Source: Candidatus Sumerlaeaceae bacterium (lineage in GTDB: Bacteria; Sumerlaeota; Sumerlaeia; Sumerlaeales; Sumerlaeaceae). Taken from it: a stretch of 64,000 nucleotides of DNA. The DNA lies in NCBI GenBank assembly GCA_049968255.1, contig JBMFRB010000002.1:153772-217771 (forward strand), in the 5' to 3' direction. The translations under genes and the position numbers were made by a program. Numbering within the stretch: position 1 is the stretch's first letter; the number at the start of each line of letters is the position of its first letter. A model generated the notes under the pieces. The model was not told the origin of the DNA and searched no databases. It was given only the letters and a program-made list of their open reading frames with translations. Below, one piece after another: positions 1 to 64,000 of this stretch.

Positions 1-441
1 TACGCTGGCGTCAGCGACACCGCTTTCAAAGATCCTCAAAAGGGCAAGGAGCTCGCTTCTAGTCTCTATGATGCCGGATGCGACATTATTTATCATGCGT
101 CCGGCTCCACGGGGCTTGGAGTGTTCAAGGCTGCTGAGGAACGAAAAAAGTTTGCTATCGGGGTGGACAAAGACCAGTCCGACGAAGCTGCTCCCGGCGT
201 CGTGCTGACAAGTATGACCAAAAACACCGATGCTGCGGTTTACGAAATTATAAAAGAGGCGGTTGAGGGCTCCTTCAAGGGCGGCGTTGTCAGTCTCGGA
301 CTCAAAGAGGGGGGTGTGGGTTATGTGTATAACGAGAAGAATAGGCACCTCATTGGCGAAGAGATTCACAAGAAAGTTGAAGAACTCAAATCCAAAATCA
401 TTCGCGGCGAGATAAGAGTCAGCCCTGTGCCGAAAAAGTAA
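1..441 (+). CDS. BMP-family (PnrA/Med-like) ABC transporter substrate-binding protein, C-terminal fragment (5' end outside window)
   Basis: Frame 1 is open from base 1 (YAGVSDTAFKDPQKGKELASSLYDAGCDIIYHASGSTGLGVFKAAEERKKFAIGVDKDQSDEAAPGVVLTSMTKNTD...), typical of the C-terminal lobe of basic-membrane-protein / nucleoside-binding lipoproteins. Stop at 439-441. Confidence 0.55.
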   Translation, partial: YAGVSDTAFKDPQKGKELASSLYDAGCDIIYHASGSTGLGVFKAAEERKKFAIGVDKDQSDEAAPGVVLTSMTKNTDAAVYEIIKEAVEGSFKGGVVSLGLKEGGVGYVYNEKNRHLIGEEIHKKVEELKSKIIRGEIRVSPVPKK

Positions 442-492
442 AAGCAAGCAGACCAGACTCGCGCAGAGGAATTGATGTGGGCGGTTGTTTTC

Positions 493-3057
493 TCAATAAA
501 CAACCCTTAGCGCGATAGCGCGGGGATTGACAGGAATGCTTATGCGAAGCACGCCGTCTTCCCACGTGGCCGGAATGCGCTTCCCCTCGACCGTAACTTC
601 TTTGGGTTTTCGATTCAATGAGTGGATTTGTACAAGCCATCTTTTGCGGGGTGGCACGTATTTGCCTCGCCCTCTGCCAATAACGAAATTGAGCGTAGTG
701 CCGTCGAAGGTGCCGTCAAAGGCTGTCCTGAGCTCTTCGCCATTGCGGTAAGCGGTCGTCTCGCCATCGTCCTCAACGAGCATGCCGGTGATTTTCTCGT
801 CGGGGAAGATGTCGAGTTGCGTCACGTCGACGGTTTTCTCTCCCACGTACTGAAGCACCTCTTGCCGGGGGATGACGGCGCCGGCTCTGACAAACAAGGG
901 CGGCTGTGCCGACGGTGCCTCGACAACGTAGTACGCCAGCCCATCGAATCGCTTACCTGTCCACCAATGCACCCAATTTCCAGCAGGGAGATAGACCATC
1001 CTTCGATCCTTTGCTGGCTCGAGAACTGGGGCGACCAGAAGCGAATCGCCCAGAAGAAACTCATCTGCGATGCGCTGGCAGTTGGAGTCGGTGGGAAAGT
1101 CAACCACGAGAGCTCGGTTCACAGGAAGGCCAGTTTCACTGGCTTGCACGAATGCTGTGTAAAGATAGGGGAGCAATGTCATGCGGAATTCGATCATCGC
1201 ACGTGCGACTTTTTCGACTTCTTGGCCGAAGGACCACGGTTCCTGAGCGGCTGTCCCCGTAGCGCTGTGCGTTCGACAGAACGGTTGGAAAACTCCCCAT
1301 TCAATCCAGCGGGCATAGAGCTCAGGATAGCAATCGTGTGCAAATCCGCCGATGTCGCAACCAACAAACGAAATGCCTGTGAGTCCCATACTGAGATTGA
1401 GCTGCAAATCCAACGTCATACTTGCCCACGTGGACTGGTTGTCACCGGTCCACATGAGCGCGTGACGCTGCACGCCAGCCCATCCGGAGCGCGTAATGAC
1501 AAAGGGGCGTTTGTCGGGCCGAGCTTGCACAAAACCCTCATGCGACGCCTGAGCCATCGTCAGACCGTAGACCTGATGCACACATGAGTGCGGGCTCTGC
1601 TGCCCGAAGTCGTACTGAAGAACGCGGCCAGGGAACTCTTTTTCCTCAAAAATGTGCGGTTCATTCATGTCGTTCCAAATGCCCGCCACGTCTTTGTCCA
1701 GCAGTGCCTTTTTCTGATAATCGCCCCAGCGCTTTCGAACGTCGCTGCGTGTGAAGTCAGGAAAATGCACTTTCCCCGGCCAGACGGTGCCAACAAAGGG
1801 GGCGCTTGTTTGCGGATCTATGCAGAAAAAACCTTTTCTCTCGATAAAGTCCCGATAAACCTCGTAGTTCGGGTCAATTTTCACCCCGGGGTCCACGATT
1901 GTGACGGTTTTGAAGCCTTGCTCACGTAGGTCCGAAATGAGCTTTTCGGGGTTTGGGAAGCGCGTCGGATGCCATGTGAACACGCGGTAGCCGTCCATAT
2001 AGTCAATGTCGAGGTAAAGCACGTCGCACGGAATTTTGCGTCGCCGGAACTCTGCCGCAATTTCACGCACCCGTGACTCAGGATAGTAAGACCAGCGGCA
2101 CTGCTGATATCCGAGTGCCCAGAGCGGGGGGCGCTCCATGTGGCCTGTCAGATCAACCCACTCCTTGAGAATGTCCGCCAGTGTGTCGCCGAACAGGAGC
2201 CAAACTTCTGCGTCGCCGGAAATCGTCTGATACGTGTGGACGGTTGGGCGCGTAAAGCCCAAATCCCAAATTTGTTTTCCCGGGTTGTCGACAAAGAGCC
2301 CGAAAGGCCGACCATTGCGTGGGTTGACGTGGATCACGAAAGGAATTTGGCAATAAAAATTCTGTCGGGGGTTTCGCGAGAAATCGTCTATATTCCAGAG
2401 CGTATAGCGTCCGCCCGAGCGATCGAATGTTTCTCCAACCTCGCCCATTCCCAGCGAAAGCTCGCCTGGCACGCATCGCCGTGCGAAGCTGATGCTTTCC
2501 CCGTCAAAACGAGTCGCTCGCGGGGCTGTTTGAAAAAGAGTTCGACCAACGTGATCCCTGACGAGCATCGCAAAAGGCTGGCTGCGCAACTCGACCTCAA
2601 GCTCTTCGGTCTGCAGACGGACGAAACCGCTTTCTTGCAAAAGCCGATAATTCGAATGCGGCCAATTGCGCCGCACCACCGCATAACTCAAATCCTTTCG
2701 GTGCTCAGGTTTTTGAGCAATGCGAAGGCGCAACACTTTTGGTGATGCTACTTCAAGCGATATCCGATGCGCATCTTCGAGAATAGACCAGACCTGGATC
2801 GGGCGTGGACACATAGAGGACGACGGCTCCTTTTCGGTGATGAGAGATTCTGTGGTTTGTGCATACGGTGCAAGGGAGCACAAGCACGACGTGATCATGA
2901 CAAGGACACAAAAAAACGCAAGGATGCCAGAGGTGGGGCGGTGTCTTGTTTGTCGGGCCCCCCGTGCAGAGCGCTGCTTCTCCTTACACGCGGCCGCGAC
3001 TTCGTGCGCGGAGGGGGAGAGGCTTTTTCCGTGCTGTGTCGTTCTAAGCATCATCAC
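493..3057 (-). CDS. Glycoside hydrolase family 31 alpha-glucosidase
   Basis: 854-aa ORF with the GH31 catalytic signature region (...KVHFPDFTRSDVRKRWGDYQKKALLDKDVAGIWNDMNEP...) plus N-terminal beta-sandwich and C-terminal domains. A hydrophobic stretch at aa 41-66 (ILAFFCVLVMITSCLCSLAPYAQ) looks like a signal peptide or N-terminal anchor. The start is uncertain: GTG/ATG at 3049-3057 overlaps the upstream gene by 14 nt. Confidence 0.85.
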   Translation of the reverse strand: MMMLRTTQHGKSLSPSAHEVAAACKEKQRSARGARQTRHRPTSGILAFFCVLVMITSCLCSLAPYAQTTESLITEKEPSSSMCPRPIQVWSILEDAHRISLEVASPKVLRLRIAQKPEHRKDLSYAVVRRNWPHSNYRLLQESGFVRLQTEELEVELRSQPFAMLVRDHVGRTLFQTAPRATRFDGESISFARRCVPGELSLGMGEVGETFDRSGGRYTLWNIDDFSRNPRQNFYCQIPFVIHVNPRNGRPFGLFVDNPGKQIWDLGFTRPTVHTYQTISGDAEVWLLFGDTLADILKEWVDLTGHMERPPLWALGYQQCRWSYYPESRVREIAAEFRRRKIPCDVLYLDIDYMDGYRVFTWHPTRFPNPEKLISDLREQGFKTVTIVDPGVKIDPNYEVYRDFIERKGFFCIDPQTSAPFVGTVWPGKVHFPDFTRSDVRKRWGDYQKKALLDKDVAGIWNDMNEPHIFEEKEFPGRVLQYDFGQQSPHSCVHQVYGLTMAQASHEGFVQARPDKRPFVITRSGWAGVQRHALMWTGDNQSTWASMTLDLQLNLSMGLTGISFVGCDIGGFAHDCYPELYARWIEWGVFQPFCRTHSATGTAAQEPWSFGQEVEKVARAMIEFRMTLLPYLYTAFVQASETGLPVNRALVVDFPTDSNCQRIADEFLLGDSLLVAPVLEPAKDRRMVYLPAGNWVHWWTGKRFDGLAYYVVEAPSAQPPLFVRAGAVIPRQEVLQYVGEKTVDVTQLDIFPDEKITGMLVEDDGETTAYRNGEELRTAFDGTFDGTTLNFVIGRGRGKYVPPRKRWLVQIHSLNRKPKEVTVEGKRIPATWEDGVLRISIPVNPRAIALRVVY

Positions 3058-3412
3058 GGTGAACTTCGTGCAGATTACGTAAAGCCTCGACTACGAGCAG
3101 AGCCACATGCTTCTTTGTGCGAGGCAGCCCACCCAAAAGTTCTGCAACTGTCTGTTCAGAAATTTCTTCCAGGATAGCGCGAGGCTTACCACAAAGAAAT
3201 TCAGCGACAACCGAACCAGCTGCAATTGTGGGCACGCAACCTTGCGCCTGGAAATTACACGCTTCAATTTTATCGTGCTTTACGAGAAGCAAAAAACGCA
3301 AACGATCGAGGCAAGCTTCGTTTGTGGCCTCACCCACATGGGTAGCATGTGCCAGCTCGCCGTTATTGCGGGGATGTTGGAAGTGATCGATGATAATCGT
3401 GCTATACTTCAC
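3044..3412 (-). CDS. Divergent IscU/SufU (NifU N-terminal)-like Fe-S scaffold-domain protein
   Basis: 122 aa, GTG start. The scaffold motifs are recognisable: IIDHFQHPRNNG, then Cys-x-Asp (EACLD) where IscU/SufU have CGD, a second Cys in QGCVPTIAAGS, and the IscU 'HC' position reading KKHVALL (His kept, Cys lost). No other isc/suf genes nearby; overlaps the GH31 gene start. Confidence 0.55.
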   Translation of the reverse strand: MKYSTIIIDHFQHPRNNGELAHATHVGEATNEACLDRLRFLLLVKHDKIEACNFQAQGCVPTIAAGSVVAEFLCGKPRAILEEISEQTVAELLGGLPRTKKHVALLVVEALRNLHEVHRDDA

Positions 3413-3511
3413 AGGCGTGATTTGGTCTCGTCAAATTGGTCTAATCAAGCGCGGACTCTTCGGCACAATGTTAGCGTCTCGACAAGTTTTGCTTCCTGCA
3501 GGTAAGAAACC

Positions 3512-4540
3512 ATGACCATGCTTCGAAATCGTCTTTTATTGTTTTTAACTTTGTGTACATGGTGGACAGCGCCAATAGCCACGCAGGCGTGCTTTTACTC
3601 TCTTTACGCATTCGACACACAGCATGACAGTCAGACCAACCTTGAGGACCTACTGCTTGATCGCTACGTCGAGGAAGAGAAGTCAAAGGCCCGGGCGAAC
3701 TTCTATAGCCAAGAGCTCAAGCGCCGCGAACGTGACCTCTCAGGCAAACGGCAGGATCCCGAATTTCTACGCGATTACGGCTATCTTTTGCATGTTACAG
3801 GCAACACTCCCACCGCAATTCGCATTTGGGAGGAAGCGTTAGCTAAAGCGCCAAACGATTATGCGCTTCTCTGTAATCTGGCAACGGCGCATCAGATTCT
3901 CGGCGTGGATCATTACGCCAAGGCCAGAGAACTGTTGCAAAAAGCTGTGCGCTTGAAGCCTGGGTTTCGTCACAAAGCAGAGGAATTCCATTTGCGGCTT
4001 ATCGAGCACCTCATGGCTCAGAGCGAAGATTGGCAGTATATCCGCCGGGAACTGCTTTTCCCTCAACTTACCCCTGCGTGGCGAGCACGCAAAGAGCCCC
4101 CCAACGAGTTCAATGCTTCTGGGCTTCCGAAAGATGCAATCCAAGGTCTTGCTGAGCTGTTGCGCCAGTTTCCCAAACAAGGTGATACCTGGATGGTTCT
4201 CGGTATGCTTCTCGAAACGAGAGGGAAGTGGCGTGAGGCGCGGCTGGCTTATCAAAAAGCCCTCAAGTTCGGCTGTGGCATGACCGAAGAATTACGGGAG
4301 TATTTTGAAAAATACCGTGCATTTGCGGAAAAAAAGAACCCTGTCCGCTACGTGGGCTGGCTTTTCCTTAGTGCGTTTTTTCTCATGATTGCTGCCTTCA
4401 TAGGGCCACGCATGATTGCAACAGTGCGGGCCGTGGTCGAGGATATCCAAAATGTGCGTCGGCAGAAAGTCGACCGTGAGGACAAAACGAGCCGTCCTCA
4501 ACCGAACTCACTATCCGGCAGGAAGGGCGGCGAACGCTAA
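3512..4540 (+). CDS. TPR-repeat protein with N-terminal signal peptide and C-terminal transmembrane helix
   Basis: ATG at 3512. N-terminal hydrophobic signal (LLLFLTLCTWWTAPIATQA), several TPR-like helical repeats (ALAKAPNDYALLCNLATAHQILG..., LQKAVRLKPGF..., WMVLGMLLETRGKWREARLAYQKALKFG), and a C-terminal TM segment (YVGWLFLSAFFLMIAAFIGP). Confidence 0.6.
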   Translation: MTMLRNRLLLFLTLCTWWTAPIATQACFYSLYAFDTQHDSQTNLEDLLLDRYVEEEKSKARANFYSQELKRRERDLSGKRQDPEFLRDYGYLLHVTGNTPTAIRIWEEALAKAPNDYALLCNLATAHQILGVDHYAKARELLQKAVRLKPGFRHKAEEFHLRLIEHLMAQSEDWQYIRRELLFPQLTPAWRARKEPPNEFNASGLPKDAIQGLAELLRQFPKQGDTWMVLGMLLETRGKWREARLAYQKALKFGCGMTEELREYFEKYRAFAEKKNPVRYVGWLFLSAFFLMIAAFIGPRMIATVRAVVEDIQNVRRQKVDREDKTSRPQPNSLSGRKGGER

Positions 4541-4555
4541 TTCTTTGGGGGTGCT

Positions 4556-6781
4556 ATGAGTTCCCTTTTCGACAATGCGGAGTCCCTTGTGGAGCTTACA
4601 GGCACAGTGGATCGGGTTATTTACACGAACCCAGAGAACGGATATACGGTTGCAGCCTTGATTCCCAAGGGATCGCGAAAGGAAGTTACCATTGTCGGTT
4701 ATTATCTCAACGTTCACCCCAACGAGGAGGTTCGCTGCCGCGGTGAATACATCGAGGACAAACGTTACGGTCGTCAATTTAAGGTCCACTGGTACGAGTC
4801 CATCTTGCCGACTTCACTCGAAGCGATAGAGCGTTATCTTGCTAGCGGTGTTATCAAGGGCATCGGCGAGAAATATGCTAAATTATTATTGGCACATTTC
4901 GGCAAAGATATCTTTGACGTCCTCGAACATTCGCCCCAACAACTGGCCGAAGTTCCAGGGATTGGCCCAAAGCGGATCGAGAAAATTATCAACAGTTGGA
5001 ATAGCCAGCGCGTACTCCGGGATGTCATGCTTTTTCTCCAGCAGCACGAAATTTCTCAATCGCTAGCCCCCAAGATTTACGCCCAGTATGGCCCCGATGC
5101 CATCAATCAGCTCCGACGCAACCCCTACCAGTTAGCGATGGACATTCGTGGTGTCGGATTCAAACGCGCTGATGCTATGGCGAAAAAGCTGGGGATTCCT
5201 CCTAACAGTCTCGAACGTGTGAAAGCGGGATGTTATTATTTGTTAGCGGAAATGGCGGAGGATGGGCACACGTATTTCCCAGCTGATTCGTTTGTGCTGC
5301 GAGCGGCCCAAACACTGGAGGTTGCCGAAGACCTTGTCGTGCAGGCGCTCAATGCCCTCAAAGCAGAGCGCTACGTTGTGCTGGAGCGTTTACCGGATGG
5401 CGTGGGAGCTGTTTATCTACGACCACTTTATCAGCATGAAGTTGGCGTGGCACAACAGCTTGCAGCGATTGCATCCACTGCCAAACTCCTACCAAAGATT
5501 CCCCTCGAGGAGGAACTGAAAGCGTTCGAAGAGGCGCACCAATTTGAGCTTGCACCGAATCAGAGAGCAGCTATTGCCATGGTGGCACGCGGAGGCGTTT
5601 GCGTGATTACGGGCGGCCCGGGCACGGGAAAAACGACGATCGTGCGCACGCTTCTCAAGATTCTCGAAAAATACGGCTTGCGTGTTGTTCTCGCTGCTCC
5701 CACGGGACGGGCTGCTAAGCGCATGCAGGAATTGACCCATCACACGGCCTCCACGATTCATCGCCTTCTCCAGTATTCACCTCGCGACGGCCGTTTTCTC
5801 AGGAACCGCCAGAATCCGATTCGTGCTGACTTCGTTGTAGTCGACGAAACGTCCATGCTGGATATCTCGCTCGCGCATCACTTTTTGCAGGCTTTTCGTC
5901 CCACCAGTTCTTTGGTGTTTGTTGGCGACGTGGACCAGTTGCCGTCGGTGGGCCCAGGCAATTTCTTGCGCGATTTGATTGCTAGCGACTGTGTGCCGGT
6001 CGTGCGTCTTCGCGAGATTTTTCGCCAGGCTCGGCATTCATCAATCATTCGTAATGCTCACCGCATCAACGAGGGCGAGATGCCCGTCGTCAACCTGAAT
6101 GATGAGGCAGGCGAGTTTCAATTTTACCGCGCTGAGACCCAAGAGGAGGCGCTGGAGCTTATCAAGGAACTTGTTGGCACAAAGCTCCCCCAGACGCGTG
6201 GCTTTGATCCGAAATCAGACATCCAGGTTCTGGTTCCGATGCATCGGGGGCTTATCGGTGCGCAGAATCTCAATCGTGAACTTCAGATGCTACTCAATCC
6301 TCACGGAGCGACTCTCGAGCGGGGCGGAACGCTCTTTCGCATAGGGGATAAAGTGATGCAGGTGGCCAATGATTATGAAAAGAACGTCTTCAATGGCGAC
6401 ATTGGCATGATCGTGGGAATAGATCGGGACGAGCGCCTAATCAAAGTTCAGTTCGATCAGCGGATCGTTGTGTATGAATTTAGCGAGCTCGAGGAACTTG
6501 AACTTGCCTATGCAGTGACGGTCCACAAAGCGCAGGGTAGTGAATATCCTGCAATCGTGATTCCACTGCACTTTACTCACTCGGTGATGCTGCACCGCAA
6601 TTTGCTTTACACAGCAGTAACTCGCGGACGCCGGCTGGTGTGTCTCGTGGGACAATGGGGGGCTTTGCGCATGGCGGTCCAGAATATCCGAGAGACGCCC
6701 CGATTCTCGGCGTTGCACCTTCGGCTAAAACAACGTCTGGGTTCGCGGGAACTGCAGTCTCCCCAAGCGTCTAGCGCCTGA
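4556..6781 (+). CDS. recD2: ATP-dependent RecD-like DNA helicase (RecD2 type)
   Basis: 741 aa. N-terminal OB/HhH region, Walker A (ITGGPGTGKTT), SF1B helicase motifs (VVDETSMLD, VFVGDVDQLPSVGPG, YAVTVHKAQGSEYP) and a C-terminal SH3-like region. Collinear with RecD2. Confidence 0.85.
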   Translation: MSSLFDNAESLVELTGTVDRVIYTNPENGYTVAALIPKGSRKEVTIVGYYLNVHPNEEVRCRGEYIEDKRYGRQFKVHWYESILPTSLEAIERYLASGVIKGIGEKYAKLLLAHFGKDIFDVLEHSPQQLAEVPGIGPKRIEKIINSWNSQRVLRDVMLFLQQHEISQSLAPKIYAQYGPDAINQLRRNPYQLAMDIRGVGFKRADAMAKKLGIPPNSLERVKAGCYYLLAEMAEDGHTYFPADSFVLRAAQTLEVAEDLVVQALNALKAERYVVLERLPDGVGAVYLRPLYQHEVGVAQQLAAIASTAKLLPKIPLEEELKAFEEAHQFELAPNQRAAIAMVARGGVCVITGGPGTGKTTIVRTLLKILEKYGLRVVLAAPTGRAAKRMQELTHHTASTIHRLLQYSPRDGRFLRNRQNPIRADFVVVDETSMLDISLAHHFLQAFRPTSSLVFVGDVDQLPSVGPGNFLRDLIASDCVPVVRLREIFRQARHSSIIRNAHRINEGEMPVVNLNDEAGEFQFYRAETQEEALELIKELVGTKLPQTRGFDPKSDIQVLVPMHRGLIGAQNLNRELQMLLNPHGATLERGGTLFRIGDKVMQVANDYEKNVFNGDIGMIVGIDRDERLIKVQFDQRIVVYEFSELEELELAYAVTVHKAQGSEYPAIVIPLHFTHSVMLHRNLLYTAVTRGRRLVCLVGQWGALRMAVQNIRETPRFSALHLRLKQRLGSRELQSPQASSA

Positions 6782-7085
6782 GAAGCGAGCGCGAGAACGT
6801 GAGAAGTGTCCGTACGCCGTTGTGCCGGCGAGCTCTAAACGGTGTGCGCAGAATTCGTCCAGCCGTGACAACGAGAGCTACCCCTGTCATGAGAGTTACG
6901 GCCAAAACAATGCTAAGACCAGCGAGAAACGCCGCTCCAACAATGCCAAGACCGGTTTGCATTTCTCTCGTGCGTGAGCGCTTATTTTCTGGCGCCTCGA
7001 AAGGGGTGGCCTCGACCTCGATTCGCTCAGTGCGCGTACGCTTGCTTCGAGGGGCTGTGACCACGGCGTGTTTGGTCTCGCTCAT
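6771..7085 (-). CDS. Small hypothetical membrane protein (one TM helix)
   Basis: 104-aa ORF with a charged N-terminus and a single clear TM helix (GLGIVGAAFLAGLSIVLAVTLMTGVALVV). The overlapping plus-strand ORF is Arg-rich junk, so the minus frame is preferred. No recognisable family. Confidence 0.3.
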   Translation of the reverse strand: MSETKHAVVTAPRSKRTRTERIEVEATPFEAPENKRSRTREMQTGLGIVGAAFLAGLSIVLAVTLMTGVALVVTAGRILRTPFRARRHNGVRTLLTFSRSLLRR

Positions 7086-7290
7086 CGATCGTAGTTATCC
7101 GACACCGTGAACTTGAATTCGGCGAAATCGACAAAAACTTTGCAGGTCCTAGGGTTGCGGCAAAAACCGAATGTGTCATAGTTGTGACTCTGTTCCGCCA
7201 CGTTGTGCAAAGATGAATAAAGCACGGATTCTTTTTTTACGAAAAATCAAAGAAAGGCAATAGTCCCCCCAGTGGGACACAGGCAAAAAA

Positions 7291-7893
7291 ATGCCGTGTA
7301 GTGTTCTCAATGAAAGTGTCCTAGTGTTAAATAGACACTGGGTTGCAGTCCACGTGACGAACGCACGTCGTGCCCTCGTCCTTCTCTACGCCGCACATGC
7401 CCGAGTGGTGACGGAGGACTACTCTACTCACACCTTCGAAAGCTGGCGTGAGCTTTCGGCCGCCATGAACACGGTGAAAAAGATCATCACTCCAAGCTTT
7501 GAGATTGCCGTGCCAGAAGTTATTATGCTTACGGAGTTTAGCAAGTTTCCGCCACGCCACGTCAAGTTCTCGCGGCGTAACATTTATCTGCGGGACAATT
7601 TTACGTGCCAGTACTGTGGAGCTGTTCCCCCACGGGAAGAGCTGACAATCGACCACGTTATCCCGCGATCGCGTGGGGGGCGAACCGTGTGGGAGAACGT
7701 CGTTCTGGCGTGTGTCAAGTGCAATACGATGAAGGGCAACCGTTTGCCAGAAGAAGCTGGACTTGTGTTGCGCACGAAGCCACGAAAACCTCACTGGTTG
7801 GCTTGCACAAGCTTCAATCTGCCATCGCAGCCCAGTTCTCTGTGGCAGCGTTTTCTCGATAATGCTTACTGGAATACACCGCTCCGGCCCTAA
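7291..7893 (+). CDS. HNH endonuclease-family protein
   Basis: ATG at 7291. C-terminal HNH/zinc-finger motif (CQYCGAVPPREELTIDHVIPRSRGGRTVWENVVLACVKCNTMKGN). N-terminal about 100 aa of unknown function. Confidence 0.75.
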   Translation: MPCSVLNESVLVLNRHWVAVHVTNARRALVLLYAAHARVVTEDYSTHTFESWRELSAAMNTVKKIITPSFEIAVPEVIMLTEFSKFPPRHVKFSRRNIYLRDNFTCQYCGAVPPREELTIDHVIPRSRGGRTVWENVVLACVKCNTMKGNRLPEEAGLVLRTKPRKPHWLACTSFNLPSQPSSLWQRFLDNAYWNTPLRP

Positions 7894-7944
7894 GCAAGAA
7901 CCTTGTTGATAGTGCTTGCGAAGGCCAGCCTGTGCAAGGTGCCC

Positions 7945-9222
7945 TCACTCACTGAGTTCTACAATCATAAACTGGGTTTTGCCCACTTTGAGTTTGTAGG
8001 TGCCAGCAACCAGAGGCATCCGTGCCGACGACAACACAGCAGCGTTATCCAGAAGATCGATTGGTTGACATGGCGGCTGATCAAATACCTTGACGCCGCC
8101 TTGCTGCACAAGGCGTTGGGCCTCACGTGCCGACGATGCTGCACCAGTAGCGGTCAGGAGCTTGATGAGATTGGGTGCCTCCGATAGGCGCAAACGGTAG
8201 CGGTCGGCACTCTCCTCTGGAAAAAGCCGGAGGCTAAAACGAGCCCGGAATGCTTCCGCTTCGCGCTCGGCTGCCTCAGGACTATGATAGAGCGAGACGA
8301 TTGTCTTTGCCAGCAGTTCTTTTGCGTCGCGGGGGTGCAATTCCCCAGATTTTACCCGTTCGCGAATGGCTTGTGTTTGCGCCGAAGAGAATCCCGCAGC
8401 TAATTGAAAATAATCCCACATGAGCTCATCCGGAATGCTCATGGTTTTCCCAAACATGTCGCGCGGAGGCTCTGTGATTCCGATGTAGTTGCCTAGGCTT
8501 TTGCTCATTTTATTGACGCCGTCGAGCCCCACGAGCAGCGGCATGGTCATAACGCACTGAGCATCCATGCCAGCTTCACGCTGGAGAGTGCGTCCTACTA
8601 ATAAATTAAATTTCTGATCTGTGCCACCCAGCTCAATGTCCGCGCGCACCGCAATTGAGTCGTACCCCTGCAGCAACGGATAGATGAATTCGTGGAGGTA
8701 AATGGGGACCTCGCGTTCGAAGCGGCGATGGAAATCTTCGCGTTCGAGCATTTGCGAGACCGTAAATTTGCTCATGAGCTCGATCGTTGCGGAGACGTCC
8801 ATTTTCTCAAGCCACGTGGAGTTGAAGACGACTTCGGTTCGATCGCGGTCGAGAATTTTGAAAATCTGTTCTAAGTAGGTGCGTGCATTTTGGAGGACTT
8901 GCTCTTTGCTCAGGCGCGGACGTGTTGTGTTTTTGCCGCTTGGATCACCAATACGAGCCGTGTAATCGCCAATCAGAAAAACCACTTGATGACCAAGGTC
9001 CTGAAATTGCTTCAATTTTCGAATGGGCACGCTGTGGCCGAGGTGGATGTCGGGGGCTGATGGGTCTGCACCGTATTTCACACGGAGAGGTCTGCTCTCG
9101 CGCTTCGAACGCAACAGCTTCTCAATAAATTCCTCAGAGGGGAGAATCTCGACAGTGTTGGAAGCCAAAATCTCGTATTCTTCGCGAATTTCGTCGGGAA
9201 TGACCAGCGTTGTCTCACTCAT
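7945..9222 (-). CDS. tyrS: Tyrosine--tRNA ligase
   Basis: ATG at 9222. HIGH-type motif (PDIHLGHSVPI), KMSKS motif (KMSKSLGNYIG) and a C-terminal S4-like domain. 425 aa. Confidence 0.9.
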   Translation of the reverse strand: MSETTLVIPDEIREEYEILASNTVEILPSEEFIEKLLRSKRESRPLRVKYGADPSAPDIHLGHSVPIRKLKQFQDLGHQVVFLIGDYTARIGDPSGKNTTRPRLSKEQVLQNARTYLEQIFKILDRDRTEVVFNSTWLEKMDVSATIELMSKFTVSQMLEREDFHRRFEREVPIYLHEFIYPLLQGYDSIAVRADIELGGTDQKFNLLVGRTLQREAGMDAQCVMTMPLLVGLDGVNKMSKSLGNYIGITEPPRDMFGKTMSIPDELMWDYFQLAAGFSSAQTQAIRERVKSGELHPRDAKELLAKTIVSLYHSPEAAEREAEAFRARFSLRLFPEESADRYRLRLSEAPNLIKLLTATGAASSAREAQRLVQQGGVKVFDQPPCQPIDLLDNAAVLSSARMPLVAGTYKLKVGKTQFMIVELSE

Positions 9223-9390
9223 AGCGATTTGCCCTTATGGACGTTAGACTCTGAAATCAATAGCAGAGTTCGCTTTTTGTTTGGATGTAACCCCCCCGAC
9301 GGCAAAAGGCATGCCCCAGGGCATTCGCTTGCGGCAAACGGGGTGCCTGTGGGTGGCCCATAAGTGCATTCTGAATGCTAGCGAGCCAAC

Positions 9391-10977
9391 CTAAGCTTTC
9401 CCTAAGATGGCGATTAGTTGTTCGGGCGTGTGAGCGTCTACAAAGTCGCGGAACGATTCACCATTTTGGGCCCATGCTTCGAACGCTTTACACAGACGAA
9501 CCAGGGTTGGAGCCAAGGCCGACGCTGGCACCTTGCGCATAATAGTCTCAGCAAATCGGGGCTGCGCGCCGGTTCCACCGCCGAGTTGGATGTCGTAAAC
9601 CTCCACGGGTTGACCTTCAACTTTGGTCAGGCCGCCGCGCAACCCAATGTCGGCGATGGCAGTCTGGCCGCAGTTATTGGGGCAGCCACTTATGTGGATC
9701 CTCAACTTCCGGTGAAAGTTTGGCAAGGCTTCCTCAAGCTTACGCGAGAGTTCGATGGATAAAGCTTTAGTCTCAGTGATGGCGAGGTTGCAGAACTCGG
9801 TTCCGGTGCAGGCTACCATATAGCGCCGGAAGCTACTTGGTCGAGGAGAAAATCCCAGCGCCTCGAGGTCATGAACAACATGGGGGATGTTGTCTTTGGG
9901 AATATGCGTAATAATGAAATTTTGCTTATTTGTGTTGCGAAGAGTGGCGTGAGTCGAGTACTGGTCCACAATGTCCGCCAGGCGCAGGAGTCTATCAGCT
10001 GAAGTCCGGCCCGACGTGACACCCACTCCAACGTAGTAGAGGCCGTCCTGTTTTTGCGGATGAATGCCGAGATGATCGTCTTCTGTGTCGGCAGGTGGGG
10101 GCGGCGCGGTGTAACGTTCGAGCTGGTAGCCAAGCTTATTTTCCAAAAGGCGCAAAAAACCTTCCGCACCGATGCCTATTTTCGGATCGTGGATTAGGAA
10201 CTTGAGTCGAGCTTTTCCACGATCTTCGCGCAGCACGTCGCTATCACGGAAAATCGTAGTGATTTCGCGCACGACGTCAAAAACTTGATCGTAAGAGAGA
10301 AACACATTGAGATCAGCGGCAAAATAGGGGCGTGTTGACAGCCCGCCACCCACCATGAGGCCAAAACCGAACTCGTAGCGATTGCCAACTTTCCGCTCGA
10401 TGCCATATAATCCTACGTCGTTAATCTGCGGTTGGGCGCATCTCTGTCGGCACCCTGCGATCGAAATTTTGTACTTACGGGGGAGATTGGAAAACTCTTT
10501 GTTGCCCGTGAGGTAGGTGCTGATGCGCTTCACCAAGGGGCTTGCGTCGCAGATCTCCGTGCCGTCGATCCCTGCAATAGGGCAGCCGACAACGTTACGG
10601 GTCACGTCGCCGCATGCACCAACGGTGTGCAGTCCCACTCGTTGCAGCCGGTGGAAGATCTCGGGCACATTCTCGATCCGGATCCAGTGAAGTTGGTAGT
10701 TTTGGCGTGTCGTGATATCAACTAACCCTCTTCCGAACTCCTGGGCGATGGCGGCTACCTCGCGGACCTGATTTGCCAACAGATCGCCGTTGGGAATCTT
10801 GACCCGAAGCATGAAATAACCATTTTTGGGTTTTTGCTGATACAATCCATACCACCGGAAGAGATCGACGTACTCGCGATCCATTTTCTCGAACCCAGCC
10901 GCGGCGGCTCGAATGATATCTTCCAAAACGTCCAAGCCGTCCTTCTGTCTTTTTAGGTGTTCAACAGTCGTAGCCAT
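9391..10977 (-). CDS. Ferredoxin-dependent nitrite/sulfite reductase hemoprotein (siroheme/[4Fe-4S] family)
   Basis: 528 aa, ATG at 10977. Two nitrite/sulfite reductase ferredoxin-like half domains with Cys cluster motifs (CTGTEFCNLAITETK ... CPNNCGQ ... CRQRCAQPQ). Whether it is NirA or Sir cannot be decided from context. Confidence 0.8.
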   Translation of the reverse strand: MATTVEHLKRQKDGLDVLEDIIRAAAAGFEKMDREYVDLFRWYGLYQQKPKNGYFMLRVKIPNGDLLANQVREVAAIAQEFGRGLVDITTRQNYQLHWIRIENVPEIFHRLQRVGLHTVGACGDVTRNVVGCPIAGIDGTEICDASPLVKRISTYLTGNKEFSNLPRKYKISIAGCRQRCAQPQINDVGLYGIERKVGNRYEFGFGLMVGGGLSTRPYFAADLNVFLSYDQVFDVVREITTIFRDSDVLREDRGKARLKFLIHDPKIGIGAEGFLRLLENKLGYQLERYTAPPPPADTEDDHLGIHPQKQDGLYYVGVGVTSGRTSADRLLRLADIVDQYSTHATLRNTNKQNFIITHIPKDNIPHVVHDLEALGFSPRPSSFRRYMVACTGTEFCNLAITETKALSIELSRKLEEALPNFHRKLRIHISGCPNNCGQTAIADIGLRGGLTKVEGQPVEVYDIQLGGGTGAQPRFAETIMRKVPASALAPTLVRLCKAFEAWAQNGESFRDFVDAHTPEQLIAILGKA

Positions 10978-11171
10978 TGTGAATTTCCCTATATATCCAG
11001 TAGATTATTAGTTTATTATTCCAGACAAATCGTCTTATTCGTTCACACTGGAGGTGCTTAAGCAAAACCGCCAACGTACGCGGCTTCATGTCGCGCCACG
11101 ATTTAGTTGTCTGCTCGGGCTCGGAAAAAGTGCAGCGGCCCCGTCGCGAGGTTTTTCGTAGGGGGACCTTT

Positions 11172-12890
11172 TCACTTCACATATTCGCTAATCACGCTGC
11201 GGACAATTGGGTTGCGTGCCAGGGCCTCGGAAGCCTCCGAATACGAGAAACGTCCCGTAGCCAACAGAAGGGCTTTGGGTACAACCTTTTCCACATTTTT
11301 GGCGATCTCAATACACAAGCTAATGGAAGCTTCCCGCTGCGCCTCTGTTAGCTCATCTGTTTGGAAAATGGACTTCAGCAGAGCTTCCAAAGCTTCCTCC
11401 GCGGACACCCCCATAAGGTCCGTGATGATCGAAATTGTCCGATGAAAAAGTTTATTATTGGAAATACGCAGGTCAACCATGCGGTTTCCAAAAACTTTCC
11501 CCGCCAAAATATGCCCACCAGTCGTCGTTGCGTTCAGCACAAGCTTAATGGCCATTTCGAGAGGAGCGACGCCGAGGTGTGGATGAACGGAAATTGGTAA
11601 GTTTACCACGATGTCCGCTTCGGGTGGCTCCCCGCTCCAGTGAAGGCCAGCCATATGTGCACCACTGCGGCGAATGTCTTCAAGTAGATTGTGACTATCG
11701 GCGGGCTTACCTATGAAAATGCAAAGATCATCCTCTTTGAGCTTCGGGAGTTTGTTCCGTCGAAAATCATCAAGCGAAACCTGGTAATGAGCGGCTCGCG
11801 AAGACAAATCGACCGACCCATCGGGGAAGAGGCATCTCCAACCACTTTCAACGAAGCCGCGCACGTCTTCGAAATCTGCTCCGAAGGTCGGGGGGCACTC
11901 GGATGCATCAATTAGGCCTAAAATTCCTCCATCTACCGCTGCGTACTCACCCGCATTGAGCCGCATCCGTCCTGCATTCCCGAGGTAGTAGATGTGGCAT
12001 TTCTTGCGGAGTGCGTTTCCGCCCCACGCGATGAGCTGTGCGATTTTGTCAGCTTCTAAATAGGTTGTACGATATGCAGTTTCGTATTCCCGCAGGCACT
12101 GCAACACATACGCATCGAGGTCCTCTTCGTGCAGACCGCCTTTTAGCAGCTGGAATGCGCTAGAGAAAACAATTTCCAACACAATCTTTGTCGCAGTGCC
12201 GCTTTTCATGCGGGTGGAGCCCGTGATGGGCTCGGGGCCAACGATGGGATTCAGAATGGTGCCGTTTGGTGCCCCTGCCACCTTTTCTGCCGTAGCCTTG
12301 AACGAAAATGGCCAACCTTCCACCGGTGTTGAGCGGGCTAAGTCGACTGGATTGAAACCAACGAGTACGGCATGCCAGTTTCGGGTTTCGAGCGCGAGTT
12401 CAAGTTGACCCGCAATGTAGGGTGCGCTGAAACCGCACGTGATCCCAAAATAAAGCACGCGTGGCGCACCCTGCGCTAATTGTCTCAGTTCTTGTTGCGC
12501 TTTGTAAGGATCGTCTTCAGCTCCCTCTTGCGCTTGAATAAGTGCGGGTGGGCCGCCAGCAATCAGGAAGCGGAAAGGTTCGTAGCCAAGCGCACGCCAT
12601 GCCGTGTTGAACTCGCGTGCAAGAAACATCGCAAGGCGCCCACTCGTCCCGGCCCCACTCAAGACAATCACATTTTTCTGATCAGAGCAAAAGTCACGCA
12701 CGAGCTTTGCGCTGCGCGCCATAGCGTCGATGCAAGGCCGATCGTAGAAGCCGGCATAAGTACTGTAGCCTGCAAAAATCTGGGCGTCGGTTTGCCTAAG
12801 CAGCCGCACAATCCCGACGGGCGGAGCTAAATCAATATCAGTCGTCAATGGATTTGGTGTCTCTGTGAGCGACCGCAGTTTGCGCTCCAT
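11172..12890 (-). CDS. Glucokinase-regulatory-protein (GCKR)/MurQ-family protein with two SIS domains
   Basis: The ORF track start (13037) is TTG. ATG at 12890 has a purine-rich RBS (GGAAGGGGAAAGGG). The product is collinear with vertebrate GCKR along its whole length: LTETPNPLTTDIDL, VLSGAGTSGRLA, FLIAGG, GxSAPYxAGQ, VLVGFNPV, LNPxxGPExxxGSxRMKxGxATKIxLE, and the C-terminal GKVxxNxMxDLRISNxKLF. Confidence 0.8.
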   Translation of the reverse strand: MERKLRSLTETPNPLTTDIDLAPPVGIVRLLRQTDAQIFAGYSTYAGFYDRPCIDAMARSAKLVRDFCSDQKNVIVLSGAGTSGRLAMFLAREFNTAWRALGYEPFRFLIAGGPPALIQAQEGAEDDPYKAQQELRQLAQGAPRVLYFGITCGFSAPYIAGQLELALETRNWHAVLVGFNPVDLARSTPVEGWPFSFKATAEKVAGAPNGTILNPIVGPEPITGSTRMKSGTATKIVLEIVFSSAFQLLKGGLHEEDLDAYVLQCLREYETAYRTTYLEADKIAQLIAWGGNALRKKCHIYYLGNAGRMRLNAGEYAAVDGGILGLIDASECPPTFGADFEDVRGFVESGWRCLFPDGSVDLSSRAAHYQVSLDDFRRNKLPKLKEDDLCIFIGKPADSHNLLEDIRRSGAHMAGLHWSGEPPEADIVVNLPISVHPHLGVAPLEMAIKLVLNATTTGGHILAGKVFGNRMVDLRISNNKLFHRTISIITDLMGVSAEEALEALLKSIFQTDELTEAQREASISLCIEIAKNVEKVVPKALLLATGRFSYSEASEALARNPIVRSVISEYVK

Positions 12891-13000
12891 TTTACCCTTT
12901 CCCCTTCCCATTTTTTGGCAAGTCGTCGCTTGGAAGTGCGCCAGCAAACGTCTCTTTTCCCAAGCTGCGGGCTCCAACCGTGCGCGCTCAGAAACGTCTT

Positions 13001-14036
13001 TCAACGAAGAAAAACAGGGACAGATACATCGCTCCAATACGTGCCATCTTCTCTTACGGGGGCGATAGCTAGTGCAAAGACGTTGGATTCATCTGGTGTC
13101 GTGCTCCAAAAGCGAGCGCCAGCCCGTGCTCCAGCGAAGCTAATGGTGCTGACAAAATTCCCATTCTTGTCGACGGCAATTTTTTGAGCCCAGACCGGCA
13201 CTCCACCATCTGGCGGCATTAGGTACACGACAATTTGCCGGCAACTGCGCGAGACCTTTCCCGCGAGAACATAGATGGCGTCGCACCTGAGTTTCACGGA
13301 AATGAGAGAGCTTTGCGTGACATGAATAGCATTCGTAGTAAACACCTGATGAGGGAAGGGTGAATCACCCGGAAAGCTGTAGGCACTCTCGAGAGCATTC
13401 TGAGAGAAGTACTCCTTTCCTTCCTCCGGCACACCGTCTGGGCAATCTACGAACCTCGCAGGAAGTGATTGTCCTACGGCATTCTGCACCTGGAAATGTA
13501 AATGCGGTTTAGTGGAGTAGCCAGTGTTGCCGCTTTTGGCGATCGGCTGCCCGCGACACACGATGTCGCCTTCCCGCACGAGTGCCGAGTGGGCCTTTAG
13601 ATGCAAATACTGGCTAAAAATGCCATGGCCGTGATCAATGATGATTCGATTAGCTCGGGTGCGCCCTTTTGGATCAAACGTCGGAGCAGTGTAACTTTGC
13701 TGAACGCACACCACTCGACCGCCCGCTGCGGCACAAACGGTTTCTCCCTCCGGTAAGTCAAAATCCCAAGCGTAGTGATTGAAGCCATAATGGCTGAAGC
13801 GCCCACCAAAACCCTGAATCACACGAAATGCTTTTCCTTTCTCGTACGGTAGGCAAAACATGATCCCACTAGTAGCGACGTCGCACAGGTCAGTTGAAGC
13901 CACGTCGGCATCTTGCGCTCCTGCCCAAGGCGCGTAGCTCCACACGACCACAAGAAGCCAGGTCTGGATCACGCGCACGCAAGGACGTTTGTTACGCCAA
14001 AATTTGCAGAGAAAAGCCTTTGTCATTATCTGTCCT
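13001..14036 (-). CDS. M23-family peptidoglycan metalloendopeptidase (secreted)
   Basis: ATG at 14036 gives a signal peptide (MTKAFLCKFWRNKRPCVRVIQTWLLVVVWSYAPWAGA). M23 motifs are present: HYAWDF, IIIDHGHGIFSQYLHL and GNTGYSTKPHLHFQV. Confidence 0.8.
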
Positions 14037-14225
14037 AGGATACCAAAGCCCACCCCTGATTCAACTCGATCCTTGCCGCAGAACCTGCCAGAGGATTGGC
14101 GATCCTCTTTGTCGTTTGGTGCTGGGCTCCATCAGGCGCGAGCATCGCGTAGCCAAGCTTGCTTGAGCGCTGTCCTTGAAACTTGTTTGATTTCCCTGTT
14201 TTAGCAGGGGATTTTACGTGAGCAG

Positions 14226-15284
14226 ATGTTTACGCAAATTCTATCGCAACCCGAAGTTGTGGCCGTTGCTGTCAGTGCAAGTGTTTGCTACGTTGCTACC
14301 TGGATTGTCCGGGGAGCCATGTGGCGTTTGGGCGTTCTGGACATCCCCACTGGCGAGCGAAAGCGCCATCGCTACCCTGTGCCTTATGAAGGGGGCGTTG
14401 CCATGTATCTGGGGTTCATCTCCGGCCTTGTTTCGTACGCACTCATGGATTGCTCGGCGCTATTGTGGTACGACGTCGCTAAAGCCCTTGTCATTGGCGC
14501 CACAGCCAGCACTGCGATTGGGGTGATTGACGATGTCCTGGATCTTCGCCCGTGGGCTAAGTTTATTGCCCAGCTCTTCATTGGAGTGCTTATGTATCAT
14601 TTCGGCTTCCGGATCGAACGGATCAGCAATCCCTTCGGCAACGAAGTCAGTGTCATGGGTGGAGTGAGTTTGCTTGGGACGGTGCTGTGGTACGCGCTTC
14701 TTATGAATGGGATAAATATGATAGATGGAGTTGATGGCTTAGCGGCTGGCATCGTGGCAATCTCAGGCGCGACGCTTGGTCTTATTGCGCTGGATCTTCA
14801 ACAACCCGTGGCAGCAGTGGTTGCGTTCATTTTGAGCGCCGTCTGCCTTGGGTTTCTTCCTCACAATTTTTATCCCGCGCGAATTTTCATGGGTGATGCT
14901 GGCAGCTTGTTGCTTGGCTTTCTTCTGGCTTCCCTCACTCTCATGTCGAGCAGTAAAACGCCAGCGGTCCTCACACTGGCGGTCCCAATTGTAGCCGTCT
15001 GCCTTCCGCTTTTTGAGACGCTCTTTGCTTTTGCTCGACGGGTGGCAAAGGGCCAGCATCCTTTCAAAGGAGATCGCAGCCACCTGCATCACCGGTTTTT
15101 GGATTTGGGATTTACCGAGCGCCGCACTGTCCTTATTCTCTACTATCTCACGGCCTACGTCGGCGTCATTGCCTACGTGTTGCAAAAACTCGATTCGCGT
15201 CTGACTCTGCTCATGGCCTTTTTCCTTGGGCTGGGTCTCTATCTGCTCGCGGAGAGCTTGGCGTTTCTGCGGCGCCGCAGTTAG
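14226..15284 (+). CDS. UDP-GlcNAc:undecaprenyl-phosphate GlcNAc-1-phosphate transferase (WecA/TagO family)
   Basis: 352 aa polytopic membrane protein. DDxxD (GVIDDVLDL), NMIDGVDGLAAG, and a C-terminal SHLHHRFLDLGF that resembles WecA rather than the MraY HHHxE motif. Confidence 0.75.
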   Translation: MFTQILSQPEVVAVAVSASVCYVATWIVRGAMWRLGVLDIPTGERKRHRYPVPYEGGVAMYLGFISGLVSYALMDCSALLWYDVAKALVIGATASTAIGVIDDVLDLRPWAKFIAQLFIGVLMYHFGFRIERISNPFGNEVSVMGGVSLLGTVLWYALLMNGINMIDGVDGLAAGIVAISGATLGLIALDLQQPVAAVVAFILSAVCLGFLPHNFYPARIFMGDAGSLLLGFLLASLTLMSSSKTPAVLTLAVPIVAVCLPLFETLFAFARRVAKGQHPFKGDRSHLHHRFLDLGFTERRTVLILYYLTAYVGVIAYVLQKLDSRLTLLMAFFLGLGLYLLAESLAFLRRRS

Positions 15285-15296
15285 CCGGTTGTTCGC

Positions 15297-16004
15297 TCAG
15301 CGTTTCTTGCGGCGCATGGTTTTCAGGCGCTCCCAAGCGTCCAGACGCCGTTGAATTGGCGCTGCGATTTTAGAATTTAACTCGTCAATATGCTCTTTGA
15401 TCCTCGTACGGTCATCGAGCCGCTGAACCTGTATCGGCTGATGATAGGTGACGATGATCGGTCGGAACCAACGTGGCAAAAAATTGTGTCGTGGCCAAGC
15501 CTCGAATGCGCCGACTATCGAAACCGGCACAATCGTCGCACCTGTTGCGAGTGCAAGCCGTGCTACACCGGGCTCAAACGGGCAAAGACGCCCCGCCGCA
15601 CTCCGGCCACCTTCGGGAAAAATGAGCACAACCTCATTGTTCTTTAGCACTTTCAGTGTTTCAACAATTGCGCTCTTATCTGGAGCCTCCTGCTTCACCG
15701 GAAACGCACCGTAGAGACTTATAAACCAACCCAAGATCGGCACTCGGAACAATGGCTCCATGGCCATGAATCGCATGCGGTAAGGGATCCCGGCAGGAAT
15801 CACGCATGCATCATAATAGGAAACGTGATTTGGTGCAATGATCGCAGGACCATGCTGTGGCAAACTGTCCTGCCTACGGTAGCGGAGAAAGTGAAAGATG
15901 CGAAAATAAACAATAAAACAAATTCGCGTTATCTCCCAAAGAAGATTTGTCCGGAGAATATCGCCTTTCGGTCGGGCCAGCCCTGGCATGAGTTTCTTCA
16001 TCAT
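15297..16004 (-). CDS. plsC: 1-acyl-sn-glycerol-3-phosphate acyltransferase
   Basis: Lysophospholipid acyltransferase HX4D motif (APNHVSYYDA), FPEGGRS motif and an N-terminal membrane anchor. Start chosen at ATG 16004 (MMKKLMPG...); the longer ORF to 16139 is probably not translated. Confidence 0.75.
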   Translation of the reverse strand: MMKKLMPGLARPKGDILRTNLLWEITRICFIVYFRIFHFLRYRRQDSLPQHGPAIIAPNHVSYYDACVIPAGIPYRMRFMAMEPLFRVPILGWFISLYGAFPVKQEAPDKSAIVETLKVLKNNEVVLIFPEGGRSAAGRLCPFEPGVARLALATGATIVPVSIVGAFEAWPRHNFLPRWFRPIIVTYHQPIQVQRLDDRTRIKEHIDELNSKIAAPIQRRLDAWERLKTMRRKKR

Positions 16005-16166
16005 TGTTCGTTCAGATGTCCGCCTGGTTTTTGCGCTTTGTGCACCTTTTGAAATTGCGTACTTATTTCGTCGTATACTAGAGGTTGTTCTTAGTTTTGC
16101 AAGGCCGCAGGGCAGTATCGACATGCGGACCATTGTCACATGTGGTTAGGAGCAAAGACCTAGGAT

Positions 16167-17672
16167 ATGCAAATCAGTGTTGTTTCGCTTCGTAAGGTTC
16201 GCCGCTACCACCGCAATTCTCTCCTTGCGCTTGTTCTGAAAGATTTTGCTCTGGTGCAGTCGCATATTCCCTCTACGTTGTCCGACGCTGGCTTGGCCTC
16301 CGTCCTGGGCCGTGTTCTTCCTCTTTGCGACAAAGAAGAGGCGCCCGACCTGTTTGCGTTCATAGGACCCGAGATGTTACCAGAACACTTGGCGATCTTT
16401 GTCCCTTCGCGGATGAGGAATATCCCCGAGGACGAAGCGCAGCGCTTGATCGGCGCGCGCGTGGTAAAATATGCGCGAGATCTTGGTGTGCAACGTGCCT
16501 ATGTGACGGCAATGCCGGGGCTATCTCACGACGTTTATCTACGTGTGGCAGAGGGCGCTGTCCTTGGTGGCTATTCGTTTACGCGTTACAAACGTACGGT
16601 TGAGCAATCTGGGGTCAATGTTTCACTTCTTTGCGACGATGCCGACTACAGCCTACTCCGCAAAAAGCTGGTGGATGTGCTGGTTGTGGCCGAACATCAG
16701 AATCGCATCCGCGATCTTGTGAACGAAACGCCGACGGAGTGTGGTCCGAGGCGGCTTGTTGAAGCAGCTCGTCGCCTAGGCCAAGCTGTCGGACTTGAGG
16801 TTGAGATTCTTGGGCCTCGTCAGCTGGAGCGCAATGGCTACACAGGTGTGTTGGCCGTAGGTAAAGGCGCCGATGAGCCTCCTGCTATGATGATCTTGCG
16901 CCATCCAGGCGCGCGGAAAAAGTCTGGTTCGCGCTTCGCCCTGGTTGGTAAGGCGGTGACGTTCGATACCGGGGGCTACTGCCTAAAACCAGGAAAAGAT
17001 ATGTGGGAGATGAAGGGAGACATGGCGGGTGGTGCAGCTGTGCTGGGCGCTATGGCTGCCCTTGCTCAGTTAGGCGTTGGCAAAGAAATTGTTGGCATTA
17101 TTCCCTGTGCGAAGAATCTCGTGAGCAGGACGGCTTACCTTCCAGGCGACGTCATCCGAACCAAAATTGGAAAGACAGTTCATGTGACCAACACCGACGC
17201 CGAGGGCCGTCTCTTGCTTGCTGACGCCCTGATACGGGCGGGCGAAGAAAACGCTTCCGTCATTGTGGACGTGGCAACCTTGACGGGCTCCGTTGTGCGA
17301 GCCCTAGGTGCTGCGGTGGCGGGAGTCATGGGCAACGACTCGCAGTTGGTTCGCGCCATCATGTCTGCTGGTGCAGCAGTTGGAGAGGCGTATTGGGAGC
17401 TTCCCCTCGTTGCGGAATACAAGGAGCAGCTCAAAAGCGACGTTGCGGACCTAGACAATGTCGGGAAATCTCCCAATGCGGGCGCCATTGTTGGCGGACT
17501 TTTCCTACAGGAGTTTGTTCCCGAAGGCACAAAATGGGCTCATCTCGACATCGCTGGCCCATTCTTGGTTGAAAAGCCGTGGCGTTACTACGGCCCAGGC
17601 GCAACGGGCTTTGGAGTTCGCACTCTCATCGAATTTGCGACTCGGTATGTAGGGGAGTTTTTGGAAGGTTAG
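16167..17672 (+). CDS. pepA: Leucyl aminopeptidase (M17)
   Basis: 501 aa. M17 signature NTDAEGRL (VHVTNTDAEGRLLLADAL) and metal-binding region (VGKAVTFDTGGY...GDMAGGAAV). Confidence 0.9.
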   Translation: MQISVVSLRKVRRYHRNSLLALVLKDFALVQSHIPSTLSDAGLASVLGRVLPLCDKEEAPDLFAFIGPEMLPEHLAIFVPSRMRNIPEDEAQRLIGARVVKYARDLGVQRAYVTAMPGLSHDVYLRVAEGAVLGGYSFTRYKRTVEQSGVNVSLLCDDADYSLLRKKLVDVLVVAEHQNRIRDLVNETPTECGPRRLVEAARRLGQAVGLEVEILGPRQLERNGYTGVLAVGKGADEPPAMMILRHPGARKKSGSRFALVGKAVTFDTGGYCLKPGKDMWEMKGDMAGGAAVLGAMAALAQLGVGKEIVGIIPCAKNLVSRTAYLPGDVIRTKIGKTVHVTNTDAEGRLLLADALIRAGEENASVIVDVATLTGSVVRALGAAVAGVMGNDSQLVRAIMSAGAAVGEAYWELPLVAEYKEQLKSDVADLDNVGKSPNAGAIVGGLFLQEFVPEGTKWAHLDIAGPFLVEKPWRYYGPGATGFGVRTLIEFATRYVGEFLEG

Positions 17673-17699
17673 GACTGAGCGAGCTGGAGGTGCGGGAAG

Positions 17700-18440
17700 A
17701 TGTGGTCGTCGTTCACAAAAGACGAGAAAAAACTTTTCATCTTTCTCCTCCTTCTTTTGGGTGTAGGCGCCCTCGTGCTTCCTTACTTCGATGAGCGTCG
17801 CAGGACCGACATTTTCACGGCCCAATCGGTTGCGGATGCTAAACGTACTGCCGAGCGACAAGAATCGGGGCGTGCACTGCGTACGCAAACGGGCGCGCGA
17901 GGTTCACAGCGCAATGGGCCCCTCGATCTCAACACAGCAACCGAGGCTCAGCTCGTCGCGCTGCCTGGCCTAGGTCCCGTGCGAGCAGCTGCCATTGTTG
18001 CGTATCGAGAGCAATACGGGCCATTTGCTTCCTTACAGGATTTGGGCAAAGTACACGGCATCGGCAAAGCAACTCTCCGCGGGCTCGAAGGATTTGTCAC
18101 TGTAGGGCGGCCCAACGTTGGAATAACTACTGGTGTTGCTGAGCAAAATTTGAGGACATTTGGTTTCACTCCGACACCGATTGCCATCCTGCCAACGAAG
18201 CCACAGTCGGTTTCGTTTCTGCCATCACCATCCCCGGCGCTTGCTAGTGTGCTCGATTTGAATTCTGCTACCGTGCAGGAACTGGCCGAGCTCGAACAAA
18301 TTGGCCCGATCTTGGCGCAGCGTATAGTTGATTACCGCAATCAGCATGGGCGCTTTTCGAGCGTGGAGGAGCTCGACAAGGTGCAGGGCATTGGGAAAAA
18401 GCGGATTGAACGAAACCGACATCGCCTGACAGTGCGCTAG
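17700..18440 (+). CDS. comEA: ComEA-family helix-hairpin-helix DNA-binding protein with two tandem ComEA domains
   Basis: N-terminal membrane anchor, then two copies of the ComEA HhH unit: LDLNTATEAQLVALPGLGPVRAAAIVAYREQYGPFASLQDLGKVHGIGKATL and LDLNSATVQELAELEQIGPILAQRIVDYRNQHGRFSSVEELDKVQGIGKKRI. Confidence 0.8.
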   Translation: MWSSFTKDEKKLFIFLLLLLGVGALVLPYFDERRRTDIFTAQSVADAKRTAERQESGRALRTQTGARGSQRNGPLDLNTATEAQLVALPGLGPVRAAAIVAYREQYGPFASLQDLGKVHGIGKATLRGLEGFVTVGRPNVGITTGVAEQNLRTFGFTPTPIAILPTKPQSVSFLPSPSPALASVLDLNSATVQELAELEQIGPILAQRIVDYRNQHGRFSSVEELDKVQGIGKKRIERNRHRLTVR

Positions 18441-18446
18441 TGTAGT

Positions 18447-19577
18447 TTAGAGGTAAATCCGCGGCAGGCGCAGTCCCACTCTCGTGGTTAGCTCGTAGCC
18501 GATAGTTCCGATCTTGTCCGCTACTTCCTCTGCCCGGAGCATGAGATTACCACTGCGCCCAAAGGCGAGAACCTCATCCCCAATTACGACTTCGGGGATA
18601 TCAGTCACATCGAGTAGAGAAAGATCCATGCACACGCGTCCGACCTGTGGGGCGAGCACCCCGCGCAATCCCATCTGAGTTTTATTGCTGGCGTGTCGCG
18701 GGTAGCCATCGGCGTAACCAAGTGGCACTGTGGCAATGCGTGAGTGGCGGGTCGTGATGAATGTGTGGCCGTAGCTCAGGCCAGTGCCGGGCGGCACCTC
18801 CTTTACGAAGATCACTCGCGACTTCATGCTCATTGCCGGGATAAGATTCGGACGCGCGACAACATCGAAACTGGGCAACTGCCCGTAGAGACTGATTCCT
18901 GGCCGCACCGCATCAAAATGAGATTCAGGAAAATCCAGCAATGCTGCAGAGTTTGCCAGATGAAAACAAGGAATGCGAAAGCCGCCGGCCTCGATCGTTT
19001 CTCTCACATCCGCAAAGGTTGCAATCTGCCGGCGAGTAAGTTCGCGCTCAGGGGTATCGGCGCACGGAAGATGACTCATCACTCCAGCGATTGCGAGACA
19101 ATCGTAACTGGCAACTTTTCGCACGAAATCTATGACGTCACTTGGCGCGACACCAAGCCGCCCCATTCCCACATCAACTTTCACATGGACACGAGCGGGT
19201 TTGCCAAGAACTCTCGCCGCCGCGGCAAGCGCCTCGAAATGTTCCTGAGCACACACGACTGCTTCACACCCCAAACCAACGAGTAATTGTGCCTGGCCTT
19301 GCAGAGGTGGTCCGAAAACGAGCACGCGCGAAGCAATACCCGCGGCACGTAACTCGGCGGCTTCTTCGCATCGCGCGACGCACAAAACTGGCGCGCCCTC
19401 ATCCAGCAAGGCACGAGCAGTAGGCACCGCGCCATGTCCATAGGCATCCGCTTTGATTACGCCAAAAACTAGGACTTGTGAGCTAACGCGTTTTCGCAGC
19501 TCGCGATAATTGTGGCGAATGGCGCTCAGATCTATCTCCAGCCACGACAGCGGTTCAGCCTCAGCCAGTTTAGCCAT
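18447..19577 (-). CDS. alr: Alanine racemase
   Basis: PLP-lysine motif (VIKADAYGHG) with N-terminal TIM-barrel and C-terminal beta domain. 376 aa. Confidence 0.9.
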   Translation of the reverse strand: MAKLAEAEPLSWLEIDLSAIRHNYRELRKRVSSQVLVFGVIKADAYGHGAVPTARALLDEGAPVLCVARCEEAAELRAAGIASRVLVFGPPLQGQAQLLVGLGCEAVVCAQEHFEALAAAARVLGKPARVHVKVDVGMGRLGVAPSDVIDFVRKVASYDCLAIAGVMSHLPCADTPERELTRRQIATFADVRETIEAGGFRIPCFHLANSAALLDFPESHFDAVRPGISLYGQLPSFDVVARPNLIPAMSMKSRVIFVKEVPPGTGLSYGHTFITTRHSRIATVPLGYADGYPRHASNKTQMGLRGVLAPQVGRVCMDLSLLDVTDIPEVVIGDEVLAFGRSGNLMLRAEEVADKIGTIGYELTTRVGLRLPRIYL

Positions 19578-19583
19578 TGTTTC

Positions 19584-20210
19584 TCACTCAGAGAGAAGGT
19601 CTCGATTTTTCCAGAGATACTGGAGTCCTGACGCAATCGTGAGTGTGATAATGACCACAAGCACAATCCAGAAAACAACGCGCAAGCCATACTCTGCAGT
19701 GGGCTGCCACGCTACAGAGTGCCATCGGAGGTAGTCGCGCAGACAAAGCCCAGCCAAGACAACTCCGATTCCCACGAGCTGACTGATTGTTTTGTGCTTC
19801 CCCAGATAATCGGCTTGAATGACTCGTCCTCGTTCGAGAGCGAGTGCGCGCAAACCCGTGACAAGAAACTCCCGTGCAAGAATCACGATAATTGCCCACG
19901 CGGGGAATATTGGTCGTTTCAGGTCGAGATTAAGCTCCACGAATGCGACAAACGCCGACATGGTGAGAAGTTTATCCGCCAGAGGATCCATGAGCTTACC
20001 AAAATTTGTGACAAGCTGAAGACGACGGGCTAAATAGCCGTCAAGGAGATCGGTGAGGGCAGCGACGACGAAGACGAAAAACGCTGCGATGCGGCAAAAA
20101 AAGATAAGGTCGAGTCTAGTGGTGACATTTTCAAATAGCAGCAAGCTTACGAAAAGGGGGATCAAAATGATTCTCAATAAAGTTAGCTTATTAGGAAGAT
20201 TTAGGTTCAT
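19584..20210 (-). CDS. pgsA: CDP-diacylglycerol--glycerol-3-phosphate 3-phosphatidyltransferase (CDP-alcohol phosphatidyltransferase)
   Basis: CDP-OH phosphotransferase motif (DGYLARR...GKLMDPLADKLL) and multiple TM helices. 208 aa. Confidence 0.8.
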   Translation of the reverse strand: MNLNLPNKLTLLRIILIPLFVSLLLFENVTTRLDLIFFCRIAAFFVFVVAALTDLLDGYLARRLQLVTNFGKLMDPLADKLLTMSAFVAFVELNLDLKRPIFPAWAIIVILAREFLVTGLRALALERGRVIQADYLGKHKTISQLVGIGVVLAGLCLRDYLRWHSVAWQPTAEYGLRVVFWIVLVVIITLTIASGLQYLWKNRDLLSE

Positions 20211-20222
20211 AGGGCGACTTAC

Positions 20223-20789
20223 TTAGTCTTCTCCCGTGGCGACATAGAAATGAAGACTTGTATCACCATAGTTCTCTTTTCGGAAACGCCGGAGTCGTGC
20301 ATAGCTCTCAGCCAGTTCCTCCCGCGGCGATGCCTGGATGACCACGACCGCACTTGGCTCAAAAGGCAGGTGAACTGCAACATATTCAAGTGAGCGCGCA
20401 GCATCACCACTATCGTATGGAGGATCCGAGAAAACAAGATGGTATCGTGGCCATCCCGTGCTCTTCTGCATTTCAAGCCATCGCAGAACATTGGCTCGAA
20501 ACACTCGACATCGTTGCTCGTAGCTAAGCTTAGCGATATTGCTTTGCAGCGCCGCCAAGGCCCTGTCCGCCTGCTCAACAAACGTGCAATGCGAGGCGCC
20601 GCGACTGAGTGCTTCAAGGCCGAGAGAGCCCGCGCCTGCGTAAAGATCGAGAACTGTTGCGCCAACGACTTCGTGGCGCAGGATATTAAAGAGAGATTCG
20701 CGGACACGTCCGAGGGTCGGGCGCGTGTCGGTCCCTCGTGGTGTTTTCAAAACAAAACCTTTTTTCTCGCCGGCAATGATGCGGATCAT
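20223..20789 (-). CDS. rsmD: 16S rRNA (guanine966-N2)-methyltransferase
   Basis: 188 aa. SAM motif (VLDLYAGAGSLGLEALSRGA) and DPPY motif (VFSDPPY). Confidence 0.85.
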   Translation of the reverse strand: MIRIIAGEKKGFVLKTPRGTDTRPTLGRVRESLFNILRHEVVGATVLDLYAGAGSLGLEALSRGASHCTFVEQADRALAALQSNIAKLSYEQRCRVFRANVLRWLEMQKSTGWPRYHLVFSDPPYDSGDAARSLEYVAVHLPFEPSAVVVIQASPREELAESYARLRRFRKENYGDTSLHFYVATGED

Positions 20790-20892
20790 TAAAGCTCTCT
20801 TGGTCTGAATGTCTCTTCTCCTGCAACAGAGATTGCGAAGTTATTGTAAGGTTGTTCAATGCTGAACCGATGCCATCCACGGAGGATGATTC

Positions 20893-21267
20893 ATGCCACA
20901 TGTGATTTTTCGGGGCGCAGTGGCGCTGCAAGATGCTTGGGAAGGCTTTACCCCTTTGCTTGTGAATGAGCATGGTTGGCTAACAAAGGTCACGGATTGT
21001 TTTCTCAACGGACGGCGGACATGCATGTTGCTTGAGAGCACTGCAGTGTTCCAGGGAGTGACACATAACTTTTATGTGCGCGTGGACCAGAAGCAGGATC
21101 AAGTGACAGTGCGAGTTGAGCCGCGAACAAATGTGGAAAAGAACGAAGGTGTTAAACGAGCCGTTGCCATCGTGTCGCGGTTTTTAGCCCAGCGGTTTCC
21201 TTATCTTATTTTTGATAAGTCGAATTTGCCTCCCGAAATGTTGAGTGAGCTGGAGGATAAACAGTGA
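20893..21267 (+). CDS. Hypothetical protein (124 aa), translationally coupled to trmB
   Basis: ATG at 20893 preceded by GGAGGA. No recognisable family. Its stop overlaps the GTG start of trmB (GTGA). Confidence 0.5.
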   Translation: MPHVIFRGAVALQDAWEGFTPLLVNEHGWLTKVTDCFLNGRRTCMLLESTAVFQGVTHNFYVRVDQKQDQVTVRVEPRTNVEKNEGVKRAVAIVSRFLAQRFPYLIFDKSNLPPEMLSELEDKQ

Positions 21268-21917
21268 GCTTTGGCGAGATCTGCGGCGCAGTGGGAGCAC
21301 CTCTGAGCTACGCGGATTTGCAGGAGCTCGGCGGACTAACCGGAATTTTTTCGCGGCACGCGCCGTTGGAGCTGGAGGTTGGTTGCGGGCGCGGAGATTT
21401 TCTCCTTGCCTACGCCTCTCGGCGGCCGGGAGTGAATTTCATCGGTGTGGAGCGAAAGCTCGTTATTGCGCGACGCGCCGCGAGTAAACTGGGCCGGGCA
21501 GGCCTAACAAATGTGCGCATTATCCACGGCGAGATCGGCTATCTTGTTGATCGGTATCTCCCGATGAACTCGCTGCATGCGATCCATTGCTATTTCCCAG
21601 ACCCGTGGCCAAAAAAACGCCATGCAAAGAGGCGGCTCTTTCGGGAGGGGACACAAGAGCTTTTCGCGAAGCTCCTCCAACCGGGCGGGTGGGTTCACAT
21701 TCGCACCGACGTTCCGGCCTATTTTGAGGCGATCTGCGCTCTTTTTGACTCCTCGCCTCTTTTTCAGCAAGTGGAACCACCTCGCGATCTGGTTGATTGC
21801 CTCACCGGCTTCGAACGGCGCTTTGTGGCCGAAGGGAAGCCAATTTACCGCGTGAGCTATCGTAGAGAACCGATTTCCCAGTCTCGGTCTGCTTTGGTGA
21901 AAAATAAGGTTGAATAG
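21264..21917 (+). CDS. trmB: tRNA (guanine46-N7)-methyltransferase
   Basis: GTG start with GGAGGA 8 nt upstream. Motifs LEVGCGRGDFL, FIGVE and YFPDPWPKKRHAKRRL. Confidence 0.85.
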   Translation: MSFGEICGAVGAPLSYADLQELGGLTGIFSRHAPLELEVGCGRGDFLLAYASRRPGVNFIGVERKLVIARRAASKLGRAGLTNVRIIHGEIGYLVDRYLPMNSLHAIHCYFPDPWPKKRHAKRRLFREGTQELFAKLLQPGGWVHIRTDVPAYFEAICALFDSSPLFQQVEPPRDLVDCLTGFERRFVAEGKPIYRVSYRREPISQSRSALVKNKVE

Positions 21918-21986
21918 GCTGAGAGGGCTGTGAAGCCGTAGGGGAAGGGTCGTAAATTTGATGAAAAACTTTTGGAGGCAAGAAAC

Positions 21987-22952
21987 GTGCAACCGATTGT
22001 CGAGCGTGCCCTCGACGAGCATGGACGGCCGCCTGTCGTTTTTTCGGGAACTGGGAGCATCGAGCTAACACAAGCAATTTGCACCACCCTTGGAATCTCG
22101 CCTGGTGCTATAGAAATTCGGCGATTCAGCGATGGAGAGATCCGCGTCAAGATCAACGAGAGCGTCCGCGGTGCAAACTGCTTTGTCGTGCAATCCTGCT
22201 ATACACCGGTGAACGAACATCTCATGGAGCTGTTCTTGATTCTCGACGCGCTCAAACGCGCGAGCGCGAAACAGGTCAATGCAATTATTCCCTACTATGG
22301 CTATGCGAGACAGGATCGCAAAGATGAGGGACGCGTAGCGCTATCCGCGCGCTTGGTGGCGAACCTTTTGACAGCTGCAGGGGCAACACGTGTTGTCGCA
22401 GTGGATCTGCATTCGGCACAGATTCAAGGATTCTTCGACATCCCTGTGGATCATCTGTACGCCGCACCCGTATTGGTCGATTACATCCAAAAGCGCGGCT
22501 TTTCTAATTTCGTTGTCGTGTCGCCAGATGTGGGAAATGTGAAACGTGCTCGTTCTTATGCTAATCGCCTCAATGCGCCGCTAGCTATTATTGACAAGCG
22601 TCGGCCCGAACCCAACGTGGCCGAGGTCATGAATATCATCGGCGAGGTCGAAGGCAAAGACGTGTTCCTTTTCGACGATATCATTGACACGGCGGGCACG
22701 CTCGTCGGGGCTGCCGAAGCACTAAAGAAGCGTGGTGTCGGGCGAATCTACGCTTGCTGTACACATCCAGTGCTCAGTGGTCCCGCAAAGGAACGACTGG
22801 CCGCCTCCAGCATCGAGGAAATCATTGTGACGGACACAATACCCCAGCGGAATAGTTTCCAGAAGTTGACAGTTGTTAGCCTTGCGCCGATGCTGGCCGA
22901 AGCTATCAAGCGGATTCATACGAACGATAGTGTGAGCACTCTGTTTCGATGA
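21987..22952 (+). CDS. prs: Ribose-phosphate pyrophosphokinase (PRPP synthetase)
   Basis: FSDGEIRVKINESVRG, PYYGYARQDRK and the PRPP-binding loop (DDIIDTAGTL). Start is GTG 21987 (GGAGG upstream) or TTG 21972. Confidence 0.9.
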   Translation: MQPIVERALDEHGRPPVVFSGTGSIELTQAICTTLGISPGAIEIRRFSDGEIRVKINESVRGANCFVVQSCYTPVNEHLMELFLILDALKRASAKQVNAIIPYYGYARQDRKDEGRVALSARLVANLLTAAGATRVVAVDLHSAQIQGFFDIPVDHLYAAPVLVDYIQKRGFSNFVVVSPDVGNVKRARSYANRLNAPLAIIDKRRPEPNVAEVMNIIGEVEGKDVFLFDDIIDTAGTLVGAAEALKKRGVGRIYACCTHPVLSGPAKERLAASSIEEIIVTDTIPQRNSFQKLTVVSLAPMLAEAIKRIHTNDSVSTLFR

Positions 22953-23908
22953 ACCACGCACAGCGAAAAATCCGTCTCCGCGTTCCCGCCACCACCGCGA
23001 ACTTGGGTCCGGGCTTCGATTGTCTGGGACTAGCATTGCAGTGGTACAACTTTGTCGAAGTGACTGAGCAGACTTCCGATGAGCCGACTTTGGTCATCGA
23101 CGGACAGGAGGCGCCTGAGGACTTACCGAGAAGTGCTGAGAATCTGGTGTGGCGGGCTTTTGCTCACGTGTTCCATCTTGTTGCTACCGCGGTCCCTCCG
23201 CTGACTATGCGCGTGACAATCGGGACGCCTATTGCGCGTGGCTTAGGTAGCAGCGCTGCGGCGATTGTTGGCGGAATGGCTGCCGCAAACTTTTTTCTGG
23301 GCAAGCCGCTTTCACCGGATCAACTTGTCGCAGAAATGATCGCGATGGAGGGGCATCCCGATAACGTCGTGGCATGCTACTATGGAGGACTAACGGCCTC
23401 ACTGGTCACCGATTCAGAAGTCTACGTGCGCAAGTACTATCCAGCGGAGTCCTTGCGATGCGTGCTCATCGTGCCGGATTATCACCTCTCGACGGCCAAT
23501 GCGCGGCAGGTTCTGCCACGCCGCGTTTCGATGAAAGACGCCGTTTTCAACATGGCCCGTATTCCGTTTGTCATTGACAAACTATGTACGGGAGACGTAT
23601 CAGGACTAGATGTAATTATGGATGATCGCTTGCACCAGCCTCACCGGCGCAAGCTCATTGCGGAATACGATCTGATCGAATCAGAGGCGATGCGGGCTGG
23701 AGCTGCTGCAGTTTGCCTTAGTGGCTCTGGCCCCACTTTGCTTGCAGTAACGGAACGCGAGCGAGCCGCTAAAGTGGCGGATGCTGTAAAAAAAATGCTC
23801 ATCGAGATCGGAAAGGCTTTCCGTGTCCAGATCGTCGCACCTGATTCACACGGGGTGCATTGCGAAGAGGGTGATGCCGCTTTTGCCACGAAATGTCCTG
23901 CTCCCTAA
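22949..23908 (+). CDS. thrB: Homoserine kinase (GHMP family)
   Basis: ATG overlaps the prs stop (ATGA). ThrB-type motifs: VPATTANLGPGFDCLGLAL, GSSAAA, HPDNVVACYYGG and SGSGPTLLAV. Confidence 0.8.
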   Translation: MNHAQRKIRLRVPATTANLGPGFDCLGLALQWYNFVEVTEQTSDEPTLVIDGQEAPEDLPRSAENLVWRAFAHVFHLVATAVPPLTMRVTIGTPIARGLGSSAAAIVGGMAAANFFLGKPLSPDQLVAEMIAMEGHPDNVVACYYGGLTASLVTDSEVYVRKYYPAESLRCVLIVPDYHLSTANARQVLPRRVSMKDAVFNMARIPFVIDKLCTGDVSGLDVIMDDRLHQPHRRKLIAEYDLIESEAMRAGAAAVCLSGSGPTLLAVTERERAAKVADAVKKMLIEIGKAFRVQIVAPDSHGVHCEEGDAAFATKCPAP

Positions 23909-24018
23909 TTTCCCAGCTGCCCGCGGAGGATTATGATCATGAGCTCCGTTACTGTGGGGGGACGGCGGGCTTCCCCCCCTGCGACCATTTCCTTTCCGGC
24001 TCGCTGATGTGCGCTTGA

Positions 24019-24219
24019 TCACCACTCTGCGGGAGGAGGCGTCTTGGCGCGCGACTCGTTCGTCAGTGGTGTAGGCGAGAGGTCAGGAATCGGATAGGCT
24101 GGTGGAGGCACAGGGCGTTCAGTTCGGGCCCATCCAAACGTGTTTGTGCGTGAATTGTATGCACATCCACCAATGAAGAGGCTGGCAAAGAGCAGCGCTA
24201 TGAAGAGAAGAATTTTCAT
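24019..24219 (-). CDS. Small putative lipoprotein
   Basis: Signal peptide with lipobox-like FIGGC (MKILLFIALLFASLFIGGCAYN), then a Pro-rich tail. Start chosen at the third or fourth ATG. Confidence 0.4.
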   Translation of the reverse strand: MKILLFIALLFASLFIGGCAYNSRTNTFGWARTERPVPPPAYPIPDLSPTPLTNESRAKTPPPAEW

Positions 24220-24261
24220 CATAGGCCACATTTACGATAGCTGGATTCCGGATGGTCAAGC

Positions 24262-25380
24262 ATGACTGAACGAAGACTCAGCAAGGTTTTGCTCGCGGCA
24301 GGTGGCACGGGTGGCCACATTCTGCCAGCGATTGCTCTCGGGCGTGCGCTAGAAGAAAGGGGCCTGGCAAAAGTCTCCTATCTATGCGGCCAACGGCCGG
24401 TGGAACTCGACCTCTACAGCCGCGAGAACATCGAGCCAATTGTGGTTCCCGTTCGGCAGTTGGGAGCTTCTGTGCTCGAACGACTACGTGGCGGCTGGGC
24501 CGCGATTGCGGTGACCTGGCGATGCAGGCGGTTGATCCACGAGGAGCGATTTGACGCGGTCGTGGGGATGGGGGGATACGTTTCAGGGCCGGCCGTATTG
24601 GCGGGGATCGTGACCAGACGCGCAACGGTTATTCACGAGGCGAATTCTGTGCCGGGCAAAACAAACCGCTGGCTGGCCCCATGGGTCAAGATGGTTGCGG
24701 TGAACTTTTCACGCACGGCCTCGCAGCTGCGCAGCAGACAATGTGAAATTGTGGGCATGCCAATTCGCAGCCGAATCTTGCATGGGTTTCGGGAAAAAGG
24801 AATAGAGCTTTTTGGACTCGATGCGCGCAAGCGAACCTTACTCGTTGTAGGGGGCAGCCAAGGCGCACGCAATCTCAACTACGCACTCGCTGGGGCGCTG
24901 CCCCTGCTCGACAGGCCGGAATTCTCGGATGTGCAGCTCCTCTGGAGCACGGGAGCGAGTCATTACGACAACCTTGTAGGCTTGGTGAGTCGGCTAGGGC
25001 TTCAGCATTTACGTGTGAAATTGGTTCCGTTTATCGCGGAAATGGAGCATGCGCTCGCGTGTGCAGACGCGGCGATTTCTCGAGCTGGGGCGAGCGCGAT
25101 TGCGGAGCTTCTTGCCACCGGTGTGTTTGCTCTGTATGTGCCTCTGCCAAATGCAATTTACGATCACCAGCGAAAAAACGCACTGGAACTGGTTTCTGCT
25201 GGACTCGGCATGATGTTGCTCGAGCACGAGATGACTCCCCAGACAACGATGTCTGCGATTGCCGAACTTCTTGCTTTAGCGCCAGCAAAGCGAGAGGCTG
25301 TGGCAGCAGCAGGGGAGATTCATCGCCATGCGGCGGAGAAACTTGCCATGCTTGTGAGTGAGGCAGCGAATTCGCGGTGA
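24262..25380 (+). CDS. murG: UDP-N-acetylglucosamine--N-acetylmuramyl-(pentapeptide)-pyrophosphoryl-undecaprenol GlcNAc transferase
   Basis: N-terminal G-loop (LLAAGGTGGHILPAIAL) and GT28 two-domain architecture. 372 aa. Confidence 0.9.
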   Translation: MTERRLSKVLLAAGGTGGHILPAIALGRALEERGLAKVSYLCGQRPVELDLYSRENIEPIVVPVRQLGASVLERLRGGWAAIAVTWRCRRLIHEERFDAVVGMGGYVSGPAVLAGIVTRRATVIHEANSVPGKTNRWLAPWVKMVAVNFSRTASQLRSRQCEIVGMPIRSRILHGFREKGIELFGLDARKRTLLVVGGSQGARNLNYALAGALPLLDRPEFSDVQLLWSTGASHYDNLVGLVSRLGLQHLRVKLVPFIAEMEHALACADAAISRAGASAIAELLATGVFALYVPLPNAIYDHQRKNALELVSAGLGMMLLEHEMTPQTTMSAIAELLALAPAKREAVAAAGEIHRHAAEKLAMLVSEAANSR

Positions 25381-25395
25381 GCAAATGAGCCTTTG

Positions 25396-26217
25396 TTATT
25401 GAGTTAACTTCGATCTCCAGCGGACGTATCCAAGGAGACCAATCCCAAGCAGAATCATGATGGCGCAGAGGATTTGTCCCATTGTCATCCAGCCGAAATA
25501 GTAGGGAAGTTGCGGATCTTTCTCTCGAAAGAATTCCAACAGGAAGCGGATACAGCCGTACCAAAGAAGGGCCACACTTGTGATTGTCCCATGATTTTTG
25601 ACGCGCCGCCGTATGGACCAGAGCAAAAGAAACAGAAGGATGCCCTCGCCCAAAGCTTCGTAAAGCTGCGAAGGGTGACGAGCTGACGTGTAGTTGAGGA
25701 TGTTGCCCATGTCGTCGTAGATCGGAAATCGCATGGCCCACGGCATGGCTGTGGGGCGTCCGTAGAGCTCGGCATTGATAAAATTGCCGAGCCGACCGAG
25801 CGCAATGCCTGGGGCCGCAGCAATGGCTAGGCTGTCCGTCAGATTTAGCAGAGGAAGGCTGTGGCGGCGGGCATAGAAATAACAGATGAAGATCATGCCG
25901 ATGGCGCCTCCGTGAAACGACAGGCCGCCGTGCCAAATCGCGAAAGGGGTGTACCACCAGACAAACGGCGAGTCGGGTGTTGGCACATAATATACGAGCA
26001 TGTAAATGCCCCGTGCGCCAATCAGCATTCCCAGAAAAAGAGAGAGCAGAAAACTTTCGATACGCGTTTCTGACAGGCGTAAAAAGTTTTCGCGCGCGAG
26101 TTTCCGCAAAATTTGCCATCCGATGAGATAGGCGAGAACGTACATCACGCCGTACCACCGAATGCGTAACGGGCCGATACGCAGCAGCTCTGGGCCAATT
26201 TCGGGATACCGAATCAT
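25396..26217 (-). CDS. lgt: Prolipoprotein diacylglyceryl transferase
   Basis: Start ATG 26217 (MIRYPEIGPELLRIGPLRIRWYGVMYVLAYLIGWQ...). Lgt signature (GARGIYMLVYY, HGGLSFHGG) and multiple TMs. The overlapping 458-aa ORF in another frame is spurious. Confidence 0.85.
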   Translation of the reverse strand: MIRYPEIGPELLRIGPLRIRWYGVMYVLAYLIGWQILRKLARENFLRLSETRIESFLLSLFLGMLIGARGIYMLVYYVPTPDSPFVWWYTPFAIWHGGLSFHGGAIGMIFICYFYARRHSLPLLNLTDSLAIAAAPGIALGRLGNFINAELYGRPTAMPWAMRFPIYDDMGNILNYTSARHPSQLYEALGEGILLFLLLWSIRRRVKNHGTITSVALLWYGCIRFLLEFFREKDPQLPYYFGWMTMGQILCAIMILLGIGLLGYVRWRSKLTQ

Positions 26218-26293
26218 CTTGCGTGGATGCTCCGATTGATGCCAATCGCCTCGAACACGACACAGCGCCTTGTGTAGCAAAGTCTAGAGGATC

Positions 26294-27691
26294 ATGCGAC
26301 AAATGGCAGCCAGCATGAACATCACGAAGCACTATTACACCCCGGATCTGAGCAGATTGAAGGCTATTGCATCTGAGGCTCCACTTTTGAGTCCAGAACA
26401 AGCGCAAGAGATCCTCGACCGTTCGGAGATCCCCGCGCTTTCATTGCCTGAGGTAGCGGGCTTCGTAAAGGCAGTGCTGAGCAATCCTGTGGGCAAAGTG
26501 ACGCAACTTGTGCTCGAAAAAGCTGTCGGACTTCGTCGCGCACTGTTTAGTGATGCTGTTGTGCCGATGGCGCCGATGGAAATCGCTAACACCTGTGCTT
26601 CCGACTGCATCTTTTGTGGCTGGCGTATTTCCAACAGCGAAATGAAGCGTCTGCGCATGCCCGATGATCTTATTCTTCTTCAGGTCGAGTATCTCCTCGA
26701 CTTGGGCATAAACTACATCGAATTTGTTTCCGGTGATGATCTGGTCGCTGTGCGACAGCAGTTGCCGCGATTACTTGCGCGCACGAAAGAACTTTTTCAG
26801 GCGCGCGGCGTGGAAGGCAAAACATGCTTTTGCACCTTGGCGCTAACCGAAAAGCAATATAGTGAGCTACGCGACGGTGGCGCCGATGCGATGATTGTGT
26901 GGCAGGAAACCTATGATCCGGACGTTTTCGCGCGTTACGTCACCGATGGTCCAAAAGCTTTTGGTATCCGTGACGACTGGACGTGGGATAAAAGTGGCAA
27001 TGGCTGGTTGTTTCGTTACCAGTCGCAGGAGCGAGCCTTGCGCGCAGGCCTTGAAGTTGCCCTCGGAACGATGCTGGGTCTCAATCCTGATGTAACGTTT
27101 GAATTTCTAGCGACAGTGGATCATGCCCGGTACCTTCTCGACAATTATTCGCTTACGCCCGAACATCCGCTGATCATTGGGATGCCAATCTGGAATCCGA
27201 TTCCAACTCGCACATCAGACATGCGGAGAAGCGATTTGCCGGATATCGAGAAGCTCTTTCCGGTTTTTGCTGCCTTGTATTTGCTTAGCCTTCCCACCCC
27301 TGCAACGTGGGTTTTCCCGAACTGCCGTGTGCCTCTGACCGTGCAAGTTGAAGCGGCTCGTGTGGCAGGCGCTTTCACGTCCACCGAGGTCAAGCTCGGT
27401 CCGGGAGGTTATCTACCCTCTGTCATTCAAAAAATGGAAATGCAGGGCAAAAACACGGTCGCGTTGCGCAAGCGACTGGCGAGATTGCTTCGCGAGGCAG
27501 GTGAAAATGTGGACGAACTAGCGCGCGCACTCGATGAGCGGGAGCAGTTTGTGCACCACTACCATGCCCACGTGGCGTATCTGCGCGCGTTAGCAGACGC
27601 AGGCCTGTCCGTTGTGTCCGGGGTGCGCATCCCTGAAGTCGCTAAGAATGTATGCCAGAGCCCAGATGTGGTCGTGTGCGGCGAAGGCTAG
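26294..27691 (+). CDS. Radical SAM enzyme of the ThiH/HydG/NosL (tyrosine-lyase-like) family, orphan, with about 100-aa C-terminal extension
   Basis: ATG at 26294. CxxxCxxC in a ThiH-like context (MEIANTCASDCIFCGWRISNSEMKRLRMPDDLILLQVEYLLDLGINYIEFVSGDD) with about 90 aa ahead of the cluster, as in ThiH/HydG. The C-terminal tail has no HydG-type second cluster motif. Confidence 0.7.
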   Translation: MRQMAASMNITKHYYTPDLSRLKAIASEAPLLSPEQAQEILDRSEIPALSLPEVAGFVKAVLSNPVGKVTQLVLEKAVGLRRALFSDAVVPMAPMEIANTCASDCIFCGWRISNSEMKRLRMPDDLILLQVEYLLDLGINYIEFVSGDDLVAVRQQLPRLLARTKELFQARGVEGKTCFCTLALTEKQYSELRDGGADAMIVWQETYDPDVFARYVTDGPKAFGIRDDWTWDKSGNGWLFRYQSQERALRAGLEVALGTMLGLNPDVTFEFLATVDHARYLLDNYSLTPEHPLIIGMPIWNPIPTRTSDMRRSDLPDIEKLFPVFAALYLLSLPTPATWVFPNCRVPLTVQVEAARVAGAFTSTEVKLGPGGYLPSVIQKMEMQGKNTVALRKRLARLLREAGENVDELARALDEREQFVHHYHAHVAYLRALADAGLSVVSGVRIPEVAKNVCQSPDVVVCGEG

Positions 27692-28194
27692 CGCACGCGA
27701 CCAAAATCATCCTCGACGCGAACAATGTCATCTTCGTCCGACGGATTCTCTGGATCTGTACTTTGCCAAATCTCGGCAATGCGCCCCCAACCGTGCAGGC
27801 CAGTGAGCCGATGCCATGCTCCGCAAGGAATTTGCACAACTTCACCCGTATCAAACACAAAAGTTTCAAGGCTGGAACCATCTGGGCCGATTTCAATTTT
27901 TACCGGCCCGTCGATGACACGCCAGTGTTCGCATCGGCGATGATGATACTGCAGCGAGAGGCGCTTGCCTGGTGCGACAAGGAGAATTTTAGGGTCAAGA
28001 CGAAGTCCCTTATCGAGACCACTAACTTCTGTTCCTTGCCAGTAGGCGTGAAAAAAACGCAGAAAACTCGCTTCGCTGAAGCGCAGAAATCCGCCCCACG
28101 GCCGATCGCAGGAAGAGAGTTCTTCAAGTATCTCAATGCCAAACCCTCTGGCTTCAGCCTTGAGGCGTTCAAACAACCATTTTTTGAGTTCCAC
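27688..28194 (-). CDS. Cupin-domain protein (mannose-6-phosphate isomerase type II C-terminal-like)
   Basis: GTG start with AAGGAG RBS. Cupin motifs: RPWGGF, KILLVAPGKRLSLQYHHRRCEHWRVIDGPVKIEI, and TGEVVQIPCGAWHRL. Confidence 0.65.
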   Translation of the reverse strand: MELKKWLFERLKAEARGFGIEILEELSSCDRPWGGFLRFSEASFLRFFHAYWQGTEVSGLDKGLRLDPKILLVAPGKRLSLQYHHRRCEHWRVIDGPVKIEIGPDGSSLETFVFDTGEVVQIPCGAWHRLTGLHGWGRIAEIWQSTDPENPSDEDDIVRVEDDFGRVR

Positions 28195-28275
28195 CTTTCC
28201 AGGATCTCCTTCTTACGCGCAACTTGCCTGCCGACAGCCAGTAGAGTCTATGTTTGCAGGGCTTATTATACGTAA

Positions 28276-30528
28276 CTAGAGAAGGTCGTAGGGATCAACG
28301 TCCACAATAATTTGAATTCGGCTATGGCCACGCTGCTTTGAGAACTCTTTTAGTGCCTGTCTTGTGATTTGCCGCATCTTGGAGCCAGCCTCGCCTCTTA
28401 GCAAAGCTCGCCAGCGGTATTGTCCTTCGAGCCTTTGCAGAGGGGCAGGGGTTGGGCCAAGCACTGTGACGCGATCACGGAGCGGATATGCAATGTCTTT
28501 TAAAATAATAATAAATTGTTTAAATAGCTCTTCTGTTATCTCTGGATTATTGCCCATGCCTAGAAATCCAACCAACCGATGATAAGGAGGAAAACGTAAG
28601 ATTTTACGGATGCGAATCTCTTTTTCGTAAAAACCAACGAAGTCGTGATTTCGTGCGAATTGGATAGCGTAATGGTCGGGCACATATGTTTGAATAATCA
28701 CCTTCCCCGGTGAGTCGCCGCGACCAGCCCGGCCAGCAACTTGGGTGAGTAGAGAGAACGCGCGTTCGGCAGCACGGAAGTCGGGCTGAAAAAGTGAGAC
28801 ATCTGCCAAAGGCACAACGACAAGGGCAATGCCTTCCAGGTGGATGCCACGAGCGATCATTTGTGTGCCAACAATGATGTCCACCTCGCGGCGACTGATC
28901 TGTTCCCACGCTTCGATGTGTGCGGTGCGCCGGCGCATAGTATCGAGATCAATTCGGAGTACTTTCTTGTGAGGAAAAAGCCTAGCCAATTCCTCTTCTA
29001 TGCGTTGAGTGCCGACGCCGACCATCGAAAGCTCGGTGGTGTCGCAGTAGGGGCAACTTGTGGGGCGTCGCAGCATATGCCCACAATAGTGACAGATCAA
29101 CCGGTCGCCGACTTTGTGGTAAGTCAGGGCGACGTCGCAGTGTGGGCACTTGAGCGTTTGTTTGCACCCTAAGCAGATAACGAAATTGAAAAATCCGCGC
29201 CGGTTGAGAAAAACTAGCACCTGGTTTCCTGCATCGAGCGTAGCCGTCATGGCCGAGCCAATTTCGGGACTCAAAAGCGAAACGTCTTGGTCGAGTTGCA
29301 CTTTCTCCGCGAGGTCAATCACCGTGATTGGGGGCAGAGGACGTCCGTCAATTCTCTGGCTCAGCGTGAGAAGCTCAAACTTCCCCGTAACAGCCTTGTG
29401 ATAGGTCTCAACGCTAGGCGTAGCGCTACCGAGCACGACAACTGCGCCGCACTGATGCGCATGAACGATCGCCACATCGCGCGCGTGGTATCTCGGTGTG
29501 GTATCTTGCTTGTAGGTGGCCTCGTGCTCTTCATCCACGATAATAATACGCAGGTTCTGCATAGGAGCGAAAATAGCCGAGCGAGCGCCGATAAGGATCC
29601 GGCAGCGCCCATCCTGGATTCGCCCCCACAGATCAAATTTTTGCCCTACCGTCAGACGCGAATGGTAGACCCCGACGAAGTCGCCAAACCGGCGACGGAA
29701 CCTGTCCACAGTCTGGGGGGTGAGCGAAATTTCGGGGACCAAAACGATTGCAGAGCCCCCGAGATCAAGCGCGTGCCAAATGGCCTGCAAATAAACTTCT
29801 GTTTTTCCACTTCCCGTGATGCCGTGAAGCAGAAATGTACGATGCTCGCCTCGATCAAGTTGTGTGCTGATAGCTTCAAGGGCGGCGCGTTGCGCAGAGT
29901 TAAGGTCCAAAGGCTGCTCCGGCTCGCCGCCGGTCGGATAGTCATCGCTGCGCTCGATAATCTTTTCCTGCCATATGAGGATTCCAGTGTTCAGAAGTTT
30001 GCGAATGACTGCCTGTGAAACGCCCGTAGCGGTGCGTAGCTTGTCAGCGCAAGCTTTTCCTCCGTGGTTTCTGAGCCAAGACACAACCAGAGCCTGTTTT
30101 GGTGTCAGGTCTGTCAAATTGTTAGCTTGTGTTGTTAGGGCAAGAAGTCGTTGCGTCTTCGGAGTGACCTCATTGAATCCGATGAATGAGACACACGCCA
30201 AGGTCTGGCCAAATGGCGCGAGGTAGTATTCGCTTATCCATCGGGCGAGCTCGATTGTTCGTGGTTCGATCATGAACTGGGGACTGATGATCCGCGCGAT
30301 TGGTCTGATTTTTGTTGCGGGCAGCTCGCCTGGCGTATGTTTCAGGCCGATGATGCAACCCCGGACCAGCCGTTTGCCAAACGGCACAAGAACGAGACGT
30401 CCTGCACAAGCCGTGTTTTGCAGCGATTGGGGAACGGTGTATGTAAAAAGCCCCTCTACAGGCTCTTCCACCGCAACATCAGCGTAAAGGGTGCATGCCC
30501 GCTCCGAAGCTCGTGGGTCCGATTTCAT
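28276..30528 (-). CDS. priA: Primosomal protein N' (replication restart helicase)
   Basis: 750 aa. Walker A (GITGSGKTEVY), DEEH box, Zn-finger Cys cluster (CLGCKQTLKCPHCDVALTYHKVGDRLICHYCGH) and C-terminal domain. Confidence 0.9.
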   Translation of the reverse strand: MKSDPRASERACTLYADVAVEEPVEGLFTYTVPQSLQNTACAGRLVLVPFGKRLVRGCIIGLKHTPGELPATKIRPIARIISPQFMIEPRTIELARWISEYYLAPFGQTLACVSFIGFNEVTPKTQRLLALTTQANNLTDLTPKQALVVSWLRNHGGKACADKLRTATGVSQAVIRKLLNTGILIWQEKIIERSDDYPTGGEPEQPLDLNSAQRAALEAISTQLDRGEHRTFLLHGITGSGKTEVYLQAIWHALDLGGSAIVLVPEISLTPQTVDRFRRRFGDFVGVYHSRLTVGQKFDLWGRIQDGRCRILIGARSAIFAPMQNLRIIIVDEEHEATYKQDTTPRYHARDVAIVHAHQCGAVVVLGSATPSVETYHKAVTGKFELLTLSQRIDGRPLPPITVIDLAEKVQLDQDVSLLSPEIGSAMTATLDAGNQVLVFLNRRGFFNFVICLGCKQTLKCPHCDVALTYHKVGDRLICHYCGHMLRRPTSCPYCDTTELSMVGVGTQRIEEELARLFPHKKVLRIDLDTMRRRTAHIEAWEQISRREVDIIVGTQMIARGIHLEGIALVVVPLADVSLFQPDFRAAERAFSLLTQVAGRAGRGDSPGKVIIQTYVPDHYAIQFARNHDFVGFYEKEIRIRKILRFPPYHRLVGFLGMGNNPEITEELFKQFIIILKDIAYPLRDRVTVLGPTPAPLQRLEGQYRWRALLRGEAGSKMRQITRQALKEFSKQRGHSRIQIIVDVDPYDLL

Positions 30529-30675
30529 AGATCTATGTTCCTGGGGTGCTCCCGTACCGTCATTAGCACAGATGTTTCGACGTTCGATAAGCTAAAAGGT
30601 TTTCACAGAGGGTGCACCTCACAAGCGGAATGTTAGCGGCCAAAGCTCTACTTTAACTTGAACGGCGTGTGCCGC

Positions 30676-31356
30676 ATGGATCATTTTCCGGGTATGCGTT
30701 TGATAGTGAGTTGGATACTAAGTTATCTTATCGGCTCTATCCCAACGGGCCTATTGATAGCCAAGCTCACGGGCAACCTCGATATACGTGAGCATGGCAG
30801 CGGAAACATTGGCGCCACAAATGTGGCTCGTGTGCTGGGCAAGAAGTGGGGAGCGATTGTCCTAGCTTTGGATATCTTGAAGGGCTTTCTGCCCGTTGTT
30901 ATTCTGCCGGCGCTTTTTGGCCTTCCCACGCGCGAGAGTGGTCTCGTCGAGATCACCATTGGCGCAGCGGCTGTTCTTGGCCATTGCTTCAGCATCTTCT
31001 TGGGATTCAAAGGGGGAAAGGGCGTGGCCACGGCAATCGGTGTGTTTTTAGCCATCGCCCCGTTGCAGATTATTTTGCTAACGGTTATCGGGCTCATTCT
31101 TATTGCGTGGAAAGGGTATGTGTCGCTCGCGTCGGTCATGTGTGCCGCCCTGCTGCCTTTCTTTTTTTACTTTTCCCATCAACCTATTGCAGTGCTTCTC
31201 GTGGCAGAAATCCTTGCTGCGGTGGTGATCCTCAAACATTGGCCTAACATGCTTCGCTTGATTCGGGGGGAAGAAATTCCGGTGTGGCAAGAAAAGCCCA
31301 ACGGTGACGATGGCGAACGTATTCCAATCACACGTGACGGGGACTCGAACGTCTAG
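30676..31356 (+). CDS. plsY: Glycerol-3-phosphate acyltransferase (acyl-phosphate dependent)
   Basis: SGNIGATNVARVLGKKWG and FKGGKGVATA motifs. Start ambiguous (ATG 30676 or 30694; TTG 30658). Short hydrophilic C-terminal extension. Confidence 0.85.
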   Translation: MDHFPGMRLIVSWILSYLIGSIPTGLLIAKLTGNLDIREHGSGNIGATNVARVLGKKWGAIVLALDILKGFLPVVILPALFGLPTRESGLVEITIGAAAVLGHCFSIFLGFKGGKGVATAIGVFLAIAPLQIILLTVIGLILIAWKGYVSLASVMCAALLPFFFYFSHQPIAVLLVAEILAAVVILKHWPNMLRLIRGEEIPVWQEKPNGDDGERIPITRDGDSNV

Positions 31357-31358
31357 GG

Positions 31359-32366
31359 ATGGAGACTGTTACTGTTTTTGGTGCGGGTGCGTGGGGAGCG
31401 ACGCTTGCCGATCTTCTGGCACGCAAAGGCGCTCAAGTTACGGTCTGGGATGTTGATTCTCGAATTCTTGAGCAGCTGCGCACCACGCGTCGGCGCGGCA
31501 AACCGCCAGCCCTCGTGGTTCACGACTCGGTTGTCTTTGAGGCAGAGCTTTCGACTGCTGCTCACAGAAGTGATGTGTGGGTTTGTGTTGTTCCCTCGTT
31601 TGCCGTTCGCGATCTTTGCAGGAGCCTCGGTGCGACGTTTGGTGACCTAGGGGAGCGCGTATTTGTGAACTGTGCCAAGGGAATTGAGGAGCAAACTTTG
31701 GCGATTCCCAGTGACATTTTTGCAGAGGAATTGGGGCGAAATCGTCTGGTGCAGTACGCCGTGCTTTCCGGCCCAAGCCATGCAGAAGAAGTGTGCTTGG
31801 GAATTCCCACGAGCGTCGTGTGTGCCTCGGACGATGATATGACGGCGCGGCGGGTGCAGGCATTGTTCGGAACCCGAGTGTTTCGTATCTATACGCAAAA
31901 GGACCGAATTGGTGTGGAGATGGGCGCGGCGCTGAAGAATGTGATCGCAATTGCCGCAGGCGCCTGCGATGGTCTCGGATTTGGTGACAACACAAAAGCG
32001 GCTCTCGTGACGCGTGGACTTGCTGAAATAACGCGGGCGGCGGTTGCTGTCGGTGCTTCCCCTCAGACGTTGGCAGGACTTGCCGGCCTCGGGGATCTCA
32101 TTGTTACGGCAATGAGCCGGCACAGCCGCAACAGGCTGTTTGGCGAACTTTTGGCCAAAGGCCGTTCTGTTACTGACGCGCTTCAGGAAGTCGGGGCCGT
32201 CGTCGAAGGCTACCGGACTTGCAGTTCAGCTTACGCTCTCAGTCAAAAGCTCGGCATTGAGATGCCGATCACAGCAGCAATTTATGGCGTTCTTTACGAA
32301 GGGATAAGTATCCAGGATGCGACAGCGCAGTTACTTGATCGTGACCCCAAGCCAGAGATTTACTAA
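31359..32366 (+). CDS. gpsA: NAD(P)H-dependent glycerol-3-phosphate dehydrogenase
   Basis: Rossmann motif (VFGAGAWGATLA) and GpsA-type C-terminal domain. Sits immediately after plsY (conserved plsY-gpsA pair). Confidence 0.9.
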   Translation: METVTVFGAGAWGATLADLLARKGAQVTVWDVDSRILEQLRTTRRRGKPPALVVHDSVVFEAELSTAAHRSDVWVCVVPSFAVRDLCRSLGATFGDLGERVFVNCAKGIEEQTLAIPSDIFAEELGRNRLVQYAVLSGPSHAEEVCLGIPTSVVCASDDDMTARRVQALFGTRVFRIYTQKDRIGVEMGAALKNVIAIAAGACDGLGFGDNTKAALVTRGLAEITRAAVAVGASPQTLAGLAGLGDLIVTAMSRHSRNRLFGELLAKGRSVTDALQEVGAVVEGYRTCSSAYALSQKLGIEMPITAAIYGVLYEGISIQDATAQLLDRDPKPEIY

Positions 32367-33346
32367 GCCCAGAGACGGCCGATGATCTCTTGCCAAACTT
32401 TGCGGTAGGCACGCATGCGCTCGCGATTGTGACGGTTGCGAAGTCCGACAATGTGGGCTCCCGCGAGAAAGAGCATCCTTAGAGAAAGATCTCCAAGCAT
32501 GGAGCATCGCACGGTCACGCGTCGCCATCGAGGGTAGTTTCGCGAAAGAAATGTCTCAAGCGCTGAGAAAAATTGCTGGATTGCTAGTGCACGGACTTCG
32601 GCTGTTGGCTCGCCCTGAGTGTGGATGATCGAAATCTGCGGATCTTGGATAATCTCGTAGCCCGCCTTTCTCAGGCGGAAGCATAAGTCAGTGTCTTCCG
32701 CATAAAGAAAATACGCTGACGAAAAACCGCCGACGTCATCCCATGCTGCTCGTGGTATGAGCATCGCACTTCCCATGACCCATTCGGCAGCCCTTGGTTT
32801 TGACACTCCTGTGCTGAGTGAAGGCAGCCCGTAGGACTTTCGTAATCGTTTCAGAAAGCCAGCCAGGAGACTGTGATTTAGCCAATACGTAAGGGCCCCA
32901 GGGAACCGGTACGTAGAACGTTGAATGGTCCCATTGTCATTGCAGAGGACGGGGGCGAGAACTCCTACGCGCACTCCTTCCGATTGCAAACGAGCCAAGC
33001 TTTGTAGCCAGGCCCGCATCGCCTCAGGAGGCACAACCGTATCGGGGTTGAGCACGCACAAAAGTGGCGCCTGTGCTTGCTGGGCTCCTAAGTTGCAGCC
33101 TTTTCCGTAGCCTAAATTTTCCGCGTTGCGAACCAGCAAAATTGGGAGATCTAGAAGGCTTTGCCAGTCATCATTCGGTGAGGCATTGTCTACCACAATG
33201 ATTTCAAGGGGGACGTCCTGGCAGCAAAGAGAGCGGACACATCGGCGAACAAACCCACTTGTTTGATAATTCACAATAATCACTGAAACTGCAGGAGGCG
33301 TCCCGAGCCCTCCCTCAACGAGCGGCGATTTGGTGTCGAGATGCAT
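32363..33346 (-). CDS. Glycosyltransferase family 2
   Basis: VSVIIVNYQT...IIVVDNASPNDD (DxD region) and GT-A fold features. 327 aa. Confidence 0.8.
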   Translation of the reverse strand: MHLDTKSPLVEGGLGTPPAVSVIIVNYQTSGFVRRCVRSLCCQDVPLEIIVVDNASPNDDWQSLLDLPILLVRNAENLGYGKGCNLGAQQAQAPLLCVLNPDTVVPPEAMRAWLQSLARLQSEGVRVGVLAPVLCNDNGTIQRSTYRFPGALTYWLNHSLLAGFLKRLRKSYGLPSLSTGVSKPRAAEWVMGSAMLIPRAAWDDVGGFSSAYFLYAEDTDLCFRLRKAGYEIIQDPQISIIHTQGEPTAEVRALAIQQFFSALETFLSRNYPRWRRVTVRCSMLGDLSLRMLFLAGAHIVGLRNRHNRERMRAYRKVWQEIIGRLWA

Positions 33347-33361
33347 ACATGTTCCCAGACT

Positions 33362-34942
33362 TCATGGCGCAGCATTCCAAAGCTTGTTGGCGAGTCTACT
33401 CTGCAAATTGCCGTGCTTTCGACAGTAAAGACGAAAACGATCGCCTAGCGGCGGTAGGTCCGGATGTGCAACATAGTTTGCATAAAACCATTGGACGATG
33501 GGATGCGCTGGAGGGGACGGAACGTCTTTTCTATCTATGGCGATTAGCTCGGGCTGTGTCCGCCGCAAATCTTGAAGCGCTCGGCGAGTGAGCGTTTCTG
33601 TGGTTGGACCCCATAACAATGGGATAACGAAAAAGATGCCGCTTGCTGGACGACGGTTTGCTGCCTCATAGAGGGTTGGTGCGGTGCCCCAGACGTAAAG
33701 CGTCTCATCTGGCGCCAAATAGCGTTGGAGTTCCCTCCCTTGCCGATACTGCTCTATAAACGCCGGGCCATATTTTGCTAAGGACCACGTTTCAGCGGAT
33801 CGTAAATAGAAGGGGAGTTGTACAAGTGCCTGAGTGAGGACCAACCCGCCCACCAGCAGTCGCAAACGAAGTCGATCGCGTGTTGCGCTGAGTCGTCTGA
33901 TCCCCAAGACCGTAGCGCTAGCTAGCACACACAAAAGTGGAAGCCACAGCTGGTAGTAGTGGGGATAGAATCGTCCGGGAAGTGAGTACGCGAGAAACGT
34001 GGCCGCAGTCCACCCTGCAAGCCACTCCGTACCTTGGCGGCGAGGAGTTTGGAGGAGGTGAAAAATACCGACGAGGGCGAGAACGATTGCGGGCAAAACA
34101 TTATTAGCAGCGTGCGGGACAACACGAGAAGGGACAAGCGCCGCAAAGATGTTGCTCAAAGGATTGTGGGTGTAAGCTCGTCCCCAGTAAAATAGCGTCG
34201 CATAGGCCTCTGCGAGGGTTCCTTGCCATACAGCGTTGACAAGAAACAGCACCCAGGGCAAGGCAGCTCCAGCAGTGAAAGAGCCAATTAAGTTCAAGGC
34301 GCTAACTTTCTGAGAACTAGCGCGCCGAAGACGACTCAGCACCAGCACGATCCAAAACACCACGATGTGGGCCATCATGACCGTCTTGTAGAGTGAGCCT
34401 AATGCCAAAAGGATGCCCCCCAGGAAAGCCCAACGGTTGCTGCCTGCGTTGCTCTGACAGTTGACCAGGGCAGCGAGTCCCCAGACGGCACAGACATTCA
34501 TAAAGACCTCGGCGTTTGGTTGGTTGGCTTGCAACCAGCAATCAGCAGCCACAAGAGTCCACAGAGCCGCCGCAAGGATTCCTCCGCTTTCCGAACGATA
34601 CAACTTTCTGGTGAGCTGGAAGATGCCGAGTAAGGCGAGGGTGCTGGCCACGCACCAGAGCAGGTAACGCGCGAGGAAGGGGTTGTCGGACAACCATGCT
34701 CCTGCCGCATAGGTCCAGTACACGGCCGGCGGCTTGATGTCCCACACCTCAGAATAGAGCCGCTTGCCGTGCAGCAGTTCGCGCGCAACCAACCAATAAG
34801 TTGCCAGATCTGTTTCTGGCGGTTCTGCCCAAGTGCGCAATCTCATGAGCAAGAGCAAGCCAGCGCAGGCGACGAGAAAATAGCGACGAAATCGCCGATA
34901 CTGACGGAGGCTTATTCTTTGCGCGCGAGGAGAGCTGCCCAT
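33362..34942 (-). CDS. Polytopic membrane protein, GT-C-fold glycosyltransferase-like (ArnT/PMT/GT39-83-like)
   Basis: More than 10 predicted TM helices followed by a C-terminal soluble domain. The N-terminal loop region (YWLVARELLHGKRLYSEVWDIKPPAVYWTYAAGAWL) resembles the ArnT/PMT family. Start likely internal (ATG near 34942) to avoid a long overlap with prmA. Confidence 0.5.
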   Translation of the reverse strand: MGSSPRAQRISLRQYRRFRRYFLVACAGLLLLMRLRTWAEPPETDLATYWLVARELLHGKRLYSEVWDIKPPAVYWTYAAGAWLSDNPFLARYLLWCVASTLALLGIFQLTRKLYRSESGGILAAALWTLVAADCWLQANQPNAEVFMNVCAVWGLAALVNCQSNAGSNRWAFLGGILLALGSLYKTVMMAHIVVFWIVLVLSRLRRASSQKVSALNLIGSFTAGAALPWVLFLVNAVWQGTLAEAYATLFYWGRAYTHNPLSNIFAALVPSRVVPHAANNVLPAIVLALVGIFHLLQTPRRQGTEWLAGWTAATFLAYSLPGRFYPHYYQLWLPLLCVLASATVLGIRRLSATRDRLRLRLLVGGLVLTQALVQLPFYLRSAETWSLAKYGPAFIEQYRQGRELQRYLAPDETLYVWGTAPTLYEAANRRPASGIFFVIPLLWGPTTETLTRRALQDLRRTQPELIAIDRKDVPSPPAHPIVQWFYANYVAHPDLPPLGDRFRLYCRKHGNLQSRLANKLWNAAP

Positions 34943-35787
34943 TCGTCGTTCTTCTCGGAGTGTGTTATTTCGAATCCAAGCTGTTTCACTCGCGTTTTCG
35001 CAACCTCGCTTTCTGAAGCAAGGAATCCAGACAAGCATAACAGGCCGCCCGGACAGCAGAAGCGAGGGACAAGCTCGGCCAACGGCTCGAAATTCGAGAG
35101 TAGCATGTTACACACAACGACGTCGAACTCTGTTGGCCGTAGCGACTCAAGCCTTGCGATCACGACGCTTACTTTTTTGAAAGCGAGATGGTTAAGATGA
35201 AGATTTTCTGCCACGTTTTCAATAACGTCGCTATCAATGTCAGTTGCAAGGCACCACGCTGCGCCACTCAGCGCTGCTGCAATTGCCAAGATCCCACTGC
35301 CGGTTCCGATGTCCAGGACGCGTTTATCCTCGAGGGGAATTTTCTCCATGAGCGAAAGACAAAGCTGCGTGGTGGCGTGAGTACCAGTGCCAAAAGCCAT
35401 CCCAGGCTCGATAACAATTGGAATGCGCCCCGATCGGGGCAAGCCTGCCTCAACTTCCCACGGTGGCAGAACCAGAAAACGCGAACCGACTTCTACCGGC
35501 ACGAAGTATTTCTTCCATTCGTCGTTCCAATTGCGTTTAGCTATCTTTTGCGCGTGAATCGCAACAAGCTCTTTGTAGCCGCGCTTGTTGAGCCACTGTA
35601 TGATTTCACTGCAAATGTGCTCGGCGTTGATCTCCGCAGGAAAAAAAAGGCGAAACTTTGTCCCCGGGATGTCCGATTCAATGCCTTGACACTCAAGTTC
35701 TGTTAGAATCTCCCAGAAGACCTCGTCGAGTCCGGCTTGTGAAGAGTTAAACACTAGTTCGATATATTGCCACGTCATCGAGTTCAT
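34912..35787 (-). CDS. prmA: Ribosomal protein L11 methyltransferase
   Basis: ATG at 35787. SAM motif (VLDIGTGSGILAIAAALSGA) and PrmA N-terminal substrate-binding domain. Confidence 0.85.
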   Translation of the reverse strand: MNSMTWQYIELVFNSSQAGLDEVFWEILTELECQGIESDIPGTKFRLFFPAEINAEHICSEIIQWLNKRGYKELVAIHAQKIAKRNWNDEWKKYFVPVEVGSRFLVLPPWEVEAGLPRSGRIPIVIEPGMAFGTGTHATTQLCLSLMEKIPLEDKRVLDIGTGSGILAIAAALSGAAWCLATDIDSDVIENVAENLHLNHLAFKKVSVVIARLESLRPTEFDVVVCNMLLSNFEPLAELVPRFCCPGGLLCLSGFLASESEVAKTRVKQLGFEITHSEKNDEWAALLARKE

Positions 35788-35912
35788 GCGAACTATGCAC
35801 GGCGATGAACTGAGGAAGGCAAGCTGACTTTGTGCGTTTTAGGTTGAACGCAAAGCTTGGAGCCAACACTCTGGCGTTCCGAATAGCAACGATACCGGGA
35901 AAATCGAAGGAA

Positions 35913-36518
35913 ATGGCCGAACAAAAAGCGAAAAAAAGCACAGCAGGGAAGAAAGAATCGAGCCCGATTACTTTTAGTGTTTCCGACATCAAGGAGCTTT
36001 TCATCCTGATGAAGGAGAACGACATAGCCGAGCTCAACATCGAACAGGGTGAGACCAAGATTCACATTGTAGGGTCGCGCGCGTCCGCAGTGCAGGCCGC
36101 CGCAGTATCCCCTGTCGTGCCGGTCGTGTCGAGCCTTCCGCCTGTGGGCATGGTTGCGCCAGCGACGCAACCCGCAGTAGCTGCGGCGCCAGTTGCAGCC
36201 GCATCCAGTCCGTCGGATGCTGCAGGCACTATCGAAACAGCCTTGCCTACGGCCGAGTCGGAGACTCTTCCTTCAAATGTTAAAACGATCAATTCTCCGA
36301 TGGTTGGGACCTTCTATCGTGCTCCAGCCCCTGACGCACCTCCGTTTGTGGACGTTGGTGATCGCGTTAAAGAAGACACCACCTTGTGCATTATCGAAGC
36401 GATGAAACTCATGAACGAAATCAAAGCCGAAATGCGAGGGAAAGTGGTCAAAATCCTCGTCGAAAATGGCATGCCCGTCGAGTATGGTCAGCCGCTGTTC
36501 TTGATTGAACCCGAATGA
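35913..36518 (+). CDS. accB: Acetyl-CoA carboxylase biotin carboxyl carrier protein
   Basis: Start ATG 35913 (MAEQKAKKS...). Ala/Pro-rich linker and biotinyl domain with EAMKLMNEI (biotin-Lys). Confidence 0.85.
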
Positions 36519-36581
36519 CAATCGAACGCGTGCAGGACGAGCTCAGTACTCACAACAACTCAGGCGGTCAGAAGAAAACTT

Positions 36582-37925
36582 ATGTTTAGAAAGATCCTTA
36601 TAGCCAACCGTGGTGAAGTTGCTCTGCGTATCATTCGGGCATGCAAGGAGCTGGGAATACGCACCGTTGCCGTGTATTCGGAAGCCGATGCAAACTCGCT
36701 GCATGTGAAATTTGCTGACGAGGACGTATGCATTGGACCAGCCCCAAGCGCGGAAAGCTACCTAAATGTCGCGCGTATCATCAGCGCTGCTGAAATCACC
36801 GATGCCGAGGCAATTCATCCAGGTTATGGATTCTTGGCTGAGAATGCGGAGTTCGCCGAACTCTGTGAGACTTGTAAGATCAAGTTCATCGGGCCGTCAC
36901 CGGAGGCGATCCGTCGTATGGGCGACAAGGCGGAAGCCAAGAGAACAATGCGCGAAGCAGGGGTGCCATGCATTCCCGGAAGCCCTGGCTTGGTGACCGA
37001 CATTGGGGAAGCACGAGCAATTGCCGATGAAATTGGTTATCCTATTATCATAAAGGCTGCTGCTGGCGGCGGTGGTCGTGGCATGCGCGTAGCGCACACA
37101 CCCATCGCATTGTCTACTTCTTTTGCGACAGCGCAGGCCGAGGCGGAGAAAGCTTTCGGCAATCCCGGAGTTTATATCGAAAAGTTCATCGAGAACCCCA
37201 AGCACGTGGAGGTTCAGATTCTTGCTGATGAGCACGGGCATGCAGTCTATCTGGGCGAGCGTGACTGTTCGGTCCAGCGTCGCCACCAAAAGCTGATCGA
37301 AGAGAGTCCTTGCCCAGTTCTTGATGAAGAGACACGGCGCAAGATTGGAGAGGCTGCAGTCCGTGCAGCCCAGGCCGTTGGTTATGCAAATGCCGGCACG
37401 ATTGAGTTCCTCCTTGATAAGGATAAGAATTTTTATTTCATGGAAATGAACACCCGGATTCAGGTTGAGCACCCTGTCACCGAGCAGGTCACACTGTTCG
37501 ACCTTGTCCAAGCGCAGGTGCGCATCGCGGCCGGCGAAGAGCTACCAATACGTCAGGAAGACATCAAGCTTATTGGGCACTCGATCGAATGCCGCATCAA
37601 TGCAGAGAATCCGGACAAAGGGTTTATTCCCTCGCCAGGGCGAATTACGACGTATCACGTCCCAGGCGGACCAGGCGTTCGAGTGGACTCGCACTGTTAC
37701 CAGGAGTATGTAATTCCGCCCTATTATGATTCTATGATCGGAAAACTCATTACGTGGGCCCCAAGCCGCGAGGAATGTATTGCCCGTATGCGCCGCGCCT
37801 TGGACGAATTTGTCATTGAAGGTGTGGCCACAACCATTCCATTTCACCGCGCCGTCATGGACAGTGAAGAATTTTTGCGTGGGACGTTCGGCACGAACTT
37901 TGTCGAGAATTTCTGGAAAAAGTAA
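36582..37925 (+). CDS. accC: Acetyl-CoA carboxylase biotin carboxylase subunit
   Basis: 447 aa ATP-grasp biotin carboxylase ([26 protein letters not shown]..., [14 protein letters not shown]). Directly downstream of accB. Confidence 0.9.
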
Positions 37926-37991
37926 GGCTCTGGGCTGCTGAGTGCGGCCCAGAGCTGAAGTGTTTGGCAAGCGCCCAGCCCAGACCAAAAG

Positions 37992-40091
37992 CTAGCGCAC
38001 CAAATCCTCGCCAGTAATTCTCTCTGCGATGGCCTTTGGAACCTTGTCGTAGTGAGAGAACTGCATCGTATAGGTGGCACGCCCTTGAGTTCGGCTACGA
38101 AGGTCGGTGGCGTAGCCGAACATTTCGCTCAGCGGAACGTTGGCTCGGACTACTTGAGAGTTGCCGCGTCGCATGGTCTCTTCGATTTTACCGCGGCGCG
38201 AGGTCAAGTCGCCAAGTACATCCCCGAAGAATTCCTCCGGCGTCACAACCTCCACGAGCATGATTGGTTCAAGGAGTTCTGGAGCGCATTTGCGGGCTCC
38301 TTCTTTGAAGGCAATACTTCCTGCAAATTCGAATGCAAGTTCGCTTGAATCCACGGGATGGAATGACCCGTCGTGGAGGGTAACCCTAATGTCGACCATG
38401 GGGTAACCAGCCAGCACACCGGTTTTCATCGCATTCACTACACCCTTTTCAACGGCGGGGATATATTCTTTGGGTATGATACCCCCTACGATTTCGTTGA
38501 CAAATTCGAAACCTGAGCCCGGCGGCATTGGTTCAATCCGCAAGACCACATGGCCGTACTGTCCCTTTCCACCGCTCTGGCGGATGTATTTGCCTTCGGC
38601 GCGGTCTATGGATTTTGTAATGGTCTCTCGGTAAGCCACCTGCGGTTTGCCGACGTTAGCCTCCACGTTGAACTCGCGACGTAAGCGATCGACGATGATT
38701 TCAAGATGGAGCTCTCCCATCCCACTGAGGATTGTTTGATTTGTCTCCTCGTCCATGCGCACGCGGAATGTGGGGTCTTCTTCCTGGAGGCGGGCGAGGG
38801 CCGAGCTCAGCTTGTCCTGATCTGCTTTGGTTTTTGGCTCCACAGCGATGTGGATAACGGGTTCGGGGAACGTCATCGGCTCGAGAAGGATCGGATGGTC
38901 GGGATCGGCAAGCGTGTCACCCGTTTGTGTGAATTTCAATCCCACTGCGGCAGCGATATCGCCAGTGCGTACCTCGTCAAGGGGTTCGCGATCATTTGCG
39001 TGCATGAGCAAAATGCGTCCGATGCGTTCGGTTTTGTCCTTGGTGCAGTTGAGCACATACGATCCGCTTTTCATGACACCGCTATAGACGCGGAAGTAAG
39101 TGAGTTTGCCAACATGGGGGTCACTCATGATTTTGAAGGCCAAGGCGGCGAAAGGCTGATTGTCGTCGGGCAAACGCTCTTCGATTTCGCCCGTCTCAGG
39201 ATTCTCGCCTTTCACGGGCGGGAGATCGAGCGGGGAGGGCAAGTAATCAACAATAGCGTCGAGCAAGGGTTGAACGCCCTTGTTTTTGAAGGAGGAACCA
39301 CAGAGCACCGGGGTGATTTTTGCAGCAAGCACACTTCTGCGGAGGAGAGGTTTCAATTCTTCGGCAGAGAAGTCGTGATTATTTGCCATCAGATATGTGT
39401 CCATGAAGTTTTCGTCATACTCTGCAATGGCCTCTAGCATTTTGCCGTGCCATTCGGTAGCCTGTTCGCGGTACTCTTCTGGAATCTCTGTGACCTCAAA
39501 CTGGCGACCCATTGACGGGTCTTCGCCAAGTGGCCACAGGTAGGCACACATGGTGACAAGGTCAACGACACCGCGGAAGTTCTCTTCCTCTCCGATGGGA
39601 ATCTGTATGGGGACGGGGTGACATGCCAGGCGCTCCTTCATCATGTTCACCGTGCCGAAAAAATTAGCGCCTACTCGGTCCATTTTATTGATGAAAGCCA
39701 GACGCGGCACGCCGTATTTGTCCGCCTGACGCCAAACGGTCTCACTTTGGGGTTCTACGCCCCCTACTGCACAAAACAACGCGATTGCTCCGTCGAGAAC
39801 GCGGATTGAGCGTTCGACCTCGACTGTGAAGTCCACGTGTCCGGGTGTATCTATGATGTTGATTCGATGATTTTTCCACGTGCACTGAGTGGCAGCTGAA
39901 GTGATTGTGATACCGCGTTCTTTCTCCTGTTCCATCCAATCCATTTCGGCAGCGCCTTCGTGCACCTCGCCGATTTTGTAGGTGCGCCCAGTGTAAAAGA
40001 GGATGCGTTCGGTGGTCGTGGTTTTGCCTGCATCGATATGGGCCATAATGCCGATATTTCGCATTCGGCTCAGTGGTGTAGTTCTTGGCAC
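37992..40091 (-). CDS. fusA: Translation elongation factor G
   Basis: 699 aa. G-domain motifs ([27 protein letters not shown]) and EF-G domains II-V. GTG start ([15 protein letters not shown]). Confidence 0.9.
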
Positions 40092-40273
40092 AGCAGTAGC
40101 TTCCCTTCGATACGTATTTGGGTAATCAGAGCGAGAGAAACAGAACTCTCGGTTGAATGCTCGGTTCTAAGATCCGCTTTTTGTACAAGAGCACGGTGAG
40201 CTTATTTTATGACCAGGATGTGACATACTTTGCGGCAAAGACCTCTGCGCAAAAAGTAGCTTGTCGCTTTACT

Positions 40274-42283
40274 CTAATCTGTTGTACGGCCGAGGCGTCG
40301 CGTAATTTTGCCCAGTATGCTTTGGAATTCGGGAATATGTAACGTCACCGATGCTGCGCTATAAGTCAAAAGGCCAACAATGGTTCCCAGCATGAGCCGG
40401 ATGAGTTCCTCAAGTTGCAGGGTCGCCAGCCAGGTGCGTCGTAAGGCCTCTGCACTTATCTCGAATCGCGCTGTAAGCTGGTCAACAGGTGCGTGGATAA
40501 CAGCGACAAGGTAAGCGGGTTCTTCCAAGGCAGTGGGGGCTGGGTGGCCGTGTTTGTGAATTCTCACCAGGAGTTCTCCGCGGCGTCTGTCAGAATCGAG
40601 CACAACTCGAGAGAGGGCTAGTGATGCTGTTGTGCTTCCACGTGGAGCAAAAACCACGGCGACACGAGCTTTGCGGAAATCGATCGGGGGGGGCGGTGTG
40701 TCGTCGCGAGCGATCAATTTCCAGAATGCGCTCAGCTCCTCGGACGTGTGAAGGGTGAGGACCGCGCCGCCGTCGTAGCGTGCGCTTACATGGCCCGGAA
40801 ATCGCTCGCCACTCTCGATGACAATGGCAGGGGAGACGTGCAACTTGCTAGCACCAGAGACGGCCAAAGCCATGATGCCTGCGGCAGCAATCATTTTCCA
40901 CACAGACCATAAGCCGCCAAGATCACCAGCGACCGCAAAACGGCGATCGAGGATGAGGTAGGAGAGAAGCGTTGTGATCACATAGGTCACTGCGGCAGCG
41001 ATCGGGACGCAAAGTATGCTTAGAGACTTATAAAGCCCTACCATGAGAACGACCGAAAGCGCCACACCAAGAATGTTGATCCACATGGGAGTCCAAGTGT
41101 CTTGCTGCGCATAAAAGCCGCGGCTGGCGAGGATGACCAGCGAATAGGGAACAATAGACAGCGCATATACGGCCAGAAAACGGGCTGTGAATTGCGTGTT
41201 GGCGTAAGTGAACTGACCTCTTTCAAAAAGTACCCGAACAATTGGTACTGCCAGCGTCGAAAGCAGAACGACAACGGGGAGCAAGATAAAAATCGTCCAT
41301 CGCGTCCCCATAACGACGGTAGCCAAGAATTCGCGCTTTGCAGCCTTTGCGGCGTGTTCGGCTAGGACGGGGTAGAGCACCGTGGCGATCGAAACAGCGA
41401 TGATGCCGTAAGGCATCATGATGAGCTGGAAGCAGAATGTGTAAGTTGTGAAGCCGCTTCCCACCGTGTAAAGGATATTGGATCGAACAATCGTTCCGAT
41501 GAGATTTGCGAGGCCGACGCCAAGCACCGGTAACCCTAACGTGAATATTGAACTAAGTAGGGGATCGCGAAGGCTTAGTTGGGGGCGCGCAGGCCATCCG
41601 AGCGAGAGTAGCCACGGAATTTGGCAAAACGCCATCGCAGCGATGCCCAACGTAGTTCCCACAGCAAGGCCAGTAATTCCGACAAGCCCAAGCCAATACA
41701 ACAAGAGCGTCACGATGACGACAACGTTGTTGAGAATCGGTGCCGCAGCGGTGATCGCAAAAACACCCCGCGAATTGAGAATGGCCATGAACACCGCATT
41801 GAGGCCGTAAAAGAACATTTGCGGTGCGAAGAACCGAAAGAAATACGTTGCAAGCTCTCTACTCTGCTCGGCGTGGACGCCTTTGCCGAAACGTGTCAGG
41901 AGACCAACGATCGTCGGAGAAAAAAGCACCGCCAACGCTGAGACAGCAGCAAGAACTAATCCGACATAGCCGAGCAGCAGATTTGCAACTCTCCAGGCTT
42001 GCGCCGAATCCTTGCCGTAGCGCTGTTGCGTTTCCACAAGCAGTGGAATAAGAATCGCGCTCAGCATGCCGCCAATGACAAATTCGTAAACAATGTTGGG
42101 AATCGTGTTGGCCAATTGATAGGCGTCATCAAAACGACCGCTTCCTAAAACAGCGGCGAACACGGAGACGCGCAGCAGACCAGTAATTCGGCTGAGCAGA
42201 GTCAGAAGCGAAAATGCTAGGGTGTTTTTGGCCAGTTGACTCACGGCGTTTGTCAAGTCGGTCCTGCGCGAGCGCAACGTCAA
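40274..42283 (-). CDS. murJ: Lipid II flippase MurJ (MviN family) with about 170-aa C-terminal cytoplasmic extension
   Basis: N-terminal MurJ signature (LLTLLSRITGLLRVSVFAAVLGSGRFDDAYQLANTIPNIVYEFVIGGMLSAILIPL) and 14 TM-type hydrophobic segments over about 500 aa. The last 170 aa or so are hydrophilic and of unknown family. TTG start per ORF track. Confidence 0.8.
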   Translation of the reverse strand: MTLRSRRTDLTNAVSQLAKNTLAFSLLTLLSRITGLLRVSVFAAVLGSGRFDDAYQLANTIPNIVYEFVIGGMLSAILIPLLVETQQRYGKDSAQAWRVANLLLGYVGLVLAAVSALAVLFSPTIVGLLTRFGKGVHAEQSRELATYFFRFFAPQMFFYGLNAVFMAILNSRGVFAITAAAPILNNVVVIVTLLLYWLGLVGITGLAVGTTLGIAAMAFCQIPWLLSLGWPARPQLSLRDPLLSSIFTLGLPVLGVGLANLIGTIVRSNILYTVGSGFTTYTFCFQLIMMPYGIIAVSIATVLYPVLAEHAAKAAKREFLATVVMGTRWTIFILLPVVVLLSTLAVPIVRVLFERGQFTYANTQFTARFLAVYALSIVPYSLVILASRGFYAQQDTWTPMWINILGVALSVVLMVGLYKSLSILCVPIAAAVTYVITTLLSYLILDRRFAVAGDLGGLWSVWKMIAAAGIMALAVSGASKLHVSPAIVIESGERFPGHVSARYDGGAVLTLHTSEELSAFWKLIARDDTPPPPIDFRKARVAVVFAPRGSTTASLALSRVVLDSDRRRGELLVRIHKHGHPAPTALEEPAYLVAVIHAPVDQLTARFEISAEALRRTWLATLQLEELIRLMLGTIVGLLTYSAASVTLHIPEFQSILGKITRRLGRTTD

Positions 42284-42406
42284 ACGTTTTCCATTCCTGT
42301 TCGACTAATTCCTAAGGGGGTGAGCGGAAAAACTGCGGAATTCGTTGCGTAAGAAGAGAGCCTTTTTGGTAAAGTTTTTTGCAGCGAGCTTTTTTCTGAC
42401 AAAATC

Positions 42407-43651
42407 ATGAGAGGGAAGGCGATCGTGGGAAGCCGCGAGATTCGGATGCCCAAACTCAGTGAGTCTATGACTGAGGGCAAAGTCCTCCACTGGGGGGTCA
42501 AGAAAGGGGATTTTGTTTCGCCGGGCGACGTTCTAGGCGAGGTTGAGACCGATAAAGCAAACATGGAAATCGAGGCGACGGAGCCTGGCTACATAGAAGA
42601 GATTCTTGTGCCGGTCGGAAGCGTTGTCCCTGTCGGCACGCCGCTTCTTCGCTATGCGGATAAGTTGGAGGATCTTCCGGCAGCAAGTTGCACTGAAGTT
42701 GTGCAGCTCACAGAGGATGGTGGGTCCCAACAGATCGGCAGTTGTGGTATCTCTGGAGCAGAGAGGGGAGTGACTCCGTTCGGCACCAACAATGTCTCTC
42801 CCGTCGCGGAAGAACTGGCTCGCGAGCTTGGGGTAGACCTGGCCAGCGTCAGCGGTAGCGGCCCACAGGGGCGCATCATGAAGAATGACGTGCTTCGTGC
42901 AGCGCAGCTTCACCATAATGGCAGCCACGCTTTGCTTGGCTCTGCCCAACCTCAAGCATCAATCAGTTTGCAGGAGCTTGTTGGCGACGAGCCAGCGGAA
43001 GCACTCCAATCGCCGCGACAACAGAGCAATGACCTGTCCGTGCCGCCTGCTCGTCTAGAATCTATAACTTTCTCCGGGCGGCTGCCGTTGACGCAACTGC
43101 GGGCACCCTTAGTGACAATCGTCGAGCAGATGAAGTTAACACCTCGCCTGACGTGGAGAGACCTCATTCCAGTCCTTGTTGGGCGTGCTTATGCCCTAGC
43201 TCTCCATTGTCAGGCGATTAGCGCACCAGAGAGTTTTGCGGGGGATGCTATCGCCGGATCAGTTGCAGTGAGCGTAGGAACACCGAACCGCCGCCTCTAT
43301 CCGTTGCTTCATTCAGTAGCTTCTGTTTCTCTTGCAACGCTTATTCGCGAATTTGCCGAATTGCGCGAACGTGCGTTGGCCGGACTCTTGCGGAGTGAGG
43401 AATGCCGCGGTGCACAACTTGTGGTCGAATTCCTTGGCCAGGTTGGAGGGGAACTTGCAAGCACGCAACTAGCAGAAGGATCATCGCCTTTGGTTTGCAT
43501 CGCGATGTCGTCATCCGGCCAACTTAGATTATCACTCGCGGTGAGAACGCCGCTTTACCAACTCGCGGCATGGAGTAAAGTGCATACCATGGCTGCTGCA
43601 GCGCTTCGCCACCCACTTCTTTTGGCGGATATCTTTGAACCCTGTGAATGA
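42407..43651 (+). CDS. E2-like lipoyl-domain protein (lipoyl domain + E3-binding domain + degenerate acyltransferase domain)
   Basis: Lipoyl domain with the lipoyl-lysine motif (EVETDKANMEIEA). Peripheral-subunit-binding domain (VSPVAEELARELGVDLASVSGSGPQGRIMKNDVL). The C-terminal region aligns with the 2-oxoacid dehydrogenase E2 catalytic domain, but the DHRxxDG motif reads LSLAVRTPLYQ, so the catalytic His and Asp are absent. Confidence 0.7.
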   Translation: MRGKAIVGSREIRMPKLSESMTEGKVLHWGVKKGDFVSPGDVLGEVETDKANMEIEATEPGYIEEILVPVGSVVPVGTPLLRYADKLEDLPAASCTEVVQLTEDGGSQQIGSCGISGAERGVTPFGTNNVSPVAEELARELGVDLASVSGSGPQGRIMKNDVLRAAQLHHNGSHALLGSAQPQASISLQELVGDEPAEALQSPRQQSNDLSVPPARLESITFSGRLPLTQLRAPLVTIVEQMKLTPRLTWRDLIPVLVGRAYALALHCQAISAPESFAGDAIAGSVAVSVGTPNRRLYPLLHSVASVSLATLIREFAELRERALAGLLRSEECRGAQLVVEFLGQVGGELASTQLAEGSSPLVCIAMSSSGQLRLSLAVRTPLYQLAAWSKVHTMAAAALRHPLLLADIFEPCE

Positions 43652-43658
43652 AGGCCAA

Positions 43659-44429
43659 ATGAAAACATCGCCCCATTCGAATCTTACATATGTTTTCTCG
43701 GCTGCAAGCCGCGCAGTCGGAAAGACGATTTTTTCAGATGCCAACGCAAGTGCGAGGTGGTTGGGACGCGTCGCTTACCTTCACGGGCTGGCGATCATGG
43801 AATCGCTGCTTTGTGAAAAGATGGCTAGCTTGCAAAAGGATTGGTTTCTCTATCTCGAACATGAACCAGTGATAACTTACGGCCGTACGACGCCGGCGCA
43901 TCATTTGCCCCCAACCGAGGCAAATATTCCTCGCCTCGAAGTGTCACGTGGTGGCCTTGCGACCTACCACGGGCCAGGGCAACTTGTGGGGTATGTGATT
44001 TGCGATCTGCGGCGCCGAGCGCGTGGCGCTCCGCCGGACCTTCATGAATTTCTGCGCGCCTTGGAAGAAGGAATAGCGGCCTATCTCACCGAAGAGTGGC
44101 ATTTATTCGCCGGTTCATTAGAGGGTAGGACAGGAGTCTGGATAACGAATGCCACACCGCCAAGGAAGATCGTTTCTATTGGTATTGGCGTGAGACGGTG
44201 GATTACTTATCACGGGTTCGCTATCAATGTTTTCAACGACCTGCAGATTTTCTCCCAATTCGTTCCTTGTGGGCTGGAAGGAGTGACGATGACCTCTCTT
44301 GCTGCTGAATTGCAGGTTAAGCCAGATACCAAAAAAACGCTGGATCTGAAAGCTGTCGCGACAGCTTTGCACCCATATGTCATCTCGTCTTTGCGCTTGC
44401 ATGGTTGGTGCTGGGCAGAGGTCGTGTGA
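43659..44429 (+). CDS. lipB: Octanoyltransferase (lipoyl(octanoyl) transferase)
   Basis: RGGLATYHGPGQLVGY and VPCG (catalytic Cys) motifs. ATG at 43659 lies 8 nt after the E2-like stop; the ORF-track start at 43635 is TTG. Confidence 0.85.
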   Translation: MKTSPHSNLTYVFSAASRAVGKTIFSDANASARWLGRVAYLHGLAIMESLLCEKMASLQKDWFLYLEHEPVITYGRTTPAHHLPPTEANIPRLEVSRGGLATYHGPGQLVGYVICDLRRRARGAPPDLHEFLRALEEGIAAYLTEEWHLFAGSLEGRTGVWITNATPPRKIVSIGIGVRRWITYHGFAINVFNDLQIFSQFVPCGLEGVTMTSLAAELQVKPDTKKTLDLKAVATALHPYVISSLRLHGWCWAEVV

Positions 44430-45313
44430 TGAGCACCGAAACCTCAGTATCGCGTCGCCATCCGCAATGGATTCGCGCAAAAATGCCCGGAATGGGCGAG
44501 TTTGCTTACACACAGAAGGTGCTGCGCGATTCAAATCTTCACACGGTCTGTGAAGAGGCGCAATGCCCCAACCGCAGCGAATGCTATGCACATCGCACGG
44601 CCACGTTTATGATTCTCGGAAACGTGTGCACGCGGCGTTGTGCTTTCTGTGCAGTCCCGCAAGCCATCCCGCCTGCTCCTCCAGACCCGGAAGAGCCAGC
44701 TCGCCTGGCTGAAGCTGTGACTCGACTGAATTTGCAGCATGTGGTGATTACGAGTGTGGACAGGGACGATCTTCCGGATCAGGGCGCAGAGCACTATGTG
44801 CGTTGTGTGGAAGCGGTTGCAGAACGACAACCGTCCGCGCGGATCGAGCTTCTCATACCGGATTTTCGAGGCGACGGGAACGCCCTTCACATTGTGTTGA
44901 AAGCTCCCATCCATGTTCTGGGGCACAATATCGAAACAGTTCCTCGCCTCTATCCCGTTGCGCGGCGTGGGGCACGTTATGCGCGGTCGATCCTCCTGCT
45001 CAAGCGAGCGAAAGACATGCGTCCAGATGTGTTGACAAAAACCGGCCTCATGTTAGGGCTTGGCGAAGACGAAGATGAAGTCGAGCTTGTGCTGGCTGAC
45101 CTGCGAGATGCTGACGTGGACATCGTCACGCTGGGGCAATATCTGCAACCAACGCCCCTACAGCTGCCCGTAAGCCGCTATCTGTCGCCAAAAGAGTTTG
45201 AATATTGGCGTGAGAAGGCGCTGCACATGGGATTTCGATGGGTGGAAGCCGGTCCGCTCGTTCGTAGCTCCTACCATGCGTGGGCGCACGTTGAGCACGC
45301 TCAGGTAGGATGA
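44429..45313 (+). CDS. lipA: Lipoyl synthase
   Basis: Both cluster motifs are present (CEEAQCPNRSEC and CTRRCAFCAV). ATG at 44429 overlaps the lipB stop (TGATG). Confidence 0.9.
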   Translation: MSTETSVSRRHPQWIRAKMPGMGEFAYTQKVLRDSNLHTVCEEAQCPNRSECYAHRTATFMILGNVCTRRCAFCAVPQAIPPAPPDPEEPARLAEAVTRLNLQHVVITSVDRDDLPDQGAEHYVRCVEAVAERQPSARIELLIPDFRGDGNALHIVLKAPIHVLGHNIETVPRLYPVARRGARYARSILLLKRAKDMRPDVLTKTGLMLGLGEDEDEVELVLADLRDADVDIVTLGQYLQPTPLQLPVSRYLSPKEFEYWREKALHMGFRWVEAGPLVRSSYHAWAHVEHAQVG

Positions 45314-45445
45314 GTGCACACGAATGAAGATCCGAAAGCTTGTCGCGAACTGCTGTAGGCGTTGCTTTCGAGGTGTCAGCTGCACCGGCAAGGATATGCG
45401 CGAAACCTTGATCTAGGGCCAAAGAGAACGCACTGAGGATTTGCC

Positions 45446-47335
45446 ATGGTGCTTATCAAAGACCTTCTCTGGTTCGCAGTGCTTGTCCCAAGCATTTTCC
45501 TGCTTGGGCATCTGTTGGTGCGCCGACGACTTGCCCGCTTTGTCGGTTCCACAACCTATCTTTGGCTAGCCACGTCAGCAGGCCTTCTTGCCACAAGCCT
45601 TTTCGTGTTTGCCCTTGGAATTCCGCACGTGTTTACGTCCCGAATCCTGTTTGTGGCGTTAGTGTGCCTCTGGATCGGAGCCACTTTACACGTCGAATTG
45701 AGGACAGCCGTTTTTGGTGAAATGCGCGAAAGTGTAAGGGCACTCAGCCAATTCCTGCAGGTCACCTGGCGGGAGTCCTGGTTTCTTACGACGATTCTCT
45801 TGGGCATTGTCGGTGCAGCGTTCCTTGGTTGCGGAACACCCGAAGTCCGCGGTGATCCAATTATCTATCATCTTACGGAAGCATGGCTTTATGTGCTTCA
45901 TCGCGGGCACGTCGAAATCCCTTCATCTGCTCTCACGTATATTCCACAGAATCAGCAGTTGCTCTATGCTCTTGCATTGTCTGTCGGTTCCGACAGTCTG
46001 GCCAAGCTGTTTCACTGGATGCAGGGTGTGTTGCTTTTGGGTGGGACCGTCGCACTGGCGCGACGTGTTGGTGTATCGCGCCCCGGTAGCATCGCAGCTG
46101 CTACGTTATTGGTGGCTTGCCCCACGTGGTTTTACCTTGCGACGACGACTTACGTTGATCTGGCAGTAGCCAACTATCTGCTCTGCTGTGTCTATCTCTT
46201 GCTAGCTACACGGAACGTCCAGGAGAGCACAGGCTCAATGCTCAGCGTTGCGGGCGCTTTTGTAGGAGGCGCACTGGGTTGCAAGTATACAGCGGGTCTC
46301 GTCGGTTTTCTCCCGGCGTTAGTTGCATGGCTCTTTTTCTCGCATCGCACATTGCGCCTTGTATGGAACAAAGTTCTGCGCGGAGCCATCGTGTTCACGG
46401 CGGCTTGCTTAGTGATTTTTTCGCCATGGCTCGTGCGCAACTGGTGGTGGACCGGCAATCCTGTCGCCCCTAGTTTTATGCGATGGCTCGGTCCAAAGGG
46501 CGTACCTGAGCGCACGTTATCCTGGCCGGATATTCTTGCGGTTCCCGCTGAGCCAACACACTCGCCACTGCTTTTGCTGCGTGCTTACGTTGTGATGTTC
46601 TTATCTCTGGGGAAGTTCGGAAATTTACTTCCGTCGCTTGCTCTTGTTCTCGGAGTAGTGGGAACTCTCATTTCCGCAGCGCGGCTGCGCTTTTGGACTT
46701 TAGAAGTGCGTTTCCTACTCCTCTTCCTGACACTCGCATTTCTCCTGGGAGTGCCCACAGCCACACTTCGCCAGGATTCCCGGTACATCATGGCTCATGT
46801 CGCAATCCTGGCGGTCCTCATTGTGTTCTGGTACGAACAGCTTGCCATCGCCGCGGCTCCGCACCCCCACCTTCTGAAACGTGTGGCTGCGTTAGTTGTC
46901 ATTCTGTTGATTGTGAGTGGAATCGTTCAGACCTATTTTCGTTTCCAGGATCTTAACGAAACCATTGTGCCCATAGTTGACGAAAGCGCACGCGATGATT
47001 ATTGTGCAAAAAGATTACCAAATTATTTAGCTAATAAACGGCTGACCCAATACTGTGGACGTCTAAATGGTCTCGTACTCGGCGCTGCTTATCCCGCCTC
47101 CGTCCCGTATGTGCTAGGTGTGGCGTCGCTCCGTCCGGAACTGGTTGAGCAGGACGTCAGTGCATTAGAAATCCGGCACCTTCCTGGTTTGTGGCGCGCA
47201 GGGGTGAGGTACCTCTTTGGGGTGGTTCGCCCAGAGTTAGTTCCATTTCTGGAACGTATCGGTGAAAGCGAGGGTGTTACGCTTTGGAAAATTACGCGGA
47301 TACCAGAAAACTCTCAGGCAGGAGGGCGTACATAA
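45446..47335 (+). CDS. Large polytopic membrane protein, possible GT-C-type glycosyltransferase
   Basis: 629 aa with about 12 or more hydrophobic helices, periplasmic-loop motifs and a C-terminal soluble domain. No specific family recognised by eye. Confidence 0.5.
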   Translation: MVLIKDLLWFAVLVPSIFLLGHLLVRRRLARFVGSTTYLWLATSAGLLATSLFVFALGIPHVFTSRILFVALVCLWIGATLHVELRTAVFGEMRESVRALSQFLQVTWRESWFLTTILLGIVGAAFLGCGTPEVRGDPIIYHLTEAWLYVLHRGHVEIPSSALTYIPQNQQLLYALALSVGSDSLAKLFHWMQGVLLLGGTVALARRVGVSRPGSIAAATLLVACPTWFYLATTTYVDLAVANYLLCCVYLLLATRNVQESTGSMLSVAGAFVGGALGCKYTAGLVGFLPALVAWLFFSHRTLRLVWNKVLRGAIVFTAACLVIFSPWLVRNWWWTGNPVAPSFMRWLGPKGVPERTLSWPDILAVPAEPTHSPLLLLRAYVVMFLSLGKFGNLLPSLALVLGVVGTLISAARLRFWTLEVRFLLLFLTLAFLLGVPTATLRQDSRYIMAHVAILAVLIVFWYEQLAIAAAPHPHLLKRVAALVVILLIVSGIVQTYFRFQDLNETIVPIVDESARDDYCAKRLPNYLANKRLTQYCGRLNGLVLGAAYPASVPYVLGVASLRPELVEQDVSALEIRHLPGLWRAGVRYLFGVVRPELVPFLERIGESEGVTLWKITRIPENSQAGGRT

Positions 47336-47805
47336 AAATCGCGTTTGCCGTGAAGCTTTGTAATCTTATCGAGGACGCCGTTGATAAAACCGGGAGTTTC
47401 TTCATCGCAGTATTTCTTAGAGATTTCGATGTATTCGTTTATGGTCACGCGCGGCGGGATATTGGGAAAAGACGCTATCTCAGCTGCCCCCAGCAATAAG
47501 AGCGCATGTTCCACTTTCCCGATTCGCTCAAGTTTCCAGTGTTCCAAAACTTGTTGGAGCTCTGCCTCGAGTTGTGGCTTTTTCTGCTCAACGGTCCTGA
47601 TCAACTCTTTAGCAAAAGGGGGAAAACTCCGCCAACCCTGTGCCATCTCTGAGACCAGTAGCTCGATTTCCGCAAAGGGATATTTCGTGTGGATATGGGC
47701 AAAAACGACAATCATGGCTAAGCGCCGTGCGCGCCGGCGCTCTATTGTCCAGCGCCGCAACGCCTCACGTTTTGCTTCGTCTGAACCCGTGATTTCAAAC
47801 GACAT
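47314..47805 (-). CDS. nusB: Transcription antitermination factor NusB
   Basis: 163 aa. N-terminal Arg-rich motif (RRRARRLAMIVVFAHIH) and C-terminal FINGVLDKI motif. Confidence 0.75.
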   Translation of the reverse strand: MSFEITGSDEAKREALRRWTIERRRARRLAMIVVFAHIHTKYPFAEIELLVSEMAQGWRSFPPFAKELIRTVEQKKPQLEAELQQVLEHWKLERIGKVEHALLLLGAAEIASFPNIPPRVTINEYIEISKKYCDEETPGFINGVLDKITKLHGKRDFYVRPPA

Positions 47806-47856
47806 ACGGTGACTGGTATTTGGAAGATACAGTTTCTATTCGGTGCCTTCGGGGAG

Positions 47857-49209
47857 TTATTCGAGAGCCGCTGACAGCGGCTTATGTTCGGGGCGAAAGG
47901 TGGGATCTGTCTGGGCAAAATAGTCGTTGATAGCGTTGTAGAGCAAGATGGCGGTCAGCTTTTGGAATTTGGGATTAATGAGATACCGCAACTCATCGGT
48001 GTTTGTAATAAAACCAACCTCAAGGAGCACTGCTGGCATATAGAAGTTTTTGAGCACGACGAAATTTGCGCTCTTGATCCCGCGGGCATAGCTACGAAAA
48101 TAAGGGTGTTGTTGGAAAGAGCTAAGGATTCGGGTGCAGACCACATAGCTTTCGTACTGCCAGCTTTCCAGTTTTTGCCGTTCGAGGTCTGTGAGCACTT
48201 GCGCAAGTAATGGGGTTCCTGCGCGCGTTGCAGAGCCGCCGGTCAGCACGTCAAGGTTTTCGCGTTCAGCCACGGCTTTAGCTGCGGCGTCATCGGCTCC
48301 CTTCTCACTGAGATAGAAAATCTCCATTCCGCGTGCATTTGGATTTCCCCCGCCGTCGTTCATGTGGATGGAAATAAAGAGGTCCCCTTTCTGCTTTTCT
48401 GCAAATGCGACGCGGTCAGGCAGAGGGACAAGCACATCGCCAGTGCGCGTAAGCACCGCTACCATGTTTGGCGATGAGTCAAAAAGCTTTTTCAAATGAT
48501 AAGCAAATTGCAGCGTCAGTTCTTTTTCGTAAACAACGCGGCCGTTGACCAGCGCCGTGCTCGACGCACCTTGATTTGCACCGCCGTGTCCTGGATCAAT
48601 GACCACAATCTTTTTCGCTCCCTGACCCCGCCGACTCATGAGTGGCGAAAGAGCAGGCTCTGGGATGGGCGGGATTCGTGCCGAGGAGGTACGGTCGCGA
48701 ATGACAATTGGGGACACCGCGTTGCCCTGTTTGGAAGTTGGCGTCATTAGGCCAGTGGCGAAAGGCGACGCTAACGGTGTAGTCGTCGCGAGCGTGTCAA
48801 TGTAAAGACGAACGGGAGAAGTTTCGCGTTGGATTCGGAAAGCCTGAGCACGCTCTTTCACGTAGAAAACGAAACGCAGCACCCCATGCTCGGGATACGA
48901 GATGGATTCGACCTGGCGAACAAGGGAATCATCGATGTCGAGCAGCCGTCGCTTGTACGGGGTCGCAATCCCATAAATATCCACGTAATAGAATCCTTTG
49001 TTGTGGATATTGTCTGCGGCGTTGACAACCACGTCCTGATCAAGTTCGACAGCGAAGCGGGTTTTGTCGGGGGTGGATTCCCAAGAAATCCTTGTGACTG
49101 AGGCAGCACTGAGGGGTGACGCGACATGAAAACAGAGCATCAGTCCCAGGCCGGCACACAATGCGCGCGCTCTTGAAATAAAAGAAAACCATATATTAAC
49201 GCGGCGCAT
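47857..49209 (-). CDS. N-acetylmuramoyl-L-alanine amidase (AmiC type, AMIN domain + Amidase_3)
   Basis: Signal peptide, N-terminal AMIN-like beta domain and a catalytic Amidase_3 domain (KIVVIDPGHGGANQGASS ... LFISIHMNDGG). ATG at 49209. Confidence 0.8.
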   Translation of the reverse strand: MRRVNIWFSFISRARALCAGLGLMLCFHVASPLSAASVTRISWESTPDKTRFAVELDQDVVVNAADNIHNKGFYYVDIYGIATPYKRRLLDIDDSLVRQVESISYPEHGVLRFVFYVKERAQAFRIQRETSPVRLYIDTLATTTPLASPFATGLMTPTSKQGNAVSPIVIRDRTSSARIPPIPEPALSPLMSRRGQGAKKIVVIDPGHGGANQGASSTALVNGRVVYEKELTLQFAYHLKKLFDSSPNMVAVLTRTGDVLVPLPDRVAFAEKQKGDLFISIHMNDGGGNPNARGMEIFYLSEKGADDAAAKAVAERENLDVLTGGSATRAGTPLLAQVLTDLERQKLESWQYESYVVCTRILSSFQQHPYFRSYARGIKSANFVVLKNFYMPAVLLEVGFITNTDELRYLINPKFQKLTAILLYNAINDYFAQTDPTFRPEHKPLSAALE

Positions 49210-49289
49210 CAACTTTCCTTGCGAGGGCGAGAATTCCTCTCGTCTGTGCTGTTCAGCGCATTGTGCTGTATGCGGCTCTTTCGGGAGCT

Positions 49290-49775
49290 CTAATAGGATG
49301 TTAGTTCCGCCACATGAGCCGTGATTCGCTCTTTTTCCGTTGGGTCAGTGCAGAGAGCAATGTACTGCTCCCATGCTTTGTGTGCGTCTGCCTTTTGCCC
49401 CAGACGCTCATAACAAAGCGCAAGATTGTAAGCTGCGTCCTGAAACTTGGGGTCGATCTCTAGTGCCTTTTGAAGGTGCTCGATGGCTTCCTGCCAACTG
49501 CCGTCTTCAATTGCTATTGCTGCGAAATTATACAGATCAACCGCAGTTGCTTCCGAAAAACCCAATTGTTTTTTGACCCGCATCCGCTCGCTGTCGGGGA
49601 GAGAGAAGTAGAAGGCAAACCCATAGACTTCGAGTGCCTCATCTGTGTTTTCTCGCAGCAGCGAGCGAAATTGCCTCAGGTGCTCGTCGTAAAGGTCATC
49701 TTGCTTCTCAGTCGCGGCCGATGAGATCACAGCTTCTGCGAGTTGTTCGGATTTTTGGTCGGCGGTTTTCGGCAT
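49290..49775 (-). CDS. TPR-repeat protein
   Basis: Three TPR-like repeats (AAIAIEDGSWQEAIEHLQKALEIDPKFQDAAYNLALCYERLGQKADAHKAWEQY). ATG at 49775. Confidence 0.55.
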   Translation of the reverse strand: MPKTADQKSEQLAEAVISSAATEKQDDLYDEHLRQFRSLLRENTDEALEVYGFAFYFSLPDSERMRVKKQLGFSEATAVDLYNFAAIAIEDGSWQEAIEHLQKALEIDPKFQDAAYNLALCYERLGQKADAHKAWEQYIALCTDPTEKERITAHVAELTSY

Positions 49776-50016
49776 TCCCAATACTCCTGCATAATTGGTT
49801 TGAACTGTACCTGAAACGATTCATGCAACGGGACCAATTATTCGCCCTGCGTCTATAGTAAGCTCAGCTTTGTTTTATTTAGTCCGTGACCAGTTCTGCG
49901 AGATTCGGGATAAGGGAGAACTCGCCGACTGCGTTGCTGGAGAAATATCGGGGGAAGGGAAAGCGACGGTTGCGCTAGCCGAATAAACCGAATAAAATAG
50001 CGTAAGACTATTGATT

Positions 50017-51126
50017 ATGGATAGCAAAGCAAAATTCACAAATCTAGAAGTCACGGAAGAGCTCCTTCAGCGGCTTCCTAAAACGGAACTGCACTGTCAC
50101 CTCGATGGTTCCCTACGTGTTGAGACAATTCTCGATCTGGCTGAACAACAGAAGGTGAAACTTCCTGCAAGCGATGTCGAGGGGCTACGTAAGTACGTTG
50201 TTGTGCCAGACGATTGTCCAAGCCTTGTGGATTATCTCAAAGCATTCGATTTGACCCTTTCCGTGATGCAAGAAGCTGATGCTCTCACGCGAGTCGCATA
50301 CGAATTGGTCGAGGACTGTGCCCGAGAAAACGTCCGCTATTTGGAGGTTCGCTACTCACCTATTCTGCATACACAAAAAGGGCTACGCCTCACACATATC
50401 GTTGATGCAGTGCTGGATGGGCTAGCGGCGGGTGAGAAAGATTTCGGCGTGAAAACTGGGGTCATTATTTGCGGAATGCGCAATATCAATCCCGAGACAT
50501 CGTACCGTCTGGCGGAGCTGGCGATCGCTTACAAAAATCGCGGAGTGGTGGCTTTTGACCTCGCAGGTGCTGAAGAAGATTATCCAGCCAAAAAACACAA
50601 GGATGCATTTTTCCTGATCTTGAAAAATAATATTAATTGCACTCTCCATGCGGGAGAAAGTTACGGTCCTGAGTCCATTCATCAGGCGATCCACTATTGT
50701 GGAGCTCACCGGATTGGTCACGGGACGCGCCTTAAAGAGGACGGAGATTTACTAAACTATGTAAACGACCATCGAATACCTCTCGAAATTTGCCTTACGT
50801 CGAACGTCCAAACCAAAGCGGTGAAAAGTTTCGAAGAACATCCCCTGCGCTTTTATTACGACTACGGGCTGCGAACAACGATTTGTACAGACAACCGCCT
50901 CATGAGTGACACCACGATTACGAAGGAGCTTTACCGCGCGCACAAATACCTAGGCTTTACGATGAGTGAGATCGTCGACCTCATTGTTTTCGGTTTCAAA
51001 AGTGCATTTTTGCCTTATCGTGCGAAGGTGAGGCTGCTTAAGAGCGTTTTCGACGAGTTGAATCAGCTCGCCCTGGAGCCAAAGACCCAGAAGCTCCACA
51101 CGACAGCTCAGGCGGAGGCTCTCTAA
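50017..51126 (+). CDS. add: Adenosine deaminase
   Basis: Metal-binding motifs: LPKTELHCHLDGSLR, HAGE and TICTDN...D. ATG at 50017; ORF-track start 50011 is TTG. Confidence 0.85.
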   Translation: MDSKAKFTNLEVTEELLQRLPKTELHCHLDGSLRVETILDLAEQQKVKLPASDVEGLRKYVVVPDDCPSLVDYLKAFDLTLSVMQEADALTRVAYELVEDCARENVRYLEVRYSPILHTQKGLRLTHIVDAVLDGLAAGEKDFGVKTGVIICGMRNINPETSYRLAELAIAYKNRGVVAFDLAGAEEDYPAKKHKDAFFLILKNNINCTLHAGESYGPESIHQAIHYCGAHRIGHGTRLKEDGDLLNYVNDHRIPLEICLTSNVQTKAVKSFEEHPLRFYYDYGLRTTICTDNRLMSDTTITKELYRAHKYLGFTMSEIVDLIVFGFKSAFLPYRAKVRLLKSVFDELNQLALEPKTQKLHTTAQAEAL

Positions 51127-51271
51127 CAACCTCGCCATGCGTGCGAAAGAGTTTTTTGAGCGCTTCGCGCAAATGCGTGGAGCGCTTTTTTCGTTGGAAG
51201 TATCGAAGGGCCAGAGCCTCATGTCAGAATCGAAAACTCCTGAATGAGAAAGAGCGCTGCAGGACCAAGCA

Positions 51272-52561
51272 GTGACGCGATTTGTTAACTTTTTATTTCT
51301 TTTGTGGATGGGTGTCCGGGACCGCTGGTCGCGCGTCGTCCTCTCGTCGTTTGCCTTGGCATTTGCTGTTGCCGTCACACTTGCGTCGTACTCTGTGGGA
51401 TTCGGCTTGCTCCGACCTGCCGTGCGTCGCGCGGAAGAGATGTTTCCAAAGAGTATTGTTTCTGTCCGCCCGAAAGCGCTCGATATAGCGGCTTTTCGCT
51501 TCAATGCCACAACGCTCGACGATTCTGCGGTTGAGAAACTCGCGCGGCTTGATGGCGTGGAATTTGTCGCTCCCCAGCTAAGCCTGAAGATGCCACTGCG
51601 TGCCGAAGGTGATATTATGGGCCAAAGCGCAACCTCGGACTTAGTGGTTGTCGGAATAGATCCTAAGATCGTGCAAGACGATGTCGACATAGGATTTCGC
51701 TTCGACTATGACAAAGAGACTTCCTTACCGATCCCGTGCATCGTGCCCCACTTTTTCCTCGACATGTATAATTTGGCTTACGCCGATTCTCTCGGCTTGC
51801 CGAAAATCAGCGAGCGGTACCCGATTGGCAAAGAGTTCAGCTTGGTGCTTGGTGAAACCTACCTCTTCGGTGCTGACCAGGGGAAAGTGGTGCGCCTGCC
51901 TTGTCGAATAGTCGGTATCACGCGACAAACCCCTCTTACGGTGGGTGTGCTCATTCCTCTCGGGCACGCCAAAGCGCTCAACGACTGGTATCACGGCGCA
52001 CGTTCGCCGCAATACAACGCAGTGCATGTCAAACTGGCTGATCTTGGCAAATACGATCAAGTTACCAGTGCCATCCATGCAATGGGCTACGTGACAGAGA
52101 GCCCGGGCGAAACTCTCGATAAGTTTCTCCTGGTTGTCCGCATTGCTGGAATAAGCGTTGCCGTCTTCACACTTCTCGTGGGCGTCGTGGCCGCCGTTGC
52201 GGTCTTTAATGTTTACTCGTTAGCAATCTTAATCCGTCAAGCGGAATTCCAGGTGCTTCGTGCGGTAGGAGCAACAAAGAGCTTCTTGGCGTGTCTCCTA
52301 TTGGCCGATGCGGCGATTGTAGGAGCCTGGAGTGGGACTCTCGGTGGGGGAGCCGCGCTGCTTGTCACTCGTGTTGTCGAGCGCGCTCTTTCCGACGTAG
52401 CTTCTCAGTTTTCATTTTTGCCGGCGATTCATTTCGTGTCCCCCACGGGGCTTATCGTAGGGGGGGTGATGCTGGGTATGGCGGTGGCTATCGCAATTAC
52501 TGCGCCGCTTGTGTGGCTGGCTGTGCGAAACAGTTGCGTGCGGCCAACATCTGCACTCTAG
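51272..52561 (+). CDS. ABC transporter permease, FtsX/MacB/LolCE-like (no ATPase gene adjacent)
   Basis: N-terminal TM, about 230-aa periplasmic domain, then an FtsX-type 3-TM bundle (LRAVGATKSFLACLLLADAAIVGAWSGTLGG). GTG start. Confidence 0.7.
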   Translation: MTRFVNFLFLLWMGVRDRWSRVVLSSFALAFAVAVTLASYSVGFGLLRPAVRRAEEMFPKSIVSVRPKALDIAAFRFNATTLDDSAVEKLARLDGVEFVAPQLSLKMPLRAEGDIMGQSATSDLVVVGIDPKIVQDDVDIGFRFDYDKETSLPIPCIVPHFFLDMYNLAYADSLGLPKISERYPIGKEFSLVLGETYLFGADQGKVVRLPCRIVGITRQTPLTVGVLIPLGHAKALNDWYHGARSPQYNAVHVKLADLGKYDQVTSAIHAMGYVTESPGETLDKFLLVVRIAGISVAVFTLLVGVVAAVAVFNVYSLAILIRQAEFQVLRAVGATKSFLACLLLADAAIVGAWSGTLGGGAALLVTRVVERALSDVASQFSFLPAIHFVSPTGLIVGGVMLGMAVAIAITAPLVWLAVRNSCVRPTSAL

Positions 52562-52639
52562 CCGCGGTCGGCGTTGACAGTTGCATTCTCCATGGTCCAC
52601 TGTAGCTTGAGCTTGCTTTTTTATAGCTGAAGGTTTCAG

Positions 52640-52672
52640 AAAAAAAACCCGGCTGGTTACGCCCAGCCGGGG
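52640..52672 (-). terminator. Rho-independent terminator downstream of the prepilin-like gene (hairpin may also serve the convergent permease gene)
   Basis: On the minus strand CCCGGCUGGGCGUAACCAGCCGGG is followed by UUUUUUUU. This is a 9-bp GC-rich stem with a 5-nt loop, placed 29 nt after the pilin-like stop. Confidence 0.7.
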
Positions 52673-52700
52673 CTCTGCTGCAATCGTCCGGCGTCTGGGA

Positions 52701-53333
52701 TTATTTGCCGGATTTGCCTTTCCAGCGAATAATGTCGCCCGGCGAAATTGTGCCGTTGGTGGGGTCGTATTCAATGAAGGGCCCAGGATAAGCGGGGACC
52801 AGCACCGCGTATTTCTGGTCCGGGCCAAGACTGAAAAGCAGCCACCCGCCGTCATCGGTATACGAGCTAGTTGATGGATTGTAGAAATCAGGATAATACT
52901 GGAAGAATTTGGCGGCGGTTGACGCAGAGATGGCATCGAGCTGTCCTAGGACGCCTTCGCTATCACTGTTCGGGTTGCGGCCCCAGAGGACGTAAACACG
53001 GTTGAGAATGTCTGCGTCGACGTTGTTGAACGGATCCGGAAACACGGAAGTGATGTAGGCCACCGGGGTAGTGAACGCCGAATTGATTCTCGTCCGTGTC
53101 CAGCTTGCGTTGGGGCGGTAAGTCCGGTAGAGCTTGTTGTTATCGACGATATAAGCCTCAATCGCCGTGGCGAAGCTTCGCATGTCCGCTTTCACCCGCG
53201 AGACTTTTGCTCGCGTTTGGGCCTCGAGGAAGTTCGGTACCGCGATTGCAGCAAGAATTGCAATGATGGCGACGACAATCAGCAGCTCAATGAGTGTAAA
53301 GCCGCTGCGCCGCGAAAGGAAACTGGGCTTCAT
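52701..53333 (-). CDS. Prepilin-type N-terminal cleavage/methylation-domain protein (type IV pilin / T2SS pseudopilin-like)
   Basis: ATG at 53333 with AGGAG RBS. Class III signal with G|FTLIELLIVVAIIAILAAIAVPNF (the Glu+5 is in place). About 180-aa variable C-terminal domain. Confidence 0.7.
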   Translation of the reverse strand: MKPSFLSRRSGFTLIELLIVVAIIAILAAIAVPNFLEAQTRAKVSRVKADMRSFATAIEAYIVDNNKLYRTYRPNASWTRTRINSAFTTPVAYITSVFPDPFNNVDADILNRVYVLWGRNPNSDSEGVLGQLDAISASTAAKFFQYYPDFYNPSTSSYTDDGGWLLFSLGPDQKYAVLVPAYPGPFIEYDPTNGTISPGDIIRWKGKSGK

Positions 53334-53520
53334 GGCAAACTCTCCTTTTTTTGAATTTAGGGAGAAGTAGGGCAATTCGAAATAGAATCCGAGACCACTT
53401 CTTCCCTTTTTACTACAGTTGTAAATCATCTCGCTAGATGCAGTATTCAATAAAAATCTGCATGCGATTTGCGTTTTATTTCACATACAAATCTTTTGCC
53501 GCAAATGGAGCGTTCTTGCT
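53334..53520 (-). promoter_or_regulatory. AT-rich upstream region of the prepilin-like gene (putative promoter/regulatory region)
   Basis: A locally AT-rich stretch (…tactacagttgtaaatcatctcgctagatgcagtattcaataaaaatctgcatgcgatttgcgttttatttcacatacaaatc…) in an otherwise GC-rich window. No precise -10/-35 is assigned. Confidence 0.3.
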
Positions 53521-53863
53521 TGGTTGTGGATCGGTTTTACGGGGAGCCTTATTTCTCAGGTTGGGTGCGGCTTTGTCGTGGGCCGTATCTTTTGCGCCCC
53601 CGACACCCAGTGTTCGAAATCGCTGGGTCTTGGGTGCCGGGCTTCTGAGCAGTCAGCAAAGACGATTCGCGTGCAGTGGTGCGGTCACACCAGAAGGGAA
53701 AGAGGTTGGCGCCCAAAAAATGAAAAGCCACCGCTTACTGCTGCCCCATGAGCACATGAGCCAGCTCGTTGCTTGCGATCTCCTGCAAGAATTTTTGTGT
53801 TGGGACAAAATGAAATAGCGCCCTGCGCTGTATTTGCGGTGCGAGCAGTGACGTTCTCTGGTT

Positions 53864-53940
53864 GGGCCTATAGCTCAGATGGTTAGAGCGCGCCCCTGAT
53901 AAGGGCGAGGTCGGTAGTTCGACTCTACCTAGGCCCACCA
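53864..53940 (+). tRNA. tRNA-Ile (anticodon GAT), CCA encoded
   Basis: 77-nt cloverleaf: acceptor GGGCCTA/TAGGCCC, D-arm GCTCAGATGGTTAGAGC, anticodon stem CGCCC/GGGCG with loop CTGATAA (anticodon GAT), T-arm GGTAG-TTCGACT-CTACC, discriminator A plus CCA. Stand-alone, not in an rRNA spacer. Confidence 0.95.
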
Positions 53941-54091
53941 TATTTTCTTTTGTAGCGCCTCTTCGCTACTGGGGGCCAAGCGAGCGCCGAGTCTGAACAG
54001 CCTCTTCTATCGCTGAGCTTGACAACCTCTCCCGTTCTAATCCAGACCTTATCGCGAACGTTGGCATGAACGAAAAAGGCAAGGTGCGACG

Positions 54092-54781
54092 ATGAAAATC
54101 ATGCGCGGAGTTGTGGCGGCAACTGCTGTTTTTGCTATGTTCACGGTCTCTTGCAGGGCGGCCGATGAAGTTCAGCAGGCGCTAGAAAAGGTGAAACACG
54201 CCTTTTCAAAGGTCACGGGAGTGGAGGCTGTGGTAGAAACGCGTCATGAAACGAACGACCAGGACGTGATACTTACGCGCTCCCTTGTACTCTCCAAGAA
54301 CTATGGATGGAAAATTGAGGAGGGAGTGGGAAAGCTTCACCGTCTCATCATCAACGACTTCCAGACTAACATTGTTTATTATCCTGAGCAAAAGCGTGCT
54401 CTGAAATTGAACGCAAAGTCTGCCGATATCGCGTCGGAGTTTAAGAAGCCGGTGACTGACTTGAATCCGATTTTCTCTCTCGAACGTTCATCGCTCAAGC
54501 TTCTTGGCACTGAGGACCTAGACGGCGAGAAAGTGTATCATTTCGAAGGCACAACGACAACGCAGTTTCTGCGGTCAGGCAAACCAGTGAAAATCCGGAT
54601 TGAGGCCTGGGTGGCCGAGCACGATGGTTTGCCGCGCAAGACCATTGAACGCTGGGAGGACCGAACAGGAACAACAATTTACCGTGACATTGTTTTGCGC
54701 GATGATTTGACAACAGATGTCTTCAAATTCACGCCGCCCTCCGGAGTGGAGATCATCGAAATTGGTGATGAAGCGCCCTGA
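54092..54781 (+). CDS. Secreted LolA-like (outer-membrane lipoprotein carrier-like fold) protein
   Basis: Signal peptide (MKIMRGVVAATAVFAMFTVSCRA). LolA-like sequence pattern, including a C-terminal FKFTPPSGVEII motif. Confidence 0.5.
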   Translation: MKIMRGVVAATAVFAMFTVSCRAADEVQQALEKVKHAFSKVTGVEAVVETRHETNDQDVILTRSLVLSKNYGWKIEEGVGKLHRLIINDFQTNIVYYPEQKRALKLNAKSADIASEFKKPVTDLNPIFSLERSSLKLLGTEDLDGEKVYHFEGTTTTQFLRSGKPVKIRIEAWVAEHDGLPRKTIERWEDRTGTTIYRDIVLRDDLTTDVFKFTPPSGVEIIEIGDEAP

Positions 54782-55178
54782 CGATTCACGAGGGCCGGTC
54801 GCTCGTGATATTTGTGTAAGACCCCCGAATTCGCCACTGATCCGAGGGAAAGCAAGGCGCAACTTTGCCCCTTCTCGTAGGCTTCGTGAGCGCGGTGCTT
54901 GCGATTCAGTGCGCAAAGCCAAATGTCATGGTGGGGCTTCGAGCGAAGTTGCCCATGGAATGACGGACTATCGGGGGGAGGCCGGACTTACTAACGAGCG
55001 GAGCGCAGCTAAACGACTCAGCTGTCTTGGGCCGCAGAGGTAGCAAATATCTTGCATTACGCGAGATGGGAATTCTCCTCACACTTTACCCACGCACGCT
55101 TGCGTACAGGGGCGTATGCGTACAACCGCGAGGCATCGCTCTCAGTAGGCATTTTTTTGACGTTGCACTCGAGCGAAC

Positions 55179-56597
55179 TCACGGACGTCGCGCCAATTCG
55201 CTGTCTTTTTTTGAGCCCACCACTGCCAGGCTCACCGACGCCAGAACCGCTTGCTGGGGTGGATAGTCAGCGAGTGTGGTTCGAGACAGGTAGGTGATAT
55301 TTGTTGTGGGAATTGCCCCAGACTCATTGCGAATGAGCTTGAGTTCCGCTTTACCTGGCCTTAGCGCTCGCAAGTGAATGCGGGCCAGTGTCCCCGTTGC
55401 TCGCAGCGGCTGCAACTCGCAGCCTTCTTCGTAGATAATTACGCCTCGTTCGTTGTCGGCTCTGTTCCACTTGTGAAAATCGAAAGCGAACTCTTGGTGC
55501 GCAAACCCATCCTCGATGTTGATGCCACTGCGTATCCAATTTCCTTTGTCGAAATCCGTTACTTCAACCACGTCTGGATCGAACTGAAGATAGAGTTGCA
55601 CATGATCAAAGGGATCTGCATAGGGGTTGTTCAGGATCACATCTACTGTCACTTCCTCACCTGGTTCGACAGTGTTGGCATGAGGGAGAAGGCGAAGGTG
55701 CATCGAGGGCATTGGGTTTTCGACTTGCGCGCTCGCGACGAGTAGCCCACCTCCGCTGACCTGCTCCACGATGTTTTTGTTAGCTCGTGGGCGAATGAGC
55801 ACATTTGCGTGAATCACGCCGTCACCGCGAGACGTGGCCGTGCCTAAAACGCTTGTGTTCTTCAAGCGGACGTCACAGTAATCGTTGTCGAAATCGAACC
55901 GTATCTGTGCGGGATCTGCTGGAGCCAAAGCTTCCCAATAAAGCAGGGCAATGGCACGCTGGGGAAACTTTTGCGGCTCCTGCAGTCTGATGTGAAAAGC
56001 CATCACGCCGTCCCCTGATTCAAAAGCATACTCCACATCGTCTTGCAAGTAGGTAGCAATCGGCGCGAAATCCACAGCGAGAAGATTGAGAGACTGAGGC
56101 GGAAAGGTAATCCGTACGAAAAATTCGTCCGCTATTCCGTCTTTTGTATCGGCTGCCAACTCGGTGACAAAGGTATCGCCAGGTTTGACCACGCTGTCAA
56201 AAGGCCGAAAGAATAAAATGCTTCGCGCTTCGCTTCGTGCGGCAGTTGGGCCAGCTGGCGAGGGAGCAGGCGTTGGTCGGGCGCCTTGCTGGGGGGGCAC
56301 GTACACCCGCACCGGTCCCTGAGGCGGTGGCGCACTGCCAGGCACGCCGCCGCCCGACTGGGGCGTGGGCTGCGGAGTCTGTTGCTGCTGGCGAGCTTCA
56401 GCAGCCTTTCGTGCCTCTTCTTCCTGTCGCCTTTTGTTCTCCTGAATGATTTGCTCAATGCGTCGTTGGTGGGCTTTGATGCGCTCCTCGCGGCTCATGG
56501 CGCGGATTTGATCCAACGAGGGCGTTGGTTCTTGAGCAAGAATGGGGCTGTAGCACACGACCACTAACGCAAATATTGACAAGAGTCTCGTTCTCAT
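55179..56597 (-). CDS. Secreted hypothetical protein with coiled-coil and Pro/Gln-rich linker
   Basis: Real start taken as ATG 56597 (MRTRLLSIFALVVVCYSPILA = signal peptide). Then a charged coiled-coil (EERIKAHQRRIEQIIQENKRRQEEEARKAAEARQQQQ), a Pro-rich low-complexity linker and a C-terminal domain of about 300 aa of unknown family. The ORF-track extension to 57095 overlaps the methyltransferase gene and is rejected. Confidence 0.5.
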   Translation of the reverse strand: MRTRLLSIFALVVVCYSPILAQEPTPSLDQIRAMSREERIKAHQRRIEQIIQENKRRQEEEARKAAEARQQQQTPQPTPQSGGGVPGSAPPPQGPVRVYVPPQQGARPTPAPSPAGPTAARSEARSILFFRPFDSVVKPGDTFVTELAADTKDGIADEFFVRITFPPQSLNLLAVDFAPIATYLQDDVEYAFESGDGVMAFHIRLQEPQKFPQRAIALLYWEALAPADPAQIRFDFDNDYCDVRLKNTSVLGTATSRGDGVIHANVLIRPRANKNIVEQVSGGGLLVASAQVENPMPSMHLRLLPHANTVEPGEEVTVDVILNNPYADPFDHVQLYLQFDPDVVEVTDFDKGNWIRSGINIEDGFAHQEFAFDFHKWNRADNERGVIIYEEGCELQPLRATGTLARIHLRALRPGKAELKLIRNESGAIPTTNITYLSRTTLADYPPQQAVLASVSLAVVGSKKDSELARRP

Positions 56598-56802
56598 TGC
56601 CTTGACCAGCTTTCGCGATGTGTAGCAGCATAGGCAAGAACAATGCCACAGCGTCGTGCAGGCCATCGGATGCGTAGGCCCAGGCCCAGAAGGGGGGCGA
56701 ATTGCGCCTGGGCTGCAAGAGGCAATCCGAAAGCGTTGTGAGCGCGGTTTGATATTTCCGACGGAGAGAAGGGACATCGTGCAGCCAGAAGAATACTCTC
56801 GG

Positions 56803-57516
56803 ATGTTCAGCGTGGAAGATACGTTTTGGTGGTATCGAGGACTCCGTGCTCTTTTGAAGGAAACTCTCATAGATCTCTCCAAAAAAAAGAGCGAGCACCG
56901 ATTGCAAGTTATCGATGCGGGGTGTGGGACCGGCGCCAATATCAGCGAGTGCAGAATGCTCATCGAGGGCTTGGGAATCGATCTCGCGTGGGAAGCTCTG
57001 GTTTTGGCCCGCAAGCGTGGCCTCCAACATCTCGTCCGTGGGCGCATACAGGAACTTCCCGTACGCGATGCCAGTTGCGATGTTCTCATGAGCATTGATG
57101 TGCTTTATCACCGCTGGATTGAGAATGATCTTCAGGTTTTGCGGGAGTATTTTCGTGTGCTGGTGCCGGGCGGGTGGTTAATTATTCATGTTGCTGCTCA
57201 TGAGTGGTTGCGGGGAAGCCATGACGAGGTGGTCATGACGCGACATCGTTACTCGCGATCCGAGCTGGTAGAAAAAGTTTCTGCAGCTGGGTTTCGTGTG
57301 AGGCGGGCAACTTATCGCAACACCCTTCTTCTCCCCTTGATGCTGCTGCGGCGCCTTATAACTGCGAACACCCCTGTGCCCGTATCGGATTTGCGGGTTC
57401 CTCCACGATGGCTCAATGAGACTCTTTACTGGGTTTTATGGGTCGAAAATGCATTGCTTCGTGTCGCAGATTTTCCTACAGGGGGATCGCTCTTTGTCCT
57501 CGCACAGCGGCCGTAG
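56803..57516 (+). CDS. Class I SAM-dependent methyltransferase
   Basis: Start ATG 56803 (MFSVEDTFWWYRGLRAL...). SAM-binding motif I (VIDAGCGTGANI) and post-I/II motifs (DVLMSIDVLYH, LVPGGWLII). Confidence 0.7.
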   Translation: MFSVEDTFWWYRGLRALLKETLIDLSKKKSEHRLQVIDAGCGTGANISECRMLIEGLGIDLAWEALVLARKRGLQHLVRGRIQELPVRDASCDVLMSIDVLYHRWIENDLQVLREYFRVLVPGGWLIIHVAAHEWLRGSHDEVVMTRHRYSRSELVEKVSAAGFRVRRATYRNTLLLPLMLLRRLITANTPVPVSDLRVPPRWLNETLYWVLWVENALLRVADFPTGGSLFVLAQRP

Positions 57517-57534
57517 GATGAGGAGCCATCTTGC

Positions 57535-58113
57535 TTACGTTGAGGATCTATGTAGCCGGGCCAGCTGATGAAAGATGATGGCGGCGGCGGCTCGCACCGA
57601 GAGATGATTGTAGGATCCTACGCCGAGGATTGGCTCGAGCACGTAGTCCACATCTAAGATGAGTTCGGGGTGCAGTCCCCAACCTGTTCCGAGGATCAGG
57701 CAGAGCGGGAGTTCCGGCTTTTGGTGCATCTTCTGTGCCAAGGCTTCTAGGGGCAGGGTGTTTGGATAGCGCCGAGCGCTGGTAGCGATCCAAAGGGGCG
57801 GAGTGCCATGGGAGCGTTCTATGGCGTCGCTAACATGGCCGAGGTCTGGAACAATGCTCACGAGCGACAGTGCATCTTTGCGATTCGGATTGTAGGTTGC
57901 GCCCCAGCCCGTGTTCCAATGTTCGAGAATACGGTGAGCAAGCCACCGTTGAGCCTTGACGGGGGTGACAACGAAGTAGTGGGCAAGTCCGAAAGTTTTG
58001 GCCGAGCGGGCTATATCGTGAATATCGAGATTTGTAATGGCTGTCGCGACAGCGTGATCGTGTTTGTCGCGAATCGGGTAGTGCAGCAAGGCGGCGTAGA
58101 GCGGAGCAAACAT
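57535..58113 (-). CDS. SPOUT-class (TrmL/TrmH-like) RNA methyltransferase-like protein
   Basis: ATG 58113 with AAGAGGAGA RBS. SPOUT-like motif pattern: DIHDIARSAKTFGLAHYFVV, LILGTGWGLHPE and SYNHLSVRAAAAIIFHQL (trefoil-knot region). Confidence 0.5.
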   Translation of the reverse strand: MFAPLYAALLHYPIRDKHDHAVATAITNLDIHDIARSAKTFGLAHYFVVTPVKAQRWLAHRILEHWNTGWGATYNPNRKDALSLVSIVPDLGHVSDAIERSHGTPPLWIATSARRYPNTLPLEALAQKMHQKPELPLCLILGTGWGLHPELILDVDYVLEPILGVGSYNHLSVRAAAAIIFHQLARLHRSST

Positions 58114-58240
58114 AGTGATCTCCTCTTGATGTCGTGCCATGTCGAGTGCAATAAGTTTTCGATATTACTCATTCGCTAAACATTACAACCCGAGCACAAA
58201 GAGGTAAGGAGTAAACACTTGCTCATGAGGCGGTTGAAGT

Positions 58241-59158
58241 ATGAAAAAAATTCTAAGCCCTCACAGTAGGCTTACAATTTTCTTGGGGGATATCGTTCGA
58301 CATCTTCCCGCCAGATGGGTCGGGTCATTTAGCAAATGGGTTGGCCGTTTCATTTACTTTGTACGTCCCAAGCGCCGGCGAGAGGTTCAGAGGGCCTATG
58401 AAGTTCTTTGTCGAAAAGCCAACTTGGAGCGAGACCCGAAGCAGCTGACGCGCACCTTTTTTGAATGTCAGCTCATGCTGATGACCGGCGCATATTCGAT
58501 GCGAGAGCAGCCCGAACAGCGGTTCTACGAGCTCTGTGAGACCCAAGGTCTTGACAATGTCCGGAAGTTAGCCTGTTTGGGCAAGGGGCTCCTCGTCGTG
58601 ACTTTTCATTTTGGCACGCACCTGCTCAGCTTTGTCAAACTTGAGCAAGAAGGGTTTTCAGTAACCACCGTGCGTCCGCTCTGGATGAAGGATCTCGAAG
58701 GGAAAAAGCTCCGGCGGATGCTTTTCATCGACCGTGAAACAATTTACGCTGGAGAAGGGGATGGCCTGGCTAGCCCCGTGCGCTCCATCGTGCGGGCCTT
58801 GAAAGACGGAAAAATTGTGGGTTTTGCGCCGGATGGTGATCAAGGCGGTGCTATGACGGAAATGCCGCTGTTGGGTGGCCTTTATCCAATGCGCCGAGGA
58901 CTTTTCGAAATTGTGCGCCTTGCCCGCTGCCCCGTGGTTTACGCACAAGGAATTGTCCGCAACCGAAAGTACTATATTTGGTATTCAACGCCAATGGAGC
59001 CCCCAACAGATGGCAATATCGAGAACTTTTTGGAAGAGCTTTGGCTTTTTTTGCAGAAGCGTTTTGAGCAGTTTATTCGTGACTATCCGGAGTCCGTTTG
59101 GTGGACCAAACCGATGGAGATTGCTCTGAATTTAAGAAAAAGAGGGCAATCTTCGTAG
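58241..59158 (+). CDS. Lipid A biosynthesis (Kdo2-lipid IVA) acyltransferase family protein (LpxL/HtrB-like)
   Basis: LABLAT-family pattern: N-terminal membrane-associated region, GKGLLVVTFHFGTHLL (GKGVIxxxxHxGNWE-like) and the acyltransferase HX4D-region analogue. Confidence 0.6.
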   Translation: MKKILSPHSRLTIFLGDIVRHLPARWVGSFSKWVGRFIYFVRPKRRREVQRAYEVLCRKANLERDPKQLTRTFFECQLMLMTGAYSMREQPEQRFYELCETQGLDNVRKLACLGKGLLVVTFHFGTHLLSFVKLEQEGFSVTTVRPLWMKDLEGKKLRRMLFIDRETIYAGEGDGLASPVRSIVRALKDGKIVGFAPDGDQGGAMTEMPLLGGLYPMRRGLFEIVRLARCPVVYAQGIVRNRKYYIWYSTPMEPPTDGNIENFLEELWLFLQKRFEQFIRDYPESVWWTKPMEIALNLRKRGQSS

Positions 59159-59342
59159 CAGGGCCGTGGGGGCGCCCTGCAGTAACTCTTGACGGACTTT
59201 ATCTGGTTGGTCAAAACGGCGGTGATTAGAAGTGTGCTTGGGGCTGCGGAAAGCCCAAGCCGTCAGAAAAGCGAGGTAGAATGAACCAGAAAGGCGCCCC
59301 CAACTCTGGGAAATTGGCAACGAGGAGCTAAGCTGGACCAAC

Positions 59343-61133
59343 ATGTTCAAACCTGAGAATCCTATTATTGTGCAAAGCGACATGACGGTGCTTCTTGAAA
59401 CAACGGGGCCGTTGTTCGAGGATGGACGTGATTTTCTCGGACAGTTTGCTGAGCTAGAAAAAAGCCCGGAATACCTTCACACCTACAGAATCACGCCGCT
59501 TTCGTTGTGGAATGCCGCGGCCGCTGGGCTGAAGGCGGAAGCGATCGTTAGCCGCTTGGTGGGGCTGGCCAAGTATGCAGTGCCGCAGAATGTTCTCACA
59601 GAAATTCGCGAGCAGATGGCACGCTTCGGCAAGCTACGCCTGGTCAGAGATGACGCCACAGGAGAGCTACAACTGGTCTGCGATGACCGCGCTGCGCTTG
59701 AAGAAATCTGTGCTTCACCGCGGGTGAGCGAGTTTTTGATCGAGCGACGCGACGATCGAACACTGATCATCAATCCGGCTTACCGCGGCCGAGCAAAGCA
59801 GGTTCTCATCAAACTCGGCTATCCCGTCGCAGACCTGGCCGGATTCACAGAGGGGGATCCCCTCACTTTTGAGATTCGAGCAGTGACCCGCCTTGGGCTC
59901 CGGTTCAATCTTAGAGAATATCAGCGCGATGCCGTTGAGACCTTCTGGGCAGGAGGTTCCCGGGCAGGTGGAGCTGGTGTGCTTGTTCTGCCCTGCGGGG
60001 CAGGCAAGACAATCATTGGAATTGGCTGCATGGAGAAAGTTCAGCAACACACGTTGATTCTCACCACGAATATCACAGCGCTTCGACAGTGGATGCGAGA
60101 ACTTCTCGACAAGACCACCTTGACGGAGGATCAGGTTGCCGAGTATAGTGGGGACAAAAAGGATATTCGGCCTGTGACGGTGACTACTTACCAGATGATG
60201 ACTTATAAGCCGAGCAAGTCCGACCACTTTCCCCACATGGACCTTATCAAGCAGCATAATTGGGGGCTGATCATTTACGATGAGGTTCACCTGCTTCCGG
60301 CTCCAGTTTTTCGTGCGACGGCAGAAATTCAAGCGCGCCGCCGGCTGGGATTGACCGCGACACTGGTGCGTGAGGACGGGCGCGAGGACGACGTCTTCTC
60401 GCTGATCGGCCCGAAGCGTTTCGACAAGCCGTGGAAGGAGCTCGAACAACAAGGATGGATCGCCAAGGCGCGTTGCATGGAAATTCGCGTTCCTATGCAG
60501 CCAGAAAAGCGTATCGAGTATGCGCGGGCCGAGCTTCGCTCCAAGTATCGTCTCGCTATGGAGAATCCCGACAAAATTCCCGTGCTTCTCAGGCTGCTCG
60601 ATCTGCATCGCGATGATAACATCCTTATCATTGGCCAATACCTTGATCAGTTGCAGGAGATCAGTAAGCTGACCGGCGCACCCATTATCACGGGTGAAAC
60701 GCCGAATACCCAACGCGAGGAGCTTTATGCAGCGTTCAAGTCTGGGCAAATCAAGGTGCTCGTTGTCTCAAAGGTCGCGAACTTTGCGGTGGATTTGCCT
60801 GATGCCAACGTGGCGATCCAAGTGAGTGGTACATTCCGTTCACGTCAGGAAGAGGCCCAACGCGTTGGTCGCGTGCTGCGCCCAAAACCGGGCCAGAATT
60901 ACGCGTACTTTTACTCGATTGTGACCAAGGACACGAAAGACCAGGAGTGTGCCAAGCAGCGGTCTTTGTTCCTGACCGAGCAAGGGTATCGCTATCGGAT
61001 TAAGATCGTGGATCTCTCCAAATTGGATGGCGAGACTTTTGACTTCGATATGGCCGACGAACTCGTCGGCGTGGAAGTTGCTGCTGACACGCAAGTTGAG
61101 GATGAAGCCCTTCTGGAAGCCCAGGATTTGTGA
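59343..61133 (+). CDS. XPB/ERCC3/Ssl2-type SF2 DNA repair helicase (bacterial XPB homologue)
   Basis: 596 aa. The helicase core matches the XPB family motif-for-motif: LREYQRDAVETFW...GVLVLPCGAGKT (Walker A), IYDEVHLLPA (DEVH), LGLTATLVREDGRED, LIGPK, GWIAKARC, QEAQRVGRVLRPK, FYSIVTKDTKDQE and KQRSLFLTEQGYRYRI. An N-terminal XPB-specific domain of about 190 aa lies ahead of the core. Confidence 0.85.
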   Translation: MFKPENPIIVQSDMTVLLETTGPLFEDGRDFLGQFAELEKSPEYLHTYRITPLSLWNAAAAGLKAEAIVSRLVGLAKYAVPQNVLTEIREQMARFGKLRLVRDDATGELQLVCDDRAALEEICASPRVSEFLIERRDDRTLIINPAYRGRAKQVLIKLGYPVADLAGFTEGDPLTFEIRAVTRLGLRFNLREYQRDAVETFWAGGSRAGGAGVLVLPCGAGKTIIGIGCMEKVQQHTLILTTNITALRQWMRELLDKTTLTEDQVAEYSGDKKDIRPVTVTTYQMMTYKPSKSDHFPHMDLIKQHNWGLIIYDEVHLLPAPVFRATAEIQARRRLGLTATLVREDGREDDVFSLIGPKRFDKPWKELEQQGWIAKARCMEIRVPMQPEKRIEYARAELRSKYRLAMENPDKIPVLLRLLDLHRDDNILIIGQYLDQLQEISKLTGAPIITGETPNTQREELYAAFKSGQIKVLVVSKVANFAVDLPDANVAIQVSGTFRSRQEEAQRVGRVLRPKPGQNYAYFYSIVTKDTKDQECAKQRSLFLTEQGYRYRIKIVDLSKLDGETFDFDMADELVGVEVAADTQVEDEALLEAQDL

Positions 61134-61136
61134 GCC

Positions 61137-63878
61137 ATGAAACTCCGAACGATTCTTCAAAAGCTACCGCTCGAGCAGCTCCTTCAGATCGCTGAATTCT
61201 GGCAATTTCAAATTCCAGAAAGTGTGCAGCCGCTCGGCGAAGGCGGTCAGGCGCGGTTGGTTGAGTACCTTTATCCGCGCATGCAGACGGCAAAATATTT
61301 TTTTCGGACAATGGAGCGCTTGGCTCCACGCCAGCGGAATGCTTTGAAATTTCTTGCCGTGCATGGAGGTGAGCTTCCTGCCCGCGAAGTCATCGAGCGC
61401 TGTTTTGGAGGCGACATCGCAGGAGGGGAGAACGATCTCCGCGAGTTGGCCGCCAAAGGTTTTATTTATTTGGATGTTTCTGAGCCGGCGCATCCGTACG
61501 TCGTACTTCCGGAGAGCGTACGTTACATTTTCGAGCTTGGGACACAGCTCACAGGGTATTTGGGTGCGCTTCTCCAGCGAATGGCCTTCAACGATTTAGC
61601 GGCGCTTGCGGAAAAGGTCACGGGCGACAAGAGCTTCTGGAACATCCAGCGCGAGAAGGTGATCCGCCGTCTGCGAGAGTACTTGTTAAATCCGGAAAAC
61701 CTTCGGCGCCACATTGAGTCCCTTCCTGTGGACGAGCGGTTGCTTTTCCATGCACTTGTGGAGCGGGATGGCTATGGCTTTTACGGTGACTTATTGGAGG
61801 TAGGTGGCCGTCGGCGCTTCGATCTCAGTCGCACCCAGCAACTCAACTCGTTGCTCACGAGAAGGGGAATCGTTTTTCAGGTGTCAGACGGTGCGAATAA
61901 GTACGCCAACCTCCTCATGGTCCCGCGCGATGTTCTCTATATTGTGACGCATGATTATGCGCCAGACGTTCGGCCTTTAGAAGAGCTTGAGCGAATTGGT
62001 GGGGGCAAAGATGAATTCCGCCCCGCAATGGTTGTGGACAACTCGCTAGTCGTATTTAGAGACCTGGTCGTTTTGGGGAGTTCCATTCATGCGCAAAATT
62101 TCAAAGTTCTTGCAACGGGCGGACTTAGCCGCGCTGAGCTGCGGCGGCTTGTGCCTCTCCTCGGCCCAAGCCGGAGTCTAAAATACGCCACCTTCCTTGC
62201 CGCTTTTCTCATCTGGGCAAAGTATCTGCGACCAGTGGGGGAGTACTGGCGTCTTTCAGATTCGTTTTCCGATACGCTTGCGAATCCTGGCCGCTTGTTT
62301 GCGGAGCTTTTCCATTGGTGGCTCGACGTAAATCATTGGAACGAAGCGCATCCTGATGGGCTGCTCTGGGAGGAAGAGGAGCCAACACGAGGTTTCGTCG
62401 CGCTTATTGAGATGCGGCGGGAAGTGGTGCAAGCAATCTTTGCCGCTAACACTGCCGGAGCTTGGATTCCGTATGCTTCTTTCGAGGAGATTGTTTTACC
62501 CAAAATGGTGGCCGTAGCCTTCCCCGACGGTAAGGCTGACGCGTCGATGCGCGGTCAATTGCGCCGCATTCTTTACTCAATCGTCACGGAGCCGTTGACG
62601 TGGCTTGGATTGCTGTCACTCGGCGCAGCGGCAAAGACTGTGTTTTCCCCCGACAGTCCGATAGACATCGACGCTTTATCGCAGAAGAAAAATTTAAAAA
62701 AAACCGGGGTTCCTGCTCTTAAGTTCTCATTCCGTCCCACGGATTTGGCACGCGGCATGTTTGAGACTGGTGCGATTCAACCGTGCGAAGTGTTCCGCGA
62801 CGTTGCGCCAAACACCTTTCCGCTCTCCTTCTCTGCGGAGTGGCTGATTGTGCAGCCCAACTGCGAGATTGTGGCGCCACCGGACTTGCGGCTATCGAAC
62901 CTTTTGAGCCTTTGCGGGTTTTGTGAGGTCCGCAGCATTGACGTGATGACCTCGCTCGCCGTGACCCGCGAAAGTCTGCAGCGAGCCCTTGACCTGGGGG
63001 TTCGGGGACAAGATGTCCGCGATTTGCTGACGCGTTTGAGCCGCTCAGGGCTGCCGGAGACCGTTGATCAATTGATCACCGACTGCCTAGAAAGGCACGG
63101 GGAAGCATTTCTTGGCAGCGCAGGCGGTTACGTTGTGACTGAGGACGAAGGTGTCATTGAGCAAATCCGCTCGAACAAAGAGTTCGAAGACATTATCAAA
63201 GACGTGGTGGGGAAGAGCACACTGATCTTGGCACCGGGGGCAAATCTGGAGCGATTTGCCCGCCAGTTGCGTGGCCTAGGGCTTATGCCCCGAGTCGAGA
63301 CAGGTACTGTCGAGACTACGCGCGACCAGCGGTTCCACCTCAACCTTTCGGCCGAGGAATACTATGAGCTTCTCGCTTTGCTACGTCTTGTCGAAATTAT
63401 CGAAGAAGAGCTCGACGCCGAAATCGTGGATGATCGGGGACGTTCGCTTATTGACCATATCGAGCCCGATAGCGCCGGTTTTGCACTTATCCATGAAGAG
63501 GCGCAAAAGGTAGCCCTCCGGTATTCACGAAAAGTGCGTTCAGCACTGCTGCGGATGCGGTCGGAAATTGAGGAGAAGTATAAGACGCAGGTATCGAGAA
63601 TTGTAGCTAAAGCTCGTGGTCAACGAGGGGCAACGCGTTTTCAATTCCGCGGTGCCAATCCCGCTGTGGAGAGAAACGATATTGTTCAACTGCTGAAATT
63701 TGCCCTCGAACATGAACTCGAAACAGAGATCCATTACGTGAAGCGCAATGAAGCGGAAACTACACTCCGCATTTACCCAAAGAGCTTTGAGGGCAACCGG
63801 CTTTACGCTTACTGTGTGGAATCCGATCGAGAGGCCATTTACTCGGTGGACCGCATCCTGAAAGCCGCTCTCATCTAA
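61137..63878 (+). CDS. XPB-associated large protein: winged-helix-like N-terminal repeats, an internal domain paralogous to the XPB N-terminal domain, and a WYL-like C-terminal domain
   Basis: 913 aa. ATG starts 3 nt after the XPB stop. Residues around 610-720 (SLQRALDLGVRGQDVRDLLTRLSRSGLPETVDQLITDCLERHGEAFLG...STLILAPGANLERFARQLRGLGLMP) align with the XPB N-terminal segment (SLWNAAAAGLKAEAIVSRLVGLAKYAVPQNVLTEIREQMARFGKLRL...RTLIINPAYRGRAKQVLIKLGYPV). The C-terminus (EIHYVKRNEAETTLRIYPKSFEGNRLYAYCVESDREAIYSVDRI) fits the WYL-domain pattern R.V.P...WYL.A.C....R.FRLDRI. Confidence 0.6.
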   Translation: MKLRTILQKLPLEQLLQIAEFWQFQIPESVQPLGEGGQARLVEYLYPRMQTAKYFFRTMERLAPRQRNALKFLAVHGGELPAREVIERCFGGDIAGGENDLRELAAKGFIYLDVSEPAHPYVVLPESVRYIFELGTQLTGYLGALLQRMAFNDLAALAEKVTGDKSFWNIQREKVIRRLREYLLNPENLRRHIESLPVDERLLFHALVERDGYGFYGDLLEVGGRRRFDLSRTQQLNSLLTRRGIVFQVSDGANKYANLLMVPRDVLYIVTHDYAPDVRPLEELERIGGGKDEFRPAMVVDNSLVVFRDLVVLGSSIHAQNFKVLATGGLSRAELRRLVPLLGPSRSLKYATFLAAFLIWAKYLRPVGEYWRLSDSFSDTLANPGRLFAELFHWWLDVNHWNEAHPDGLLWEEEEPTRGFVALIEMRREVVQAIFAANTAGAWIPYASFEEIVLPKMVAVAFPDGKADASMRGQLRRILYSIVTEPLTWLGLLSLGAAAKTVFSPDSPIDIDALSQKKNLKKTGVPALKFSFRPTDLARGMFETGAIQPCEVFRDVAPNTFPLSFSAEWLIVQPNCEIVAPPDLRLSNLLSLCGFCEVRSIDVMTSLAVTRESLQRALDLGVRGQDVRDLLTRLSRSGLPETVDQLITDCLERHGEAFLGSAGGYVVTEDEGVIEQIRSNKEFEDIIKDVVGKSTLILAPGANLERFARQLRGLGLMPRVETGTVETTRDQRFHLNLSAEEYYELLALLRLVEIIEEELDAEIVDDRGRSLIDHIEPDSAGFALIHEEAQKVALRYSRKVRSALLRMRSEIEEKYKTQVSRIVAKARGQRGATRFQFRGANPAVERNDIVQLLKFALEHELETEIHYVKRNEAETTLRIYPKSFEGNRLYAYCVESDREAIYSVDRILKAALI

Positions 63879-64000
63879 CCCGAGAGCGAAACATTGAGGA
63901 AATCCAGAAAGAGGTCGCCTCAAGGTGCGCCTGGCATGGCAAGACATCGTGGATGTGGAGCTTTTACGCTGCTACGTCAATCCGGACGATAAGGTGCTTG

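Follow-up and report, generated by a model that had tools for sequence, protein, structure and literature searches.

A GKRP-type fused protein from a Sumerlaeota bacterium as a probable single-chain MurNAc-6-P etherase

What would a protein resembling vertebrate GKRP (GCKR) from end to end do in a bacterium? The gene that raises this question was found in 64 kb of Candidatus Sumerlaeaceae DNA (the window, meaning the whole stretch of 64,000 nucleotides that was analysed), and a sequence-only reading had offered two answers, a two-domain sugar-phosphate etherase/isomerase or a sugar-phosphate-sensing regulator. Our analysis favours the first of them: judged from its sequence, its modelled fold and the analogy with characterized proteins, the 572-aa protein is likely to be a single-chain, pseudo-dimeric MurNAc-6-P etherase, whose product GlcNAc-6-P would be fed into amino-sugar catabolism.

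Gene model and domain architecture

The minus-strand open reading frame (13037..11172) opens with a TTG and codes for 621 aa; the 572-aa product starts at the ATG at 12890. This start agrees with the N-termini of all homologues and with the NCBI gene model, and an NCBI protein from a Sumerlaeaceae MAG is 100% identical to the product over 572 aa. Three Pfam domains, GKRP_SIS_N (3e-34), GKRP_SIS_2 (1e-16) and GKRP-like_C (3e-31), follow one another in this order, all of them passing the gathering cutoffs (117.4, 61.8 and 108.6 bits vs 27, 27 and 27.7; Table 1). The N-terminal motif, both SIS domains and the lid named in the sequence-only reading are thus present, and the strings quoted there (TETPNPLTTDID, which is the N-terminal motif and spans aa 9-20 inside SIS-1, VLSGAGTSGRLA, FLIAGG, ITCGFSAPYIAGQ, VLVGFNPV, LNPIVGPEPITGSTRMKSGTATKI and GKVFGNRMVDLRISNNKLF) were all found in the translation.

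The full-length collinearity with vertebrate GCKR that had been claimed was also borne out for the human, rat and Xenopus proteins. In a phmmer search of the PDB, residues 8-565 matched residues 30-599 of human GKRP with an E-value of about 9e-95, whereas MurQ structures (H. influenzae 4LZJ/1NRI; Yersinia 4S12) reached only 1e-17 to 1e-23. Pairwise alignment with human GKRP gave 35% identity over 584 columns. Additionally, an AF2 model of the protein (pLDDT 88, pTM 0.90) had the Xenopus (3W0L) and human (4BB9) GKRP structures as top Foldseek matches, with a TM-score of 0.84 over the full length.

The chain of canonical MurQ carries one SIS domain plus a lid, and two such chains form the homodimer. 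In pairwise alignments each half of the Sumerlaeota protein was about 30% identical to E. coli MurQ, and from these alignments the chain is read as an uneven fusion of two MurQ repeats, the first without its lid and the second without its own phosphate loop, where GNAGRM...GGILG stands in place of GxGTSGR. Among the NCBIfam profiles, subfamily PRK05441 was passed (172 bits vs a cutoff of 168), but with a score summed over four stretches, PRK12570 stayed below its cutoff (160 vs 255 bits) and the equivalog TIGR00274 far below (157 vs 302). With two SIS domains and 572 aa, about twice the length of MurQ as had been noted (E. coli MurQ, 298 aa), the protein is therefore not a canonical MurQ, though the same mode of action is predicted for it.

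Table 1. Coordinates within the window of the fused gene, its parts and its two neighbours.
Feature	Position	Strand	Basis
NIR_SIR reductase gene	9391-10977	-	Pfam
CDS, fused GKRP-type putative etherase, 572 aa (stop codon 11172-11174)	11172..12890	-	ORF list, three GKRP Pfam domains, match to solved GKRP
C-terminal lid domain, aa 441-572, with ISNNKLFHR	11175..11570	-	Pfam GKRP-like_C 3e-31
SIS-2 domain (second MurQ repeat), aa 296-440	11571..12005	-	Pfam GKRP_SIS_2; matches E. coli MurQ residues 56-195
DASECPPT motif, aa 328-335; E331 = E. coli MurQ Glu83 = human GKRP E348	11886..11909	-	Alignment; E331 invariant in all representatives
Long helix joining the SIS domains, aa 255-295	12006..12128	-	AF2 model
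SIS-1 domain, aa 1-262	12105..12890	-	Pfam GKRP_SIS_N; matches E. coli MurQ residues 5-217, 30% identity
EGAEDD motif, aa 122-127; E125 = E. coli MurQ Glu114 = human GKRP E153	12510..12527	-	Alignment; invariant family-wide
Phosphate-binding loop GAGTSGR, aa 79-85; T82/S83 = human GKRP T109/S110	12636..12656	-	Alignment; invariant in 48/48 bacterial and 76/76 eukaryotic representatives
Shine-Dalgarno-like purine-rich stretch GGGAAGGGGAAAGGG, just upstream of ATG 12890	12895..12909	-	Direct sequence reading
M23 peptidase gene (secreted-type peptidoglycan endopeptidase), 110 nt upstream of the fused gene	13001..14053	-	Pfam Peptidase_M23

Active site and predicted reaction

Catalytic positions were mapped onto authentic E. 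coli MurQ (b2428, 298 aa), whose Glu83 and Glu114 we take to be the catalytic glutamates. The sequence-only reading had proposed a check of the MurQ catalytic acidic residues, and these are conserved; as the alignment places them, the two equivalents, E125 of SIS-1 and E331 of SIS-2, sit together in one composite site. The phosphate-binding Ser/Thr residues are also present (T82, S83, T151-S155, S225 and T226), and K480/R484 of the lid correspond to K514/R518 of human GKRP. Thirteen residues (T82, S83, E122, E125, D126, S225, R227, K229, D328, E331, T335, K480 and R484) were identical in 48/48 bacterial representatives of the family and in 75-76 of the 76 eukaryotic ones. E93 of SIS-1, the Glu83 equivalent in the second pseudo-site, is variable across the family and this second pseudo-site is degenerate.

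Every MurQ catalytic residue is kept, so the protein most likely serves as an ordinary enzyme in the breakdown of muramic acid and not as a regulator. Furthermore, MurNAc-6-P etherase activity is known for two eukaryotic proteins of the same architecture, lancelet GKRP and a two-repeat homologue from Naegleria (bioRxiv 10.64898/2026.05.08.723886, citing Veiga-da-Cunha 2009), and an etherase is therefore the best reading. The catalytic residues are no guarantee of activity, since the glutamate pair is retained in human GKRP, and the rat protein shows little if any etherase activity (bioRxiv 10.64898/2026.05.08.723886).

In the mechanism that we propose, the fusion would leave one of the two active sites formerly found at the dimer interface, made up of the SIS-1 phosphate loop (T82/S83, T151-S155, S225/T226), Glu125, Glu331 contributed by SIS-2 and Lys480/Arg484 of the lid. 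By analogy with MurQ, D-lactate would be removed from MurNAc-6-P through an elimination followed by a hydration, giving GlcNAc-6-P; for E. coli MurQ a kcat/Km of about 3e3 per M per s has been reported (bioRxiv 10.64898/2026.05.08.723886). The resulting GlcNAc-6-P could then enter the NagA/NagB route reported for Sumerlaeota, scavengers in which the pathway of GlcNAc-6-P breakdown is described as complete (PMC8092238); murQ, anmK and nagZ go unmentioned in the supplements of that paper. The MurNAc-6-P itself might be derived from the cell's own wall turnover or from scavenged bacterial necromass, and the MurG, MurJ, Amidase_3, M23 and Alr genes present in the window indicate that the organism makes peptidoglycan.

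Genomic context, distribution and origin

The sequence-only reading had correctly placed the gene in a housekeeping context, between an M23 peptidase and a nitrite/sulfite reductase (NIR_SIR), both on the minus strand. No terminator-like site was found in the 110-nt gap between the M23 gene and the fused gene, and the two may be co-transcribed. When the loci of homologues were compared, the M23 adjacency was kept only in a close relative (L082) and was absent from the other loci; a conserved operon partner was rejected, as the M23/NIR_SIR/TyrRS order is confined to close Sumerlaeota relatives. Peptidoglycan-active neighbours were found in three independent lineages, namely M23 (the window and L082), an Amidase_3 fusion (L003) and a PF00144 PBP/beta-lactamase (L002). 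The last of these neighbours recalls PBP4B of the E. coli murQP operon.

The reported lack of MurNAc recycling genes nearby was confirmed, with no murP, anmK, murK, nagA, nagB or nagZ-type gene detected by Pfam among the large ORFs of the 64-kb window. In addition, MurNAc kinase, AnmK, MurP and MurR were absent from the window and from the 6-10 kb flanks of 13 related loci, and the orthologues in MurNAc clusters that had been suggested as the mark of an ordinary etherase were found at 0/13 loci. The absence of linked MurNAc uptake or kinase genes from all 13 loci could point to an etherase, lyase or isomerase that works by this mechanism on another substrate, such as N-glycolylmuramate-6-P, some other 3-O-substituted amino-sugar phosphate from scavenged polymers, or a ketose/aldose phosphate. 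The missed TIGR00274 equivalog cutoff and polysaccharide scavenging in Sumerlaeota and Phycisphaerae (PMC8092238) fit such a substrate, as does the binding of several sugar phosphates by the GKRP-type site, at which F6P, S6P and F1P inhibit or bind (bioRxiv 10.64898/2026.05.08.723886). We nevertheless regard it as rather unlikely, because the complete MurQ residue set is unchanged, DASECPPT and EGAED included, and MurNAc-6-P is used by all two-repeat homologues outside placental mammals that the GKRP preprint reports as assayed (bioRxiv 10.64898/2026.05.08.723886).

Beyond its probable role as a MurNAc-6-P etherase, the gene could be suspected of being foreign, as the closest solved relatives of its product are vertebrate proteins. 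A recent eukaryote-to-bacterium transfer or a contamination of the MAG, either of which would leave the gene with no native role, has next to no probability in our view and is effectively refuted: the gene lies on a 478-kb bacterial contig, its GC and GC3 are native (no more than 0.6 sd from the window mean), the gene order is shared with a 70%-identical relative and the active site is strictly conserved. Furthermore, the fused family is broadly and vertically conserved throughout the phylum Sumerlaeota (40-80% identity) and common in Phycisphaerae, amid bacterial genes, one homologue directly following the rpoA-rplQ ribosomal operon. A motif scan of genome contigs returned at least two fused loci among its matches, the rest being single-domain MurQ, which has the back-translated motifs in common with the fused form.

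Public databases already hold thousands of bacterial fused proteins, many of them automatically annotated as MurNAc-6-P etherase, so that the earlier description of this one as an interesting representative of its lineage was fair but overstated. No account of bacterial fused forms was found in the literature searched, Veiga-da-Cunha 2009 lying outside that search. The main interest of the finding is that the GKRP architecture is widespread in two bacterial phyla; for the bacterium itself it is routine, a probable muramic-acid salvage enzyme in a scavenger lineage.

Recent work derived the two-repeat architecture from bacterial murQ within eukaryotes, with phylogenies that included amoebae and holozoans only (bioRxiv 10.64898/2026.05.08.723886). 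Identical domain boundaries in bacteria and eukaryotes argue for a single fusion event. It is conceivable, although we would put it at somewhat less than an even chance, that this event took place in bacteria, in the neighbourhood of Sumerlaeota and Planctomycetota, and that eukaryotes, and ultimately human GCKR, received the fused gene by ancient horizontal transfer. In MurQ-rooted trees of the fused family (NJ, gamma-Poisson distances, bootstraps), the first branch to split off was bacterial in 96/100 replicates of the SIS-1 plus lid part and in most cases consisted of one long-branch taxon; once long branches were removed, this bacteria-first signal fell to about 65%. SIS-2 was split about 50/50 on the branching order, and a clean separation of bacteria and eukaryotes had only 5% support. 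These trees give no clear direction and we therefore do not claim one for the transfer. Sumerlaeota and many Phycisphaerae share the architecture, the boundaries and the single site, so that where the fusion arose and in which direction the gene was transferred can be tested directly, and the bacterial fused proteins offer easily expressed outgroups for ancestral reconstruction of a human diabetes-related protein.

Comparison with MurQ, vertebrate GKRP and two-repeat etherases

Bacterial MurQ has in common with the Sumerlaeota protein the motifs TExxN, GxGTSGR, EGAED, DASECPPT, GSxRMK and NxKL..R as well as the catalytic residues, and the chemistry is predicted to be alike. The two differ in that MurQ is a homodimer of chains of about 300 aa with two sites, whereas the protein described here would be a fused pseudo-dimer with one, and in that E. 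coli murQ belongs to a murR/murQ-murP-yfeW cluster, which the fused gene lacks.

Vertebrate GKRP (4BB9, 4LC9, 3W0L) is collinear with the protein end to end, and its sugar-phosphate site is lined by the same residues. This likeness is the main attraction of a third reading, a non-catalytic sugar-phosphate sensor acting on a partner protein as vertebrate GKRP acts on glucokinase: a sensor would also need the conserved ligand site, and the gene is solitary, apart from catabolic genes. We consider it very improbable. Human GKRP has a 29-residue regulatory extension before the position where our protein has just 7 residues ahead of TETPN, and the latter is therefore without the regulatory N-terminus. 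It is also shorter by about 12 residues (gaps in total) opposite human residues 440-480, and it retains the ancestral ligand-site residues C152, S330 and P333-P334, a state common to nearly all non-vertebrate members, in place of the derived mammalian ones, in human V180, V347 and I350-H351 (P334 occupying the H351 position). According to the GKRP study, glucokinase inhibition is a jawed-vertebrate trait that required a six-residue GCK-binding loop insertion found in that group alone, and non-vertebrate GKRPs spare their glucokinases (bioRxiv 10.64898/2026.05.08.723886). Moreover, Pfam identified no DNA-binding or other partner domain in the 572 aa, the related loci showed no conserved neighbour gene as a possible partner and no hexokinase-IV-type candidate was found within the 64-kb window. 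Of the two functions first suggested, the etherase thus finds support in the invariant MurQ glutamates and ligands, and the regulator is unsupported.

The eukaryotic two-repeat etherases (the Naegleria gruberi homologue, lancelet GKRP and resurrected chordate/vertebrate ancestors) have the same order of SIS-1, SIS-2 and lid and the same lone composite site, in which the glutamate pair, the phosphate loop and the Lys/Arg of the lid are all present. They are experimentally active and do not inhibit glucokinase (bioRxiv 10.64898/2026.05.08.723886), whereas the activity of the Sumerlaeota protein is predicted from its sequence. The latter comes from a bacterium and shares about 35-44% identity with the eukaryotic two-repeat members, and bacterial fused proteins are significantly closer to MurQ, with a median MurQ profile score of 198 bits as compared to 164 bits for the eukaryotic ones.

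Gene model and architecture

The fused gene occupies a minus-strand ORF spanning 13037..11172 of the window, whose product from the ATG at 12890 has 572 aa (ORF listing). This start codon has a purine-rich GGGAAGGGGAAAGGG stretch on its 5' side and agrees with the N-termini of all homologues and with the public gene model; a 100% identical protein (P0001), from a 478-kb contig of a Candidatus Sumerlaeaceae MAG, is labelled 'hypothetical protein'. Pfam analysis of the product (the query) detected GKRP_SIS_N, GKRP_SIS_2 and GKRP-like_C, all well over threshold, and no DNA-binding or other extra domain. Among PDB sequences, residues 30-599 of human glucokinase regulatory protein (GKRP) aligned in one piece with residues 8-565 of the query (E ~9e-95), rat and Xenopus GKRP matched about as well, and MurQ structures reached only 1e-17 to 1e-23. 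Additionally, an AF2 model based on 14 homologues (pLDDT 88, pTM 0.90) had Xenopus and human GKRP as best structural matches over the whole chain (TM 0.84), and MurQ covered only about one third of it. The GKRP-type identity is therefore real and far beyond chance: the sequence-only reading had correctly described a full-length two-SIS GKRP-like protein in a bacterium, and all the strings that it quoted were found in the translation. Each half of the query is about 30% identical to E. coli MurQ (sequence from the annotated MG1655 locus). Since query residues 6-252 align with MurQ 5-217, and 299-508 with MurQ 56-258, lid included, the protein consists of two unevenly fused MurQ repeats, the first without a lid.

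Active site and likely function

Both catalytic acidic residues of MurQ, which we take to be Glu83 and Glu114 of the E. coli enzyme, are kept, a point that had been proposed for checking: Glu83 corresponds to E331 in SIS-2, within a DASECPPT motif that is letter-for-letter identical, and Glu114 to E125 in SIS-1 (EGAED). The residues that presumably contact the ligand in human GKRP (numbering checked against the PDB sequence) also have counterparts, T109/S110 in T82/S83, E153 in E125, S179-S183 in T151-S155, S258 in T226, E348 in E331 and K514/R518 in K480/R484. Because all these catalytic and ligand-contact positions are represented, one composite site, made by SIS-1, SIS-2 and the lid, is complete; the mirror-image second site is predicted to be dead, because SIS-2 lacks the GxGTSGR loop and E93, the SIS-1 counterpart of Glu83, varies freely across homologues. 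Furthermore, 48/48 bacterial and 75-76/76 eukaryotic representatives have identical residues at T82, S83, E122, E125, D126, S225, R227, K229, D328, E331, T335, K480 and R484; an enzyme would be expected to show such conservation of all its catalytic residues from bacteria to eukaryotes.

According to a 2026 preprint (bioRxiv 10.64898/2026.05.08.723886), which cites Veiga-da-Cunha et al. 2009, the etherase activity of a Naegleria two-repeat homologue is on a par with that of bacterial MurQ; lancelet GKRP also acts as an etherase, as do the resurrected ancestors of chordates, vertebrates and gnathostomes, and the activity is lost in rat GKRP. The conserved catalytic set, these assayed two-repeat etherases and the missing N-terminal extension and extra domains together indicate that the query is probably an active single-chain MurNAc-6-P etherase, with GlcNAc-6-P and D-lactate as predicted products, so that the etherase option of the sequence-only reading, a mundane one, is its most likely function. 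The predicted GlcNAc-6-P would fit the biology of Sumerlaeota, for which a complete GlcNAc-6-P catabolic route has been described and which are regarded as detrital-polymer scavengers (PMC8092238). We consider a related lyase acting on a different sugar-phosphate substrate unlikely; the undocumented source of MurNAc-6-P and a score below the NCBIfam equivalog cutoff speak for it.

Genomic surroundings

As had been claimed, an M23 peptidase and a nitrite/sulfite reductase (NIR_SIR) flank the fused gene, which lies 110 nt downstream of the former and 195 nt upstream of the latter, followed by tyrS, all on the minus strand. In GC and GC3 the fused gene resembles the window as a whole and so gives no hint of having been acquired recently. 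The M23 peptidase starts with a hydrophobic, signal-like segment, and about 150 residues at its C-terminal end match no Pfam family; its identity to the counterpart on L082, a related Sumerlaeaceae contig with a 70%-identical relative, is 58%, the second-lowest among the genes compared. The remainder of the window carries housekeeping genes, with an emphasis on the cell envelope (PlsC, PlsY and GpsA are also encoded), and the peptidoglycan-related genes in the table indicate that this Sumerlaeota lineage makes peptidoglycan by a conventional pathway. Within the 64-kb window, genes for a MurNAc transporter, a kinase of MurNAc or anhMurNAc, NagA/NagB and MurR were all absent, as the sequence-only reading had noted for recycling genes. 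Elsewhere in the window, an HNH endonuclease ORF is unusually conserved for its neighbourhood, since its identity to the L082 counterpart is 87.5% and that of the flanking housekeeping genes only 55-79%, and an XPB/RAD25-type helicase followed after 4 nt by a second Helicase_C_3 protein looks like a two-gene helicase module.

Features of the window
Feature	Coordinates	Strand	Length (aa)	Pfam
Fused gene (query)	11172-12890	-	572	GKRP_SIS_N, GKRP_SIS_2, GKRP-like_C
M23 peptidase	13001-14053	-		M23 (Pfam)
GT4 MraY/WecA-like transferase	14226-15284
Alanine racemase	18447-19577
MurG	24262-25380
Lgt	25396-26280
MurJ	40274-42283
AmiC-type amidase	47857-49212			Amidase_3
HNH endonuclease ORF	7291-7893	+	200
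XPB/RAD25-type helicase	59343-61133	+		ERCC3_RAD25_C, ResIII, Helicase_C_3
Second protein of the putative helicase module	61137-63878	+	913	Helicase_C_3 (sole match)
ORF	54092-54781	+	229	no match at E<=1e-5
ORF	55179-57095	-	638	no match at E<=1e-5
ORF	27652-28275	+	207	no match at E<=1e-5

Linkage of orthologues to MurNAc recycling clusters was also looked for, and no MurNAc cluster was present across 13 related loci. The M23 / fused gene / NIR_SIR / tyrS order is conserved in L082; two more distant Sumerlaeota-type loci retain part of it (tyrS in L084, NIR_SIR in L093), and it is lost in the remaining loci examined. Peptidoglycan-active genes adjoin the fused gene in three independent lineages, a suggestive but weak functional hint. 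Besides the M23 peptidase of the window, the Phycisphaerae contig L003 carries a 711-aa fusion of Amidase_3 (MurNAc-L-Ala amidase) and Beta-lactamase2-like domains (1805-3940, minus strand), divergent from the fused-etherase ORF with starts a few bases apart, and in L002 the neighbour is a PF00144 PBP/beta-lactamase-family gene, which recalls the PBP4B included in the E. coli murQ-murP-yfeW operon.

Family, origin of the fusion and comparison with human GKRP

A word-indexed search returned >5,000 relatives with E<=1e-10. The top 120 without exception have the three domains and a length of 560-640 aa, and come from MAGs named Sumerlaeota, Sumerlaeia, Sumerlaeaceae or Phycisphaerae; many carry the automatic JGI label 'MurNAc-6-P etherase', and NCBI lists them as 'hypothetical protein'. 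When 1.84 billion 50%-identity representatives were scanned exhaustively with HMMER, 417 clusters reached E<=1e-30. Some representatives are far over 600 aa (P0248, 1330 aa; P0212, 842 aa; P0233, 830 aa; P0228, 824 aa), the GKRP-like region being only part of them, and may result from fusion to extra domains or from eukaryotic gene models that were merged. A midpoint-rooted neighbour-joining (NJ) tree that included human and 124 full-length, non-redundant members split the family into groups of 48 and 77. All named sequences of the former are bacterial; one sits directly after the rpoA-rplQ ribosomal operon, and a search seeded with the group's most divergent branch returned Sumerlaeota again and one Poribacteria entry. 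The latter includes human, and its named members are eukaryotic (8/8: Barthelona, Anaeramoeba, Cavenderia, Diaphanoeca, Mizuhopecten, Stygiella and two EukProt transcriptomes).

Because the domain boundaries and the surviving site coincide in bacterial and eukaryotic members, a single fusion event would be the simplest account. When scored with a profile built from 14 single-domain MurQs, bacterial members exceed eukaryotic ones (median 198 vs 164 bits; Mann-Whitney p ~1e-14), which fits a bacterial origin and equally slower evolution in bacteria. In MurQ-rooted NJ trees of the SIS-1 plus lid part, a bacterial branch came first in 96/100 replicates, usually one long-branch sequence, with support of about 65% when long branches were pruned; the SIS-2 part gave about 50/50, and the bootstrap support for a clean division into bacteria and eukaryotes was 5%. 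In the literature consulted, GKRP is described as the product of a duplication of bacterial murQ followed by uneven fusion, and the two-repeat proteins discussed are eukaryotic only (bioRxiv 10.64898/2026.05.08.723886). The query adds a new, uncharacterised bacterial protein to a known kind, and the GKRP architecture is shown to be old and conserved in Sumerlaeota and Phycisphaerae, which raises the question of where the forerunner of human GCKR was put together.

The other role that had been proposed, a sugar-phosphate-sensing regulator, found no support and is very improbable, because the query keeps the catalytic set, has no extra domain and differs from human GKRP in two regions: it is missing the allostery-mediating N-terminal extension of 29 residues, its residue 8 aligning with human residue 30, and it is about 12 residues shorter over human 440-480. 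In addition, V180, V347 and I350-H351 of human GKRP stand where the family consensus is C, S and P-P, respectively, and the query has the consensus residues at these columns.

Follow-up and report, generated by a model that had tools for sequence, protein, structure and literature searches.

A non-catalytic E2-like lipoyl protein encoded with lipB and lipA in Sumerlaeota, tentatively read as an E3BP-like lipoyl-arm scaffold

Actinobacterial OdhA/Kgd has an E2o catalytic domain without lipoyl domains and borrows those of E2p. In this system, as at the locus described here, E2 catalytic and lipoyl-bearing functions are split onto different polypeptides, but the two are mirror images: OdhA is catalysis without an arm, and the protein described here, pseudo-E2, is an arm without catalysis. 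Eukaryotic E3BP (PDHX, protein X) is an E2 paralogue of the pyruvate dehydrogenase complex with an inactive core domain, and its domain order (lipoyl domain, peripheral-subunit-binding domain [PSBD] and inactive acetyltransferase-homologous core; PMC10156792) is also that of pseudo-E2. In M. tuberculosis, lipB is transcribed together with the gene of an E2-type lipoyl protein (dlaT-Rv2216-lipB), and Lpd-DlaT-AhpD-AhpC constitutes a peroxynitrite reductase in which the DlaT arm has an antioxidant role with Lpd (PMC7064933). Dedicated lipoyl carriers have been described as the GcvH relay, as S. aureus GcvH-L with LplA2, and as LbpA of the sHdr system (PMC6067878, PMC10332631). Like DlaT, pseudo-E2 is an E2-type lipoyl protein in one operon with lipB. 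However, DlaT is a fully active E2p with DHRxxDG, whereas the catalytic residues of pseudo-E2 are gone, and the Sumerlaeaceae unit also includes lipA.

The window, the whole 64-kb stretch of DNA that was analysed, comes from a Candidatus Sumerlaeaceae MAG. Positions 42407-45313 hold three tightly packed genes, pseudo-E2 followed by lipB and lipA, as three same-strand ORFs (42407-43651, 43635/43659-44429 and 44405/44429-45313). The features are as follows.

42284..42406, no strand: intergenic region separating the divergently oriented murJ (minus strand) and E2-like gene, from the ORF map and sequence
42407..43651, + strand: pseudo-E2, 414 aa, with lipoyl domain, PSBD and dead E2-core
42434..42676, + strand: lipoyl domain, residues 10-90 (Biotin_lipoyl match; pLDDT 92-97)
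42554-42556, + strand: lipoyl-lysine K50, in ETDKA
42788..42922, + strand: peripheral-subunit-binding (E3/E1-binding) domain, residues 128-172 (E3_binding match; pLDDT >89)
43049..43633, + strand: dead E2-core (CAT-fold) domain, residues 215-409 (HHalign, 1EAA alignment, MAFFT, AF2, Foldseek)
43659..44429, + strand: lipB, octanoyl-[ACP]:protein octanoyltransferase, from ATG 43659; longest ORF from TTG 43635
44429..45313, + strand: lipA, lipoyl synthase, from ATG 44429; longest ORF from TTG 44405

Alternative starts for pseudo-E2 are ATG 42446 and GTG 42425, the latter being the NCBI choice for the 408-aa P0001, which is 100% identical to pseudo-E2 and is named 'biotin/lipoyl-containing protein [Candidatus Sumerlaeaceae bacterium]'. 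The TGA stop of pseudo-E2 (43649-43651) is separated from the next ATG at 43659 by a 7-nt spacer (aggccaa), so that the 8-nt figure given in the first-pass annotation was essentially right; a GAAGG-like ribosome-binding site precedes lipB at this junction. The lipB stop overlaps the lipA start as TGATG (44427-44431), as had been noted. The identities first given to both genes also stand. LipB matched TIGR00214 at 128 bits (cut-off 83.6) and Pfam LplA-B_cat at 109.6 bits, and its Lys ('RKIVSIG') and Cys ('VPCGL') lie opposite the catalytic Lys142 and Cys176 of M. tuberculosis LipB (1W66). LipA matched TIGR00510 at 395.6 bits (cut-off 310), with Radical_SAM and LIAS_N domains, and both Cys motifs, CEEAQCPNRSEC and CTRRCAFC, are present in the translation. 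Both lipB and lipA are intact. The intergenic region at 42284..42406 is presumed to be the site of the operon promoter; it contained neither a sigma-70 consensus match nor an Rfam family, and the operon itself had no internal sigma-70 promoter match.

Pfam placed Biotin_lipoyl at residues 11-81 of pseudo-E2 (74.8 bits; ETDKA is residues 47-51) and E3_binding at residues 130-163 (51.5 bits), in agreement with the lipoyl and subunit-binding domains first assigned to this gene, and gave no significant match to GCV_H. The 2-oxoacid_dh match at residues 286-353 scored 21.4 bits, under the gathering score of 23. However, when nine family members were compared with 23 real E2s by HHalign, 386 columns reaching the C-terminus were aligned (probability 100%, E = 6.7e-48), which bears out the earlier view that this region still aligns with the E2 catalytic domain. 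AF2 runs on the core with a mixed MSA and a family-only MSA gave pLDDT ~80-95 (80-93 for the family-only run). The best Foldseek matches of the core model were E2 cores (1EAA: TMt 0.63, rmsd 3.8 A), and the family-only-MSA model matched E2 cores and the human E3BP model 6h60. An E2 core fold is thus predicted with confidence for this domain of pseudo-E2, and the C-terminal 'PLLLA' knob motif is still present. In the clade of the window, a deletion of ~13 residues lies ahead of the former catalytic strand and a C-terminal extension of 8-10 residues runs beyond the knob; either could alter or abolish higher-order assembly.

In the profile-profile alignment the DHRxxDG motif stays absent. HHalign placed DHR opposite R380-T381-P382 (43544-43552), which equals the 'RTPLYQ' read earlier, and the catalytic Ser opposite E341 (43427-43429). 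Phmmer against A. vinelandii E2p (1EAA) also placed Ser558 opposite E341. MAFFT moved the first motif by one residue (V379-R380), and neither alignment puts a His or Asp at these positions. The first-pass annotation had allowed that a frameshift or sequencing error might hide the motif; no rescuing frameshift was found, and independent assemblies agree. The catalytic His is absent from all of ~20 orthologues from independent assemblies, and DHR is missing in 12 syntenic E2-like proteins (alignment A3) and in seven further subfamily-B proteins. The former active-site region holds C333 (43403-43405), which is invariant in the family, with a CxxC in four of nine members, and an acidic residue is conserved at the former Ser position. 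These alignments indicate that pseudo-E2 is a genuine pseudo-acyltransferase, as first proposed, with the catalytic His/Asp and Ser lost.

All three folded domains are under purifying selection and the dead core is not decaying. For the closest pair, L061 and L004, dN/dS was 0.15 in the lipoyl domain, 0.20 in the PSBD and 0.17 in the core, as compared to 0.62 in linker 1, with linker 2 also low (0.16). Among nine orthologues, 31 of 81 lipoyl-domain columns are invariant (mean identity 66%); the PSBD has 13 invariant columns among orthologues (mean identity 53%), and the core keeps 33% identity while the linkers are randomised (13-19%). Intact ORFs are found in ~20 lineages at 28-51% identity, with an invariant lipoyl-lysine motif and conserved replacement residues E341 and C333. 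The core matched only nine cluster representatives at E<=1e-3 among 1.84 billion proteins.

The synteny first noted in this stretch is conserved across divergent Sumerlaeota. The order murJ / pseudo-E2 / lipB / lipA is kept at 33-51% identity, with conserved synteny in at least seven divergent lineages, and the divergent arrangement of murJ and an E2-like gene occurs in L001-L005, L036, L038, L046, L053, L057 and L061-L063. The occupants of the slot vary. Sister lineages have pseudo-E2 and pseudo-E3 with lipB-lipA, and L010 (SSF23) has an E2-like gene beside a pseudo-E3. In L046, L053 and L057, a lipoyl protein and a mini-E3 flavoprotein are followed by bshA, a bacillithiol biosynthesis gene (TIGR03999, 480 bits), and in L055 a bare 88-aa lipoyl domain lies directly before lipB-lipA. 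No lipB-lipA adjoins the homologous gene at four Sumerlaeota loci (L046, L053, L057 and L010). Across these loci E1 is gone and E2 is dead; E3 is dead in sister lineages, survives elsewhere as a mini flavoprotein, and is lost in this window. L053, L055 and L057 lack both the PSBD and the core, and no element other than the lipoyl arm is conserved in every lineage.

Intact lipA-pdhA-pdhB-E2-lpd-lipB operons are present in Gemmatimonadota (L014, L018, L028 and L052). These share the E2-E3-lipB order with Sumerlaeaceae L036 and L038, as well as a common lipoyl motif, 'DKANMEIE'. However, their E1ab, E2 (SCDHRVIDG, SNLG) and E3 (GGTCLNWGCIP, HAHPT) are all intact, whereas the Sumerlaeota loci have no E1 gene and their E2 and E3 are dead, reduced or missing. 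The Gemmatimonadota arrangement is likely the ancestral operon type, and the pseudo-E2-lipB-lipA unit looks like a trimmed PDH-lip operon. Pseudo-E2 is non-catalytic, descends from a PDH-type E2 and is specific to the Sumerlaeota lineage. Because Gemmatimonadota have intact operons and M. tuberculosis has dlaT-Rv2216-lipB (PMC7064933), the link to lipB and lipA seems to be an inheritance and not an adaptation to a carrier role.

The non-overlapping ORFs of at least 320 aa in the window were all assigned, by Pfam scan or by the Pfam annotation of the syntenic L001 locus. None of them is an E1, E2 or E3 (two ORFs had no Pfam family), and none of these genes was found in a further 6.7 kb to the right, which extends the earlier remark that E1 and E3 genes are not nearby. 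The presence of real E2, E1 and E3 genes was taken from KO and COG counts in a published table (PMC8092238; Fang et al. 2021, Data Set S1e), where four Sumerlaeaceae genomes have one aceE, two K00627, one or two lpd and one gcvH, and two separate COG0508 clusters are present. Pseudo-E2 is probably an extra copy beside real PDH genes, one of the outcomes considered in the first-pass annotation.

Our preferred, still tentative, reading is that pseudo-E2 is a selected non-catalytic lipoyl carrier/scaffold from a PDH-lip operon, acting as an E3BP-like lipoyl-arm scaffold. Pseudo-E2, lipB and lipA would be co-expressed, K50 would be octanoylated by LipB, and LipA would insert two sulfurs. The dead core may self-assemble into trimers or larger particles via the retained C-terminal 'PLLL' knob, and the binding domain would tether a flavoprotein, here the organism's real dihydrolipoyl dehydrogenase (Lpd) and in sister lineages the co-encoded pseudo-E3. 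Through these steps pseudo-E2 would become a lipoyl-arm scaffold unable to make acyl-CoA, its arm limited either to dithiol/disulfide cycling by Lpd or to visiting, in trans, active sites in other complexes (those of AceE/AceF and of the glycine cleavage system). In the sister lineages, a pseudo-E3 on the PSBD would compete with the real Lpd, which makes simple redox cycling by Lpd less likely there. Inactive E3-binding proteins are so far known from eukaryotes, and pseudo-E2 may be their bacterial counterpart. In contrast to E3BP, its origin is independent and bacterial, its nearest sequence relatives are bacterial PDH E2s (25-31% identity), and it is encoded with lipB-lipA rather than PDH genes. 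In addition, an E3BP function is incompatible with the complete loss of PSBD and core in some Sumerlaeota lineages. Where both are lost (L053, L055 and L057), only the arm remains, and the function conserved there cannot be that of an adaptor or scaffold; as the one element kept in every lineage, the arm is therefore the functional core.

The first-pass annotation had proposed a dedicated lipoyl-assembly carrier or relay hub, which we consider unlikely. Pseudo-E2 would be octanoylated preferentially by LipB and sulfurated by LipA, and the cofactor would either stay on it or be transferred to GcvH and the real E2 through an amidotransferase. Precedents for such a relay are LipM-GcvH-LipL of B. 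subtilis and eukaryotic LIPT2-GCSH-LIPT1. As in the dedicated carriers, an extra lipoyl-bearing protein is encoded beside its cofactor-building enzymes; however, those have a GcvH fold and pseudo-E2 an E2-type lipoyl domain, together with a PSBD and dead E2 core, and no amidotransferase, ligase or sHdr genes are nearby. The tight, conserved operon coupling, the invariance of the lipoyl domain across all forms, and the position of the L055 domain, which fits the arm itself being what matters, agree with the original idea, as does a COG0095 (LplA/LipL-like) cluster in 4 of 16 Sumerlaeota genomes (PMC8092238 supplement). However, E2 is linked with lipB (and lipA) also where it is fully active, in Gemmatimonadota and M. 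tuberculosis, so a carrier role does not follow from linkage alone. The lipoyl protein is retained without adjoining lipB-lipA in L046, L053 and L057. Bacterial LipB-type enzymes use E2 and GcvH domains as direct substrates, and these genomes have GcvH. A pure LipB/LipA substrate needs no PSBD or oligomerising core, yet both are under purifying selection, and no amidotransferase is encoded in the window. An obligate GcvH-like relay is speculation.

A thiol-redox shuttle is likewise improbable. Lipoylated pseudo-E2, reduced by NADH via PSBD-docked Lpd, would feed electrons to an acceptor that depends on thiols, for instance a peroxidase of the AhpD/AhpC type or a low-molecular-weight thiol system, for which an acyltransferase site is unnecessary. 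The retention of lipoyl domain and PSBD while catalysis was lost, the invariant C333, the CxxC of some members and the conserved acidic residue, and bshA directly after the lipoyl protein and mini-flavoprotein in three lineages are consistent with this role. The documented dual role of DlaT (PMC7064933) provides a parallel, in that its arm also serves a non-acyltransferase function with Lpd, and an AhpD-type cluster is listed in five Sumerlaeota genomes (PMC8092238 supplement). However, the bshA adjacency is seen only in lineages without the core domain, and neither the window nor the conserved surroundings of window-type loci contain a peroxiredoxin, AhpD or thiol-system gene.

It is very doubtful that the gene is an evolutionary relic without protein-level function, its ORF kept for a lipB-lipA promoter or translational coupling. 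The progressive reduction of the locus across lineages, from E2 plus E3 to pseudo-E2 to the lipoyl domain alone, and the lack of a sigma-70 match inside the operon would suit a relic, but the low dN/dS of the folded domains, the intact ORFs in ~20 lineages and the conserved lipoyl-lysine motif, E341 and C333 argue against it. An active E2 with alternative catalytic residues, as the organism's only E2, is scarcely credible: the protein keeps the overall fold of an E2 and its order of domains, and NCBI annotates the sister-lineage orthologue P0250 as '2-oxo acid dehydrogenase subunit E2', but the core domain of nine orthologues has no invariant His, Asp or Ser anywhere, both catalytic positions are replaced in all members, the hairpin ahead of the catalytic strand has been lost, there is no E1 gene nearby, and the published table has a second E2 KO match plus aceE (PMC8092238).

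Data Set S1e lists the lpd row three times; in one of these, HGW-BRC1-1 (L036), which has a pseudo-E3, has lpd=2, the sole such count among the four Sumerlaeaceae genomes (PMC8092238). This count would fit, though weakly, a genome with one real Lpd in addition to the pseudo-E3.

Three open reading frames on the plus strand span window positions 42407-45313 in this Candidatus Sumerlaeaceae bacterium (phylum Sumerlaeota, formerly BRC1).

Features of the operon (window positions)
42407-43651, plus strand: gene 1, encoding the E2-like protein (stop codon at 43649-43651)
43403-43405, plus strand: codon of Cys333 of gene 1
43427-43429, plus strand: codon of Glu341 of gene 1, at the former catalytic serine position
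43659, plus strand: ATG start codon of gene 2, lipB, after a 7-nt spacer (aggccaa)
44427-44431, plus strand: TGATG overlap of the lipB stop codon and the start codon of gene 3, lipA

The close spacing of gene 1 and lipB and the lipB/lipA overlap, both described in the first-pass annotation, were seen in the junction sequence. The octanoyltransferase and lipoyl synthase identities that it assigned to genes 2 and 3 were borne out by curated equivalog scores and catalytic residues together. Gene 2 scored 128 bits against TIGR00214 (cut-off 83.6), and in alignment with M. tuberculosis LipB (1W66) its lysine ('RKIVSIG') and cysteine ('VPCGL') take the positions of the catalytic dyad. Gene 3 scored 396 bits against TIGR00510 (cut-off 310), and both cysteine motifs, CX4CX5C and CX3CX2C, are present in its translation. 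By these measures the two genes are predicted to encode bona fide LipB and LipA. Upstream of gene 1, murJ is divergently oriented across an intergenic region of 123 bp. Searches around the operon returned no match to a sigma-70 consensus or to an Rfam family and no convincing terminator; two weak terminator-like hairpins within lipA fell below chance expectation. No E1, E3 or second E2 is encoded elsewhere in the 64-kb window, and no E1 or E3 was found in the next 6.7 kb, in agreement with the earlier observation, or in the syntenic loci of the nine orthologues of the window type (the window clade). The accB-accC pair lies about 4 kb upstream, at 35832-37925. The BCCP encoded by accB (228 aa, with a long extension at its N-terminus) also has the Biotin_lipoyl fold and is the second such protein near the operon, but it carries biotin and is not a lipoyl protein.

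Gene 1 encodes a protein of 414 aa. Its identity to a 408-aa NCBI MAG protein ('biotin/lipoyl-containing protein [Candidatus Sumerlaeaceae bacterium]') is given as 100%, while by eye there is one N/D difference; GCA_049699935.1 carries a second protein of the window. The lipoyl domain and peripheral-subunit-binding domain (PSBD) read earlier from the sequence were both recovered with Pfam. Biotin_lipoyl matches residues 11-81 with 74.8 bits, and the lipoyl-lysine is K50 within ETDKA (residues 47-51), of which the DKA motif is invariant among orthologues. E3_binding matches residues 130-163 with 51.5 bits (cut-off 23.7). The lipoylation site and the partner-binding domain are thereby predicted to be intact. 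There was no Pfam match to GCV_H in the window protein, and its lipoyl domain is of the E2 type. The C-terminal region reached 21.4 bits for 2-oxoacid_dh, short of the gathering score of 23 and with a match limited to residues 286-353, and the NCBIfam E2 equivalogs matched through the N-terminal part only, all far below their cut-offs.

Profile-profile alignment was used to place the C-terminal region among real E2s. HHalign of nine family members against 23 real E2s gave a probability of 100% and E = 6.7e-48 over 386 columns reaching the C-terminus. The real-E2 consensus 'TlScDHR-vDG' aligns with 'SLAVRTPLYQL', so that D, H and R stand opposite R380, T381 and P382, the placement that the first-pass annotation had proposed when it read DHRxxDG as RTPLYQ. 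Similarly, 'TISNLG' aligns with 'VVEFLG', which puts the catalytic serine on E341; Ser558 of A. vinelandii E2p (1EAA) also stands opposite E341. MAFFT placed the DHR motif one residue away, at V379-R380-T381, and neither version contains a His or Asp. Histidine is absent from the DHR position in all of about 20 syntenic homologues, the former serine position is Glu in 8/9 members of the window clade and Asp in 1/9, and none of the positions of the core domain that are invariant in the nine orthologues is a His, Asp or Ser. The residues that are invariant are A261, A265, A287, Y298, R320, L324, G326, L328, C333, P361, L400 and L405, with a CxxC at C333 in 4/9. The conserved replacement residues C333 and E341 suggest, from the alignments, that a new site has arisen and that the old one was not simply lost. 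The window clade further differs from real E2s by a deletion of about 13 residues covering the hairpin that precedes the former catalytic strand, by an insertion of about 12 residues near the start of the core domain, and by a tail of 8-10 residues beyond the conserved C-terminal 'PLLLA' motif.

A frameshift or sequencing error hiding DHRxxDG was rejected, because the two other frames hold no E2-like motif and the loss recurs in about 20 independently assembled homologues. Frame 0 of gene 1 does contain a stray 'DHR', but outside any E2 context. The catalytic His and Asp are thus lost, and neither profile alignment nor inspection of the frames brings the motif back. An AlphaFold2 model of the core made with a mixed MSA had a pLDDT of about 90, and an MSA of the nine family members alone gave the same fold at pLDDT 80-93, so that a predominance of real E2s in the MSA can be rejected as the source of the predicted fold. 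Foldseek matched both models to E2 catalytic cores with TMt values of 0.6-0.7 (for 1EAA, TMt 0.63 and rmsd 3.8 A over 209 columns), and the human E3BP core model 6h60 was also among the matches. On five counts, namely HHalign, the other alignments, the lack of any invariant catalytic residue, the lack of a hidden frame and the predicted fold, the C-terminal domain of gene 1 is a dead E2 core. A protein with this predicted core cannot be an acyltransferase.

Selection on the individual domains was assessed by Nei-Gojobori dN/dS for the closest orthologue pair only (L061 vs L004), which gave 0.15 for the lipoyl domain, 0.20 for the PSBD, 0.17 for the dead core and 0.62 for linker 1. Mean pairwise identity among the nine orthologues was 66% in the lipoyl domain, 53% in the PSBD, 33% in the core and 13-19% in the linkers. 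The dead core, lipoyl domain and PSBD are clearly under purifying selection and are not decaying; these ratios and the conserved ORFs rule out a decaying pseudogene.

The family is small. A word-indexed protein search with the pseudo-E2 returned five close homologues, none of which (0/5) has a precomputed PF00198 match, and below them a gap followed by ordinary E2s at 25-30% identity, mostly Bacteroidota PDH E2s. With the core domain alone as query, exhaustive HMMER searching of 1.84 billion cluster representatives gave nine proteins at E<=1e-3, of which eight were pseudo-E2s and one was a marginal real E2; no pseudo-E2 outside Sumerlaeota was found in this way. The family amounts to a few clusters, all from Sumerlaeota, and its nearest relatives are bacterial PDH E2s and one eukaryotic E2 that keeps 2-oxoacid_dh (P0006). 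Every member with readable context shares the neighbourhood accB-accC, EF-G(-), murJ(-) / pseudo-E2, lipB, lipA, PMT-like, nusB(-), amidase_3(-), and the synteny of pseudo-E2, lipB and lipA, which the first-pass annotation had suggested looking for in related lineages, was present at every readable window-clade locus. The contig CAVVFB010000002.1 (L045), labelled 'uncultured Bacteroidetes bacterium', carries a Sumerlaeota-type murJ / E2-like / E3-like / lipB / lipA order with a murJ 47% identical to that of the window and with E3-like and lipA genes split over different frames; the bin probably belongs to Sumerlaeota, is mislabelled and contains indel errors from long reads.

Variant forms of the locus downstream of murJ in other Sumerlaeota were recovered by a genome scan followed by tblastn, ORF and Pfam analysis, and are given here with intact operons from elsewhere.

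Variant and intact operons (locus handle: positions)
L038:11377-12801, L036:11620-13044 and L010:11336-12790: E3-like gene, a full-length dihydrolipoyl-dehydrogenase homologue, after the E2-like gene and, in L036 and L038, before lipB
L046:9797-12119, L053:5865-7880 and L057:3002-5015: lipoyl protein, mini-E3 and bshA, downstream of murJ
L055:9995-11882: asd, an 88-aa stand-alone E2-type lipoyl domain, lipB and lipA, in a Sumerlaeota MAG (LacPavin)
L014:6956-13906 and L018:45-4376, also L028 and L052: intact lipA-pdhA-pdhB-pdhC-lpd-lipB

HGW-BRC1-1 (L036) and SKW162 (L038) have E2-like, E3-like, lipB and lipA genes, and SSF23 (L010) has the E2-like and E3-like genes only. These three E2-like proteins retain more of the E2 core, with Pfam 2-oxoacid_dh scores of up to 55 bits, and all are without the catalytic His (FDPGC, SAQDG, ALSRS), as are seven further proteins of the same sister-lineage group (subfamily B). 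In the E3-like protein, GGTCLNVGCIPSK of a solved dihydrolipoyl dehydrogenase is replaced by GGAYLHETTIPAR; neither redox cysteine remains, and a conserved His-Glu stands in their place. Over the family, GGTCLNVGCIP becomes GGA-x-(L/V)HE-xx-(L/I)P. The histidine of HAHPT is lost and the FAD GxGxxG is kept, while the NAD GxGxxG is degenerate in L010, as read from the alignment, and apparently retained in L036 and L038. The E3-like protein is, by these motifs, predicted to be a pseudoenzyme too. Only four clusters of this pseudo-E3 family occur in a set of 5.8 billion proteins, followed by an E-value gap of about 60 orders of magnitude to real Lpds.

In the case of L046, L053 and L057, the lipoyl protein is short (121-209 aa), with a PSBD in L046, and the mini-E3 (150-197 aa) is essentially the FAD-binding part only. 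It is directly followed by bshA, a bacillithiol glycosyltransferase gene (TIGR03999, 480 bits), and no lipB-lipA adjoins these lipoyl genes. L055 shows the window's operon in its smallest form. Only one element is present and intact in all the forms, namely the lipoyl domain with its DKA lysine.

Among the loci from outside Sumerlaeota that the same scan returned, the order lipA-pdhA-pdhB-E2-lpd-lipB occurs in three Gemmatimonadota genomes and one unclassified MAG. In the two fully read loci (L014 and L018), the E2 motifs SCDHRVIDG and SNLG and the E3 motif GGTCLNWGCIP are intact; HAHPT was confirmed in L018, and the L014 lpd ORF ends before the motif. Loci of this type are PDH complexes bracketed by their own cofactor-assembly genes. 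M. tuberculosis has a dlaT-Rv2216-lipB operon (PMC7064933), so that operons with lipB or lipA next to an E2 are an established type. The Gemmatimonadota type is likely the ancestral arrangement for the Sumerlaeota locus, and a parsimonious history is that E1 was lost from such an operon, after which E2 and E3 died catalytically and were trimmed in a lineage-specific manner.

Whether gene 1 is an extra copy, as previously suggested, was considered from published gene tables. Four Sumerlaeaceae genomes are listed with aceE=1, K00627=2, lpd=1-2, gcvH=1 and por=1 (PMC8092238, Data Set S1e). HGW-BRC1-1, the pseudo-E3 carrier, is the sole one of the four with lpd=2, in one of three S1e lpd-row listings, and COG0508 forms two separate clusters, each found in 7/16 genomes (PMC8092238). 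A COG0095 (LplA/LipL-like) cluster is listed for 4/16 Sumerlaeota genomes in the same study. These KO and COG tables favour the pseudo-E2 as a surplus copy in genomes that also encode a real PDH of the AceE type, an Lpd and glycine cleavage. No catalytically intact Sumerlaeota E2 was among the matches of the genome-contig scan and of protein searches with the pseudo-E2, the pseudo-E3 and the L010 E2-like protein.

The gene 1 protein was compared with three known families. It shares with catalytic E2s the lipoyl domain with DKA lysine, the PSBD and the homology and predicted fold of the core, but it lacks the His-Asp of DHRxxDG and the Ser/Thr of the (S/T)xLG strand; since these are the two defining catalytic features, it falls outside that family enzymatically. 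Catalytic E2s are also encoded with a cognate E1 and usually an E3, whereas the pseudo-E2 has neither at its locus. GcvH-type carriers (GcvH, GcvH-L, LbpA) are likewise co-encoded with lipoate attachment or synthesis enzymes, as lipB and lipA directly downstream are here; however, they have the glycine-cleavage H-protein fold, and an amidotransferase or ligase moves the cofactor onward, for which no candidate gene is present in the window. With its E2-type domain, the predicted protein is not a GcvH-type carrier. By the criteria of PMC10156792, E3BP/PDHX has a lipoyl domain, a PSBD and an inactive, acetyltransferase-homologous core-binding domain in that order, which the pseudo-E2 also has. 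The PSBD of E3BP is E3-specific and recruits E3; that of the pseudo-E2 is recognised from sequence and may bind E3 or another partner. E3BP sits in or on an active E2 core, and for the Sumerlaeaceae such an E2 is indicated by the KO and COG counts of PMC8092238. The nearest relatives of the pseudo-E2 are bacterial PDH E2s, not the E3BP of animals and fungi. Eukaryotic E3BP appears to be the closest known system, functionally and architecturally, with the pseudo-E2 being of independent descent.

An E3-docking or auxiliary-arm role is the composite explanation that we rank first, tentatively and at somewhat less than even odds. The gene 1 protein would be translated together with LipB and LipA, which would lipoylate it; it would oligomerise through its dead core; and its PSBD would tether a flavoprotein, which may be the real Lpd in the window organism and the pseudo-E3 in subfamily B. 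Taken together, these properties would make it an E3BP-like lipoyl-arm scaffold.

The first-pass annotation had instead proposed a dedicated carrier or relay for lipoyl assembly, and the bare lipoyl domain with lipB and lipA at L055 fits that idea. The linkage of E2 to lip genes appears, however, to be inherited and is broken in some lineages, and selection on the PSBD and core would be left unexplained, so that we regard a dedicated carrier as unlikely. The invariant Cys333 and the bshA neighbourhood of other lineages hint at a thiol-redox shuttle driven by Lpd and comparable to DlaT-AhpD, which we regard as similarly unlikely. Known lipoate-dependent systems are the 2-oxoacid dehydrogenases, glycine cleavage and sHdr. 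We consider it a speculative and rather improbable reading that the locus encodes a 'ghost' 2-oxoacid dehydrogenase sub-complex, with a dead E2 and, in sister lineages, a His-Glu dead E3, whose lipoyl arm has been recruited outside these systems. Such a sub-complex might be a platform on which LipB and LipA build lipoate for distribution from there, or it might run a lipoyl-dependent thiol relay by means of Cys333 and Glu341, which lie in what was the acyltransferase channel. A functionless relic is very improbable for domains under purifying selection, and a cryptically active E2, in a protein with neither His nor Asp in its DHR position, is scarcely credible.

To our knowledge, dead E2 paralogues that keep a lipoyl arm and an E3-binding domain are textbook material for eukaryotic PDH (E3BP) only, and no precedent for a bacterial pseudo-E2, pseudo-E3 or stand-alone E2-type lipoyl protein was found in the literature searched in full text. 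The pseudo-E2 is a real, selected and unusual family with a natural deletion series, confined to an uncultured phylum. It represents an independent bacterial case, joined operonically to the de novo lipoate pathway, with variants stripped stepwise to a bare lipoyl domain. The series is a ready comparative experiment on what a lipoyl arm does without its enzyme, and on the decay or re-use of multienzyme complexes.

The SKW162 pseudo-E2 is publicly annotated as '2-oxo acid dehydrogenase subunit E2' (homologues P0250, P0127). The KO tables appear to count the pseudo-E2 as K00627 and the pseudo-E3 as lpd K00382 (PMC8092238, Data Set S1e). If so, the PDH gene complements of Sumerlaeota in metabolic reconstructions are inflated, and reconstructions of uncultured phyla can, through automatic annotation, credit a genome with a PDH complex that it does not encode.

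Elsewhere in the window, two long minus-strand ORFs, 55179-57095 (638 aa) and 25031-26407 (458 aa), had no Pfam family at E<=1e-5; the latter overlaps other ORFs and may be no gene. At 59343-63878, an XPB/ERCC3-type helicase (596 aa) is directly followed by a 913-aa protein with Helicase_C_3 as its only Pfam match, and the two look like a conserved pair.

Follow-up and report, generated by a model that had tools for sequence, protein, structure and literature searches.

An XPB helicase and a large downstream protein share a putative operon

Bacterial XPB helicases have been on record since 1997. In the stretch of Candidatus Sumerlaeaceae DNA analyzed here (64,000 nt as a whole, hereafter the window), the gene for such a helicase is followed directly by a gene for a larger protein, which raises the question of whether the two proteins work together and, if so, what kind of partner the larger one is. 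The gene pair and the domains of the helicase were located as follows.

59343..61133, + strand: XPB/ERCC3-type SF2 helicase gene (596 aa; NCBIfam NF045503 match)
59364..59750, + strand: XPB N-terminal domain (Pfam Helicase_C_3, PF13625; aa 8-136, E 7.7e-35)
59904..61052, + strand: XPB helicase core with two RecA-like lobes and the Walker A, DEVH and RED motifs (aa 188-570; Pfam and motifs)
61131..61139, + strand: junction of the XPB stop TGA, GCC and the partner ATG (3-nt spacer, same frame)
61137..63878, + strand: partner gene, named 'helicase-associated domain-containing protein' by NCBI (913 aa ORF)

A preliminary description of the window had proposed that the upstream gene encodes an XPB-type helicase, and this was borne out. 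Its product scored 847.5 bits against NF045503 ('DNA repair helicase XPB', repair_heli_XPB), which is above the curated NCBIfam cutoff of 610 and places it in the bacterial XPB equivalog family. The match was full length, with residues 7-553 on profile positions 1-547/548. Pfam domains in the core were ResIII (188-342), ERCC3_RAD25_C (367-570) and Helicase_C (411-514). The motifs quoted in the description were found in the translation, which reads LPCGAGKT, YDEVH, LGLTATLVRED, EEAQRVGRVLR and FYSIVTKDTKDQE; the earlier spelling QEAQR had dropped one E, which is trivial. GAGKT, DEVH and TATLVRED were invariant in the 8 XPB sequences compared. These matches show a predicted SF2 ATPase that is intact and carries an N-terminal domain of the type that binds p52 in TFIIH.

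The two ORFs had been described as lying 3 nt apart, and their coordinates were exact: the XPB stop codon TGA occupies 61131-61133, GCC comes next, and the ATG of the partner begins at 61137. Junctions were similarly tight elsewhere in Sumerlaeota, ranging from -23 to +46 nt in 10 of 14 loci, and four were 4-nt ATGA overlaps. Together with the same-frame 3-nt spacer, this implies that XPB and the partner form one predicted operon and are co-transcribed, and their translation is probably coupled. Promoter and terminator scans of positions 58900-64000 gave no more sites than were found in shuffled sequence.

The partner contains a paralogue of the XPB N-terminal domain

The partner was 100% identical to a protein from a Candidatus Sumerlaeaceae MAG (P0001). 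Word-indexed homologue searches had little reach outside Sumerlaeota, and its family became visible by exhaustive profile search, which recovered 5894 representatives at 50% identity with E<=1e-3 and 2490 with E<=1e-10. Members were seen in Sumerlaeota, Chloroflexota and Armatimonadota, and single named members came from one Chloroherpetonaceae MAG and one 'proteobacterium' MAG. A literature search, with subscription-only papers outside its scope, found no account of this family. Four regions were distinguished in the protein.

61245..62771, + strand: predicted winged-helix array of ~four domains (approx. aa 37-123, 172-261, 305-373 and 423-534)
62838..63287, + strand: clutch-like domain, paralogue of the XPB N-terminal domain (NTD) and homologue of the p52/Tfb2 clutch (aa 568-717)
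63351..63614, + strand: long helical linker, possibly a coiled coil (aa 739-826; AlphaFold2)
63672..63872, + strand: C-terminal WYL domain, Sm-like beta-barrel (aa 846-912)

An internal paralogy between the partner and the XPB N-terminal domain had been proposed, and it proved to be well above chance by three methods. Pfam Helicase_C_3 (PF13625) matched partner residues 570-685 with 62.8 bits (E 4e-17; gathering cutoff 34.2) and was also found in 17 of 17 partner-family members. BLASTP of XPB 1-170 against partner 560-720 gave an E-value of 4e-5. Alignment of the two families by hhalign reached 97.1% probability (E 5e-11) over 149 columns, pairing XPB 6-161 with partner 568-717. The same domain had a sequence match on human p52 304-373, which lies in the p52 clutch (306-399), and a Thr/Ser is conserved at the position of human XPB T119, with T610 as the counterpart. 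Judged by sequence, partner residues 568-717 are homologous to both the XPB N-terminal domain and the clutch domain of TFIIH p52/Tfb2.

Predicted winged helices and a WYL domain flank the clutch

The N-terminal winged-helix repeats that had been suggested were recovered in the predicted structure, in which residues 1-560 appear as about four tandem winged helices (pLDDT 81.6 when this part was folded alone). Behind the clutch, AlphaFold2 placed helices at 739-759, 766-775 and 783-826; a helical linker is present in only 38 of 139 partner-family representatives. The C-terminus was predicted to adopt an Sm-like five-stranded beta-barrel fold. The WYL assignment made earlier for this part holds at the level of the family and of the predicted structure, but not by the Pfam threshold in the window protein alone, where WYL (PF13280) scored 15.8 bits against a gathering cutoff of 21.8. 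Relatives scored higher, with 25.1 bits in P0015 and 35.6 and 58.5 bits in distant family members. P881, Y890, A891 and R906 are conserved residues of this domain.

With these domains, the partner could also be a WYL-type transcription factor comparable to PafBC, DriD, BrxR and CapW, with winged helices that bind promoters and a WYL domain that senses single-stranded DNA. Its targets would then be xpb and perhaps a damage regulon, and it would not enter into a stable complex with the helicase. A winged helix combined with WYL is the known architecture of such regulators, and regulators in general often adjoin their targets. WYL regulators were also the best structural matches for the partner C-terminus, and MarR-type repressors for its individual N-terminal domains. 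We nevertheless judge this explanation to be unlikely. The partner is three times as large as the WYL regulators known so far, and 68 of 139 family representatives keep the N-terminal region and the clutch without WYL. Its gene also follows xpb, either after a 3-nt spacer or overlapping it by 4 nt, which suggests stoichiometric co-production rather than regulation. The stand-alone regulators differ further in having one winged helix instead of four, no clutch domain, a WCX extension after WYL that the partner does not have, and no operonic helicase. Since about half of the partner family has no WYL tail, WYL sensing cannot be the core mechanism.

The partner is a p52 analogue with one homologous domain

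A p52 homologue has been stated to be absent from bacteria (PMC3353954). When the full-length partner model was compared with the whole PDB by Foldseek, TFIIH p52 chains ranked top (8ebu_D, E 5e-7, ~600 aligned columns), followed by XPB N-terminal-domain chains and then by WYL regulators. Full p52 orthology was considered and rejected: with residues 1-560 folded separately, the PDB fold search gave no significant match (best E 0.08), and p52 chains appeared at E 0.18-0.8 amid TFIIIC, RPC62, STK19 and SarS. The claim was accordingly kept to the clutch and an analogous architecture.

The Tfb2-like match that had been thought possible was not obtained above threshold in the window partner or the relatives searched: Pfam Tfb2 (PF03849) gave no match at E<=1 in the window partner, and its matches in 7 of 17 family members reached 25 bits at best (cutoff 34.5). 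P0161 came to 33.8 bits on this model, again under the cutoff. All of these matches spanned profile positions ~248 to 357 only, which is the clutch end. The p8/Tfb5-binding domain Tfb2_C was not matched at E<=1 in the window partner or in the family members searched with Pfam. Because the N-terminal half alone gave no significant match and no p8-binding domain was detected, we regard the partner as p52-like and not as a member of the Tfb2 family. The proposal of a bacterial p52 analogue is thus upheld for the clutch homology and the full-length fold, but not for the N-terminal 560 residues or the C-terminal p52 domain. The partner is thus classed as an analogue, and not as a proven orthologue, of p52, with which it shares one homologous domain.

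The likeness to the XPB-p52(-p8) part of TFIIH (human GTF2H4/p52, yeast Tfb2) concerns both subunits: the helicase has the same XPB N-terminal domain, and the partner, like p52, has N-terminal winged helices followed by a clutch homologous to that domain. In TFIIH, a pseudo-symmetric dimer of the NTD and the clutch is established (Greber 2019, PMC6422496), with the contact made by beta-sheets in PDB 6NMI, and p52 stimulates XPB, as stated in the part of Balasingham 2012 that cites Coin 2007. The partner differs from p52 in being about twice as long, and the helical linker and WYL stand in place of the Tfb2_C/p8-binding domain. In contrast to TFIIH, no p8, p34, p44 or p62 was seen among the conserved neighbours.

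Archaeal XPB-Bax1 is likewise a prokaryotic XPB beside a dedicated partner gene. The preliminary description had stated that the partner here is not a Bax1-like nuclease; we agree, as no Bax1 or nuclease family was among its Pfam matches at E<=1 or among the fold matches listed, and a nuclease partner was ruled out on the absence of the domain from the Pfam matches. By analogy with p52, the partner would contact XPB, if at all, through its NTD-like domain, which would set it apart from Bax1. The N-terminal domain is missing altogether from certain archaeal XPBs, among them the A. fulgidus homologue that served for structure determination (Greber 2019).

The pair recurs across phyla in a housekeeping context

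Of 20 Sumerlaeota genome loci, 14 had XPB directly upstream of the partner, an order that was kept even though partner identity dropped from 78% to ~31% and the flanking genes differed. One Chloroflexota locus had the reversed order, partner then XPB. There are also loci with tandem paralogues, in the arrangement XPB-A-B. In an XPB-centred survey of metagenomes, 31 loci extended for 3 kb or more to either side of XPB, and 24 of these had a partner-family gene within 3 kb; in 27 of 50 XPB loci the partner started <=600 nt downstream on the same strand. The chance expectation is ~0.2% if the gene is taken to occur about once per genome and the genome to measure several Mb. The linkage, seen in both gene orders and on diverse unclassified metagenomic contigs, is thus hundreds of times above chance. 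These findings, together with those on the family and its clutch, point to a widespread, unstudied protein family that is genetically tied to XPB and bears the p52 clutch domain.

The adjacency described earlier therefore recurs far above chance across phyla, but it is not universal. The partner lies apart from XPB in three Sumerlaeota loci (L008, L012 and L018) and beside lytB, not next to XPB, in two loci (those of P0177 and P0173). Some partner-family members have no XPB within 6 kb, and several XPB loci with flanks of 9-10 kb have no partner. Accordingly, pairing is not obligatory in cis. Such cases would fit two independent neighbours that share a domain, with Helicase_C_3 serving two unrelated proteins as a general module for binding DNA or damage. 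The strength of the linkage in both orders and the probably coupled translation at the junctions speak against this, and we find it rather improbable.

BLAST clustering of the ORFs around 80 XPB loci yielded the partner as the only conserved neighbour. A third conserved component (nuclease, XPD/DinG or p8) was sought in the same clustering, which gave the partner only. The other large ORF clusters around these loci consisted of alternative-frame ORFs inside xpb. Gene fusions were also considered: long stop-to-stop XPB segments at four loci (L082, L089, L097 and L109) contained XPB domains only, P0100 and P0161 were partner-only proteins, and no XPB-partner fusion was found.

The flanking genes vary between loci and are of housekeeping type, encoding lipid A acyltransferase, RNA methyltransferase, GGDEF and PP-loop proteins and ribosomal protein S1; nothing in the gene context pointed to defence or a mobile element. 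This bears on the suggestion that the pair is a defence unit, in which a helicase effector would act with a WYL-bearing sensor or regulator against phages or plasmids. XPB has partial matches to the PADLOC PbeA helicase (best E 1.8e-30, C-terminal helicase lobe only), WYL is common in regulators of defence islands (BrxR and CapW were among the partner fold matches), and one partner-less XPB locus (L080) lies near an Eco57I/MmeI-type methylase. The partner, however, matched 0 PADLOC-DB v2 families, no relative was found in 2.9 million viral contigs, and no nuclease or other effector is conserved around XPB loci. GC content is uniform across the window, and most of the recovered Sumerlaeota loci contain the pair, in an order that is retained in spite of partner divergence. 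With PADLOC, the viral-contig scan and the neighbours all against it, defence was rejected as the main reading, and we consider it very improbable. The gene context instead favours a housekeeping function on the chromosome, either in DNA repair or in dealing with stalled transcription complexes.

A two-subunit motor module is proposed

We consider it moderately probable that the two genes encode the two subunits of a DNA translocase/helicase module whose construction resembles that of the XPB-p52 sub-module of TFIIH. By analogy with p52, the clutch of the partner and the XPB N-terminal domain would join via their beta-sheets to give a pseudo-symmetric heterodimer, which would anchor XPB and probably stimulate its ATPase. 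The winged-helix array may position the motor by binding to duplex DNA or to a further protein, which might be RNA polymerase. The WYL domains of PafBC and DriD bind single-stranded DNA or another nucleic-acid cue, and that of the partner may do likewise. A bubble, a gap or a stalled complex already present on the DNA would then mark the place to which the motor is drawn or at which it is activated.

A further point of comparison is the mycobacterial XPB Rv0861c, which belongs to the same bacterial XPB equivalog family as the window XPB. In M. tuberculosis Tn-seq, both ercc3 (Rv0861c, LFC -1.45) and its neighbour Rv0862c (LFC -1.68) were hypersusceptible to rifampin, and neither was significant with isoniazid. 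Rv0862c may be a member of the partner family; no mycobacterial names were present among the partner-family clusters looked up. Insertions in Rv0862c may also have polar effects on ercc3. Should Rv0862c belong to the family, the drug-specific phenotype shared by the two genes is a further point against independent neighbours.

An extended form of the module hypothesis, which we put forward as possible but doubtful, is that the pair truly corresponds, in bacteria, to the XPB-p52 translocase module of TFIIH. The NTD-clutch heterodimer would then be older than eukaryotes or have been exchanged with them. The bacterial module would have as its substrate DNA that is held by RNA polymerase; it might, for instance, clear or remodel complexes stalled in initiation or elongation, while WYL reads the exposed single-stranded DNA. 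Such an activity would account for the rifampin-specific hypersusceptibility of both M. tuberculosis ercc3 and its neighbour.

Alone, Rv0861c is a 3'-5' helicase, DNA-dependent ATPase and strand-annealing protein in vitro, and the neighbouring gene was left out of account in these assays (PMC3353954). The present findings suggest that in such earlier assays, in which XPB was used without a partner, the enzyme may have been incomplete. They also give bacterial XPB a concrete route to testing its role, in the form of a biochemical hypothesis: a partner-stimulated XPB motor that would be gated by single-stranded DNA in the WYL-bearing forms. Mutations in the XPB-p52 interface occur in human xeroderma pigmentosum and trichothiodystrophy, and the pair would offer a simple two-protein model for this interface. 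The same pair would also be relevant to how the TFIIH core arose in evolution.

A bacterial XPB gene and its coupled partner

The two co-directional open reading frames of the preliminary description, with their spacing of 3 nt, were recovered exactly from the window sequence.

Genes of the pair and Pfam domains of XPB
59343-61133, + strand: XPB gene (596-aa ORF)
61137-63878, + strand: partner gene (913-aa ORF)
XPB residues 8-136: Helicase_C_3 (XPB/Ssl2 N-terminal domain)
XPB residues 188-342: ResIII
XPB residues 367-570: ERCC3_RAD25_C

At the junction (61131-61139), the XPB stop codon TGA (61131-61133) is followed by one GCC codon and the partner ATG, in a reading frame common to both genes. 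The same spacing was observed in the two closest relatives (loci L001 and L002, 5995-6003). Readthrough of the TGA would give a hypothetical XPB-partner fusion protein, of which no sign was seen. A protein of 100% identity to the partner, encoded in a Candidatus Sumerlaeaceae MAG, is named at NCBI only as 'helicase-associated domain-containing protein'.

The assignment of the upstream product to the XPB-type helicases was confirmed by a full-length match to the NCBIfam equivalog NF045503 (847.5 bits, cutoff 610), by the Pfam domains and by the previously quoted motifs, which were all found in the translation and are invariant in eight XPB sequences (52-67% identity). It is a bona fide bacterial XPB. 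Elsewhere in the window, a prepilin motif resembling that of type IV pilins (GFTLIELLIVVAIIAILAAIA) occurs in the translation of a 249-aa ORF (52701-53450, - strand).

The partner carries a clutch domain

The human p52 'clutch' (residues 306-399) has the fold of the XPB N-terminal domain (NTD) and pairs pseudo-symmetrically with it (Greber et al., PMC6422496). An XPB-NTD-like segment had been proposed in the partner, and all comparisons bear this out: partner residues 570-685 matched Pfam Helicase_C_3 (E 4e-17; 62.8 bits, cutoff 34.2), direct BLASTP of XPB 1-170 against partner 560-720 gave E 4e-5, and profile-profile comparison of the two families aligned XPB 6-161 to partner 568-717 (97.1% probability, E 5e-11). 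When the partner-family profile was run against all PDB sequences, it matched human XPB NTD residues 117-196 (E about 1e-5), yeast Tfb2 338-417 (E 5e-3) and human p52 304-373 (E 0.013), the last falling inside the 306-399 clutch; no bacterial family member with a solved structure was found in this search. Partner T610, a position at which 15 of the 17 family members have Thr or Ser, aligns with human XPB T119, a trichothiodystrophy site conserved in the p52 clutch (Greber et al., PMC6422496). The Pfam Tfb2 model matched 7 of the 17 members and several distant ones, all below cutoff and only over its last 30-110 positions.

Predicted structure and likeness to p52

The partner was modelled with AlphaFold2 from a 17-sequence alignment (mean pLDDT 79.4).

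Structural units in the AlphaFold2 model of the partner
Residues 37-534: about four winged-helix-like units
Residues 570-717: alpha/beta domain
Residues 739-826: long helices
Residues 846-912: beta-barrel

The N-terminal units agree with the winged-helix-like repeats anticipated earlier. In a Foldseek comparison of the full model with the PDB, the top-ranked matches were TFIIH p52 chains (8ebu_D, E 5e-7, over about 600 aligned columns), among them yeast Tfb2 and the crystal structure of Chaetomium p52-p8; XPB chains over about 200 columns came next, and then the WYL proteins PafBC, BrxR, CapW and DriD. Residues 1-560, modelled separately (pLDDT 81.6) and searched anew, gave no significant PDB match: the best was TFIIIC tauB (E 0.08), and p52 chains (E 0.18-0.8) appeared amid the tandem-winged-helix scaffolds RPC62, STK19 and SarS. 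Because this region alone finds no significant match, demonstrated homology to p52 is limited to the clutch, whereas the modelled N-terminal array appears similar in architecture. The proposed p52 analogue is upheld by the clutch, the predicted winged-helix array and the full-length fold ranking. A p8-binding C-terminal domain was not detected in the partner by Pfam. The partner is p52-like in design and lies outside the Pfam Tfb2 family.

As for the suggested WYL C-terminus, the window protein itself stayed below the Pfam cutoff (15.8 bits), but WYL matches were obtained for 15 of the 17 aligned members at E<=1, above cutoff for the family protein P0015 (25.1 bits) and strongly for distant members (58.5 and 35.6 bits), and the modelled beta-barrel has WYL-protein fold matches.

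Distribution and linkage to XPB

An exhaustive profile search over 1.84 billion representatives returned 5894 proteins at E<=1e-3, of which 2490 reached E<=1e-10 and 231 reached E<=1e-30; some of the weaker matches may be XPB itself, matched through its NTD. Named members belong to Sumerlaeota, Chloroflexota, Armatimonadota (Chthonomonadaceae), a Chloroherpetonaceae MAG and a 'proteobacterium' MAG. Among 139 representatives of 600-1000 aa (101 of them distant), the clutch was present in all 139, the N-terminal region in 133 and the WYL tail in 66, including 31 of the distant ones. By these domain counts, the family has two architectures: a core of ~700-850 aa with winged helices and clutch, and a longer form with an added WYL domain.

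The proposed adjacency was surveyed in 20 partner-encoding Sumerlaeota loci from a species-representative genome collection. XPB lay immediately upstream of the partner in 14, with a gap of -23 to +46 nt in 10 of these (four ATGA overlaps), and 3 kb upstream in one; two loci are cut short on the upstream side of the partner. In the other three (L008, L012 and L018), the 6 kb upstream contain no XPB; the partner is full-length there, clutch included, and its neighbours include genes for ribosomal protein S1, a GGDEF protein and a subtilase. Sumerlaeota flanks consist of housekeeping genes that vary between lineages. A GGDEF diguanylate cyclase gene (L004:9010-9975) directly 3' of the partner, seen in five loci (L004, L005, L007, L012 and L017), is probably lineage-specific synteny rather than a module component. 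The order is inverted in a Chloroflexota locus, partner then XPB.

An XPB-centred scan of metagenome contigs covered the best 80 of at least 589 loci (49-60% identity), with partners called by the family HMM. Among these 80, for which linkage percentages are indicative because the loci are best-scoring, neither random nor taxonomically balanced, and genes were called by ORF heuristics, a partner was found within 3 kb in 24 of the 31 loci flanked by 3 kb or more on each side, and within 6 kb in 11 of the 16 flanked by 6 kb or more. In 27 of the 50 loci with at least 2.5 kb downstream, a same-strand partner started no more than 600 nt downstream. No third conserved gene was detected around the 80 loci. 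Adjacency is recurrent but not universal: partner-less XPB loci have unrelated neighbours, some family members adjoin lytB with no XPB nearby, and in one locus XPB lies 3 kb downstream of the partner, among actinobacterial-looking neighbours (DUF3027, cold-shock protein). At one partner-less XPB (locus L080, GC 0.38), an Eco57I/MmeI-type restriction-modification methylase lies 1.5 kb downstream (L080:13129-16365, - strand), the only defence-like neighbour seen.

Two tandem partner paralogues of about 750-820 aa each, usually ordered XPB-A-B, occur in 9 of the 80 loci (L038, L048, L054, L056, L060, L064, L086, L100 and L106), a possible sign that some lineages use two p52-like subunits as a heteromeric pair.

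Possible function

What bacterial XPB does in the cell is poorly understood, and p52 homologues are said to be absent from bacteria (PMC3353954). No description of the partner family was found in a search of the literature available without subscription. The option of a defence unit was set aside as the main reading: nothing favours a defence or mobility role, as the partner has no PADLOC match, no relatives were found on viral contigs, and GC is even across the window (~0.53) with no compositional anomaly.

A functional lead comes from M. tuberculosis, in which Rv0862c is a putative member of the partner family. In a transposon screen, ercc3 (Rv0861c) and Rv0862c, an adjacent 'hypothetical protein' gene, were rifampin-hypersusceptible (LFC -1.45 and -1.68, respectively; PMC10534295 supplement). 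Both mutants were also significantly depleted under starvation plus rifampin, with no effect or no significance in isoniazid screens (PMC10534295). The rifampin phenotype of Rv0862c could possibly stem from polar effects.

Gene structure, domain homologies and XPB-partner linkage are established; the finding is real and its initial interpretation stands up well. XPB and its partner most likely constitute a two-subunit motor, in which complex formation, stimulation and the ligand are inferred. By analogy with p52, the XPB NTD would be the docking site of the partner clutch, and DNA or a protein platform would be bound by the winged helices. Where a WYL domain is present, as in the window protein, the C-terminal barrel would sense ssDNA, by which the XPB translocase could be targeted or activated where DNA is damaged or a complex has stalled. 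The pair is of a known kind, in which an XPB helicase has a regulatory subunit that bears a clutch, but this bacterial variant with a WYL module is undescribed. The system is widespread and amenable to experiment.
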